From positions 930,001 through 994,000 of the forward strand of contig NW_024704743.1 in the NCBI RefSeq assembly GCF_018977255.1: DNA of 64,000 nt, given 5' to 3'. The notes below the pieces were generated by a model. The model worked only from the letters and a program-made list of their open reading frames with translations, was not told where the DNA came from and did no database searches. Made by a program: the position numbers and the translations under genes. The DNA comes from Callorhinchus milii. Lineage: Eukaryota. Of the stretch, positions 1 through 64,000 are shown piece after piece; the stretch's first letter is position 1, and every line of letters starts with the position of its first letter.

Positions 1-298
1 TGGGGGTAAATTCAAGACAAATCTGCGGAAACGCTATTTCAGGCAGCGACCAGTAAATGTATGGAACAGGCTCCCGAGGGAAGCAGAACGTGTTGATTCT
101 TCTAAAAGTAAATTAGATAGATTTCTGTTCGGAAATAATATCTCGGGATAGATACAGTATATAGTTTGGGACACGCCATGTGCGTGAAACTGCTGGGAAG
201 GCGAACTGGGTGGACCTCGGTCGTCTTTTGTCCAGCAAATTCCTATGTCACAGAAGATGTTGGTTCCCAATCGAGGTGTTAACTTGTCTGTTGCAGTG

Positions 299-410
299 AT
301 GGCAGGCCCCCGGCCTGTGGTGCTGAGCGGACCGTCCGGTGCCGGCAAGAGCACGCTGCTGAAACGGCTTCTCCAGGAATTCGAAGGGATGTTTGGATTC
401 AGTGTCTCAC
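299..410 (+). CDS. GUK1: GUK1 coding exon 1 (P-loop)
   Basis: ttgcag|TG ATG ... TCAC|gtaggt; GPSGAGKST. Confidence 0.95.
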
Positions 411-3400
411 GTAGGTAACATTTGTAATCGCAAGTAATCCGCACTTCGTCGAGACGCCTCAAAGCGCTTCACAGGAATCGCCTGCGTCAGCCCGGCCTCT
501 GAGTCAGAAGCTTGCGGGTTCAAGCCCCGCAGTCGGGGACTTGGAATCGCTGAGGCCAAGGCAGGTTCCAACTGGCGGCCCGTGCGCCACATCCGGCCTG
601 GGGGGGTTATTTCATTTGGCCAAAAGGTTTTGCAGGAAGTTACTTGTCCGCCGCTCACAATAATATTTCAGTTGTGCTTTTTTTTTTAAAAAAACAGATA
701 CAACTCGGAATCCAAGGCCAGGAGAAGAGGACGGCAAAGGTTAGTGATTGTTTTCACTTGTAAACTGCTTCTAGAACGAAAAGTTGAACACTAAATTATT
801 TGAGCTTCAAATAATAATAATAATAATAATAATCCGTGCCTTAGATACGGCGCCTTATCACGTCGTTGAGACGTCTCAAAGCGCTTGTTTTAAAGGACGG
901 GAAGTTTCCGTTCAGCTATCAACAAAGTGCTGTTTGCTTGAGGTAATTTCCTGTTGGTGATTTATCCAGATTACCACTTTGTATCGCGGGAGGAGATGCT
1001 TCGTGGGATTCAGGCTGGGGAATTCATAGAAAGCGCTGAATTCTCCGGAAATATATATGGAACCAGGTGAGTGCAGGAACTTGGTCAACATCACCTTGTA
1101 TGTATTTGGAGAAGCGATTTACAGTATAATAATAATCCTTGCATTTGACACAGCGCCTTATCATGTTGATATATCTCAAAGAGCTTCACAGCTCTGTAGC
1201 GTGGAGTTGAATATGTTTTGTGGGTAAAACATGGGCAGCCAATATGCACAAACAGTCGTGGACTGAGTGTCCAGTTTATTATTATTACAACAGAATACAA
1301 TTTTCACTTGTTTAATGCCTTTCATGCCGGGCAGACACCTCAAAGCACCGCCCAGGATATACGGTAGAGTGTAGTGACTGTAGTTGAAGCCACGTGGATA
1401 GCCACCACATTTCCTTGCAAACACGGTCACTACACTTAAGAATTGATCACGTGAAGCACTTTGAGATACTTATACATCAGAATCAAGATTTATAATATTT
1501 TTGTAAAACGATCAGGGAGCGTTAGTTTAATAGAATTTACAGTGTCCTTCAGTGGGGTAATATCTTGAAGCTTAATTCTTGTATTTGATGTAAATTTGGT
1601 CTGTAATGCCAAAAGACAGGGAGTTTGTGGAAAGTATTAGGCTCAGGTAGGCAAGAGCCAAGGCTTGGGGATCCCAGAGTGTGTGTTGCCGTAACTGCTG
1701 GAGTCTAACCAACTAGCTTGCCATTAAGAAGCAAGCTTTCCTGCTGCTTGTCCAGCTAGGACCACCCTACCTGTTAGGGCTTCGGCTTGCAAGGTTAACA
1801 GGAACCGAGTAGGAGGATTCTCTTCCCCCCCAGTGACTGGTCCTCAATTTAGTATCTCAGATGAAGGATTACTCTGCTTATTGAATTGCGGCTGTTTGTG
1901 CAGTGAGGTTGTAGCACTAACCCGGCGTGCTCCCACTTTGCTTTTTCTAATGAAGAATCAATTAGTGAAGGATTTGCCCTTCCTAAACTGCTGGATATAG
2001 CTGCTCTCAAAGCTGCCTTTACTCAGCTCCTGCTGCTTAATCTCCTTCAGATGTTGTTCACTGAGCAATCCAATCATCGGCAGAAACGGCGGTCATACAG
2101 CACACAGTGAATAATGAACCCAAGCGTGCAATCTGCCTGTTTCACTCTCATTGAACAAGGAATCAGCTGTAAAATATTTTTAGCACAGGTGTCATTCAGC
2201 ACAATCTGTCTTTCCTTTTAGGGGAACGTTTTAAAACTATGGTAATGATAGTGAAGAGGAACAAATAACAAACTAAAAGTCCAGGAGAAGAAAAAGCCGA
2301 ATTTACCTCTGGTTATGTAACTTCACTGGTGTATTGTTGAGCGTAGTGGTCAGCACCCTCACCTCGCAATTGAGAAAAACTGGTTAATAGTGATGGCTAT
2401 CTGTGGGATTTTGCTGCTGTATTGCCTACAGATAGTCTCTACACTTGACTGAAATTATCTGTGAAACACTTTGAGGTATTTCAGGATGGTATGGCACTGG
2501 AAAAATACAAGAGGTTTTAATGCTCCCTGCTACCATGCTCAAAAGTCCTATCGCTCAGCGGTTACAGCACTCGCCTCGCAAGCGAGAGGACCTGGTGGGG
2601 GGCAAAACCTTAGGCAAGTTTCTTTACTCCACACACAGGCCTCTGTTTTCCCGGCAGGAAATAGGAACCCAGCTTTTAGGCGGATCGCTTTCCGGGAAAC
2701 CTCTCCTCTTTTTAAAGAGTGCCGTAGTTTTGATATCGTCAACAGCTTTGCTTTAATGATTAACCCAAAGGACACCACGCCTCCAGCAATGCAGCACACC
2801 ACTTGAGCATCAGCCCAGACTGCGAGATCGAAGGCCCATTCTGTGGCTTGAACCCACAGCGAGAGTTTTACCAGCTGAGCCAGGCTGACACTACGCAATA
2901 AATCCTATGACTCGCTGTGAGATACGTATGGTGTAATTGGATCTCTGACCTAAATTTAATAGTCGTGTATCCTATCTTAAGTGTAAAACTGAAAAAAATT
3001 GCCACAGCGCCCATCCCCAGGACAGCCAGCCTTGACTACGTGAGCTCAAAGTCCTAACGGGGGCTTCAACTAACAACCTATGGCCTCTGGGGCCAGAGCG
3101 CAATCACTGAGCCAGGCTGACAACTGTGCCTTTCTCTTTCAGTAAGGCTGCAGTGCAGGCAGTGCAAGCCAAGAACCAAATCTGCATTCTTGACGTGGAC
3201 ATGCAGGGGGTGAAGAACATCAAGAAAACTGAGCTGAACCCCATCTATATTTCAATACAGCCTCCCTCGTTTGAAGTTCTGGTAAGCTCTCTCTGTGTTA
3301 TTACTGCTACTGGTCTTTGAGACCACATATCGCTGGCAAGGAAGTTCCTAGTGCCTCAATCCCTCGGTCTTGCCCCCTTCCTTGTCTGCCTTCAGATCAC

Positions 3401-5455
3401 ACCTGAAGACCTTCCTTTTGACTGAGCCTTCTCCCCGGCTCAGTGTTGAATGATAGTCATTTGTTATTATTATTACGATAATACTTGGTGATGATTGTTG
3501 AGGAAAGTATTTTAAAAGTAACATACATTTTGACCGTGCTCCCTGGGTGAGGGGCACTAAATAAATACAAGTTATTGTTGTTGTGGGCCATTCAGCTGAA
3601 TTAGTCTGTGCTCGTATTTATACTCTGTATGGACCCCAGTCTCTCCTAATCGCCTCTCCTAATAATTGCAATGCAATATTGCATTAGTGTAGCACCTTTC
3701 ACGTTGGGAGGATGTCCCAAGGCACTGGACAGTCAGGGATTTGGACCCGAGCTCAGGATCAGAGAGGGTAGGAGGGTGACCGAAGGCTCGGTCATAGAGT
3801 TGGGTTTTGAGATGTAGATTAGACAGGAGCTGATTAAATTATTGGTGACTTTTTGCATTTTACTACTCTGCTTGAATCTGTTTTTACTTTTAGGAGAAGC
3901 GGCTAAAAGACCGAAATACTGAAACCCTGGAGAGTTTAGCAAAGAGGTTGTCGGAAGCAAAATTGGCCATTGAATTCAGTGAGTGTGATTCTGGGCTTGT
4001 ACCCTAAGGGCACATATTGTATAAACCACAGGGAACTGCAAATAGCGAATGCAAATATCAAACGTTACACCGAAAATCCCGAAATTTAGTCTTTCTCATT
4101 CAGATTCTGAGTGACCAGCTCTGTATTTCCTGGTTTTATTTCCGCCCCCTTCCCTCCAGGTTTTCTTTTAACTCACGTTTTAGCTGAAATGTTCTTGTTG
4201 CAATGTTCTTTTGTGGTGCTTCATGTGTTTCTCTGTGAGAAAACTTAATTCGGCACTGATTTATAACGTGCTCTATTGTTGATGACTGGTGTCCTCAGTC
4301 GTCACCATCATCGAACCTTAAAGACCAGAAGGAGGCCATTCAGCCCATCGTTGAAAGATCTATCCATCTGGTCGCACTCCTCCACTCTTTCCCCACAGCC
4401 CTACAATTTTTTTTCTTTTCAAGTATCTTATCCAATCCCAATTGTGTGTTGGAAATGACCAAATCTGCCACGTGATGTTCTGAAGCAGTTCATTGTGGGA
4501 CCATTGCTGTTGAAGACTTTCATCATCAATTGTCACCACCCCCCTCCCCCCCCCCACCTCCGTTTCCCTGGGTCATTTACCATTAACTCCTCCTCTCGCT
4601 GGATGCCATTGATCGAAGTCTGAGCGGAGGCTGTCTGTTTGTCCTGCTGTTTTGAGTGCTGCACCCAGGGAGTGACTCTTCCCAGTTTAATACTGCGGTG
4701 AAAGATTATTTTGAGGGGGATTGTCATTCCTGCAGTAAATGAAATGTAGGTAAGGCAGCATGTTCGGCATCTAGTGAGACCACTTTTGTGTGTGTTTTGC
4801 AGGTAAGGAGCCTGGTATGTTTAATGAAGTAATAGTTAACAACGTTTTGGCAGATGCTTATTCGAAGCTGAAATCAGTTCTGACTGAGGTGAGTCAATTC
4901 CAACTAACCTGCTCCTTCACTGAATGCATTCTCTCTGTTAGTGAAATGGAAAATTTCCACTAGTTTTCTAAAATTCTTCTCCTTTTAAGGCCTCTCTCAA
5001 GATCCTCTTCAACCTTGCCTTAGGTCACCCTCCTTCCTACACCTCCTGATCAATCCCCAGCTCGGGTGCAAATCCTTGGCTGTCCAGTGCCTTGGGACGT
5101 CCTCCTGAAAGGCGCTACAACAAATGTAATTTGTTGTTGTAGTTAAACATCAAAAAATTTGAAGCGCTCCCTGTATATGTCTCGCGTGCGGTGTTAGAAT
5201 TGATCTATTGTGGAATTCCTCTGTGCTGATGAGTTTCCATGAGTCTCTGATGCCTGCCTTGACCAAAATACCCCAGCCTTGGGGTTCATACTTATGCAAA
5301 ATAAATGGGGAGGGCAAGTGATAAAGACGAGGAGTGTTAGTTCAAGTGCTGGCACTTTAAATTCATCCAAGTGAGGAATACTATCTTGACTCACCCAAGT
5401 TACCCAAACTANTTTTTTTCAGGAAATTGAAAAGGCAAAGAAATCACAGAACTGA
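299..5455 (+). CDS. GUK1: Guanylate kinase, 197 aa, spliced: join(299-410,698-739,970-1066,3143-3281,3894-3978,4803-4888,5423-5455)
   Basis: Translation [21 protein letters not shown] (P-loop)...[21 protein letters not shown]...[10 protein letters not shown]...ILDVDMQGV...[10 protein letters not shown]. All introns GT-AG, phases consistent, 594 nt total. Confidence 0.96.
698..739 (+). CDS. GUK1: GUK1 coding exon 2
   Basis: aacag|AT...AAAG|gttagt; [14 protein letters not shown]. Confidence 0.95.
970..1066 (+). CDS. GUK1: GUK1 coding exon 3
   Basis: [33 protein letters not shown]; ccag|...AG|gtgagt. Confidence 0.95.
3143..3281 (+). CDS. GUK1: GUK1 coding exon 4
   Basis: [46 protein letters not shown]; ttcag|...|gtaagc. 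Confidence 0.95.
3894..3978 (+). CDS. GUK1: GUK1 coding exon 5 (LID region)
   Basis: [28 protein letters not shown]; tttag|...|gtgagt. Confidence 0.93.
4803..4888 (+). CDS. GUK1: GUK1 coding exon 6
   Basis: [29 protein letters not shown]; ttgcag|...GAG|gtgagt. Confidence 0.92.
5423..5455 (+). CDS. GUK1: GUK1 terminal coding exon
   Basis: tttcag|GAA ATT GAA AAG GCA AAG AAA TCA CAG AAC TGA. Confidence 0.9.
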   Translation, partial: EIEKAKKSQN

Positions 5456-6316
5456 ATGAAGTGTTTGAAGATATTTCCATGCACCATGTCATACAGAAAA
5501 TCCCAGCCCTCTGTTGTGGAATTCCTATTCCCAGCCGTTAGGATCAAATGAAGGAGGAAAATCTCTTATCAAGAGTCTATGTATTTATTCAATATCCTGA
5601 CATCCCTTTCTTTTTATATGTCTGATTATTTCTTAGTTTATTTGGAGGTGTACATTGCCGTCCGTGCTAGCATTCCATTTCCTTCTCATCATTGTCCTTA
5701 AGAATGTATTTTAAAGTAGGAATTGTTCGAAGACGAATGTAGAGGCTTTGTCTGTCTGCTGCTCAGTGTAACCTTCGTAAGGATTTGCCTGTTTTCTTTA
5801 CCAGTTTGCAGGATAGTACCTTTGAGGTGCAATTTTATAACTTGTATTATTTTTTTTAAAAAAGAGTGTACATATTAAAACGAGCCGCTACGATTATATG
5901 TAACACCAAACACTCCAGACACACTTGTTTGTGTGTCATTTTACCCGACGGTGACCAGTAAACCTAGAGTAGGAGCAGATTAATGTCATGGCACAATTTT
6001 CTTTTCTAATTATTTAAATTGCTTTGTGTGCTTAAAGGGTTACCTGATCCCTTTAAGTGCTCTGGTTAAGTTTTTTTTTCTTCTGAGTGTCGCCTTTTGG
6101 CATCTCGTCTCCATCATCAAAATGGTGCGATGAATCCGAACGTAGAATCAATGAAATGTCGACGCAGAGAGAGGCCATTCGGCCCTGTCCTGCCTGTGCA
6201 CTTCCAACTCCATTCCTGGAACTCTGTACGTTAACCTTGTCTCTCCTTCTCCCCTCCCCCACCCCCTTTATGTATTTAGGGCTTCTGATGATTTTTTAAA
6301 ATCTAATCAACCTCCC

Positions 6317-6322
6317 AATAAA
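6317..6322 (+). terminator. Candidate GUK1 poly(A) signal AATAAA (alternatives: ATTAAA 5874-5879, AATAAA 6361-6366)
   Basis: Hexamers downstream of the GUK1 stop; usage not determinable from DNA. Confidence 0.4.
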
Positions 6323-6429
6323 ACACCACAGATTAACAAAAGAAAACTGTGTCGATTCCAATAAACACCGGAAATACCTGTTCTGATGTCATTCCGAGGT
6401 GAGGCTTTCTCTCTCTCTGCAGAGTCCTG

Positions 6430-6755
6430 ATGTTCCACCTGCGCCTGTATTGCTCTCCACCTCTCTCCTCTGTATGTGCAGCCGAGTTTAGTGAAGCGTT
6501 TGAGACTCAGTCGGGGCTTCAGCCTCTCTACCCTCACACCCTTTGGAACTCCATCTCCACAGTCTCTTTGCCTCGTTCCCTCCCTCACCTCCTTCAAGGG
6601 CCGTCTCAAGACCCTCCTCTTTGACTGCGCCTTTGGTCGCCCTCCCCTCCCCCTCCTGATCCCAACCGTCAGATAGGGTACAAATCCTTGACTGTCCAGC
6701 GCCTTAGGATGTCCTCCCGACATGAAAGGCAGCATATAAATGTAATCTGTTGTTG
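6430..6755 (+). mobile_element. L2-clade LINE 3' fragment between the two genes
   Basis: ORF2 C-terminal remnant WNS../[15 protein letters not shown] plus 3' tail ccagcgccttaggatgtcctcccgacatgaaaggc...ttgttg. Confidence 0.7.
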
Positions 6756-7636
6756 AGAGGGAAGCAACGTGTGCACGTGAGGGTGACTGTGTCGCCTCTG
6801 TGTACACGTGTGTGTTCTCAGTACAGTAACAAAGCCTCAAAAAACCATCAATTATAAACACTCTAAAATTGCTACAGATAAACCTCCAAAATTAGACGCC
6901 CTTTACACATATATATATATAGTGTGCATATGTACAAAACAGTATGATTTCCTTTGGAGCTGAAGAAACCAGGAATCTGCAATGTAATGTGTTTTCCGCG
7001 AACAGAATGATGAAGGGAGGGAGTGAGCGGTTTTATGTCTTTCTCGGTAGAAAAAATTCTCTGTGCTAAAGTTCCTCCACGTAAATACTTTTCATGCAAT
7101 CCCAACATTGAAGACCTGAAACCCGTCAACAAATGATGGATGTATACGTGGCATTAGTGTGTAGAAACTCGAGGACAGACTCTCATTGATACTGTCCTGT
7201 ACTGCTGCTCAGGTACAGATTGATTAAGGTTCAGTGTTGTGCACTGAAGTCATCCCAGGAAGATGTCTGATGTTCTACAAGTAATAATTATTACTGGCGG
7301 TAATAATCCCTTCAAATAAAAGCATGTCACAGAATATACTGTATGGCTATGTATTTTGAGGGGGAAAAGTGGCAGCCATTTGCCAGCAGTGTCCTACAAA
7401 CAGCCGTAGCTTAAGCTTATTTTTTTTAAAAGGGATTATTATCTCCGGTAAAGTGATCCACCAATCGACAAAACAACTGGGTTTCTACTTCCTGTCAGGT
7501 AAGCAGCGGCGTGTGGAGTAAGGAAACTTATCTAAGGTTACACCATTGAATGAATATAGAATTTCCCACGTTAAGCTTTCAACAAGAAACCCTACATTAA
7601 CGTGTATTTAAATTCCGTTCTTTTTAACAGCAAATA

Positions 7637-7642
7637 TTTATT
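7637..7642 (-). terminator. Candidate OBSCN (isoform B) poly(A) signal AATAAA
   Basis: tttatt on + about 2 kb past the 9685 stop, followed on - by a GT/T-rich tract (gtagggtttcttgttg). Confidence 0.5.
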
Positions 7643-8135
7643 GAGTAAGAAGAACACATCTATTCCCACTCACATTCCAGGAAAATACTCTTGGAGGCTG
7701 AACTCCTTCCCCATACATTTCCACAGCAGCATGTCTGCGTGTAACTCGTACAGGATTTCTACACGCAGCTCGGGAGAGCAAGTGTTTCTGCTGTGGAGTT
7801 CAGGGATTGGAAAAATTAGTCTCTTGTGGAAACGTTCTCTGTAGAAAAAAACTGTTGCTTTAGAGAGGATTAGAAAGGCGCACGGTATCAAAGAATACAG
7901 GCACAACAGCCTTCACCGCACCAAGCAAAACTGAGCGTTAGCGGAAAAATGTTACTGCACTCGTAAGAGTTAAGCTCTGGGGTCCCATAGGAGGAAACGT
8001 TTTCTACATTGCGTCATTGCACTTAAGTTTCTGTGATGAACATTGACAAAGATCATTATAGCTGTGGCTTCGACAATGCAATTATTTCAATAGTGCTTCA
8101 ATCCCAGATAAAGCTTCTACTCCCATCGTTTAAAT

Positions 8136-8304
8136 CAGTTGGTGGCCAACCCAACATTTGCACAAGTTTAGGTAAGTCTGTGTTAAGTCAATGCACTGTC
8201 TCCTGTAGCTACTGAGTAGCAACGTGTACGGTGTGGCCATATATCCAGAAATATTCAATCAATAAAGATTTAGTTGGCCGACCCAAAAGGTTGGGCCACC
8301 ACTG
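8136..8304. mobile_element. hAT-like MITE (169 bp)
   Basis: TIRs CAGT(T)GGTGGCCAACC / GGTTGGGCCACCACTG; imperfect 8-bp TSD gtttaaat/atttaaag. Confidence 0.65.
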
Positions 8305-8429
8305 ATTTAAAGAAATCAATTTACATTCATGCAGTGTCTTTCGGGAAGACGTCTCAAAGCATTTGACACTGATGGCTGGGCACTTGACCTGGAGAGACCA
8401 AGAGGCGGTCGAAGCTGATAATAATGCGT

Positions 8430-8733
8430 TATCACATTGTCGAGACGTCTAAAAGCGCTTCACAGAAGATATAGTGTGGGCGAAAAGTGGCAGCCAATTG
8501 CGCACAGCAGTGCCCCAAAAACAGTCGTGGATTGAGTGACCAAATTATTATTTTTTGGAGGGATTTACCCCGGGAAAAGTTATCCAACAATTGCTCTGGG
8601 GTCCTACTTACTGCTGAGTAAACAGATGAGTGGAGTAAGGAAACTTGCCTAAGGTTTCGCCCAACCCGGGAATCAAACCCAAGTCCTCTCGCTTGCGAGG
8701 CGAGCGCTCTCACCAATGCTCTGCAGGACTCCA
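8430..8733 (-). mobile_element. tRNA-derived SINE copy in OBSCN 3' UTR
   Basis: Same head (cgcctcgcaagcgagagga...ggtttgattccc), core and tail as the 27197 copy. Confidence 0.75.
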
Positions 8734-9684
8734 CAATGGACGTGCTGTTTATTTTCTGCAAGGATTTGTGAACACCATTCTTCGTGGTCACTGGGTCCTG
8801 AGTTAAAACAATTTGAGGATCGAAAGCTGTAGAGCTAAACTCGTTTGATTCAGTCTCTAACGTTACACGTACGAATGAAAACCAGGAGAAAAAAAGCAGA
8901 AGAAAAGCCTCAAAGCACATGCGATAGGAAATTGGTTGATTACATTTTAAAACTCTCAATCAGAACAAGGCTTCGATGCATTACAACTCCAATACCAGGG
9001 TTGATTTACTGCACGTGCAAACTGGGAATACAAACTTGGCACATAAATCCTGCTGGATATATCAGGCACAAGAGACACGGGTCGGTTCAACTGTTGAGGA
9101 TACAGATCACTACAACAAAAGCCTCCATAAGTTAACCACAAATTGGCATCTTCATCAAGAAATTCCCTCCCCCTGTGCAACTGACCCCCACGGTTTCTCA
9201 ATGACAATGTTAGTGTTATTAGGAGAGACTGAGCAAGAGAGAGACGTTTTTTTTGCGGTCGGGGGTGAAAACTGTAAATAAAACCTTAAAAGGTTTTTGA
9301 AATGGATATATTAGTGGTTCAAACAAGGGGTTTCAATTCACGTTCTGGGGGCAGAAATATCCAGAATATGGGCAAGGGAGCTTATCGGCTCTTTTATATA
9401 ATCCAGAAGTTGCACTTTTAAAACAATTATAAATAAAAATGTAAGACTGACACATTCGCACTTATTGGGAGGGATCCATTCGCATTGCCGTCCAGCTGTG
9501 CAATTATTTATCTAATTGCTATGAGCGGCGAGGCCACCAGTCAATGCCTTCAGTGTCGCCGGCTCCACGTTGCGTTGGAGTCTCATGAACTATATCGCTC
9601 TCACAGCTAAAGTCACCGCGAAGGTCGAGGGAAAAATCAGACCCATCTCAGCCTCTCCTCAGCATTGTCTGGTCTGTTCATTCC

Positions 9685-9862
9685 TCACTCTGGCAGCAGC
9701 ACCTTGTGCTGGGTGCACAGAAGCTTCCGGTGTTTCTCTCGCTGCTTCAGGTAAGACCTGAGTTTGGAGGTTTGGAAGGAAACTGCGGAGTGTCTGAGCT
9801 TGGCTCTCGAGTCCTCCTGCAACCACGGTAGCGCCAGGCACTCGGACCCAGAGGGTCTTCCT
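9685..9862 (-). CDS. OBSCN: OBSCN-B last exon (kinase 2 C-terminus and tail)
   Basis: [15 protein letters not shown]...[30 protein letters not shown]. Confidence 0.92.
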
Positions 9863-12800
9863 CTACAAAGTGAGAGACACAGAAGCGAGAGGTGACTGTG
9901 AAGCATTTTGAGGAGATTAATCAGCGTGAGAGGCGCTGTATCAAATAATTTATATAACGTCGGCAGGAGACCATCTCAAAACGCTTAAACATAAGGATTA
10001 TATTTGTACCATAAAGACCTGGAGCAAACATTGAGCAACTCTTGTCCTTTCTCGCGTTGATAACTGTCAACAAAAAATTGGATTTACACGTTGGGAGGAC
10101 GTCCCAAGGCGCTGGGCACTGAAGGGTTTGCCCCCGAGCTGCGGGGGTGGAAGCGAGGGGGAAGGGGGTGGGGGTGGAGGAGGGAAGATGACCGAAGGCA
10201 CAGTCGAAAAGGAAGGTCCTTAATGTCTTATATCAACACAACAGAGAAAAGATGAGGATTATTTTTGCTTTGAACATTTTCACCACCAATTCTCTCTGCT
10301 GAAGACATTTGCCTGGTTTCCTTCCGCTGGGGGAATCTCAGGTACTTTATCGCAGTAGCCTTGGCACCAGTAAATAGTACAAGCCAATGTTTGATAAAGT
10401 GCCTTTCATGTTGGGATGCCATCACAGAATTTCACAGCATTTACTGTGAAGTGCAACACATATATTTGTGGGCGAATACAATAGCCAACTTGCACACAGC
10501 GATGTTCCACACACAGTTGACCAAGTTTATTTGGGGCACTGTCGGCCAGGACAGAGAGAAACTCCCTCCTCGTTTTGAGCAATGCCCCGGGATCTTTAAC
10601 GTCCACCTGAATAGGCAGGCGGGACCTCGGTTTAACGTTGGGGAACACACTCACCCAGCGTTCCTGCACAGAGTGCTCTTCAGAAAAGAAATGGCTCCTT
10701 GTGAGAGGCCTGTGTAACACCTGCCAATCTTGACTTTGCCTTTCCTTATGTTTTTTTCCTTGTCGGACTCTTTATCGGATGTGAAAGGACAATCTCCGCT
10801 CAACCTGGAACAGAAACACTGCATCGTCAGCTACAGGTCCTTGCATTTGTGATAGCGCCTTCCACATCACTGAAACGTCTCAGTATTTCACAGGATTTAC
10901 TGCTAACGTGCAGTTAAGCTCTCTTGAGAGACTACCCCATGGCACACAGCGACATCCCACAAACAGTCGTGGATTGAGTGACCAAATCATTCGTGTTTTA
11001 TTATTCACTGAACCTGAAGCATTCTTGGTCTGTGTGGCTTGGTTAGAAGGGCCTGTGTCCACCCACCAGTATTATGAGCCATTATATTCTAGGTTGGTCC
11101 TGTGTGGCCAGAGGAGGCAGGGAGAGATAGATTATTTGGGATTAAACGCTGTATATTTATTGGGATGAAATCCAGTAACTCACATGGTAAAGGTCAGAAC
11201 ACCAACTGCCCAGATATCAGTCTCGGGAACCAATCCTTACAATCAAGGATTTCTGGAGCTGAAAAGGAAAAGTTTTAAGTTATAAAAAGAGTTTCATAAT
11301 CTACGTTACGTTATTTTCTGTACATAACATGGAGGGAGGGTTCGGGTGAACTTTGCAACGTGACTGAAGTTGATCTTCACTGTGACGTGTGGTTTAGGAG
11401 GTAAAGTGAGGTCACCCTGGGCTTCAGATGGCTTCAACGTGATATGCTTAGAAATACAATGTCAAACTAAATCAACCCTCTGTGGCAGTCTCACTAATCC
11501 GGTTTCTGAGCCAGATGGATCTGCAGGACTGATAACAGCCCAGCCAGCCTGACTCATCGGCAGGACCTGGAGGGACAGATCTCTGGGAGCGAGGAATCCT
11601 CCCACCCCACAGGTAACTCTCTGCGAGCTCAAGTCCTGGGACATCCTCCTGACATGAAATATAATTTGTTGTCGTCGTTTTCCTAATGGGTCAGTCCTAG
11701 CGGAACAAGAAGTGGGAAAGCTTGCCAGACAGCGTACTCAATAGCAAGCTGTGCACCTTGAGCTGGTGAGACTCCAGCAGTTATCCCCACGCACGCTCTG
11801 GGGTCCCCAAACCTTGGTTCTCTCCCCAACCTCTGCCTAATACTTTCCGCAATTAGGTAAAGGGATGTGTGCGGATTCCATCCCAGACAGGTGGAAATTT
11901 CCAAGTGTAGGTGGCCATACAGATGTGAAACTCTTTCCTGATACGTCACCACCAGCTGAACAAAATAAAAGTGTCAGAGGTACACCTACAGCCATGTAAA
12001 ACAGCAGGGGCTGGTTTTGTAGCCTAGCTTCGGAGTCTTATTTTCTCCATGAGCTAAACATTCTGGGTCTTTCCGCCACCAACCTTTGGAACTGCATCCC
12101 ACAGTCCCTTCGCCTCGCCCCCTCTCTTGCCCGTTTCAGGACCCTCCTCTTCGACCGTACCTTTGGTTGCTCACCAACCCCTACCCCCCCTGCCTCCCAC
12201 CCCCTCCTGATCCCGCCCCCCAGCGCGGGTGAAGATCCCTTACTGTCCAGCGCCTTGTGACGTCCTCCTGACGTGAAAGGCGCTGTAGAAGTGTTGACAG
12301 GGCAAAGACTCACCCATATTCTCCACAAAGTCTCCACATTTCCCCACGTGGGCAGGACGGGCAGCAGTGAGATGTTGGGCGCTGCCGAAGTCCAGCAGCT
12401 TTAGCTTCTCGCCCTCCACGATCATCATGTTTTCTGACCTCAGATCGAGGTGAAGCGTGTGATTGAAGTGCAGGAACTGGACGGTGCCGAGTAACTGCTC
12501 GAGCAGCGACACCACCTCGTGCTCCGTGTAGGAAGCTCTGCAGCACAGACACACACCCCATGAGGCTTCGGTATTGGGCACCCGGCGGATTTAACAGACG
12601 CTGCGACCTTTTATTTTTGTGGAGTCCTGTAGCTCAGGGGTTAGAGCACTCTTCTCGCAAGCGAGAGGACCCGGGTTTGATTCCCAGGTGGGGTGAAACC
12701 TTGGGCAAGGTTCCTTACTCCACACACACTCCTCTGTTTACCCGCAGTGTTTTTGCCCTGTCAACCTGGTTGTTAGTCGAGTGGCGGGTCGTTTTTCCAC

Positions 12801-15800
12801 ATTCAAAAAAAAATGTGGTCACTCAATCCAGGATTACTATTATTTGCCAGGATTACTATTATTAGATATCACGTCATCATCCTATTGTGACGATGGCTCA
12901 AAACTCTCAGGAGTTGCCGTGAAGTGTATTTCCGTAAAGTGCGATCGCGAGGCAGTCGATGTGCGCATCAATATCCCACCAACAGCCGTGGAGTGAATGG
13001 CCAATTTTTTTTTAAATCTGGGAGAATTGTTGGCCAGAAACTTCTCTTCTCGAACAGCCCGGCGGGATCTTTAACATCCACCCTGATCAGTTGAACACGA
13101 TGTGCCGCTCGTTTGCTAATATATTACATAATTATATTATAATTATATTATATAATATAATTAAATAGTTATATAATTAAATAATTATATTATTTGCTAC
13201 CTTGCTGCTAAGTGGTGAAGCAGCTCTGTCCCTCGGCACAGCTCCTGGATCAGGACCAGGTACTTGGGTGTGATGTAGGCGGCGTGCAGTTCCACGATGC
13301 TGCGGTGATGGAGTTTCCTCAGTGTTTCATACTCTCTCAGCACGAAGGGATGGTTCTGCCTCTTGTAGGCAGTGATCTTAGCCGCAAATGACTTCCCGGA
13401 GGAGATCTCCGTGCACTCTTTGATAATGCTGGTTCTGCCTCTTGAATACAACGCAGAGTTAAATGATTACCGGCCGCCCGTCAGGCTCACAGACTGTCAT
13501 TAAATGCTGTCACCTTAATGTGCAACTGTATTTATTTAACCAGCGATGAGGGACTTCAATTATGCGGAGAGACGTGATTGTTCTCCTTAGAGCAGAGAAG
13601 GTTAAGGAGAGATTTAATAGAGGTGATCAAAATTAGGAGGAGTGGATAGGGAGAAACTCTTTCCACTGGCAGGTGGGTCGGTAATCAGGGGACATAGATT
13701 TAAGATAATTGGCAAAAGAAACAACAACAACTTGCATTTATATAGCGTCCCGCAACCCTACCGAGGAGATTTTATGTGTATGTGTGTTGTGTGTAAACAA
13801 GACACGTACCTGTTCAATTCTGTACAGAATGTGTATGCCTGATGTACTGGTGTCAGCCTCTTGCCGTGGATGTTGTGCGACTGAACTTCTGGCAGGAAAG
13901 GAGAAAGAGAGAGAGTGGAGTAAAGGACAGATATAAACACAAAAGTGTCCTGTCGAGGCAAATTGCAGTGTTGGGGGCGCGTGGGGGGGGGTGTGGGAGG
14001 CGAAGGGGGGGAGTAAGGAAAGAGTCAACATAAAATGTAAATGCAGAAAAACACAGGCTTTGATTTGTCATGTTGACATGATATGTTTTTTCTCTGGATA
14101 TTTTCACAAGACCTATATAGGAAGGTCCACTTCACTCTTTAATGTGGGCATTACATTACCGGTCTCTCCAATGACAACTTCCACAGACGGCTGACTAAAT
14201 GGTCCTTTTCCAGCCTTGTTGAAGCATCCGATCTTGAAGGAATATGCTTCACCTTTCTGCAAGTTAGTGGCGTAATAGTTGCATTCGGAGCTATCCGATG
14301 AAATAGTTTTCCAGCTTTCACCTATATATATATATATAAAACATATATATTTATATAATAAACACACAAATAAAGAACAGTTTACCACACATTAGCACAC
14401 ACTAGGACTTTTTACGTTTTGCCCAAATACACAGTCAATTCGCTTTACAGTGTATATCCTGTGAAGTGCTTTGAGACGTCTCTCGAAGACGTGATAAGGC
14501 GCTGTGTCAAATGCAAACATTATTATTATTACTATTATCCCAACCCACCCTTTCTCCGACACTCGATGACGTATGTTACTGGCGTGTTGGATTCCACAGG
14601 CTTCCAGATCACGAGGGCTCCATCGTCAGAGACCTGAGCTACTTCAGGTGAATCCGGGCGATGAGGCACAGCTACAGCGAAAAACAGAGTGAAACAAATA
14701 TTGCTCATTGCTCAGCTTCTACTAAACAACAGGCAGTGTGAGACTGAGTGTGGGGGCCACCCCCACAGTTCCCTGGACCACTGGCCAAAATCACTTTCCA
14801 GGGGGGTAATAATCCCTCCCCCACCTCCCAAAATTGATCCCTCATTCCACGTCCTATTGGCTGCTCACAAAATACACAGTCGCTCCACTTTCCAATTTAT
14901 TCCGTGAAGCGCTTTGAGACGTCTCAACGACGCCGATGAGGCGCCGCGTCAAAGGCAAGGACCACGGAAGCCGTGTAGGCTCCAGCAAGAAGGTTCCACT
15001 CGCAGCAGGTCCGAGCAGCCCATAGATGAAAGGGATCTTAACGAGGCTCATGAATTGTCACCAGAGTTTACTGCACGAGGCAGAGATTTTCAGGGCATCG
15101 ATTACCTGCACCAGTCACACAGCAGCCAGTCGAGGCTTTACCCAAGCTGTTTTCAGCCACACATTCGTAACGTCCAAGGTCTTCCTCGGTCACGCTCCAG
15201 ATTGTTACCAGCTGGCATCCTTGGACTGTAGCTGACAATTTCATTCGTTTACTGCTGCAAATCGGCAGGTCATCTGAAGCGAAATCATAGAAAAAATTGA
15301 AGGCTCGTCTCACTTGGTTTATTTTTTGGTGCGCCACAATCCTGACCCTTGGCCAAAATGTCATCGGCGGTGCCCTGGAGTAGCGTGGACCTGCCTCGCT
15401 CAGGAACCGGAGTAGAGACCATCACGGAGAGTGGATTCTGACATTCAGATGTCAAACACGTCACCCGAAGCCATTGCAGCTACAACGACCCCAGCTTACC
15501 TCCCACCCTGCCCCCCCACACATCCGATACACGCAGGTGTGAGCCCTCACTAGGTCCGTGTAATAATAATAAATCATCCTTCCATTTGATATAGCGCCTT
15601 ATCACGTCGTTGAGACTGCTCAAAGCGTTTTACTGAATGTACAGCACTGTAAAGTATATTTTGCAGGTGATGTTTTGGGATATACTTAACAACTGCAACT
15701 ATGACAGAGAGGGAGGGAGGGAGGGAGGGAGAGAGAGAGAATCCCCATCAGTTTGGGTTCCATTCAAACTACAGAACAGCGCTAACATACAAGAGTGGAA

Positions 15801-18800
15801 CAAGACACAAATCTAACCTTTGAACCAGTAGATTGCAGGGTTCGGTCGGCCTGAGGGGGTACAGGACAGGGTCACGGACTGGTTCAAGACCACCAACTGG
15901 TTTTGGAGGCCTTCGAGAAAAGATGGCGCTGAAAAAAAAACCCCACGAGTAATGTAAATAAAATCATAATAATAATAATGATCCTAGCATTTGATATCAA
16001 ACCTTATCCCATCGATGAAAGGTCTCAAGGCATTTTACTTTGAAAGATGGTGAATATATTTGTAGGCAAATGCAAGCGGTTAATTTGCACACCGCATTGC
16101 CACACAATCACCCATGAAGTGAAGGACGTCCCAAGGCGCTGGGTAGCTAAGGGTTTGCACCTGAGCTGAGGTTGGAGGGTAGGGGGAGTGGGGCAGGGAG
16201 TGTGGCCGAAGGCGCGATCAAAGGAGAAGGACTTGAGATGGCCCTTGAAGGAGGTGAGAGAGGGGGTGAGGCCGGGGGAGTTCCAGAGGGTAGGGAACTA
16301 ATGCTACATTACTTACCTGGAGAAGTTCGGAACCATTAGAGCAATGATTACATTCAGCAATGTTACCTTTCTCCTTTGGTTTTGTGCCGGGAAATTGGAA
16401 TGAAAACAATCGAGATTTTTTCTTTGGAGAGTCACTGGGGACATCCCCAGAGGGTGTTGGTAAATCCTCCGGCTTCTCCTCCGCCCCTGCATAAAATGAG
16501 GAAATGTTAGGACAACCGACTTCGAAAATGGCTTCCGTTTCTTTTCACGTTTTGATCTTAATATTGACGACTGCAACGTGCCATAGACCAGAGGAAAGAT
16601 ATTTGTACAAATCCTCTCATTCCCATCTCCGTAAACGCTGCTAATGTTTATTGCCAATGATCCGGGCGTTTTAACAATCACCACAAAGAGACCATTGTGA
16701 AGTAGACCTCCTATAAACGATGGGACATAATAATCCTTGCAGTTGATGTAGCGCCTTTTTCACGTCGTTGAGACGTTTCAAAGCGCTTCACAGAACATAT
16801 ATTGTAAAGTGAATTGACTGTATATTTTGTGGGTGAAACGCGGCAGCTAATTGCACACAGCGGAGTCCCACAAACAGCCTTGGATCGAGTGACTCGGTTG
16901 CTTCAAAGCCTCCCTGCGCCTACGTACCATCTTCAAGTGCGATTGGAGCAGATTTTGACGGCATCTTCACAATCTCCATGTACTGGCTTTGATCCAATTC
17001 CACTTTCAACGGGTCTGGTCTGGCTGGTGTCTCGTCTGATTCCCCTTTCTGTCTCTCCTGTCGGCCAGAGTTTTCAGCTGCACTTCTGCCTTCCAGGCTG
17101 GCAGGCAACGGCTTACTTTTCTTCTTACCCTTTAGTTCCCGTAAGCGCTCGTGTGAGTCTAAATCCTGTAACACAGAGAGAGAATATCGACTCCTCCCGT
17201 CCTCTTTGTCCGCCAAACCTCGGTCCCAGTTTAATGAGGTGGACCTCCTGAACAATCCTAAAAGGCCGGCTTTGCCAAACTTCGTTGACGTAGACCTGGG
17301 GAGCGTCTCAGCGTGGGATTCGCTGCGAGACAAGCTTGTGTCGCTTGAAGAAGCCGAACTCTTCGAACCTCTCGAGGTCTTGAAGGTTTTCTTCAGACTT
17401 TGAAAAGTTTGGTGCATCTTCCGTTCCAACGATGACTTTCGCGTCTTGTCGGACTCTCCCTCAGCCTCGTCCCCAGCCCCACCATTGCCTTCATCCAGCT
17501 CAGTATCGTCAAGCAATTGCAGCATATCCGATTCCCATATATCTACGGCCAAGTCTCTGTAGCCATCGTCCATTAATCCAGTCTCATCGCACGAGACTTC
17601 AGATGATGCAGCAGACATTGTATCTTCTGATTGAATGGCGCTTGCTGCCTCAGTATCACCTAAAGGAAATTGTTCTTTAGATACATAGCCTGCAGGAATG
17701 GGTCTGTTTTTTGAGATGCTCTTCTCTTCAAACTCTTTAGACCTAAGCAATTCACTGCTACATGGGTCAGACAGGTCAAAGTAATCAGTCTCTACTTTAA
17801 CCGCATCGAAGTATGAAGAACTGGTGTTTTCTCTTGAGGCTTCCTCCTGACATTGGCTGGTGAGATCTGAGGCGGGGGCTGAGGAGGGTCTGCTGGGACA
17901 CTTGGAAGAACCTTGCGAGTCAGGACACTTGCTCTGAGAAACAGAAGGTAAAACACTGGGGTCATCAGAATACTGCTTCACGGACCCCGAGCCAACGAAG
18001 CCAATTCCTTCATTGGAAGCTGTTGACGCTGCTCGGGTTGTGGTTTGTGGTTCTGGTGATCCCCACCAGAAAGCACTGGCCCCTGCCTCTGAACATCGTT
18101 CGTGACTCTCTGAGCTGCTGGTGAGACAGATCTTCTTTCCCACGCCCAACCCTAAATCGGTCCCTGTTTCTGGGCATGGTGAAGACACAAAGCCAATGTG
18201 GGCAGATTGGTTTACCTTGGCTGCCAACGGAATACCTTTGGTGGAATATTTTAAACCATATCTTAAACCTTTGGCCTCTTCAGCTAATCCAGACCGGCTC
18301 TCCATCACTGCTGAATCCCGTTGGCCTAAGTAAACGGGTCGTGCTATATTGGAATAATGAGCGAAAACCACTGCGCTGGAGTCTGGCTCGGAGTCCTCAT
18401 CACACAGCAGAAAGGGCTTCAATGTGTCGCTCTCGGATTCTCTGGCTGCGGGCTGAGCTAGGACCTTGGTTTCGAGCTCATCGAGTGACTTGATTTTTCT
18501 TGAACTCTGCTCGACAAAATAAAGCAAACTATCGGCAGTTGGGACTGGGCTGACTGAAGCCGACCCCAATGCTCTGTCTGCTGTTAGGTCCTGTGCGTCC
18601 GTCTGAAAGCACTCCAGCAGCGGCTGCCGTAGCCCACTTACGTTTCCTGTCGAGTAGCCGGCCTGCACAATGCGTTTCCTCATGCTTTCGAGGCTACTTG
18701 AGTATTGACCTTGCTCTGCGGACGGATCTCTGCTCAGTTGCAAAGGACTTGCCTGCACATCACTGTAGAAGGTGCTTCTGATAACACTGTGTCTTGGTAA

Positions 18801-21800
18801 AAGAGTGCACGGGGGCTTAGAGCTTCCATCTACTGACGCCTGAGCCCTTTCCTCTCCCTGTATTGGAAGTGCAAGAGCCCGATCGGCTGAGATTCCTCGC
18901 ACTGAGCTGCTGGTTGTCGCTCCCTCCTCTGCAGGAAAGTCACCTTTTCCCACAGTAGCTGCTTGAGAGACGGAGGATTCCATGCTGCTTTTACTCAGAC
19001 GGAGCTCTGCAAGGGGTTGAGAACATATATTCGTCGATTCCGCTCCTTCAGGAAAGCCCCACGAGCCCAGCTCGGATATTATCTGCGGTTGCCTTTCAAC
19101 AGCGACACTGCTGCTTAAGACCGACCCGTAGCTCTTGTCGCCATTGCTACCTTGGACTGAAAAGTCGCTCGAGGAAGAAACAGATCCCCGTTGTTGTTCC
19201 CTTTGTTCCTTTCCATCCCCCGAATGCTTGAGGTTCTTCTGCGTGCCCAGGTTGGCAGCTGGAGCGGTGAACGCCTTTGTAGGGTAGCTGGAGTCTTCCA
19301 AATCGGAGGAGGAGGCGCTGGGGGTGGACGAGCTGTGTTCTTTAAGCAGGTGTCGAGGCATTCCGAGAGAGGAGCCCTCGGGGGCTGTGCCCAACAAGCC
19401 GGGTATCGATCGCATCACAAGTACTGATCTGTAGCACGTCAGGGAACGCTGTAAATAACAACACGTCAAGGACAGCACATTCAGGCTTGGTTTAACAACA
19501 ACAATAATAATCCTGGCCTTTGCTATGGCGCCTTAGCGCATCAGACGGACGTCTCAAAGCACCTCACGGGATTTACTGCCAAATGGAGTGACTGTGTACT
19601 TGTAGGCAAACGCGACAGCACTATTGCGCCCGGCAATGTCTCACAAACAGCCATGAAACGAGTGCCCGATTTTATTTGGGGGCTTTTGGCCCGGACACGG
19701 GGAGAGAGAGAGACTCCCTTCTCTTTTCAAACAGCTATGAGATCTCTAACGTTCACTTGAACAGACAGACGGGACCTCGGTTTAACATCTCATCAGAAGG
19801 ACAACAACAACCATGACAAGATTACATTTGTACAGCGCCTTTCACGTCGGGAGGACGTCCCAAGGCGCTGGACAGTGTACAGCGTTTCAGACCCAAGCTG
19901 GGGAGAAGGGAGGGGAGGGGAAGGAGGGTGGCCGATGGCGTGGTCGAAGAGAAGGGTTTTGAGGCGGGACTTGAAGGAGGCTAAGGAGGGGGCGAGGCGG
20001 AGTGACCGGGGGAGACAGCACCTCTGACAATGTGGCACCCCCAGCGCTACATTGGAGTGTCAATTTAGACTATGTGAGTTCAAATTCTGACATGTCATTG
20101 GAACCCACAACATTCTGACTTGGGGCTGAGACTGCTACCACTGAGCCAGACTGGCACTGGTTTATTTGACGGGCGCTAAATACTGAGCTAACAAAACATA
20201 TACTTGTAGCTAGATCTTCAGCCTTTTATTCCACACCATAACAGCCACTGTATAAACTATCAATCCATCAGCACCACCAATTGTAGGACATTGTAGCCCA
20301 TCACAATTGGATGCGTTAATTACTTTCTCTCCCAAATCATTGAGTACAAATCCAACCAGCAAAGACTTACAAATACGCATTAGGCAAACAACCATTTATC
20401 TGGAGGATTGCTAGCCAGGACACCAGGAAAAACTACCTTCTATTTTCAAATAGTGCTGTTAGGATCTCTAACATTCGCCTGAACAGGCAGATGAAACTTT
20501 GGCTCAGTATCTCAGCTGATGGTCAACAATCTTCTGACCTGCAGCCAAGAGAGTTACCAACTGAGCTGACATTTATCCTCTCGCAGTTATTCCCTTACCT
20601 GCCAGTTGTTTCTTGATATGAAGAATTTCAATCGTTTTGTTTTAATCGTGCATGCCTCTTGGACTTCTTGTTTTTCCTGGGAAAAAAAGGTACACTTCAA
20701 TTAAACTCACTCCCCTCGGATAATGACAACTAACTTACACAAGGAGAGATGTGTGTAGTGTATGATCATTTTCACTGATCGTGAGCCAGTGACTCGAGAG
20801 CATCAATTTAAGTTTAATTACCAAAGAAGGAAATAGGAATATTGGGAGGATTTATTCTTTACACAGAGGGTTGTTAGGATGTGGAATGCCTTATCAGATA
20901 AGGGGTCAACACCAGATCCATATTTCAACTCATCTCGTTCCATGATACTGACACTACTCTCTTCCCATTACAGTTTCAAGCTGTTTCTTAAATAAGTCCT
21001 CTATCCTCACCTGAATCAACCTTACACTGCAATATACATTTATATAGTGCCTTTCACATTGGGAGGATTTAAAGCACTTGACCTTATAGGTCTTACTGGC
21101 TATGGGGGTTGGAATCGAAGGGGAAGATGGCTGAAAGCTGATGGTGAGGCTGAGTGAAGGGAGAGGCCAGGTTGGTAGCCTTCTTGGTAGCCTGTTGCAG
21201 CTGTCATCCCCTCTGTACACAGAGATACTTCCTGGTCTCTCCACCAAAAGGTGTGTCAAGGACATTTGCTCACTCGTATTTACAGTGTGAAAATAAATCA
21301 CTTACCTGAAGCCAACGGTGCGTCAAACACTGTCCTGCTGTTGGCCTGTCCCTAAAGGGAGAAAAACAAACCTGGTTTTATTTAAAATAATCACATTCAA
21401 GTGAGCAACCGATGAGGAAATGTTTGCACCGACATAAGAACATAAGATCGCTGAGCGCAATTGCAGCTTCTTTTCATTGAACAGTTCGTTAACAAAACAG
21501 GGTTTGACTCACTCGGGAACTACTTTGATAATTCCTTCAACAAAATCTCGAGCGTCTTCGCTTACGCACTCCAAATCCCGCTCAGCCCACGAGAAGGACC
21601 CTTCCCTGACGTTCATCAGTGTTGTCTTGTCATTTTCACCGGCGAAGGGGCAACTGCCTGTCAAACTGCAACGCACCACAAACGTGGAGTTAGAACATCT
21701 TTCGCCGTGTGATTACCAACACGGACGATGTGAGAACCGGACTTCGAGCTCTGAACTTTTCTGTAGATCTTTTGCTATTAAATGGACTGAGCGACGGTTG

Positions 21801-24800
21801 AGATTTTGATATAACGGTCTCGCTCCTTGTCTTTCTGTCTGAAAGTCCCACCTCACCACCTACCTCTTTGAAAACCCCCTCCCATTTCACTTCCTTGTTT
21901 GGTGTCTGTCCTTCTAAGGGCTCCGAGACGTTAACCTACTTGAGGAGCGCTGTAAAAATGCAAGCTGTTGTTGTAGTTTTCAATGAAACCTTTTTTTTCT
22001 GAATTACAAGAGTCGTCTTAAGTTTGACTGCGTGACTAGTTTTAGTTCACTGGTGTGTAAGAATCATGGTTCAGAAGCAGCACAGCCATACAGGAATAAT
22101 AATAATAATAATACTTGCATTTGATATAACAAATCTGGCTTCAGTCACACTTCCTAACAATTAATTACTCCCTGGTGTCCATCCTAAAATTGCACTTCAC
22201 AACCTGGAAGTATTATGCTCTTGTCTTGCTGTTTTGACCTATCTGAGTTTATCTTATCTATCTCATTTAGTACCTCAAACACCTGAATTAGGTTTCCCAT
22301 CAGATACCTCTTGAAAGACTGGAGCTAAGTTGAACCAGCAGAATTATACTGGAGACATTTGACTTACCATAAAAATGCGATAACTCCAATAGACCTGTTC
22401 GGGAGAGAAAAAAAATTGATAAAAGTGAGGTGTAATTTAGTAATTATCTCGTCACTACCAATAAACCGTTCCTTAAGAATCTCTAAACCTCAGCTGAGAT
22501 TTCCTCTCCTCCCACCTACACATGGAAATCCCAGAGATAGATGGTTGGAATGGAATGCGCTCTCTCTCTCTCTCTCTGGAGGGACACCCCCCTGCTTACC
22601 CAATTCCGGAGAGTATTAGGCGCAGGTTGGCCAAGGCTTGGGGACCCCAGGGGTAACTGCTGGAGTCTAACCAGCTAAAACCACACGTAGCTTGGCATTA
22701 ATATCTTTGCTCTACGTGTATTTTAATTTTCTAGGAACTTACCATATATCAGTGGCCTTTGAGACTGGATCCTGGCAGACGATTTCAGGGGCCACAAACT
22801 CAGGGGAACCGTATTTGCTGAACTGGCCAGGCGACAGCTCTTGTGCAAACCCAAAATCACATATCTTTATGCTGTCTCTCTCCGGGTGCACCATTAAAAT
22901 GTTGGCTGGCTAATTAAGGAACGAAAAAATGATCGATTTAAATAAAACAGTAACGAAATATTGAGTGACCAGCCAGCGGTATTAAGTTCTTTGAGACATC
23001 CTCTCGAAATGAACCACGCTATACAAATGTGAATGTACTTTGTATTGTACAATTTTAGAACAATGATTTTTAGGACCTGCGAAATTTGATTACTCGATTC
23101 CATTGTCAAATTTCATTTCACACCAAGAATAACAATAACCCTCGTGTCTGATTACAGGCTGTATAATCCCTTCTTCGTGAAGTCTTAAAACGCTTCACAA
23201 AATACGCTGCAAAGCGAATTGACTGTATATATTGTGGGTGAAATCTTGAACAATGCTGTCTTTCCACTTGATGAACCTTGGAATAGACACATATATATAT
23301 ATATACACACACACATACACAAGTTATGAGTTAAGGAGCCACAGTAAGGTATATGAAGGTATATAAAGAATTCATGCCTTGGTTAGTTTAAAGGAATGCA
23401 TCTTACCTTAATATCAAGGTGAAGGATGAGCTTGTCATGGAGATATTGGATCCCTTCCAAAATCTGCTGGATGTAGGTCTTAATCTAGAAACAGCAACAA
23501 AGGCATTCATTCATATTTTACGAATAATAATCATCCTTGCATATGGCATCTTTTATTTCGGGAGGGTATCTCAATGCAAGATTTACTGCAAAGCATCGTG
23601 CCCGAAGGCAAAGGTAGCTACCAAGGCACGTAGGGAGCCTTAAAGCGAATCAATTTATTTGGGAAGAAGTGTTGGCCAGGACACCGGGAGAGCGCCATGA
23701 GATCTTGAACAGGCACAGATGAGACCCTCAGTTTAACGTCTTATCCAAAGCATGTCACAGCCAACAATGCAGCACATATCCCCCAGCGCTGCACTGGACC
23801 TTGGGCCTAGATTGGACAGTTCGAAGTATCAACACATGGTCCAAAATGAAATCCTACCTCGACTTCAGCGACTACATCCTTTTTGAGCAAATGGTCCAAC
23901 AGTTTTTCAGTAGAACATCTGTTAAACGTAGCTCACGAGAATAACAATTGAATAGGAGAGCCTGGAATGCAAGTGTCAGTGGGTTGTTCAGTCATGGGGG
24001 GGGCAGCAAAGCCGAGTATCACATCTTCAAGACGTCTTAAAGCGCTTCGCAGAATATACTGTAAAGTGAATTGACGGATATTTTGTGGGTGAAATGCGGC
24101 AGCCAATTGCACACAGCAGTGTCCCCACAAACAGTTGTGAATTTTTTAAGGGATTATTACCCCAAGAAAGGGGACCACTAATCGACTAACAACCTGGTTC
24201 CCACTTACTTATCTGCTGGGTAAACAGATGCGTGTGGATAAGGAAACTTGCCTAAAGTTTCGCCCTGCCCAGGACTCAAACCCTGGTCCTCTCGCTTGCG
24301 AGGTGAGTGCGCTAACATACTCCTACTTCTTCCTATGCCCCGAACTCTGGAAATCCCTACCTGTACTACTCCGTCTCGCCCTCTCTCTCTTTCTGTCTTT
24401 AAGTCCGCCACAATCCTACCTGTCTGAATGTATCTATTGGCCACTTCCCACTCCCCATCCCCACTTCCTCGGTGTCCCTGTGAAGCATTCTGAGCCGCTG
24501 CCCTGTTTAAAGGGTGTTATTATCAACAACAACTTGTGTTTGTATCGTGCCCTTTACACAGGGTAGCAGGTCGGATCGCTGACAATGATTTCGCTTGACG
24601 CCAAGTTGAGGAGAACGGGGAGATGATCAAAGGCACGGACGAAGAGGAAAGTCTTCAGGCGAAGATGGGCAATGAGGACTCACACAGCGGAGGGACTGAG
24701 GCAGGGAGTTCCCGAGGTTCGAGGCGTGGCTGCTGATAATGGAGTGGGGAGGTCAGGGGCACAAGCTGTTGTTAGTAGGATGTCAAAGGCACAGATGAAC

Positions 24801-27800
24801 GAACAAATGTGGCAAGGATACAGATCCAGCACCAGGACCAGCGTCCTCTTGGTCTCAAACATGTCCAGCAAGCAGGTGATCCTCGGATGGTTAACTCTGG
24901 ATAAGAGGGCGAGTTCCTTAAAGGCCCGGGAACTGGTGCTTCTCCTGAGCGGAATGAACTTGGCTGCACTGGACGCACCAGTCTGCTTACTGACAACTCG
25001 CTTCACAAAACCACACGATCCCCTTGGGAAACAAACAAAAAAATGATCTCTCTTCATCACGCGGGAGACACGAGCAGTAATCGACGCGTTCAACGCAGCT
25101 CCCAAACAACAACAACAACAACAAATGGCATTTTTGTATACTGTCGGGGGAGGATGTCTCAAAGGGTCTGGACCTAAGCTGGGGGGTTGGAACTAGGAGG
25201 ATGGAGGGAAGGGAAGGTGGGGGTAGGAGGGCGAAGGGCCATTACCACATCTTACATAGAGGTTAATAAGGTAATAACAAGAGTGTGACCCCCCCACTCC
25301 CCCATAACAATGGTCACTGCTGACGGCTGCTTTGCAGCTGCCACTGACCTGGCTGGATTATTGATTTAGCTCAAGCCCCCGACCCCTCCAAAGCACCTCC
25401 ACCTAATATCTCTCCGTTCCTTTTTCCTTCACCCGCCTATCAAGTTGACTCTTAAATCCATTGATGCTCTTTGCTTCAACCACCGCAGATTCGGACAATG
25501 AGCTTTTAAAGCAAATTTCAGTTCCCTTCTCTCTCTGACCTCGAAACTTCCTCGGGTGCACAACGCTGGAAGAGACAGAGCAGTTTCACTCTGATGGAGA
25601 TGGTCACTCTGATTAAAAGGTCACTAGCGTTACTATCAGTAATTATATGAACAAGTGCGCTGATTGAAGAACGGCTGATTGAGGGTCTGTCTGAGCGCTG
25701 ACTAGAGCAACAACAAGAGGCTGAGGGCTCTTACAATCCAGACACTTCTACATCTTTTCTTATCCACATCTCGCTAATCTTTTATCGATAGAAATTTGAC
25801 TTGTGCGGATTTCGGGATTCCGTGATTGAGATACAAGTGGTATTTAAGTCACGCTGTTTACAGTATTTGTCAGGGACCAGCTAAAACCATATAGTGTGCC
25901 AGACAGCAATATCAATAACAAGCTGGTTAGACTCCAGCAGTTACGCCAACGGTTCCCCAACTATCCGGAGAGAGAGCGCATCCCATTATAACAATCTATC
26001 TCTGGCATTTCCACGTGTAGGTGGGGGTGCAAGGATTTCTCAGTGTGGTTTGGATACTCTTAAGCTCGGTGATGGGTTTCCGCGTGTGTCAGACACTCGG
26101 CTGACCCAAGAAGGATGGAACTGGTGCCTTTACGATCAATCTTCTCAATCGACAAACGTCTGCAGAATAATTTGTTCATTTCAGAAACGGAAGCAGTGCT
26201 TTGTACTCGCATGTAATTCAGACAGACATACCTTCCAATTTCTTCTTTCACATCGTAATAGGAATGCAGTTTCCTTCTCTCTGAAAGTTTCTTCCCGTCA
26301 TCTTCTTTGTCTGAACTGCCCTCTGGCCACCAAAAAAGGGACAACTTATTTTAACACCGTACACTTTTCAGACTGAAGGTTTGACATGTGTCGTCTTTAA
26401 ATTCAACCTGGCAGTTGGACTTTAGAAATCCCAAGACACTATTCATGGAAAGGGACTTTCTCCCGTTGTCCTGGCCTTCACACCAAATTGGTCATTCACT
26501 TAAATAACTCAAAAAAAAATTGGTCACTCAATCCATGATTATTTGTGGGACGCTGCTGTACGCAATCGGCTCCCGTGTTTCGCCCACAAAACACGCAGTC
26601 AATTTACTTTACAGTATATTCTGTGTAGCGCTTGAGACGTCTTGAAGACGTGATAAGGTGCTATACCAAATGCAAGGATTATTATAGTATATATATTGCG
26701 TTTCCTTACAATTTCTTCAGCAATAATAATAATAATCTTGCACTTGGTACACTTGCCTTTCATCCAGGGAGGACGTCCCAAAGCACTTCACAGGATTTAC
26801 TATAAAGCGAGTGACTGTGTATTTAGAGGCAGTATGGGCACAGCCTCTAAAAAACAAACAGGAAGTGTTTTGCTTTTCGTTGGGGGTATTTGATATGGCG
26901 CCTTATCGTGTCTTCAAGACGTCTCAAAGTGCTTCACAGAATATACTGTAAAGTGGAGTGACTGTATATTTTGTGGGTTTACCGTCTAATCTGAAGTATG
27001 GCATCTCCAGTCTAAGATGGCAGTTCTCCCCAGTACTACGCTGGAGTGTTAGTCTAGGCTGTGAGTTAAAATATCTAACTTATCTTCTTAATTAGTTACC
27101 TATCTGTTTTTCACTGTTTTAGTCATTTAATTCTTGGGGTATAAAACTTACACTGCCATCCAGTGGCCGCAGAGGTAACACGGTAACAGAAGTCATAATC
27201 CTTGCATTTGATTCAGTGCCTTATCACGTTGATACGTCTCAAAGCGCTTCATAGGATATACTTTAAAGTGGATTGACTGTGCATTTTTATGTGTGAAACT
27301 CGGCATCGAATTGCAAACAGCAGTGTCCCACAAACAGCCGTGGGTTGAGTGACCAAATTATTTATTCATTTATTTATTTATTTATTTGGAGGGATTATTA
27401 CCCCCCGAAAAGCGATCTGCCAATCGTCTAACAACCAGGTTCCTACTTACTGCAAGTTAAACGAGAGGAGTGTGATGTAAGGAAACTTGCTTAAGGTTTC
27501 GCCCCTGCCGGGAATCGAACCTGGGGCCTCTCTGTTGCGAGGCCAGTGCTCTCACAAATACACTACAGCACTCCACGAATCGAAGATTGTTATCAGAAAC
27601 AGAAGCAGGCCATTCGGCTCACCAAATCTCTTTGCCCAGGGCTCCCCCAACATATTGTTAGGCACTTGGAGAAGTTCATTCTATGTGAAAAGCACCTTAC
27701 AAGTTGTTGCTACAAAAATGTTTTAATGGGACAGAGGACAGCGCCTGTTTACCTTCGTGCTTTAGAGCAACTGAACAGCTTTCAGAGCCTATGTCACCCT

Positions 27801-30800
27801 CAGCAACATACTGTCCCTCATTTTCCTTCCTCTCGAACACGAAGGCGGGGTCGAAGAGGAGGGTCTTGTGAGCATGTTGCTCTCTTCCTTCAAGGTCTTT
27901 CCCAGGGATTTCTTCTCTGTCTTCTCTCTGTAAATCATCCCTGGTAATAAACACAGACGACGTTTCAGCATAAAATATCACTTTACACTACGGTGCAAAC
28001 AGGAATGACCGGAATAGGCTCAGGACGGCAAACCTCGATCGATTCTCCTCTTGGAGAGTCCGACTGGATGACAGACTCAAACCCCAACATTGGGCTTGAA
28101 TGCACAGTTGTCTGAACGAGAGTCGAGAGCTACAAATAAGCCAAGCTGATATCTGGACAAAAAAACAAACATTTATTTACAGAATCTATTTCCTCTGCTG
28201 CAATTTACTATCCCTTCAGCAACAATAAGGTGTATTTATCTAGCGCCCTCCAAACAGGGTAGTGTTTCGGAGAGCGTCCCAGGTACAGTATTGATGGTAG
28301 GCGTGGTGACGGGTTTCTGCTAGTGTCAGACACCTGAGGATTGGCCAAAAAATGAAAGTCCACTATCACTTTGAGTAAGGGTGTAAAACATACCGGGTCC
28401 AATATTCAGATGATGTTGCAGTTGTTACCCCACAGCTAATAGACACCTTGGTGCTTTGTACCGCATGAGTAGCCTGTAAACTCTCCATAAAATCCGATTT
28501 CTCACCAACATGCCACCCTGCAATAAAGAACATAAGAACATAAGAATTAGGAGCAGGAGTCGGCCATTCGGCCCCTCGAGCCTGTGCCCCGCCATTCGAT
28601 AAGATCATGGACGATCTTCAGACCTAACTCTAATTACCCGCCCTCTCCCCATATCCGCTAATCCCTCTATTTTTTAAAAATCTATCAGTCTCAGCCTTGA
28701 AGATGTTCAAGGACTGACATCTACAGCCTTCTGGGGGAGTGAATTCCATAAAGTCACTGCCCTCTGAGTGAAGAAATGTTTCCTCAACTCTGTTCTAAAA
28801 GGCTGACCCTTAATTTTAAGACTGTGACCCCTGGTTATAGATTCTCCTACCGGGGAAACAGACCCTCAGTGACTACTTTATCAGCCCTTTAAGAATCTTA
28901 TATGTTTCAATAAGATCTCCCCTAATTCTTCTGTACTCTAGAGAATATAACAATAAAGTAGGTAATCGAGATGACACCAACGTATAAAATGCAAAGATTA
29001 TTATATCATTATATGTTTAGACTATTCTTTCACACTTCTAAATAAGAGTTTGAATTACTTGGACGGCACAGAAAGTTAAACAACAAGGACCCTATCACCC
29101 ACACCCTCGCCCGTCCACTGGCTTCCCACCACCCCCAGAGGATAGAGTTCAACATCCTTGTCCTTGTCTTCAAAGCCCTCCGCAGACTTGCCTCTCCCTG
29201 CTAACCCCATACTCAAGACCCTCCTCTTCAACCTCGCCTTCGTTCACCCTCCCAGCACTATTAACGATTCACACCTCAGTTGGTCTCATCTCTGAATTAG
29301 TAGTTTGTGGATTCAAGCCCCACAAAAGAACTTTGAGCCCTTATCTGACACTCCAACACAGTGCCGGGAGAGCAGTGCATTGTCGGAGGTGCTGTCCGGA
29401 TAAGACGTTAAAACCGAGATCCTATTGCCTGTTCAGGTGGACATTAAAGATTCCCAGGGCACTGTTCGGAAAGGGAAGGAGAAGGGAGTTTCTCCCTGTG
29501 TTTTCTGCAATAATAATCCACCAGATATTTAAAATAATAATTTGCTGCTTGTCTGTTTGTGGATTATTGTTGTGGCCAAATTGCCTGCCACGTTCACCTA
29601 CAGGTAGTCACTGCACTGTGCAGTAAACTCTAATGCAACGCTTTGAGATGTACTCCCAACGTGAAAGGCATTAAATCAAATGCAAGGATTATTATATATT
29701 ACCTGTCGCCTCTTGTGGATCCAAATGACCGTGACAGCTCTCAGGAACATCCAGTTTGTGGCTCTTGATGTTCCGTAACTTACGCGACTCTTCTTCCAAC
29801 TTACCAGCCGCTTCACGCAAAGCACTGGGAAAAAAAATTGGAAAATAAACGTTCAATCATAGCACAGCTGAAAGGTTTGCCCTTTGGTTTACCTATTTGT
29901 TCAGTGCCCCTTCCTCAAGAAACAATGCATAGACTAAAACGACCGGTTTTAATCGCAGAAAAAAGTGGTCCATTTTGAATGAAAGAAAAAGGAGGGGAAA
30001 TCCAAACATTAAACAGTAAAGGTTTAAAGGCAGAGGAAGAACAAGGAAACCTAAGAGTTCACATGCACAAAAAGTGGGAGCGCAAATTGACAAAGGTAAT
30101 GGAATACTAGGGTAAAAATGGGTGCACAGAGCCCAAAACATCAACTATTCAGACAATGTACTATTCAGTTTTGGGCATCCCAGTTTAGGAAGGTTTCAAG
30201 GCCATGGTGAGGGGATAAAGGGGATTCACCAGGAATTAGAGACTTTCCTGCTGAGCAGGCGTTCTGATCTTTAGATACAGTATACAATACAATACATTGT
30301 AGGTAAAAAGCCATTAAATTAAGATCATTAACCAAAAAAACCTAAAAGGGAGAGGTTAGAGGCTACAGAGAAAGATAAAGGGCTGGCCCAGGGACAATGG
30401 GTCAAATGGCCTCTTTCTGTGCTATAAAAGTCCATGATAAAATCTGTGGGATTATAACTGGTGTGTATAATGGGTTTGGACTTTAGGTAATATTATAATA
30501 TCCCTTGCATTTAATATAGCGCCTTATCACGTCTTTGAGACAGCGCCTCACAGCGCCTCACAGATGCTGTAATTTTGTGGGCGAAACGCGGCAGCCAATT
30601 GCGCACAGCAGCGTCCCACAAACAGTCGTGGATTGAGTGACCAAATTATTATTCTTTTTTTTAAAAGGGATTATTACCCGTGGAATAGCGATCCGCCAAT
30701 CGACTAAAACTGGGTTCCTACTTACTGCAAGGGAAACAGAGGCATGTGGCGTGAGGAAACTTGCCCAATGTTTCACCCTGCTGGGAATCGAGGCCTCGAG

Positions 30801-33800
30801 GCGAGGGCTCTAACCACTCAGCTGCAGGACACCACAGATAAGGGGTTAACAGTGGGTGAGTCGTATTTCTGCCCAATACATTCCCTGCCCAAAATAGAAC
30901 GAAATTCTCAGTTGGGTTTGGAGACGCTTATGCAACAGTGATGGGTTTCGACGGGTATCAGACACCCGGCCGACCACACAAAAAAAATGAAAAACTTGAC
31001 CACATCACCCCTCAGCCTTCTCAGTCTTTACACGGTTCTGGATTCCGTAAATAATAATGAAGACTGAGTTGAATACTTTCCGATTGTGTCTTATGTACTT
31101 AACAATAACCACCTCAAGCAGTCACCTTGACAAACTAAGTTGCTCAGTTACATTCAGGTCAGGTGTGATCGTCCTTCTTCTGAAGGTGGTTGGGCTGAAC
31201 TGTACTTCACGCAGTTTCTTGACGGTTACGCTTTGAATGCTCTCATTTTCCACATCTGTGTGTCGGGGCAGAAAACAAATGTTACTCTTGTAATGGTGTT
31301 TTCTGACACTGAATGTGGCAGATAATTCCACATTCCGACCGCCCTCTGAGTCAAGTTTTTTTTTCTGACCTCCCTTCGATTATTTTTGTGATTATCGTAA
31401 ATTTGTGACCTCTAAATTTGTTACTGATTCGCCAAACAGTGGAAATAATCTATTTACTATATAATTATCTGGTTAGGCTCCAGCAGTTACCCCATCGCAC
31501 ACTCTGGACTCCCCCAAGCCTTGGCTCTTGCCAACCTGCGCTTAATACTTTCCGGAGTTAGGTAAGCAGAATGCGTCCCTCAGAGAGAGAGAGAGCGCAT
31601 TCCATTCCAACAACCTATCTCTGGGATGTCCACGTGTAGGTGGGAGGCAGGGAATTCTCAGCTGGGTTTGGAGACTCTTAAGCAACGGTGACGGGTTTCC
31701 GTGTGTGTCAGACACCCGGCTGGACAGAGAAAAAGAAAAACTTGACCATGTCACCCCTCAGCCTTCTCAACTCTTTAACTCCTCAAGTCTCCCTTCGTAA
31801 ATGAAACTCCTCATCCCTGGTAGCATCCCAGTAAATCATCTGTGCCATCACCCGACAGTCGGGCTGACACTCTTGCATTCTGCAAGGTTTTGATGTGTGT
31901 TTATTCGACATCTTGATACTGTAGGGTACTGTCGTGTTATTTTGATAAGGTCCTGCTGCAATGGTAAAGGACGCTCTGTTCTTGAGTGTTTAAAATACTA
32001 AAGTGAATTGAGAACCTGGACAAGGGACGTCTCTGCCCTGAAACTGAATGATCCAAAACAGGGAAGAATAAGCCCTAAAATTGGAGCTACGTCAATCAGA
32101 AGCGAGATCACAAAACATTTCTTCACAGAAGGTTGAGAGAGCGTGAAAATCATTAACCCTGAGGGCTGTAGAGGCAGAATCACTTGGGATGTTTAAGAGG
32201 AGCTGGATGGGTATTTGGGAAGTTTGGGTATTAAGGATAAAAAACAGGGAAATGGAGAATATTTGCTAGGCCAGGATATTAAGGGATAGGAGGCAAGGGC
32301 GGGTAACTGGTCTTAAGGTACAGATCAGCTATGATCTTATAAAATAGTGGAACAGGCTTGAGGGGCTGAACGGCCTCCTCCTGTTTCTATGTTTCTAACA
32401 GGATGTGCAATGTTCTACCGGGTGCAGCGGTCGAGGCAGGATCCACATTAGCTGAGACACGACTTACGCTTTAGGGGTCTGGTTTGGTCATAGCTGCTGG
32501 TGGGAGATTCTGGCGAGTCTGGTTTAACAGCTGTGTCAATTGCAAGCTCTTTGGTCTCCCCTTCACAATACTCTGGGACACCGAGTTCTGAAGAGACAGG
32601 TTCCGTGCCTTCCCCCTGTTATCTTGCGACAGAGTCACGTAGGTCACTAATGAGGTATCTACTACTTCACTTAATGCCTCGTCGTCACCCTCATGTGATG
32701 AGTGAGGAGTATCTTCCGAAGCTGGATGTGATGCAGTCTCTTCTCCCTGTAGCCAAGGTTCCCTTCTCTCCTCATCCTCTCTTGTCTGACCCCAATACTG
32801 GCTATTCTCTCCGTCTGAGGCGCTTGACAGGACCTCTGCGAAAGATACTCTCTTTGTTTTCCTGGACCCGACTCTGCCCTGGATGTCTGGCCCAAGGTCT
32901 CCTTGCGATGTGTATCTGTGTGAAGGGACGATGGTATTAGGCATGTTCACATGATATGACAATATGTACATTTATAAAGCCAATGTTAATTATACGCTGG
33001 TATATCTGATGAATGATAAATTACTGGGATTATATAAATGACCTAGTGCAGGTAACCACCCAAATCAATGCAGGTACATATATACCAGTACAGCTTACCC
33101 CGTGCAAGTAACACCTGGACATGTACACCTGAACCTGTGCAATTACACGTACCAGCAAATTCTTATGTTCTTATAGCATGTGAAGTGCTTCAAGATGTCC
33201 GCCCGACATGAAAGGCTCTCTATCAAACGCGAGGATTATTATTATCGCAATTTAAGGCATTGACTTTTTACTCACTCTGTGTCGACACTTCTTCTTTGGA
33301 TGCCCAACTCCTTATTCGGTGGGTATTCCGTGTCACCTTTACTCTCTCCGCTTCTTGTTTCTCTTGACAGAGCTGTTAATGTGGGGGCAAATAGTAGGAC
33401 TGAAATGGGATTCAAGAGCCAAGCACAGCGCAAGTTGCAAACCACACTTACACAGAGTGAAATAGCACAGAAACAGGCCACCTGGCCTAACTAGTTTATA
33501 CTCCACACAAGCCCTCACTTGCCTTATTCCCCTCTCTTATCCGGTGTGTATTTATGTCCCCTCATTTGTATAATCCCAACTTGCGCTGCTTGGAAACACT
33601 CAATTTAACTGTCTCATCTCCAGAAAGAAAAGCTCCAACCTGTCTAACGTGTGTCAGTCTGGCTCAGGGTAACACTCCCAGTCTCCTGGCCGACAATCCC
33701 CCAAATAAAAGTCGGTCACTCGCACCATGGCTGTTTGTGTGCAAAATGACTGCCACGTTCACCCCCAAAGCAAACAGTCACTGCACTTTACAGTCTACCT

Positions 33801-36800
33801 TGCGCGCTTTGGGACGTCCTCTGCACTTGTAGCGTGCCTTCCACGTCGGGAGAACGTCCCAAAGTGCTTCACAGGATTTACTGCAAAGTGTAGTAACTGT
33901 AGACTAACTAGCACAGTAGCAATATCATGTCAAACAGCCATGAAGTGTATGAGCAAGCTTATTTGGATTGCTGACCACTGTTCCAGGAAAAACTCTCTTC
34001 TCTCTTAGGAGAAGGATTTGAACAGGTATGCACGGCGCACTTAAAATCTCAACAGAAGGAAAGCACCTCCAATAATACAGCATGATCCCAGCCCTGCACT
34101 GGATGTCAACTAAGATCTTAAGCTCCCCTGGTTATGTATTGACTCCCAACCTTCTGACTCAGATGTGAGAGTGCTACCAACTGAGCCAGACCGACAATTT
34201 GAATCGTTTGTTGTGGGAGTTTTTAGTTGACATCATTTAATTGCTGTGATTTTCTTTAATAGGTGAGATTCGACAAGATAGAGACGAAGGAACGTTGAAA
34301 CCGCTCACTGGCTAACCGTGAGAATTCTGAGGAGGATGGATAATGTAGATTGAACTGGAAGGGTATGAAACTGTATTTGCTTAATAAAATTCCCATCTAC
34401 ATTTATATATCGCCTTCGACCTGAGATGGACATTGAATTGCTGGCTGGGCACCTGAGCTGGGTGTGGGAGCAGGGTGGGGAGAGGAAAGATGCCTGAATG
34501 CACGGTCAAAGAGTTACATCTTGAGATGAGCTTCAACGAGGTGAGGGAGAGAGGGAGTCGGAGGGAATCTTGAGATGGAGTTCTTCCGGCAGTTGAAAGC
34601 CCGCCTTCTGATGGTCAGACAGATAGCTCGGGGACATGAAACATGAGCAAAGTATGAGTTCCTTTGGGTTGAAGCAGGTTCCAGAAGTAGGGTAGGACAA
34701 TACCATGGAGGGATTTAAAAGTGAGATCAAGGATCTTGGGGGAAGGGGAGCTAATGGAACCAAGCAAGGGTGGGGGTGATAAGCTCATGGACCAGAGGGC
34801 ACGCACACAAAATGAATAGCCCTCAATATTTTCCCCATTGAACAGTGCGTAAAGTGAACAGACTCAGAAAAAGCACTTAACACTTGAGTGGAGAGGTAAG
34901 TGGGGTCTCCTTGGAACTGAGCTGGCTCCAAGAATCGAGCCAGCCCCCTGGGGTGGTTTCTGGACCGGGTCCTGAGCCAGCAGGGGCCGCAGTACCCCAG
35001 AGCACTGCTGATGACAGCACAGCCCGGCCTGGCTCATCGGCAGGTCCTGGAAAGGCAGACCAGTCACTTCAGTTCCTATTAACCCTGCAAGCCAAAGCCG
35101 TAGGGTTGTTCTAGCTGGACAAGCAGCGGGAAAGCTTGCCAGATACTGATATCAATAATAATAATAATAATAATCCTTGCATCGTCGGGAGGACGTCCCA
35201 AAGCGCTTCACAGAACACACTGTAAAGTGAATTGACTGTATATTTGTGGGCGAACGCGGCAGCCAATTGCGCACAGCAATGTCCCACAAACAGTCGTAGA
35301 TTGAAAATGACCAATTTATTATTGTTTTTGTTATTATTATTATTAATATTATTATTGTTATTATCAATGGCAAGCTATGCGGTTTTAGCTGGTGAGTCTC
35401 CAGCAGTTACCCCAGCGCACACTCTGGGGTCCCCAAGTCTTGCCTCTTGCCAACCTGAGCCTAATACTTTCCGGAATTAGGTAAGGAGGGTATGTCCCTC
35501 CTAGGAGAGAGAGGGAGAGAGCGAGAGAGGGAGAGAGTGCATTCCATTCCAACGATCTATCTCTGGGATTTCCATGTGGAGGGGGGACGTCTGGAATTCT
35601 CAGTTGGGTTTGGAGACTCTTAAGCAACGATGACGGGTTTCCGCACGTGTCAGACACCCGGCTGACCCCCCCACCAAAAAAAAGGAGTTCAGGNAAAAAA
35701 AAAGACAACACAGAAAGCAGGAGACACACTTTGATTTACTTTTCTAAAGATTACCACACCAAAAGGAAGTAAGTACGAGAATAAAGTACATACAAGAATT
35801 CCTTGAAACACGTACAAGAATGGCCCAGTCTTTTTTTTAGGCTCGTTTTTAAACGCATGATATATTTTTAAAGGCACTGTTTTGAATATGTTTCCCAAAG
35901 CTAATTCATACTGTGCAAAGTGATGTGTGTGTTTTTTTTTTTTCTCTTTCCAGATACAGAAGTAAAAGCTAAAGACAAAACGTGACCAAATCTTGGTGCA
36001 ACGAGTAGCGACTGTAGTTTGAATTCTCTGATGTGGGCTCCACAATCTTTGAGTTGATTGCTGTCCCAGTGCAGAAGCTGCCAATGCAAACCTGCGGTGC
36101 CATTCACCTGGCGCTTGCAGCTCATGCATATTGACCTCGACTCGGAAGGGAAAATCTTGCTTTGGCAATATTGGGCTCGGCAGATATGTTGAGGAGGCAC
36201 GTGACTGTGCTGTTGCAGAACATCGCAACGCTTTGCAAGATTAAAAGATATGTATTGAGAATTCCCGTGAACCCTGTTCTTAATTCAGTTGCCGGAAGGC
36301 ATTCCCAGCATCCGGGAGCTACTTTTCTTGACAGCATTTCAAGAAGAGGACAGTTATCCCGCACTGCGATGCGCTTGAAAAGTGATGGGGGAGCATTTTG
36401 CCAACAGCACAACAGCACCCGGTCTGTGCAATTAGCCCTAATCTATTCTTTCAGCGTCAATTACTCTAAAAAGATGCAACAAATTTTTTAATATAAGCTA
36501 AACTGTCTTCTTCTGGTGAGTAGCCATACACTTGCAAATTGGCCGCTTGCTTTAAACCATTTAGACTGCACAATGAAAGTCACATGTGGTCATCTAACTG
36601 GACAGCCATGGATCTTCGAGCAAAGATGCTTAAAATCTCAATTCCTTCCTTTTTTTTCTCAAGGAGAAATTTGCTGGTCAGTGAGTCAGTAACTAGTAAA
36701 CGAGCAAATGGGAAGGTGAGGAGAAATGTATTCACGCACAGAGCGCTTAGGATTTGAGGCAAAACACATATCGGCCTGCAAGAGGGAAGTAGTCAGATAT

Positions 36801-38360
36801 GTTGAAAAGAGTCAGGGATGTGGGGGAAAAGGGCAGGGAAGTGGGACTGAGAGGACCGCTCTTGAGGGAGCTGGGACGGACACGTTGGGCCAAATGGCCT
36901 TCTTCTGTGCCGTAAATGTCTATGGTTCTAATCGGGGTAAAACTTACTACAATAGTCAGGAAAAAAGCAACAGCAACAAAAAAGACTAGCTCTCAAGACA
37001 TGTTTCTATCGTCCACACCATTTACTTTCTACACCATTGCAATGCTTTGTCCACGGCAAAGACTCGAGTCCAATAATCCGTGGACAAATACAAGGAGAGG
37101 AGTGGACATTTTCACATGAGACTAAAGCACACCATGCCACATTGGTTACAGCTACACATTATCTCCACACTCTTGACAATTTCCTCCCCACTTCTGTTTT
37201 CTCCCGAGCCAGAAAGTGGACAGTAAATAGCATATCATATGGCCGGTCGGTCCGTTTCAGAAAAAGTGCGTACGGCTCACTTGTGGCTTGATGCTCACAT
37301 TTGTGAGACACTATGAAGACAACAGGGATATAAATCCCCATTTCTCTATCTGCTATGCAACCAACAGGAGAATCTATCACTAAAGTCAGTAGAACTCTTT
37401 TGACAACAGCAAGAAAAGAAATGAGTTCTACACGAGACTAGTACAATGGTTATTTCTTAGTTTAAGTTGCAGTTTAATCGTCAATGGGTGGTAGATAATA
37501 ATAATCCTTGCATTTGATATAACGCCTTATCTTGTCGTTGAGACATCTTAAAGCACTTCACAGAACATACTGCGAAGTGTAGTGACTGTATATTTTGTGG
37601 GTGAATCTCTAAAGAAGATCTCTAAAGAAGGTTCTCTGTCAAATCATCATATGTTTTCCCAATGAAAGAGCAACCGAGACTCATCTGTCATTTCAACTGG
37701 CAAACAGTTATGAGGCTCACATTCCCACTAGCCGGTAATCTAACCGACCTTGGTGGAGTGCGTTTATAATAGGATGTGTCGACCGGTGGAACTTCAGCCC
37801 TTGCTTTTCCTTTAAGGAAAACCGTGAAGTAATTCATCTTGCTTTAGAGCGAGCACTTTGGCGATGCAATACTTCACCAATTCTTTCCACGTGCAACAAC
37901 ATGCTGTTGTGTGTCAGTATCGCACTGAGAACTCAGAGATGATAATGCACTCGTCTAAGCTGATGTTTCCAAACTATTTCATTCAAATTACGACAGCTAC
38001 ATATATCACATCTATATTAGATATATATATATTATATAGTGCATTATCACATTAATAATGTCACATATTCTGTCTCATTGATACAGTTACAAATGGCCAA
38101 GTAAAGAGAGAACATTAACGGTTTTATACTTAGTAAAAAACTGAAGTCTACAAGGAGGCTCGTATGATAAGTTATTAACAGTACGTTAGTGTCCATAATA
38201 CATAGGTAAGCCCAATCATTGAAGTCTTTCAACCGATGGAATGGAGTTTCTTTGAAGAAAAGTTTTTTTATATATAAGAAGCTGTTTCCTCTAAATGTTC
38301 TCCCTTAAGACTAGAATCACTTCACGTAATTTTTTTCTCTCTCTCTCCCTCCCTCCCTCC

Positions 38361-38395
<35 letters not shown>

Positions 38396-41300
38396 TCCGT
38401 TGCAGCATTCCTCCATAAACTCGGTCTCCCCGTCGCAAGATGAAGACCGTGTTAACATTGTCACTGCTTCTGTTGGGCTCCTGTGGGCGGCTCCTTCTTA
38501 CTGATGTGCAAAGTGACCGATTCTCCAACAGCCCCATAGCTGAGAGTTCTCGTGGAAACCTCGGTCTTGAAGCTTGGCTGTCCATTGTCCACCGAGCATT
38601 GCACCGCAGTACAGAAGGATGTCTTTAACTCAAACCCGGGGTTCTTCTCAGCTGCTCCTGCTGAGGGGAGGACGACCGATTCGCTGCGTGATTCACTGAC
38701 GTGCACGGACACATTTGTGGGCCCCGCCGAGTGCCTCTCGGTGACCCGGGACGTGGATACGAACATCCCCCCAGCGCAAGGGTCTCTGAATGGACGCGAG
38801 TAGCTTGGATTCATCTTGGGGACGACTGGCCTGCCGACGTTCAGTAAAACCGGTTTGCCAATCGTTGGTTCACCGATCTCCGCCTGCAGGACCGAGATCT
38901 CACAGGGCTCTTCGGAACTGGCACCTGGTGGACTGTCAGACCCGGCCCCACATTTGTAGGTTTCTCCCTGAACAGGAACGTAGTCTTCCAGGTCTTCCAG
39001 CGTCAACAATTTGCCGTTATGAGTCAAAATCTTCGTGCCTCGACCTATTAGATCATCGCTGCCAGACTCGGAAGGTTCGTCGACGATGACGTTTTCGTCT
39101 TCGGGGACTATGAAGTCTTCCTCGCCTTGCTTCACTTCCTCCATCTCGTCCACGGGGACATCCCGTGGAAGGTCCGCGATTTCGGAAGGCGACTCTGTTC
39201 TGAGATCGGGTACGTTTTCGAGGGACAGCTGCTCAGCGTCTGCAAGTTCAGGGCTTTCGAAACTCAACACAATGGTTTCACCCACATGTGCAATTAGCGG
39301 AGATTCCCCTTCCGTCAACGTGACGCACTGATCTTTAGTTGCTCTCGGCTGGAGACTGTAGTCGGTCCCTGCGCGTGCAGAAGCCTCTGGAGAAATGTCA
39401 ACGGCCTCGGCCAGGGTGAACTCAGGGATAACATCTTCCGGCTTGGTCAGTTCATTGTCATCATCGTCATCAACATCATCAGAGTTCTCAGGTTCACACA
39501 CGAGAGGCTGAATATCTACATCACTTAGATTTTCATCGGGAAGAGAAGATGCCATTTGTTCCACCAAATTATTGTTTGAGTTGTTCGAGTTCGGGTCAAC
39601 CCTCAGTGGTCTCTTGGGCCGTGGACTTGGCGACCTGTGGCCGCTCTGCCTTTGCTCAGACAGTGTTTGGATAGACGGGGAAACCGATCTTTTCCTGTCG
39701 GACTTTGAGCTTTTCGTGACTTTGAACTCAATAACTTCCTCAACTTCAACCCAATTTGTCTTCCGTTCTTGGGCTTGAGTCTGCAGCGAGAGCGGTCTCG
39801 CAGCTGCTCCCCGCTCTTCTTCTGGGACGGTTATCATCACCGCGGGAATTGCAGGCATCTTCACGGGGCTCTCCCTGGGCTCAGGCTGTGCTTTGGGCGA
39901 CGCTTTCTTAGGTCTGGCTGACCCGGGTGCCTCCGATGCTGTTTCCTGTGGCCTGGGTGACCGAGCGGGGGACACACTGGAGCCTGAGCGACGTTTGACC
40001 TTTGGGCTCTTCACGACGGTCGTGATAGTCTCCTCACTATTCGTGAAAAAACGTTTCAATAAATTTAACCGTCGGAAGGAGCCCCATTGTACAAGAACGT
40101 CCTGTACACTTCGGCTCCGAGGCGATGCAGACAAGGAAGCAGGGTTCGTTTCGGGTTAGTTTTGTGAACAACACAATCTCTGGTCATCCATCAAACACAA
40201 GACAGTTTAAGATCATGCTGATCCACTATGGTGCAAGGTTAAAAGGTCCGTGAGATAGGATGTTATTTTTGAATGGAAAGCACAGAATTGCTTCTTAACA
40301 GCAGGAGCACAAGTTTATAACCTATTCATTTTTTTCTTTGACCAGCAAGGCTCTGCTCCGACCAGACTGTTTTTACGTTCTAGTTATTATGGCTAATAGG
40401 AATATTAGTCCTTAATTTAATCTCGTGCTTCAAGCCTCGTTTTCTGCTATGACTTGTTGCTTTCACACCCGAGCTTAATTTCTGAATTGCAAGCCAAACA
40501 TAACAGATGTTTGCACACCTGTCTCAATAAAGATTTCCCCCCTATCTACTTTATTATGTTTGTGGGACGCTGCCTTGGGCAATTGGCTGCCAAGCTTTGC
40601 CCCAAAAATATACAGGCAATTCACTTTACAGTATAGTCTGTGAGTGCTTTCAGACGTCTCAATGACGTGATCATGAGCTACGTCAAACGCAAGGATTATT
40701 ATTATTATTAGAAAGCTAGAGGAGTACTGCTAATGATCCAGAAATTTCTCACGGTTTTACCCTTAAGAACGCTGCCTCATAATTTATCCGGAAGAACTTT
40801 GGAAAATCCTTAAATTCAGTCGGAATTTCGAAGTCACAGAACTGGGGAAAAGCTTCTAAATCAAGAGAGTTTTTCAAAATTCTGCAACGTCTTAACTTTT
40901 AAGACGATGATCTCGCAACTCAGACCGTGTTGAATTTCGGGCTTCTTCCAGTTGGCTAGCTCTTAACAGCATTGAGATTCGCAACTGGCTGAAGTATCAG
41001 GTGTGCAGAAGATAGGGCCGGACAGCCTATTGCACACGCATGTGCTAGCGGTGAGAAGCAACATCATAGAACACGTAGCACAGAAGATGGCCCATTGCTC
41101 TGAGCTGTCTCTTTGAAAGAGCAATCCATCCAGTACCATTTCTCTGCCTTTTTCCTCATACCCATCACTATGCAAATACACTTCCATCGTAAGTAAGGCT
41201 TCTGCGTGATATACGCTACATATAAAGATTTACACTCAACTGTAAAATATATAGTGGTCCTCATTGCAGGAAATAATTGCGTTCACTCAGTTCTGCGCGA

Positions 41301-44300
41301 TTGCCCTCAATGTGACCTTGAGCGCAATGGGAAACCTCCTTTATGTTGTTTGGAAAAGATGTTCAAATGATTTTCAACGATAACTGCTGGAAGCCAAAAG
41401 TAGTTTATTGCATTAAACTTCCAAAGTCAATCTACTTTCACCTTCTTTATCGGAAGCCCAATTTGACGTCGAAAAATACCTTGCAATTAAGCTGTGTGTT
41501 GCCTTATGAAACTTATGGAAACCATGTGCTCTATGCAAAGTAAACTCGGGTAATGACAAACACTGACATGCACAGACACACAGCTGTCCACACAGGATGA
41601 TAACATGCACTGAGCAGTAACACAACATGGCAGCTCACACAGGCAGGAATGAAGGAACCAAGCACTTACATGATGATGGTTTTCTTGGGAACTTTAGTTT
41701 CTTGTTCAGTGACTATAAGAAACAGGATGAAAAGCGTGGAGTCAGAAAACGGACAAGGTGAAATGACTGCTCAAAGGAGTCTACGAGGTTCACAAGATCA
41801 CAAGAGGGTCGATCGTTCTGACGGGAGCTATTACTTGTGGAGAGGTTGCCATTGGTACAAAACGGACGTGGACCTTGGGGTTGGGCGATTCAATGTGACT
41901 CAACGTTGAACTTTCTGTTTAGATTCAACCCAAAACAGTTAAGCAAACGATTCTGAAGGAATATTTCTTGCCGCCTTATTGCCACACAACCCACCCCCAC
42001 CCCAAGGACCGGGGTTAGAGCCCGTGGTGGGAATTCTGCACTGTTGCAAATCGTATCCCATCCACATAACATTAAACTGAGGTCCCTATAAGGGTGGACG
42101 TTACTGTGGCACTATTTGAAACATGACGACAGCTTCTACCAGTGCACTAGACAACAATCCCCCAAATAAAGTGGGTCAATCTCTTCCTCTGTCTGTTTGC
42201 TGCAAATTGCCTGCTATGTTTGTCCACAAAAGACACACTCACTACACTTCCCAGTAAAAACCCCGGTAAAGGGTTTTGAGACAGCGCAATGATCTGATCA
42301 GGCGAAAAATATCTGCCTGTAATTTTGAAAGACAAATGACACTTCTTTGCCCAGTCTCAGGGTTTTTACTTCGCTCTTTCTCTTCAGATCTACCTCGGTG
42401 ACCGGAGGAATAGAGGAAATTCACTCGGTTGTCGTCGGATTGCAATAATCTAAGGAAGTAAGTGAAAAAATTTGCCTCCACCTCCAATAAAGTCTTGGCA
42501 CAACAGAAAAAGTACGTGGAACCAAACTCTGGTGATGGATTTGACCAGTGTGATCTGTACAGGTGGAAGTAAAACATATCTTTTACTGTTTCCAATAACT
42601 TTAGCTCCATGTACTCTATGTATAGGTCAAGTCTAAGTTTAAGCGCTTTGGGACGTCCTCCCGACGTGAAAAGCGCTATATCAAATGCAAGGATTATATT
42701 TATTATAAGTCAGGATTGACCAAAATTACAGAAAACAATCTGCTTTGATTAAAAAAAGATTCAAAAGCTTTAGGGCGTTGGTCATTAAAAATGAGTGATG
42801 TGTAGACATGGTCATCTGTGACACGCAATTCTCAATACAGTAGTAGCTAACGATAATCAATGACGTTAAGGGCTCCAAAAACTGCGCTTATAGCGATGAT
42901 AGTGAAGGGTTTAAACTCATAAGAAGAAGCCGTTCATTTAGGATTAGCGATGCATTATCAGCATGTAATGTGACAAACGGGACAGTATTATTCAAGGTAT
43001 TTCAGACGCTTTTTGCACTTTTTATTCAGTTTGCGGAGATCTTTTTGTAATGTGTATTTGCGACGAGGGCCAAAAAAAAACAAAACAAAACCTGTCAACT
43101 CTCCAAACGCCGACCTCTTTCTTCTTTAGTTACTGAGGACACGTCACAGTTTAAAGCACGGTTGTTAGGAGCAGATAATTTATCCGATCGGCACTCCGTG
43201 CATCAAGACCTAAGCAAGACTCGGGCAGAAATAGCGTCCTGTGGAGGTGGTGCTGGTTAAGATTCTTGAAACGTTTAAGCTAAGCGCCCGCCAGCAGAGC
43301 TCTGTATTTCCCATTTGGCCTTTCAGTGCTGTTGTCGTTGTAGACTTAATCGATATCTTGTAAAACGGAGTCTGAAAGTCTAACCCCCCGCTTGGCCCGA
43401 ACGGAATCCATGTTGTTTATTGGAGACGGGGCCTTTTGGGTGCCCCAACTCGTCCCCACATCAGTTCTCCGCTCCTGCGTTGGGGGAAAAAAAACCCTTT
43501 GCCGTACGAATCCCGAATAAGGGCTTCGGAGGTGGAAACGGTCAACGCTAGACGTTGACTGTTGGTTGGCGCAAAGCTTCCTTGACACAGACATCGCTAC
43601 AAATCAGCAAGCCTCTACAAGGGCTGACTGGGACGTCCTCCCGACGTGAAAAACACTATTAAACACGCAATTTGTTGTTGATTTCTTTTATAGAGAAAAA
43701 AAAAGCGCTTCATAAAGTGGGAGCGTTTCCAGCTGTGACCAGGCCTGCTTCTACCTTTACTTGCTCCATTGGCCGAGGTGTTTTTTTTATGACGACGCGA
43801 CAACGGGTGTACAACATGGAGTTTTTCAACAGCTGCTGCGATAGTTGCTGTTAGTTGGTCACATCATCGCCTCTGGCTCACAATGTGGTGACAATGTCAT
43901 TGGTGGCTGTTGTTGTGGTTGTTGCTGTTGTTCAAGCCCCACATAAGTACTTTGAGCTCACGGTCTGTGCTGGGGAGAGCCACCTGTTTGGGTGGATGTT
44001 ATATCCTGCGATTATTATTGTTATTATTTTGGCACTATTCCCGTTTTTCTGGTCAACTGATCAAAATCACCTCACATTTGTGGGTCCTCACTGCGTGCTA
44101 CCTACACCAGCAAATACGCATGAAAGTATTTCAAGTGCTCTGGGACTCTACCCTGCGTGAGGGGCGCAAGTTGTTGTTGTTGTTATTTTCTTGTGAAGCA
44201 CTTTGAGGCATTTCAACATTTTAGCCGCTAGATCAAATGCAAGAATTATTGTTATTTTATTTGGATGCAGTTGATCATCTCCCGGGTGCTTAATGGATGA

Positions 44301-46721
44301 GAACTGAGAAACGGAAACTAAGGAACATTCAGAGAGTTTTAAAATTCAGTGTGACTTTCACCCCGCGTTACTAACCTTTTCCAAAAGATTGACTCAGAAT
44401 GGTTTGGTATCAATTACTGGCTCGCCACCAGTTAGACAAAACTGAACAAGTGAAGAACAGATATTTCAAGTTTTTCCACAAACTTTTCTCCTTTCTACAT
44501 GTTTTAATATGTATTGGTGCTTATCGAGCACTGGGTTAAACTGATAGGGATCTCAGTCAGGTCTGAGACGATTGAGATTTCTTGTATGAGTGTGAAATAC
44601 TATAAATAGCAACTGTAGACACTGCCTCAACTTCTAAGCTTAGAATAACACCAGTAAATACTTTAATATTAGTTTAAACACCTGGAAAGCAAAGCAGTTT
44701 CTCATGATTCCCAGATTATTTAGTTAGCAAGCCACTGCTTTCGGAGGTAGGACAGAAATTATGTCAGGAAAAGCGTGGTAAATAAAAAAGGAGATAGTTA
44801 GCACAACATAAACACAAAACAGATCTAAAGGTGTTAGAGGCCAAGCCACAAACCAAACACGGAACTACGTACTACATACAGTACAATATTTGTCACAAAG
44901 GAGTGCTATGAATTAGTAGCGGGTGTTCTTATAACAGAAGCCAAATCAAACAATATCAAACAGCATTTGATTACTTACATTTGTTTTAGGTCGGAATAGA
45001 AACCGACCAATGAAAGGACGACGTTTAAACAAAGCTGCCAAATACTGACATGGTTTCCATTCTACACGAAGGAGTTATTCTGCTCTGTAAACTTCATGAC
45101 GCAAATTTGTTTTTCGTGGCTTAGAGGCTATTCTGCGTTATTTGTTAAATGTAGTGAATTCGCATTGCGATTATGTGACTCATCTTATGACCACAGTTTA
45201 ACTTTGCAACCATAATATAATGTACAAATATAACGCAGCCGTCAAATCAACTTGGTGGCGTTAGTGTCAACCTGGCTCAGTCGGTACTCCTCTCTCCTCT
45301 GAGTGTGGGTTCACACCCCGCGCAGGACTTTAAGCTCAAGCGTCTACGCTGACACTACAATATTAAGTGAAAAGTGTCGTCCTTCAGATGAGACGTTAAA
45401 CCGAGGCCCCGTTTTATCTGTTCAGGTGACTGTTTCAGATCCCATGGTCCTATCTGAAAACAGAAGGGAAGTTCTCTCGGTGTCCCAGACAAAAGTCCCT
45501 CAGATAAAATTGGTGATTCACTTTGTGGGACGTTGCCTGTGCAAAAAAATTGGCTGCCACGTCACCCTCCAAAATACACAGGAACCTTGCAAAGTACTTT
45601 GCGGGCTGCCCTCCAACATCAAAGGCTAAATTAAATGGAAGACCCTTTTTGTTTTACATTCAAAGACAGCATCAGCTCTTTGGCTCACCTATTCCACTAG
45701 TGACACGGTGCGTACTACATTCTGGGATTAGATCCAAACGCTGTGCGCAATTGGCTGCCGCGTTTCGCCCGCAAAATGTGCAACAACAGCAAATTAAACT
45801 TGTACAGCGCCCTTCACGTCGGAAGTCGGAAAGGCATCCCAGGGCGCTGTCGATGTACAACCAATTCACTTTCCGTGAAGCGCTTGAGACGTCTCAATGA
45901 CACGATAAGGTGCTTTGACAAAAGCAAGCGTTATTATTTATTATTATTGACTGTATTTATGTAGAATTTCGGCGCGCTCCAGAATTTGGCCTGCTTTAAA
46001 CAACACGGGCCTTTTTCTAAGTTTTTTCTATTTGGTTTTTAAAAAAGAAATGCAGCAAACCTACATCAAAATTAAGACCGAATTCAACAACTTGCCAAAT
46101 TCCGGACACTCTGAAATGCTGCGTAAATAGAGCAATGGAATTTCTCCCCAAACACGCCGTAGGAAAAGTAAGAATAGACTTTACCCCCACCTCATCTTGA
46201 GCGCACATACGGTGGTGAGATGGCCTCTCAATACTCACTATAATTGTACGTGACAACAGGCCGAAGCTCACGTTTACAAAGGAATGTCCTTCTGCTAAAT
46301 ACTGCTGACTAACACCACAAACTCAGACACACTGGCTCATGTCTAAGAACAAATATGAACAAACAACACACCTAATGAATAAACTGGCCAAATGTGATAC
46401 TGTGGAGGAAGACGTCGGCAAAGCAAAGGTGTGTGACTAGCAGCAGGGCTTTCTGCCAGTGATAGTTGTCTCGGTGGCACGGAGAGCGACATAAAGCAGA
46501 GGTAAAGTACTATCGAAGTTGGAAAAGTGTGAGTTGGGAAAATTATCAGCAGAAGCTAGTCGGGAAACTTCTCCGTGCCTTTTGCCAGAAAAAGCATCTT
46601 GGGATATAAAGGGTATCTTCTGCTGAGAGTCACGTGAGTGTGACGATGATTTATTATCATTCCTGAGAGTCACGCTCTTGAGTTGATCTTGGGTGGGAGC
46701 AGAACTCCTGTGGGTCATTAG

Positions 46722-46753
<32 letters not shown>

Positions 46754-49700
46754 GAGGTTATCTGCTGGAGAAGAATTTTATATGCCATTAACTGGTAACG
46801 TGGGGCTTGTAGTACAAGCAGCGGAAAACATGACGGACAGTATCCACAGTGTCCAGTGGTTTTAACTGGTTAGACTCCAGCAGTTACCCCAGGGCATACT
46901 CTGAGGTCCCCAAGCCTTGGTTNCCCCCGACCTGCACCTACTACTCTCTGTACTAAGGTAAGCACAGGAGAGGGAGTGTGCATTCCATTCCACGCACAGC
47001 GGAAATTTCCATCTTGTAGGTGGCGTACATATGTGGAACTCTCAGTCTGGTTTGGAGACTCTTAAGCATGCTGGTGAGTTTCGCAATAACCTTATTTGTT
47101 TTTTTAAACAAAATTTTTCTTGAGGAACATAAATATAGGACCGAGGCATTCCAATGAAGTCTTATTAACTTGTTAATGCTTTCAGGAAAATCAACCGTCA
47201 TTTTAACCGTCAATTTCCACACAAAAAAAACGATCGTGACGTAACCTAAGATTTTCTGCACGGAAATCCCTGTATCTCCTTCACACCCAAGACCCAAAAA
47301 GGCTTTGCTCTGACTTGACCTGGTGTTTCCCGAGTCTGTGCGAGGGCCACTGGGTTCTCTGCGGAAAGTACAGGCTACGCTGTGGGAGCTTTTCCCGCCA
47401 GTTGTGAGGTTTGAGCACTTTCTCGCTTGTACCTCAAGGCTTCAGGCTTGAAAGTAAAAACCGCAAGAACCTACCTTCAATCATGACAGCTCGCTCTCCC
47501 TTCTTGTCCGGAACCCGCAGTATGGGGGCCTGAACGTACAGCTCGGCATGATCGTTAGCAGTACCCAGCCTGTTCGTAACCTGGGGAATAGAACATGCAA
47601 GTTTATAATAATAATAATCCTGGCATTTGATACAGCGCCTTATCACGTCTTCGAGACGTCTCAAAGCGCTTCACAGGATACACTGTGAAGTGAATTGACT
47701 GTATACTCTGTGGGCGAAACACAGCAGCCAATTGCACACAGTAGCGTCCCCACAAACAGTCGAGGATTGAAGTAACCAATTTATTATTATTCCTTTTTAT
47801 TTAAAGTATCACCCCTGGAAAAGTGATCCACCAATCCATATCCCTTGATAACCTGACCTAATAAATATCGATCGATCTCAGTCTTGAACGTTTGAATGGA
47901 TCCACCACCCACAGCCTTTTGGGGGAGAGAGTTCCAGAATTCTACTGCCCTTTGTGTGAAAAAGTGCTTCCTGGTTTCACTCCTAAATAGCTTATTTAGG
48001 AGATTCTTAAAATCTTATTTTCTCTAGTTTCTCTGGAGCTACCCGTTTTAATCCCTTTAAAACACCTCAAATAGATCCCCCCCTCAAGTTTCTAAACTCG
48101 AGGGAACACAAATAAAATATAGAAATGGAAATTGTATCTGTAGTAGCGAACGTGGCAGGCAATTTGCATCCAGCAAAAACCTACCCGGAAACATGAAGTG
48201 ACCCTTTCTATGTGAGGGGGCTGATGGCCAGGACTCTGTTCTCTTTTATGAACAGTATCATGCGATCATCTCACCTGAACAGGCAGATGGGACCTACCTT
48301 GTCCCGAACACAGATTGTCAGGCCGAGACAGTGAGTTCAAAGTCCCAAGGCAGGACATGAAGCACAACCTTCTAATACAGAGATGAGGAATATTGTAAGA
48401 ACAGCCACTTGGGCAAGATAGATTGTCCACTGCCCACGGACGTGCACCACAATATTTCGGGAGAACATTGGGATGAGGGTGGGAGAAAGAAGAAACAAAA
48501 TGTCCCCTCTTCAAAACATACGCACCTCACATTCGTAGACTCCAAGGTCTTGCCTTGTTGTGTGTTTGATGACGAGTACTGCAACTCCAAACTGTGTGTC
48601 ACAGAAGGTCTGGTATTTTGTCTTATCTGCTAACAATGAGCCAGCTTTACTCCACCTGTGGTCAAAAGAGAATTGATGAACATCAGCTGCAACTCGGAGG
48701 TTATTAATTCGACATGATCCTCAGGCAAAAGAACCAGAGGGAAGATGAGCAGAATTTTTTTTTTTTTTTTTGACTCAGCAAGTTGTTACGGTCTGGAACG
48801 CACTGCCTGAATGGGTGCTGGAGGCAGATTCAATAATAACTTTCCAAAAGGAATTGAATACTTACTTGAAAATATTGGGTCTGCAATGCTGTACTCTGTC
48901 CAGCGCCTTGGGACGTCCTCCCGAAGTGAAAGGCGCTACACAAATGTAATCTTGTTGTTGTTGTTGAAAAGGAACAGGCTAATGGGATAGAACGTGGGAC
49001 TAGTTGGGCAGCTCTTTCATAGAGTCGGCACAGGCACGATGGGCCGAATGGCCTCTTTCTGTGCTGTAAGATTCTACCAGCCTCAGTGATGTAAAATTGA
49101 AGACTGTGCAGAATTTTGGAAAGACTCTCAAATTCTGGCTGAAGTTCGGAAGCCGGTGTTAAAATGAACCAGGAAAACGGCTTCCAAATTCCATCGGAAG
49201 AATTCTTTTGAAGAATTTTTCAAAGTCCTACAAGGATTTTAAATTTTAGGTCAATGATTGTACAAGAGTTTGCGCTTTCAGGACAGGGCTTGAGGTGAGT
49301 GGAGAAACTTTGGATAATTATGAACCATTGATTTAAATTCACTTTGAAAGCTTCGTTATTCGATACAACAACAACAACAAATACGACAAATTGCATTTAT
49401 CTAGCGAGCACAGTCACGTCGGAAAGACTTCCCAAGGAGCTGGACAGTCAAGGCTTTGCAAAGCCAATGAAAAGTTTGAACTGAAGTTATGTGAAACTTA
49501 CTGTAGGAATAACGGTTGCTATGTTTCTCGGAAGACACAGATGACGACATGCTGTACATTGCACCAATAGAACGTGCACCAATAGAACGGCAATAGAACA
49601 AGTTCTTGCAGCCTAATATTTATGGGCTTTCTCTTTTTACTAAGTAAGGCAAGACGTTAAGAGAAATTGGGTAGAGAAATAGAGGTGAACTCACCTTATC

Positions 49701-52700
49701 TGAGGGGCTGGTGCAGCCTCGATAGTGCAGGCAAATTGGGTATCTTCACCCTCTATAAAAGGGATGTTCTGAAGACGGTTTAAAAACCTCGGAGGCACTG
49801 GAGGGGTATTTCAACAATATCAGTTACTGATGATGCTTTGCAAATTCTAAGGGTTAATTTCCCTTTTGTCGCTCTCCCAGCAAGATACCCGGTAAAAATA
49901 AGCAAAGTACGCACATTACAATACTTCATACAAAATTATCCCACCAAATCTGGTCCAAGTGTGTCATAGGAACACAGGAGTTGGTCATTCAGCCCCTCGA
50001 GCCTGTTCTGCCTCTCTATAAGATCATGGCTGATCTGTAACTTACTCCAGTTACCTGCCTTTGCCTCATATCCCTTGATACCCCGACCTAACAAATACCT
50101 ATCCACCTCAGCCTTGACACTGGATCCAGCATCCACAGCCTTTTGGGGGAGAGAGTTCCAGATTCCCATTAACCCTTTGGGTGAAAAACTGGCACTCCTA
50201 AATGGCCTGGCTCTAATTTTAAGATGATGCCTATGTTCTGGATTCCTCCACCAGAGAAAATAATTTCTCTGTATGATTTCTCTCATGAACTGACACCTTT
50301 TACTTGTTAAAAGTATTGTTTCAATATTAATACTCTGTTATCCCATTCCAGTTGAATATTCGTTCCGCTGCAAAGCAGATGTCATGAAGTTTTTTTTTTG
50401 GGGTGGTGGGGGTGTCAGCGGAGCGTCTGATTCATGTGCACACTCTCTCCTTGGAGGGATGCATACTGCTTACCTAATTCCGGAAAGTATTAGGCACAGG
50501 TTGGCGAGAGCCAAGGCTTGGGGACCCCAGAGTGTGCATTGGGGTAACTGCTGGAGTCTAACCACCTAAAGCCGCATAGCTTGCCATTGATAGCACTGTC
50601 TGGCAAGCTTTTCCGCTGCTTGTCCAGCTAGGACCACCTTAGCCGTCAGGGCTTTGGCTTGCTGGGGTTAACAGGAGTTGAGGGGGAGGATTCCCTCAAG
50701 CCGGTGTGACTGGTCGGCCCTTCCAGTTCCTGCTGATGAGCCAGGCTGTCATCAGCAGTGCCTTGGAATATTGGACCCGCCTGTCTTCTCTCATCACAAG
50801 CAACTACAGCTTGGCTATCATTAGATTTTTCACAGGACTAAAACTTAGTAATAATAGGGATAAATGGGCATTATCTTAATATAACAAGCCTCGCGTTTGA
50901 TACAGTGTTTTATCACATTGTGAGTTGGGGCCCCTAAAGACTTGTGTCCTTTACCTTGTACAACAATCTTTCCAAGAGTACTGGCATTCCCCGCAGTGCT
51001 GCCCGCAAAACACATGTACTGTCCTGAATCGGCAGCAGTAAGGGTGTCCAGGATCAGGGTACAGGAACCGTCTTCATCCTCTATAACGATGTGATGTCGA
51101 TCCACTTCCACAGGTCTGCCATCTAGTTTCAAAGCATTCAAGCACACGCACGTTGCTAAGGGTTCGGTTATTCTAAAATCTTTCTAATACACAGCAACGT
51201 GCAATTTGCGTTTCAAAATGACACAAGATTCGTTATTTTAATTGACCAAAAGTCAAACAATAAATAAATTAAAGAGACAAATAAACAAACAAATAAACAA
51301 ATAACTAAATAAATAGATGGAGCAATGAAGTAGACAATCCTTCATTTGGTTTAGCACCTTATCAGTTCGACTTGATTCTTCGAACGTTGTAAAACATCAG
51401 CTGCGACAGAGACAGAGAAAAGCAGAGTCGTTACCTTTGTACCATGTGATGATAGGTTTGGGATTTCCTATCACCTGGCAGGCCAGCTTGACAGTCTCTC
51501 CCACTTCGGGGGTACAATCCGCCAACTTCTCCACAAATTGTGGGGGATCTAAAACACACGCATTTTCCTTCGTTTACAACAACAACAACCAACAACAAAT
51601 TACACTCGCGCCGCGCCCCTCACCTCGGAAAGAACGTCCCAGGGTGATGGACAGTCAGGGGATTTTGGACCCAAGCTGAGTGTTGGGGCCACAATTTATT
51701 TGCACATTGTTCTGTCTCCTTAAAAGCTCTTCCCTCACACGAACTCAAGCAATCAAGACTCTTCAACTTTGAAAAGAGAAGTCTCAGAGGCGTTCTTGTC
51801 GAGGTGTATACTGAATGGGATCCAGAGAGCAAACCCAGGAGGATATGGCAGCCAAGCATGACGAAGGTCACTGGTTCAGGGTGGACCAACCCAATGGCCT
51901 TCTTCTGTGCTGTAAATTTCTATGGGTCTAATTCTAGGCAGTTGTGAGGGATCACCCTCTACGCACGGTAATTAATGGGCTACCAAGGAAGGTTGAGGAC
52001 TCGACATTTGTTCTTTTAAGAAACAGCTGAATGCCACAGTTCCCAAGCCTTGGCTCTTGTCAACCTGCGCCGATAATTTCTCCAGATAGCGAGAGAGAGA
52101 GAGAAAGAGAGAGAGAGCGTACTCCATTCCAACAATCTATCTCTGGGGTTTCCATGTGTTTGTGGGGGGCCTGGAATTCTCAGCTTGGTTTGGAGAATCT
52201 TAAGCAACGATGATGGGTTTCTGCGTGTGTCAGACCTCCCCCCCAAAAAAAGTTCTATTGGGACGATGCTGGAAGGGTGACATTAGCTGAAGAGCCTTCG
52301 TCATCCAAACCCTGTGATGTCTAAGCCTCACTGTAGTGGTTACAAGATATCCAAACAAAGTTAAAAATAATTTTTTTCACACAGAGCACGAAAGGTAGGG
52401 TAGCTCCAAATTGTGGCAACAAAACAAAAATGTGCGAAAACCCTGGCTTCAAAAGAAAAAAAAAAGTCGTCAAGCACAAAAGAACAACTCGTACATTTGA
52501 GCCTTGGCCGGGCACTTACTCCAATCTCGCAGCGTGAAGCGTTGTTGGATGCCACACATGTCTTTCACCCACGAGGTCTTTGTGTTCGCGGTCCGTGCTT
52601 GCAGGGTGTATTTACGCACAGAGTCCTCTCGTTCGTGCCAGATTTCAAAGGACCGCTCGTCGCCCTCCACCATTTCATTCAGATCAGTGTTCGTGAGCTT

Positions 52701-55700
52701 CGGGAAGAAAAGAGGTGTTTAAGTTGATGCACCGTGAATTATTTATTTATTTTCTTTTTTTTTAAAAAAAACGGCTCGCCGAAAAAATTATACTGACAAG
52801 GATTCAGGAAATCCTGAATAAAAAGCTACCGTTTGCAAAGATTTTCCCAAGTACCACGTAAAGAGATTATTCTTTTTTGGTAGTTTTAAATGTTTTAGAA
52901 AAAAAGGCAAGGCACTTCCCGACCCTTTTTCATGCTAGCTTCCTGATATAGGGTGTCTGGCTCAGTGAGCAGCACTCTCTCTCTCTCTCTCGCGCCTCCG
53001 AGTCAGAAAGATTCAAGTTCCACGTTGGAACTTTGAACTCGTACGGTCTAGGCTGCACTCCACGCTTTGGCCGCGTTTTGCGCGAATCAGCGCTGTTAAA
53101 AAGTTGCGATCGCCAAGAAACTCGACGCTTGAAGCCAGGCGCGGGTGCCAACCTTCATCAGGTTTTTAAAGACGTAGCTTTGCGAGTCTGTCCTGCTGTC
53201 TCTTTTGGGCTTGCAGATCAGGACGTGGTTCTTGAACAGAAAGACGTTTCGCTTGTGACCTTTCCAAGACAAGCGTGCTCCAGGAGCTCCCTCCCACACA
53301 ATGAAGTGTCCCTGCAAAACAAAACCCAGGAGGATGTAGCTTATTCACAGGTTTTGCACCGTTAAAAACAGAATAGCAAACTTCCCCTCGGCAATGCAAT
53401 ATCCCTTCATTTACTGGACGGTTTCACAGACGCGTCATTAGGGCTTAGAACATCAGAACGTAGAATTTCCAGATGATAGACCAAGGTCAATCCAGTTTGC
53501 CTTCCACCGTCCTGGCAGTCGCTGGCACATGTCATGTCACAAACTATGTGCTGCATCCTAAGGTATTACTTCCTCCGAGATATTATTTCCTAAAAGGCTG
53601 GTTCTAGCTACAAAAGGATGGATGAACGGATGTTACTTGGAAATATGATGATTACACCAACTTGTCCGTTTGTCACCAACACCGGCAGTGCAGCCAGGCG
53701 TTTTCAGTCTCCACAATCAAACTGACCGGATTTTCTCACACAGAACTCTCGAGGCAGGTAGGAAATGTGGGAGAAAAGGGGAGCCGAGGGCTGTAAATTA
53801 GCGTTGGCCAAATAAATACACAGGGCCAACGTTGAGCGACGGACACAACTTGTGCCTGACATTATGCGAGTTTGCGCACAGACCTGCGTCTCACAAAGAC
53901 AGCAGCAATTTCTTGCAGCACGCCATTTTACAAACTTACATTTATATCGTGCTTTTCAAGTCAGGACTACATCCCAAGGCACTGGACAGACTAGGATTAT
54001 TTGTACCTGAACTGGGGTTGGGGTTTGGAAAGGGGGAAAGATAGATGAAAGAGTAAGGTCTCGAGATGAACACTGAAGGAAATTGAAGGGACTTTGAATT
54101 GAGGGGAAATTGTAAATTGAAGGGACTCCAGGATGGAGTTCCTGAGACTGCAGTACTCTAATTGGGGATTCTATCATCCCCTACTTAGTGGAATCCCAAT
54201 CTTTGTTAAGTTATAAGGGACAGATGGATATCGAAGATATACAGTTTTCACTGAGTGATATAATTTGAAGACAAGTTATCCCAAACTTCTTTTATTTTCA
54301 GTTCAAGCTGAGTTTTTCACGTTGCTCCAAATTAACATTGAAGCCGAGGTCTCGCCTGCGCCTGTTCAGGTGGATGTCAAAGATCCCGCGACCCTATTTG
54401 AAAAGAGAAGGGAGTTTCTCTCTCTCGGTGTCCTGGCCAACAATCCCCCAGAAAAATTTAAGTTGTTCACTTCAAGGCTGTTTGCGGACAGTCCTATGCG
54501 CAAATTGGCTGCCTACACATACACAACAACAACAACATTACATTTGTACAGCGCCTTTCATGTCGGGAGGACGCCCCAAGGCGCTGGACAGACAGAGTTA
54601 CGGACCCGAGCTGAGGGTCGGGGTGGGGGTTGGCGGGGGAAGCAGGGAGAGCGGTAGCACGGTCGAAGAGGAGGGTCTTGAAGTTGGCGAGGGATGGGGA
54701 GAGACACAGTAACACAGAGGCAAACTGAATGGACCTGGACCTTCTTTCAAATGCAAGGATTATTATTATCATTATTATTATTATCATATTCTTTCGCCTG
54801 GCAGTCCTTGTGCTCTTACGTTCTTAAGTGCTTTGAGACATTCGGCGATGACACAGGACTCCGTATCAAATACAATGATTATTTATTATTTAAGCAAAGA
54901 GGAGAATACCTGTCTGATGGGGTCACCGAGAGATTCCAAGGTGCCTGGGTAGTTCTCGATCATCGAGACGTGGATGCTGTTGTCTGCACGTCTGGGCAAG
55001 GCAGACACCACAGCATACGCCTCTTCTAACAAAGCACAGTTTTTGTTGTTTCTTGCTTTATTTCGAATTAGTTCCTGGAAGAGACGAATCTTTCTTTCAT
55101 ACAGCAAATAAGAGTGCAACCAAACCGAACGATTTATGGGACGCCGATATCCGTAATTCACAAGACTGGTATTTAAATATGAATCAGGTGGTCAGTACAA
55201 TCATTAAGTCCGACACCTTTCCGCGTGTTTCATTAACATGTGTGCAGTTAAATTGCATTTCAAGCTCATAAAGATTAGTGCCAGCTTCCGCTTGTCACAT
55301 AAACAGTCACTCTCGGTCTTAGTGTGCAGCATCTTAACCCACCACCACCAACAACAACTTGCGTTTATATATTAATATAACAATAGTTATATCACAAATG
55401 GTTTGTCGTGGGGCTGGGGGGGGGGGAATGTGAAACACCAGTTGCAAACCTTGTGAATGTAAACCAAACGGTACACTTTCTAGGTAAGGTGACGCGAGGG
55501 GAAGTGATAAGGCACTATACCAAATGCAAGGATTATTATTTATTATTAAATCACCTTGAGAATGCTTTGGTACTTCAGGAGTCTGTTGGGCGGATACTCC
55601 AAGTAAGCGTCTATGGACAACACCGGAGTTTCTGATGAGCCATGTGTGGCTGACACTTCCTCCGTATATTTCTGAGGAAGCAACATGAACCATGAGAAAG

Positions 55701-58700
55701 ACAACTCGACACTTGACATTGTATTCAATCACCTCGGACCCAGCTCAGCTCGAAGGAGGTCCTGCTCGCCTTCCTCCCTCCTCCCCACCACCCCACCAGA
55801 GGAAGCTTCCTGCTCTGTGTGGTTCAATTCCTCGGCGATAGGTTTAATAACTGAGTCTGGTCTGAGGTTCGCCGAAAGATTACTCACATTATAAAAGTCC
55901 TGGACAGTTGGGTTGGTAGCATGAGATTCGGCTTGTACCCTTCCAACCAGGTACTGCAAGTATTTATCAAATCCATCATTGTTCTTGATGAAACACAAAG
56001 CGATGTCGTCGTCTGTCTGACATTGCCTGAGATCATTCAGGAAGGTGCTGAAACAAAGAGACACATTCTCAGTTGGCGAATATTTGGTTTAGTTTCTCAC
56101 ATCTCCATCCAGTTCCCTCCCCACCCCCACCCCGCCCCTCCCCCCTCCAAAATGATTTATGTTCTCGGGATCTGTAGCCACTTTCAGCGGTGAGGATAGA
56201 AAAAAGTAAAAAAGAAACTCGTATTATTACCAAGCCATCGCAGATCTCTTGACAGTGCCAAGCCAAGGGGAGGGGACCGTAGGCACAGTCAAAGAGGAAG
56301 GTCTTCAGGCATGACCTGAAGCTGGGGAAGGAGGGGGCAAGGCCGAGGGATAGAGGGAGAATATTCCAGAGTATCGGGGCTTAGTGGTTGAAAGCGCGGC
56401 CATTGATGGTGGAACGGAGGGCCAAGGGGCAAGCAGGAGGCCCAGGGCCAGACGCGTGGAGGGAGCAGGTTGGGAAGTAAGCGGGTCAGAGAGGTAGGAA
56501 GGTGCCAGGGATTGAAAGGAGCCAGAGGAGCCTGGCAAGAACTGATGTGATGGGGGTACAGAGTTTAGTGGAGGTGCGGAGTTCTCGATTAACTGGATTT
56601 GGACTAACAAAACGCCTCAGTGTTTGCTTATACCCACTCGATCATTGACTGCTCATCACTACAATACCAACCTGTAGTGGAAATCTGCAATTTCATTAAC
56701 ATTTCGAAATATGGCCCCTTTGACGTTCGCAACTGAGAGTGGGACATCAGGGCTGGTTTCTGTATGTTTCACATGGTGTTTGACAAAGAACTGCATGTCT
56801 CTAACGTACTCCTCTTCCGATATAATCAGATCCTGCACAAAGAGGCTGCGAAGGGAAAACACACAGGAAAATGTTAAGTATTAATCTGTACTTCACACTC
56901 TCAATCCATTCCCCTGCTAAGATCTTCCTTCAATCTTCTTGTGTCTGTCCTATATTTATGTCCCCAGTAACTAACTCCCTACCAACAACAACAACAACTT
57001 GCATTTACACAGCGCCCTTCACGCGTGGTTGGGCCCCAGAGCACTTCATAGTGGCGGTGTCTGACCCTGAGTCAGGGGGGCAGCCAATTGCGATCAGCAG
57101 TGTCCCACAAACAGTTGTGGATTGAGTGAATTTTTTTTTTGAGCGATCGTTACCCTCAGAAAGAGATCCGCCAATCGACTAACAACTGGATTCCTACTCG
57201 CCACTAAGTAAACAGAGGTGTGTGGAGTAAGGTTTCGCCCTGGCCGGGAATTGAACCTGGATCCTCTCGCTTGCGAGGTGCGCGCGTTAACCGCTGCTAC
57301 GCGACTCCAACGGGAATCTACGGGAACGCAATGGTTCAGCGATCAGAGCAGAAACCCTTCCCCTTCCCCGGCAGCGGTCCTCGGGCTAATTGTGGCACCT
57401 TAACTACACTGGCTGAGATTAGCTAATTCAGTACAGACCAGAATTAGACTCCGCAATTGCTTAGTCCTTCTAATCTAATGCTAGGCAGGACAAGCCGAAT
57501 GGCTGACAATGCAGTGGGAAATGACAGCCAAAGTACTCACTATAGCCTTTTCTTGTATTCATCTTCCGATACCACCTCCCCAAGGAACTCAGGGCTATCC
57601 ACTGCAACTTCAGGTGACAACTGTCAAGGGAGAAAAAATGTTTCAGTTCAAGATCACTACAAGTGGGGAAAACTTTCAACCGTTCTCCCCCTGCTCTTTG
57701 GAACTCCATCCTGAAGTCACTCCCTCCATCCTTACTTTTAAAACCCATCTTAAGATTTAACTCTTTGATTGCCCTTTCAACCATCTTCCCCCCACCCCAC
57801 CCCCCTCAGGTGCCCAGTAGTATGAATGTCTGATGCTTTTAACATTAGGACTGGCTATGTGGGAGTCTGTTTTTCCCAGGTGAATTGGTAGAATTTAACA
57901 TGAGGCGTAAACCCTCCATTTTTTTCTCTCTCTGAAGCAGAGATGTTTCTCTGGTAAGTGTGCTTTGTGCGAGGGTTTCACTGATGTTACACGGTTTACC
58001 TTTAATCTTTTATCCAGGTAGGCAGGTGAGACCCAGCCCTGCCTGGCAGGAGTGGATTTGGTGGGCTTGGTCCTGACCAGCCATTTCAGAGGATGTGCAG
58101 AGTCGAGGACTTCCACATACTGCCCCTCCTTCAGGTGGATGGATTCCTTGTCAGCAGGTACCGGGTTATAGTCTGCTGAGGCCATGTAGATGTCAAAAAT
58201 CTGCCAAGAGAAAGGGAGCGACGTTTTATTGAAACCATTTGCTTATTGTTTCTAACAGCTCGTTGGACCATGTTCTAACTCGTCATTGAACTGTGAGCAA
58301 ACATACTTGGTCCATACACTTTCTATGGTTATACAGTATTGTAAAGAGAAGTCCACTACAATAAAAATGACATTTGTATAACATCTTTCAGGTCGAGAGG
58401 ACGTCCCAAGGCGCTGGACACTAGATTTGGACCCGAGCTCGGAGGTTTGATCAGGAAGGGTGGAGGGCAGGGAGGGTTGGGGTAGGAGGGTGAACGGACG
58501 CGATGTCGAAGAGGAGGGTCTTGAGACGTGCCTTGAAGGAGACAAGGGAGGGGGCGAGGCGAAGGGACTGCAGGATGGAGTTCCAGAGGGTGGGAGCAGA
58601 GAGGCTGTAACAGTAACAAAGAGCAGTAACAACCTCACCTGACATTTTTGTGTGCTATACAACATGAAGACGAGAGAGATGGCTACTGCCACAAATAGGA

Positions 58701-61700
58701 GGTCCGCTGATTAAGAACCAGTAGCCAACAGGTCTTGTTAGTAAAATTAAAGCCATTTGTCCTAACAAGATTGTGTTTGATCTCACTCTTCCAGTGGAGA
58801 TCAATGCTCTAATCCCAATCCATTGCTCTTTCACCATAATCTCTGATCTTTCTTCTTACCAAATACATATCCAATTCCCTTTCAAATATTGTTATGTTAT
58901 GGTCTTGGCTTCAATAATCGCTTGTGACAAAACATTCCTCCACGTTCAATAATTCTCTGCATGTCCCAACTTTTAACCCACCCACTTAAACCATCCAGAG
59001 TCTAAGGGTCATTTGATACCGTCCTTCCAGAATACCCGACGTACCGTTGATCATATTACAGAATGGTCAACAAATTCAGTGTGCTGGCCACAACCATAAC
59101 CTTCCTGGTTTACTTACCCCTAATGGTAGAGTTGGCAAAAGGCATGAAGGACCAAGTGGCCACCTTCAATGATTCTATAAGTGCTTTGAGACAACTTGAC
59201 ATGATCGAGCTCCGCATCAAATACCCGTGTTATAAAATACAAAAGCTATACAACTAGAAGGATGAATAAGAAACTGCCAGCATCTACCTCGCCTCTCGTT
59301 TCCCCGTCCTCAGACTCGGAGGAGGATTCGTTGACGATAGAGGAAGGTCTGGATCTCCCATGGCGTGGAGACGGCGACGGAGTCTTCGATTCATCATCGC
59401 TGTCCGCTCCGGGGACACGAAGAGAAGCTGCAACAACAGAAACTTTGGACTAATAATCTTCATTGTATTTTGTGTGGTGCCTTTCACTCAGAAGCCTATC
59501 TCAACGTGCTTTACACGAACCCTGCCTTGAGTTTGGCCCTGCCTGGGAAACAAATCCGGGTCCTCACTTTCGAGGCGAGCGCTCCAACCACGACACCTCA
59601 AGACTCCACACATTAAGATTGAATAGAAAAATGTCTCAGAATTCTGCGCCGTCGGAGGAGATTCTGGGGCCTCTCGTGCCTTATGTTCTGTGATATCGTT
59701 CTCAGATCCTTAAGCATCTGAGAATTACCTTGGGTGATCTTTGCAGAGACCATTTGGGTGATCTGGGAGGTCAGTTTCTGGAGGAATTCTTCTGTCCCAA
59801 CATCTGCCAGTGAGAAATGTGGTGGGGCTATCGGTGCACCTGCATTAGAAAAAAACACTGAGGGATGGGCAAGCATTTGTCGTGCCAAAAGAATATGACA
59901 AGACATACGCAACAACATATAAGGCCCTTCACATCGGTAGCGTCTTGAGGGCGCTTAATGGTGTCATATAATTTAAATTGCATTGTAACACTTCGCATAA
60001 ATGCAACTAGTTGGCAAGGCACATTCTGCCTCAGGAAGAGAACAATAATAATACTAGTCCTTGCGTTTGCTATAGCGCCTTATCCCGTCTTCGAGACGTC
60101 GCAAAGCTCTTCAAAGAATATACTGCAAAGTGAATTGACTGTGCATTTTGTGGGCGAAACACGGCTGCCAATCGCGCAGCGTCCCCACAAACAGTCGCGT
60201 ATTGAGTGACCAAATTATTATCATTATTCTTCTTGAAGGGGTTATTAACCCCGGAAAGCAACCCGCAAATCGACAAACAACTAGGTTGATATGTACTTAC
60301 AATAAATATTTCTGATTAAGAGTTATAGTCGTAATGTTAACACTAAGTAATCTCGTTTTCAGAGAGATGGGTCGAGCTGCTGTTGATTCTCAGTCAGTTT
60401 ATTTTGGATTTATTTATTTTTTAAATTTCCAGACGTTATTGAAATTTAGCACATGGAATTTGACTTTCTAACCAACTAATAGAAATCGACACAGAACCAG
60501 ATTTCTCTGTTAAAGCTAAGGTCTAAGCGTGTAAAGGATCTACCGACGGTTACTCACCTTCCAACCCTTTGCGGTCGAGGTCTGCAGGTGACCTATACCA
60601 CAACAGCAACGTCACGGTTCAAAGGGAAAGGAACACGGATTTAAAAAATATTAAACGAAGATTAGAATCATTTTTACATTTGACAGAGCCGTTATCAAGT
60701 CAGTGAGACATCTGGTAGCACCTCACAGGAATTTCTGTGACAAATGCAGGAGCCAACATGTGCACAGTCGTGTCGTAACACAGCTATGAAGTGAACAACC
60801 AATTTTATCGGAGGGGTTGTTATCCAGGACATCAGCCGGGTGTCAGACCAAGCTGAGAATTCCCTGTCTCCCACCTACTCATGGAAATTCCAGAGATAGA
60901 TGGTTGGAATGGAATGCACTCTCTTTCTCTCTGGAGGGACGCCCCCCGCTTACCTAATTCTGGAAAGTATTAGGCGCAGGTTGGTGAGAGCCAAGGTGTG
61001 AGGACCCCAGAGTGTGCGTCGGGGTAACTGCTGGAGTCTAATCAGCCACAACATGCCATTGATATCACTGTCTACGGGATTTCTAACCTCCACCTGAACA
61101 GGCAGATGGGACTTTGGCTTAACGTTTGACCGAAGGACAGACCCTCTGTCAATGCAAAGCTCCTCTATCACTGCAAGCACAATTTGCGCTTAAACGGCAG
61201 AAGCTGTCTGTCATCTCATTGGTAAATTTACCCGTTTAAGAATGTTTGCATAAGCTTTTCTTTCATAGTGGTGCTTTCTTCTGTAGGAACTCCAACTTCT
61301 TGCACTGAAAATGCAAAGGACAAACCAAGGTATAAACTAAGAAGCTTGCGCTATACAACAATAATAAGCCTATGCATTAAACTTTATATTTAAGTGATAT
61401 TTCAACTTTATATTTAAATAATATTTTTAAACATTATATTTAAATAATATGTTCAATCTATAGTCGCAAGAGCAACATCACTTTTCAAGTATATTCCGTT
61501 AGAAATGAACTCATTTGAGAACGAATGAACTCAAAGCAAAGCCTTGTTTGAAATTTTTTAAAAAAAGTCAAAAATTCCTTCGTTGTCATGTATCAATTTT
61601 AACGTTTGTGTAAAAAAAACAATTCTGTAAACCAGTCTAAAATAATCTGTTTTTTTGATGTCAAACATAATAGGGTCAAACAACAGATTACAATTGTACA

Positions 61701-63406
61701 GCGCTTTCTCACGTCAGGAGGAAGCCCCGAGACTAAAGCGCTGCAAACGAGAACCCGAGTGAAGGGCGCTGTATAAACACAAATTGTTGTCGTTGTTCCA
61801 AAGGTGCTGGATAGTCAGGGATTTGGATCCGAGCTGGGTGTTGGGATCAGGAGGGGTGGAGGACAGGGCAGGCTGGATAAATGGTACCCAAAGCTAGTTT
61901 AGCTTGTGCAAAATAACTTTCCCTTGAAAGCTGGCGGTTACTTGCCTTCCGCAACATCGAGACGAGCGGTGCAGATGGACTGTCCGGCCTTGTTTGTAGC
62001 AATACAGGTGTAGGTACCAGAGTATTCCTTCCCCACATCCAGGAGGATCAGACTGTGCTGCATGTTTGAACTGGCTAATTTATAGCCAGGCGTGTCTTGC
62101 TTGATCCAGATAACATCTTCCACAGACTCCTCTTTAAGCCAGGTTATGTCTGGAGCAGGAGATCCTGCAGATTTAATAATAATAAAATTAATAATAATAA
62201 TCCTTGCATTTGATCACGTCACTCAGATGTCTCAAAGCGCTTCACAGAATACATTGTAAAGTGAATTCACTTCGTATTTTGAGAGCAAAACATGAAAGCC
62301 AATTGCATGTAGCAGTGTGCCACAAACAGCCATGGATTGAGTGACTAATTTTGGGGGGAAGGATTAAGACCGCAGGAAAGCGATCCACTCACCAACTAAC
62401 AGCCGGGTTCCTACTTACCGCTGGATAAATAATGCAGTGGTCAGATGAAGGAGGCCTTTGGCCCATCTGATCTCATCCATATCGGAACACCCATCCTACT
62501 TGGCAACCCGTTCCAGTTAATTACCTTCTGAAAAACATCCCGGTGTCTGTCCTCAAATTGTCCTTTTGCGATATATGTCTTCTTGTCCTACTGCCTTGGT
62601 GCACCCTTATTAGTATTATTCTGGTTTTACTTTTCCAATCCCATTTAAGGTCCTCTCTGAAAGGGACGACTTCTCTCAAGACCTGAAGAGTCTTAACTTG
62701 TCTGATAGTTGCTCCAGCCAAGTACTCGCTGGTTAACCAGAAGTAGGAATACTGGCTGCCTCAGTTAACTCAGCATTGACCAAGGATCAAATACAGGACC
62801 TTCTCAGTCTATATGGCTCAGCCATGCACTGGACAAACAACAGTTGCACTTTTAGAACACATCTACTGCGCTGGATGACTACCTTTACAGTTACTAATGG
62901 ATGCAAGACCCATCATACCTTCAACCTTGACCGTCAGTGTAATACTCGCTCCCTTCTTGACACGCTTGTTTGTGAACCGTTCCAGAAATCTCGGCGGCAC
63001 TAAGTTTTCTGTCGCTGCTAAGCAAAAGAGATGGCGTTAGACGATAAAGTGCTATCGGCAAAACTAACTGCCTGGATATTCCAGCTTGTGAGCAAGTGAT
63101 CCGGCGTTCAATATAGCACCTACCATGTCAAAAGAACTCCCAGCACTTCACAGTAGTTGTCAAGTGCAGGAAAAGCGATCCGCCAATTGACTAACAAGCA
63201 GGTTCCTTACCTACCCCGAGGTAAATAGAATAGATCTGGAATCGTAGAATTTCTTAACAATTCTACGATTCCAGATGAACAATGATCTTAAACGGCCATA
63301 ACATTTTCAGGCCTAAGGTTCCATAAGATATACTGTTTCAAGCTGGGAGCAGCTGTAAATTTACCTTTGGTTTCAGGCTCCCGCTTCTCAAACTCTTCTC
63401 CTGGGG
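9685..63406 (-). CDS. OBSCN: Obscurin 3' portion (gene continues beyond the window end): Ig, SH3, DH/RhoGEF, PH, 2 Ig, then alternative A (ankyrin-binding) or B (tandem kinase) C-termini
   Basis: About 49 exons traced. Diagnostic peptides: [79 protein letters not shown]. Confidence 0.96.
10655..10804 (-). CDS. OBSCN: OBSCN kinase 2 exon (subdomains IX-XI)
   Basis: [51 protein letters not shown], phase 2-2. Confidence 0.92.
11184..11258 (-). CDS. OBSCN: OBSCN kinase 2 exon (APE...TDIWAVGV), with apparent 1-nt deletion
   Basis: APEILDCK / [17 protein letters not shown] in two frames; 75 nt where the flanking phases require 76. Confidence 0.88.
12314..12537 (-). CDS. OBSCN: OBSCN kinase 2 exon (catalytic loop, DFG)
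   Basis: [29 protein letters not shown]. Confidence 0.95.
12620..12860 (+). mobile_element. tRNA-derived SINE 5' half (internally deleted)
   Basis: GGAGTCCTGTAGCTCAGGGGTTAGAGCAC...GGTTTGATTCCC A/B boxes followed by SINE body. Confidence 0.75.
13117..13194. repeat. AT-rich low-complexity tract
   Basis: Almost exclusively A/T (ataatt/tatat units). Confidence 0.8.
13201..13440 (-). CDS. OBSCN: OBSCN kinase 2 N-lobe exon
   Basis: [23 protein letters not shown]...[11 protein letters not shown]...LVLIQELC. Confidence 0.95.
13810..13888 (-). CDS. OBSCN: OBSCN exon entering kinase 2
   Basis: [27 protein letters not shown]; phase 1-2. Confidence 0.85.
14160..14321 (-). CDS. OBSCN: OBSCN FnIII domain, 2nd exon
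   Basis: [45 protein letters not shown]. Confidence 0.9.
14549..14671 (-). CDS. OBSCN: OBSCN FnIII domain, 1st exon
   Basis: [40 protein letters not shown]. Confidence 0.9.
15106..15273 (-). CDS. OBSCN: OBSCN inter-kinase Ig domain, 2nd exon
   Basis: [29 protein letters not shown]. Confidence 0.92.
15818..15928 (-). CDS. OBSCN: OBSCN inter-kinase Ig domain, 1st exon
   Basis: [37 protein letters not shown]. Confidence 0.92.
16367..16486 (-). CDS. OBSCN: OBSCN linker exon
   Basis: [39 protein letters not shown]; phase 1-1. Confidence 0.8.
16928..19448 (-). CDS. OBSCN: OBSCN giant 2521-nt inter-kinase linker exon (Ser-rich, disordered)
   Basis: Lies within the 852-aa ORF. Starts [19 protein letters not shown] (conserved post-kinase-1 segment) and includes [13 protein letters not shown] and SGLRQPLLE. 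Confidence 0.88.
20599..20676 (-). CDS. OBSCN: OBSCN post-kinase-1 regulatory tail exon
   Basis: [26 protein letters not shown]. Confidence 0.9.
21306..21351 (-). CDS. OBSCN: OBSCN kinase 1 last exon
   Basis: [15 protein letters not shown]. Confidence 0.9.
21513..21665 (-). CDS. OBSCN: OBSCN kinase 1 exon
   Basis: [26 protein letters not shown]...SEDARDFV. Confidence 0.93.
22368..22394 (-). CDS. OBSCN: OBSCN kinase 1 micro-exon (27 nt)
   Basis: [10 protein letters not shown]; aacag|...|gtaagt, phase 2-2. Confidence 0.88.
22743..22909 (-). CDS. OBSCN: OBSCN kinase 1 exon (DFG-APE)
   Basis: [56 protein letters not shown]. Confidence 0.95.
23407..23484 (-). CDS. OBSCN: OBSCN kinase 1 exon (catalytic loop)
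   Basis: [26 protein letters not shown]. Confidence 0.95.
23858..23918 (-). CDS. OBSCN: OBSCN kinase 1 exon
   Basis: [20 protein letters not shown]. Confidence 0.88.
24020..24320 (-). mobile_element. tRNA-derived SINE copy
   Basis: Same family; approximate limits. Confidence 0.7.
24822..25022 (-). CDS. OBSCN: OBSCN kinase 1 N-lobe exon
   Basis: [24 protein letters not shown]...[17 protein letters not shown]; donor GTATCCTT. Confidence 0.93.
26232..26322 (-). CDS. OBSCN: OBSCN exon entering kinase 1
   Basis: [31 protein letters not shown]. Confidence 0.93.
27197..27574 (-). mobile_element. Near full-length tRNA-derived SINE (tRNA-Ala-like head, LINE-like 3' tail ending in (ATT)n)
   Basis: Head has B box GGTTCGATTCC. 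The tail gtgaagcgctttgagacg...gataaggcgctatatcaaatgcaaggattatt recurs dozens of times in the window. Confidence 0.8.
27753..27940 (-). CDS. OBSCN: Predicted OBSCN-B linker exon 6 (contains L2-derived KTLLFDPAF)
   Basis: taccag|...GAAG|gtaaac; open frame, phase 2-1, joins exon 26322. Confidence 0.6.
28394..28517 (-). CDS. OBSCN: Predicted OBSCN-B linker exon 5
   Basis: ttgcag|...CG|gtatgt; [41 protein letters not shown], phase 1-2. Confidence 0.6.
28528..28950 (-). mobile_element. CR1-clade LINE 3' end with (TTCTTATG)n tail
   Basis: RGHSLKIKG...[23 protein letters not shown] remnant; ggccgaatggccgactcctgctcctaattcttatgttcttatg. Confidence 0.75.
29270..29695 (+). mobile_element. Deu-domain SINE (SacSINE1-like)
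   Basis: agacgttaaaaccgag...caggtggacattaaagattcccagggcact...ggagtttctccc core typical of DeuSINEs. Other copies near 10400-10650, 19500-20155, 33770-34200, 45265-45630, 54335-54520. Confidence 0.7.
29703..29824 (-). CDS. OBSCN: Predicted OBSCN-B linker exon 4
   Basis: ttcccag|...CAG|gtaata; [40 protein letters not shown], phase 2-1. Confidence 0.6.
30495..30830 (-). mobile_element. tRNA-derived SINE copy
   Basis: Same family; approximate limits. Confidence 0.7.
31126..31255 (-). CDS. OBSCN: Predicted OBSCN-B linker exon 3
   Basis: cacag|...AAG|gtgact; [42 protein letters not shown], phase 1-2. Confidence 0.6.
32468..32915 (-). CDS. OBSCN: Predicted OBSCN-B linker exon 2 (acidic; apparent 1-nt deletion near 32612-32616)
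   Basis: cacag|...|gtaagt; [28 protein letters not shown]... then frame switch to [16 protein letters not shown]...TRPLK. Confidence 0.55.
33276..33372 (-). CDS. OBSCN: Predicted first OBSCN-B-specific exon
   Basis: aacag|...GA|gtgagt; [33 protein letters not shown]; phase-1 start matches donor at 47475. Confidence 0.6.
34890..35670. repeat. Longest copy of an unclassified interspersed repeat (interrupted by a SINE fragment)
   Basis: Core ctccagcagttacccc...ggggtccccaagccttggc...taatactttccggaattaggtaag...cattccattccaac...gtgtcagacacccggctgaccc recurs in more than 10 copies in both orientations. Confidence 0.7.
38336..38396. repeat. (CT)n/(CCCT)n microsatellite in the obscurin-A 3' UTR
   Basis: Direct reading. 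Confidence 0.85.
38461..40036 (-). CDS. OBSCN: Obscurin-A alternative terminal exon (non-modular, ankyrin-binding C-terminus)
   Basis: [11 protein letters not shown]...WVEVEEVIE...DPNSNNSNN...[20 protein letters not shown]...[20 protein letters not shown]...GESVTLHI*. Confidence 0.93.
41670..41712 (-). CDS. OBSCN: Obscurin-A-specific 43-nt exon
   Basis: [15 protein letters not shown]; ttatag|...|gtaagt, phase 1-2. Confidence 0.9.
44600..44609. promoter_or_regulatory. Consensus MEF2 site CTATAAATAG
   Basis: Exact match to CTA(A/T)4TAG in an intron of a muscle gene; function untested. Confidence 0.4.
45265..45630 (+). mobile_element. Deu-domain SINE (SacSINE1-like)
   Basis: tRNA-like head plus gagacgttaaaccgaggcccc...gatcccatgg core. 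Confidence 0.7.
46723..46753. repeat. (TA)n microsatellite
   Basis: Direct reading. Confidence 0.85.
47475..47580 (-). CDS. OBSCN: OBSCN last exon shared by A and B (end of Ig domain)
   Basis: [35 protein letters not shown]. Confidence 0.9.
48526..48655 (-). CDS. OBSCN: OBSCN Ig exon
   Basis: [17 protein letters not shown]...[18 protein letters not shown]. Confidence 0.92.
49695..49797 (-). CDS. OBSCN: OBSCN Ig exon
   Basis: [35 protein letters not shown]. Confidence 0.92.
49970..50285 (-). mobile_element. CR1-clade LINE 3' fragment
   Basis: ORF remnant [33 protein letters not shown]. Similar copies at 1-150, 32020-32400, 36690-36930, 47840-48110. Confidence 0.7.
50955..51122 (-). CDS. 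OBSCN: OBSCN Ig exon
   Basis: [56 protein letters not shown]. Confidence 0.95.
51435..51548 (-). CDS. OBSCN: OBSCN Ig exon
   Basis: [37 protein letters not shown]. Confidence 0.95.
52520..52697 (-). CDS. OBSCN: OBSCN PH domain, 2nd exon
   Basis: [44 protein letters not shown]. Confidence 0.95.
53153..53311 (-). CDS. OBSCN: OBSCN PH domain, 1st exon
   Basis: [38 protein letters not shown]. Confidence 0.95.
54910..55074 (-). CDS. OBSCN: OBSCN DH domain, last exon
   Basis: [32 protein letters not shown]...[16 protein letters not shown]. Confidence 0.95.
55555..55671 (-). CDS. OBSCN: OBSCN DH domain exon
   Basis: KYTEEVS...[20 protein letters not shown]. Confidence 0.92.
55888..56047 (-). 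CDS. OBSCN: OBSCN DH domain exon
   Basis: [41 protein letters not shown]. Confidence 0.95.
56672..56845 (-). CDS. OBSCN: OBSCN DH domain, first exon
   Basis: [20 protein letters not shown]...[14 protein letters not shown]. Confidence 0.93.
57541..57620 (-). CDS. OBSCN: OBSCN SH3-DH linker exon
   Basis: [26 protein letters not shown]. Confidence 0.9.
58000..58200 (-). CDS. OBSCN: OBSCN SH3 domain exon
   Basis: [11 protein letters not shown]...[45 protein letters not shown]. Confidence 0.96.
58360..58605 (-). mobile_element. L2-clade LINE 3' fragment
   Basis: [28 protein letters not shown] plus shared tail. Similar copies near 12060-12295, 19800-20010, 54530-54700, 56280-56530. Confidence 0.7.
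59288..59427 (-). CDS. OBSCN: OBSCN Ser-rich exon before SH3
   Basis: [46 protein letters not shown]. Confidence 0.93.
59729..59839 (-). CDS. OBSCN: OBSCN exon
   Basis: [30 protein letters not shown] (alternative acceptor at 59803 possible). Confidence 0.9.
60558..60592 (-). CDS. OBSCN: OBSCN 35-nt exon
   Basis: [11 protein letters not shown]; phase 2-1 fits neighbours. Confidence 0.7.
61232..61304 (-). CDS. OBSCN: OBSCN 73-nt exon
   Basis: [25 protein letters not shown]; phase 1-2. Confidence 0.75.
61946..62164 (-). CDS. OBSCN: OBSCN Ig exon (GC donor)
   Basis: [13 protein letters not shown]...[35 protein letters not shown]. Confidence 0.93.
62919..63017 (-). CDS. OBSCN: OBSCN Ig exon (NAGNAG acceptor)
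   Basis: [32 protein letters not shown]. Confidence 0.92.
63365..63406 (-). CDS. OBSCN: OBSCN 42-nt linker exon
   Basis: [13 protein letters not shown]; tttcag|...AAAG|gtaaat. Confidence 0.75.
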
Positions 63407-64000
63407 CTGAAATAGAATTGAAACACACAGAATGAACAGCTTCCTTGGGGAGCGCAGTGTCATCCATTGTAAGAGTGGAATGTAAGAGTGACTAACTGTC
63501 AACGAACAGGATCGGAGGCTCGAGTGCGATGTATCGCCTTCAGCCACAACTCCCCGAAGCTTCTGAACTCTCTCCCTCGATACCTCCACCTTGTTCCCTC
63601 CCTCCCCTCCCACATGACTGAAGACCTTCCTCTTCGACCGTGCGTATGGTCACCTTCGCCCTCCCCCTCTGCTCAGCGCCAGGCTCCGACACTGTTAAGC
63701 ACTCCGAGACGCCTGAAGCTCGCCATTTGACGTGAGTTGTTGTTGATGTTGTTGAGCTTCACCAGCGTGGCCCTCTCACCATAACTCCCTGTCCCAGTGG
63801 CTAGTCGGCCCTTCCAAGTCCTGCCCATGAGCCAGGCTGGCAGGACAGTCATCAGCAGCGCCCTTGGAGTACTGCGGACCTGCCTGGCTCAGGAACTGGA
63901 CTACCGAGTCCGCCACAGGAGAGTGGCCTCGATTCTAATATTCCATTGCTAAACATGCCACCTGGGAGCCGGTTCAATTCCAAGGTAAGCTTACCGCCAC

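What the first reader, a model, noticed from the sequence alone, without database searches (positions are those of the whole stretch)
27753..33372. Six-exon, ~370-aa unrecognised linker stands where the pre-kinase-1 Ig domain of obscurin-B is expected
Seen in sequence: six minus-strand exons (33276-33372, 32468-32915, 31126-31255, 29703-29824, 28394-28517, 27753-27940) have AG/GT ends and phases that chain 1-2-1-2-1-2-1. They link the phase-1 donor at 47475 to the phase-1 acceptor at 26322, with one frameshift reported separately. I found no Ig exons (WYK, GxYTC motifs) between 26322 and 38461. Established: mammalian obscurin-B has a linker and an Ig domain immediately before kinase 1. Inference: this lineage lost the Ig and built an acidic, disordered linker. 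The acceptor at 28517 takes its pyrimidine tract from the tail of an adjacent CR1 LINE, suggesting TE-assisted exon origin.
Basis: partly seen in the sequence, partly recalled or inferred. Interest (0 to 1): 0.7.

Follow-up and report, generated by a model that had tools for sequence, protein, structure and literature searches.

The report
Eroded Ig domain before obscurin kinase
In this cartilaginous fish the giant muscle protein obscurin reaches its first kinase through a long flexible linker and what looks like a worn-down remnant of an immunoglobulin domain that bony vertebrates keep intact and that shark and ray gene models lack altogether.

Summary
The six exons are real. One spliced contig carries exons 2-6 in order, and contigs of all four runs laid (three studies) hold a base missing from exon 2, so the frameshift is an assembly error. 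The 370-aa product is acidic. (1) The Ig looks eroded, not deleted: exons 5+6 score 14.2 bits on a general Ig profile (0 of 3000 shuffles, 0 of 1060 inter-kinase windows), first half in exon 5, second half in exon 6. (2) The linker is not this genome's invention: exons 1-4 are 30-39% identical to four shark and ray models, and the exon-3 motif is in bowfin, gar, teleosts and salamander. (3) The LINE tail beside exon 5 is real, but exon 5 is most likely an old Ig exon. The two shark/ray models that reach kinase 1 show no Ig trace; 91 of 94 proteins judged have the Ig. An RVxF-like motif is conserved in 4 of 4 chondrichthyan sequences covering it. Junctions 47475>33372 and 27753>26322 were not seen directly. 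New variant of obscurin-B; interest 0.42.

The parts
47475..47580 (-). Last exon shared by obscurin A and B (end of second post-PH Ig), phase-1 donor at 47475
   Evidence: Sequence and acceptor; joint 47475>41712 in X1 and X4
41670..41712 (-). First isoform-A exon (43 nt)
   Evidence: Joints in X1 and X4; splice sites
35718..40036 (-). Isoform-A terminal exon with 3' UTR; poly(A) tail at about 35718 in X4, X1 contig reaches 35631
   Evidence: Joint 41670>40036, pieces and loose end
33276..33372 (-). Linker exon 1 (97 nt; alternative in-frame acceptor at 33399)
   Evidence: AG/GT; match to Chiloscyllium residues 18-45 (p 0.048; p 0.003), not significant against Scyliorhinus or Leucoraja alone; X4 record 17 has 74 nt before exon 2
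32468..32915 (-). Linker exon 2 (449 nt in the reads; the assembly lacks one base near 32602)
32840..32854 (-). RVxF-like (PP1-docking consensus) motif in exon 2
   Evidence: Fits the consensus quoted in PMC5847313; at the aligned place in 3 of 3 elasmobranch models that cover it, in 0 of 86 other linkers; 4-6% of shuffles hold one
31126..31255 (-). Linker exon 3, ancestral conserved motif
   Evidence: 70% identity to Chiloscyllium, E 1e-12; relatives; bowfin, gar, teleost, salamander, turtle matches
29703..29824 (-). Linker exon 4
   Evidence: Match to Chiloscyllium 248-283, p 0.002; contig length accounting
28525..28945 (-). 5'-truncated, frame-broken LINE 3' end with a short tandem tail about 10 nt before the exon-5 acceptor; 'CR1' is a recalled label
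   Evidence: Six partial copies elsewhere in the window; very high depth in the DNA run; Atlas gave only unnamed clusters
28394..28517 (-). Exon 5: first half of an eroded I-set Ig (A-strand Phe, B-strand Cys, C-strand Trp)
   Evidence: 10.1 bits alone on the general Ig HMM; first-half profile z 3.9, 1 of 1000 shuffles
27753..27940 (-). Exon 6: second half of the eroded Ig (GxY kept, F-strand Cys lost, G-strand Cys and Leu kept; ends 7 residues after that Cys)
   Evidence: General E-F-G profile z 2.4, 21 of 1000 shuffles; class profiles z 2.2-4.3; 2.5 bits alone
26232..26322 (-). First exon of kinase 1 (short N-terminal linker and start of the domain), phase-1 acceptor
   Evidence: tblastn with shark and mammal proteins; splice sites

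Best explanation
This is the B (tandem-kinase) branch of an ordinary OBSCN gene in a cartilaginous fish, probably a holocephalan (inferred). The donor at 47475 either takes the isoform-A exons or skips 14 kb to exon 1 (skip inferred). Exons 1-4 encode a 266-aa acidic, mostly disordered spacer with two conserved islands: an ancestral jawed-vertebrate motif (exon 3) and a chondrichthyan RVxF-like motif (exon 2). Exons 5-6 are the two half-exons of the pre-kinase-1 Ig, still spliced and in frame but so eroded that motif searches and Pfam miss them (Ig origin shown statistically; orthology inferred from position and exon ends). Selection on this Ig relaxed in chondrichthyans: a relic here, nothing recognisable in shark and ray models. 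Functionally (inferred) kinase 1 hangs on a longer, softer tether, with the relic more likely unfolded than folded (about 65:35), so stretch reaches the kinase's N-terminal linker through an entropic spring and not from a stiff Ig.
For: Splicing and frame. Ig signal: 14.2 bits, 0 of 3000 shuffles (best 12.1); 0 of 1060 inter-kinase windows (best 6.8); end-to-end alignment with 0 of 150 shuffles for 9 of 11 Ig classes; hhalign E 3.5e-4 over 91 columns; halves in the right order; junction lies 5 nt after the Trp codon against 7 nt in the window's intact Ig; exon sizes 124+188 against 114+168 nt. Ancestral state: Ig before kinase 1 in 91 of 94 proteins, SPEG and a hemichordate protein among them, and in Drosophila (PMC10129394). 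Chondrichthyan placement 100/99.
Against: The signal is weak in absolute terms: hhalign probability 37%; Pfam finds nothing for either exon; PDB search finds no Ig; exon 6 alone is borderline (21 of 1000). The resemblance was noticed by eye before testing. The joined exons match the orthologous class worst (OBSCN pre-kinase z 2.05, 7 of 150; SPEG pre-kinase z 1.8, 5 of 150; 0.4 bit on its HMM) and have a B-strand Cys that bony-vertebrate pre-kinase Igs lack. The two flanking junctions were not observed. Elasmobranch absence rests on two gene models.
Confidence: 0.68

Rival explanations
1. One reading: the Ig exons were deleted outright and exons 5-6 are new disordered sequence whose Ig likeness is chance.
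For: No hit with the orthologous Ig profile, none in Pfam or PDB; exon 6 is highly charged (D+E 27%); Ig half-exons here are phase 1-1, so deletion would keep the frame.
Against: Shuffle and real-sequence controls, right order of halves and exon ends in register. The profile also missed a true Ig half-exon at 62914-63018 (0.0 bit) that the general profile finds (15.2 bits).
Confidence: 0.12
2. Exons 5-6 are Ig-derived but come from another Ig (a duplicated exon pair, or the second of two ancestral pre-kinase Igs), the orthologous one having been lost.
For: Exon 5 fits tandem, post-PH and inter-kinase classes (z 2.6-5.0) and not the OBSCN or SPEG pre-kinase first half (z 0.6, 0.2); SPEG and the hemichordate protein have two Igs in a row before kinase 1.
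Against: Exon 6 fits the pre-kinase classes (SPEG z 4.3, OBSCN z 2.5, invertebrate z 4.3); the invertebrate pre-kinase Igs have the B-strand Cys; position directly before the kinase exon.
Confidence: 0.13
3. The linker and kinases form a separate transcript with its own promoter and are not joined to giant obscurin.
For: Junction 47475>33372 not listed; elasmobranch annotations split the kinase module into separate genes; short kinase isoforms exist in mammals (PMC12812942).
Against: X2 record 9 goes on for 5000 nt upstream of exon 2 while its longest listed piece in the stretch is exon 2, and isoform-A sequence lies on other X2 records; phases match. A short isoform could exist as well.
Confidence: 0.1
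4. Exon 5 was born when the LINE tail supplied its pyrimidine tract.
For: The tail ends about 10 nt from the exon and fills part of the tract; exon 5 has no significant match in elasmobranch models (best p 0.04 of 4 tests).
Against: Exon 5 matches an Ig first half, is single-copy in the DNA run (depth 7.9 at 28473) and is 124 nt, so alone it would break the frame of both kinases; its acceptor is not unusual (pyrimidine fraction 0.75 within 0.55-0.85 for 20 acceptors).
Confidence: 0.05

Closest known systems
Vertebrate obscurin-B (OBSCN tandem-kinase isoform)
   Same: SH3, DH-PH, two Igs, alternative A/B ends, kinase 1, inter-kinase region, Ig-Fn3, kinase 2 in the same order; kinase 1 74% identical to Chiloscyllium; exon-3 motif shared with bowfin, gar, teleosts, salamander, turtle.
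   Different: 266-aa spacer against 92-169 aa in the three bony-vertebrate linkers measured; pre-kinase Ig eroded instead of intact; RVxF-like motif not found in 86 other linkers.
Elasmobranch obscurin models GCC29259.1 (Chiloscyllium), GCB60611.1 (Scyliorhinus), XP_062900579.1 (Mobula), XP_055519719.1 (Leucoraja)
   Same: Colinear exons 1-4, 30-39% identity; no intact Ig before kinase 1 in the two that reach it.
   Different: A single segment of about 38 aa without Ig signal (1.4-1.5 bits) stands where this window has exons 5+6; the models are partial or split.
SPEG and invertebrate UNC-89/obscurin
   Same: Tandem kinases with an Ig joined to kinase 1 by a short N-terminal linker (PMC10129394 passage).
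   Different: Their pre-kinase Ig is intact, and SPEG has Fn3-Ig-Ig there; the window groups with OBSCN, not SPEG.
Elastic inter-kinase spring of UNC-89 and NL-regulated twitchin kinase
   Same: Long low-complexity segment next to a sarcomeric kinase acting as a spring; N-terminal linker as stretch sensor (PMC8523150 passages). A model for how this works.
   Different: Here the segment is N-terminal to kinase 1; elasticity and regulation were not measured.

Membership tests
OBSCN, isoform B | DH-PH-Ig-Ig upstream and two kinases with Ig-Fn3 between them, in one locus | tested here: met
   tblastn of named obscurins across the window
OBSCN, isoform B | Kinase 1 groups with OBSCN and not SPEG | tested here: met
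   Tree of 28 rows: chondrichthyan clade 100/99 inside OBSCN 94/93 (the window row lacked a 9-aa micro-exon found later)
OBSCN, isoform B | Kinase exons spliced to the giant upstream transcript | tested here: inconclusive
   Junction not listed; 5000 nt of contig upstream of exon 2 in X2
OBSCN, isoform B | Intact Ig directly before kinase 1 | tested here: not met
   no intact Ig; relic only
I-set Ig domain (exons 5+6) | Ordered profile match over the domain length, above controls | tested here: met
I-set Ig domain (exons 5+6) | B-strand Cys, C-strand Trp, F-strand GxY | tested here: met
   Alignments
I-set Ig domain (exons 5+6) | F-strand Cys, Asp before GxY, Gly of the A'-B turn, Pro of the B-C loop | tested here: not met
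   Alignments; these positions are 0.79-0.93 conserved in 81 intact Igs
I-set Ig domain (exons 5+6) | Reaches the Pfam I-set cut-off | tested here: not met
   Single exons only: 0 families, while 2 of 2 control half-exons passed; the joined pair was not scanned against Pfam
I-set Ig domain (exons 5+6) | Folds as a beta-sandwich | not testable with these tools
   The spliced product was not folded
PP1-docking RVxF motif | Consensus in a disordered context, conserved in orthologues | tested here: met
   4 of 4 chondrichthyan sequences that cover the place
PP1-docking RVxF motif | Binds PP1 | not testable with these tools
   Needs a binding assay
CR1 LINE (28525-28945) | CR1 ORF2 C-terminus and 3' tail | tested here: inconclusive
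   Multi-copy; family label recalled; Atlas clusters unnamed

The most novel reading that the evidence does not exclude
Cartilaginous fishes dismantled, in steps, the Ig-linker-kinase module that obscurin and SPEG keep from flies to mammals (relic here, gone in sharks and rays), and in the same lineage the enlarged spacer gained a working PP1-docking site, so that kinase 1 changed from an Ig-braced stretch sensor into a softly tethered kinase-phosphatase switch.
Probability: 0.15. Interest if true: 0.7.

Novelty: new variant of a known kind. Interest (0 to 1): 0.42.

Why it matters
The Ig before kinase 1 is conserved across bilaterian obscurins and SPEG, and none of the passages read here gives its role. 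A vertebrate class living with a relic or without it is a natural deletion experiment: shark, chimaera and mammal kinase-1 constructs can be compared for stability, activity and force response. It is also a worked case of a folded domain decaying into linker while its exons stay spliced, and it shows that split or 'uncharacterized' shark annotations and one assembly error hide a normal obscurin-B. The gene itself is well known and the change is one domain, hence a moderate score.

Tried and rejected
No whole genome was held, so other loci and introns of relatives could not be searched. A profile of the bony-vertebrate pre-kinase Ig found nothing in the interval; I first read that as deletion and dropped the reading; that profile found 7 of the 8 intact Ig exon places that the general profile finds. 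Pfam on 7 single linker pieces: 0 families. PDB sequence search with exon-2 start, exon 5 and exon 6: nothing useful. ESM Atlas on the Mobula linker: no usable hit. Exons 5 and 6 as two chains in complex prediction: no answer, no evidence either way. AlphaFold2 of the Mobula model on 9 sequences: pLDDT under 50 over nearly all of residues 1-263, no strands there, kinase strands 75-79; the alignment is shallow and poor, so this is weak. P0024 (cobra repeat protein, top hit) dropped as a repeat artefact. One positive control was mis-framed (z 0.0) and was redone (z 10.1). No run is on record as RNA; RNA nature is inferred from joints at GT-AG ends. The 1495 nt of X2 record 9 downstream of exon 2 equal exons 3-6 plus all kinase-1 exons plus 29 nt, which fits no insert but does not prove it. 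Short against long exon 1 could not be told apart by homology. A stricter RVxF pattern made after seeing the motif was replaced by the published consensus. The search of earlier findings gave nothing relevant.
Full report
Observation. The six intervals have AG/GT ends. As assembled, exon 2 is open in one frame up to a stop at its end while its last 38 codons match a shark protein in another frame. I laid 4 of the 13 runs listed on window 27580-47570. In all four, the contig over exon 2 carries one more C behind + strand 32602 (X1 89.3 of 89.3, X2 27.5 of 27.5, X4 39.1 of 39.1, X8 9.62 of 20.1; a second X8 contig touches that place without showing it and does not reach 32621). These are three studies, so the frameshift is most likely an assembly error. 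With the break read as X the chain is 370 codons without a stop, phases 1-2-1-2-1-2-1, D+E 19%, net charge -26. X4 record 17 has exon 2 at 75-526, exon 3 at 527-656 and exon 6 at 904-1090; the gap equals exons 4+5, leaving no room for another exon between exons 2 and 6. No run is on record as RNA; joints at GT-AG ends show that these contigs are spliced. Junction 47475>33372 is not in the (cut) joint table, and 27753>26322 lay outside the stretch. X2 record 9 runs 5000 nt upstream of exon 2 with no longer piece listed inside the stretch, which is best read as a join to upstream obscurin exons (inference). The same donor also feeds the isoform-A exons (joints 47475>41712 and 41670>40036 in X1 and X4).

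What the gene is. Named obscurins align exon by exon across the window. In a kinase-1 tree of 28 rows the window sits with two sharks and a ray (100/99), inside OBSCN and apart from SPEG (basal fork of that clade open; the window row lacked a 9-aa micro-exon). Its inter-kinase region is 37% identical to Chiloscyllium while three sharks share 65-77%, and it is about equally far from sharks and batoids in the linker, so a holocephalan is likely (inference).

Exons 1-4 are not private. Exon 3 retrieved four elasmobranch models and one spurious repeat protein from 1.84 billion representatives. Over exons 1-4 identity is 89/266, 97/247, 66/193 and 63/212. The exon-3 motif also matches the pre-Ig linker of bowfin, gar, many teleosts, a salamander and turtles: 23 of 108 segments at p up to 0.01 (no multiple-test correction, many rows related, mammals not among them). 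The three bony-vertebrate linkers measured are also acidic but 92-169 aa long. So the spacer was lengthened around an ancestral motif.

The Ig. Of 135 proteins held, kinase 1 was located in 109 and 94 had at least 110 residues before it; 91 of the 94 have an Ig there (78 of them built the profile, many are close kin or automatic models). They include gar, bowfin, teleosts, amphibians, reptiles, birds, mammals, SPEG and a hemichordate. Drosophila PK1 is joined to a preceding Ig by a 27-residue linker (PMC10129394, passage). The exceptions are Chiloscyllium, Mobula and a sturgeon model that fuses the A exon to the kinase; a reedfish model with 80 residues also shows none. The ancestral state is therefore Ig-linker-kinase. 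I then noticed by eye that exons 5 and 6 look like Ig halves and tested it. On a profile of 81 non-redundant Igs harvested from the held proteins, exons 5+6 score 14.2 bits; 0 of 3000 shuffles (best 12.1), the reversed sequence (0.4), exons 1-4 (-0.9) and 0 of 1060 inter-kinase windows (best 6.8) reach it. In the unspliced six-frame window, the best minus-strand hit after the intact Ig exons is exon 5 (7.8 bits; one plus-strand window ties it). End-to-end alignment gives 0 of 150 shuffles for 9 of 11 Ig classes; hhalign gives E 3.5e-4, probability 37%, 91 columns. Exon 5 matches the first half (1 of 1000), exon 6 the E-F-G half (21 of 1000), and the intact control z 10.1. Sizes (124+188 against 114+168 nt) and the junction just after the Trp (5 against 7 nt) resemble the window's intact Ig pair; exon 6 ends seven residues after its last Cys, where a panda model's insertion suggests the mammalian exon also ends (inference). 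Against this: the two orthologous classes fit worst (7 and 5 of 150), the F-strand Cys and other core positions are gone, and Pfam and PDB see nothing. The shark and ray segments score 1.4-1.5 bits; their genomes could not be searched, so exons skipped by the models remain possible.

The repeat. A 5'-truncated element at about 28525-28945, with six partial copies in the window and very high depth in the DNA run, ends in a short tandem tail about 10 nt before exon 5. 'CR1' is recalled from its ORF2 end and tail; no tool named it. PMC3747384 (passages) only shows that CR1 families exist in chondrichthyans. Since exon 5 is single-copy, not a multiple of three and Ig-like, insertion next to an old acceptor is the simpler reading.

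Extra lead. A motif fitting the PP1-docking consensus quoted in PMC5847313 (passages) lies at the same aligned place in the window and in 3 of 3 elasmobranch models that cover it (the Mobula model starts after it), and in 0 of 86 other linkers (14,724 aa); 4-6% of shuffles hold one. It is one of the more conserved islands of exon 2. Binding is untested. UNC-89's kinase region binds two phosphatases (PMC12812942, PMC8523150, passages).

Mechanism. Shown: exons spliced, frame open, Ig signature degraded. Inferred: relaxed selection on the pre-kinase Ig in chondrichthyans, relic here and loss in elasmobranchs; a longer, more compliant tether before kinase 1, by analogy with the elastic UNC-89 inter-kinase segment and the stretch-sensing linker of twitchin kinase; the exon-3 motif as an old binding or phosphorylation site.

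Literature. Seven searches of the held library listed no paper on chondrichthyan obscurin architecture; I saw listings and abstract starts only, plus passages of PMC12812942, PMC10129394, PMC7957886, PMC8523150, PMC3114093, PMC12241362, PMC13262535, PMC11536154, PMC5847313 and PMC3747384. PMC12241362 covers elephant-shark titin and names obscurin only in references. No supplements were opened; subscription papers on obscurin phylogeny are not in the library and may bear on novelty.

Verdict. Interest 0.42.

Noticed in passing
window 24821-23919, minus strand: The intron after the second kinase-1 exon starts GTATCCTT, the only such minus-strand site in the window; this is the U12 (minor spliceosome) donor consensus as recalled.
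   Followed up: partly
window 22368-22394, minus strand: 27-nt micro-exon of kinase 1 missed by tblastn; restores nine residues present in shark.
   Followed up: yes
window 33399 and 33372: Two in-frame acceptors 27 nt apart for linker exon 1; which is used is open.
   Followed up: partly
window 38461-40155: The long ORF is wider than the exon: reads splice in at 40036 and the 3' UTR runs to about 35700. In X2 isoform-A contigs are shallower than the B contig, in X1 and X4 deeper; contig depth is a poor measure.
   Followed up: partly
window 32468-32915: X4's contig is 452 nt over exon 2 (four gap letters), three more than X2's 449, probably a 3-nt indel variant.
   Followed up: no
window 27941-28393: Intron 5 is covered by an X1 contig of depth 12.3 (variants at 28069, 28282), possibly retained intron or pre-mRNA.
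   Followed up: no
P0057, P0021, P0122: Reedfish and sturgeon models show no pre-kinase Ig and an Aldrovandia model a degraded one (20.6 bits); further losses or faulty models.
   Followed up: partly
P0096, P0105, P0106, P0108, P0110, P0111, P0114; P0053, P0067, P0095: RVxF/W-like motifs recur in the inter-kinase region of seven teleost SPEG-like proteins and three obscurin models, two named as frogs.
   Followed up: no
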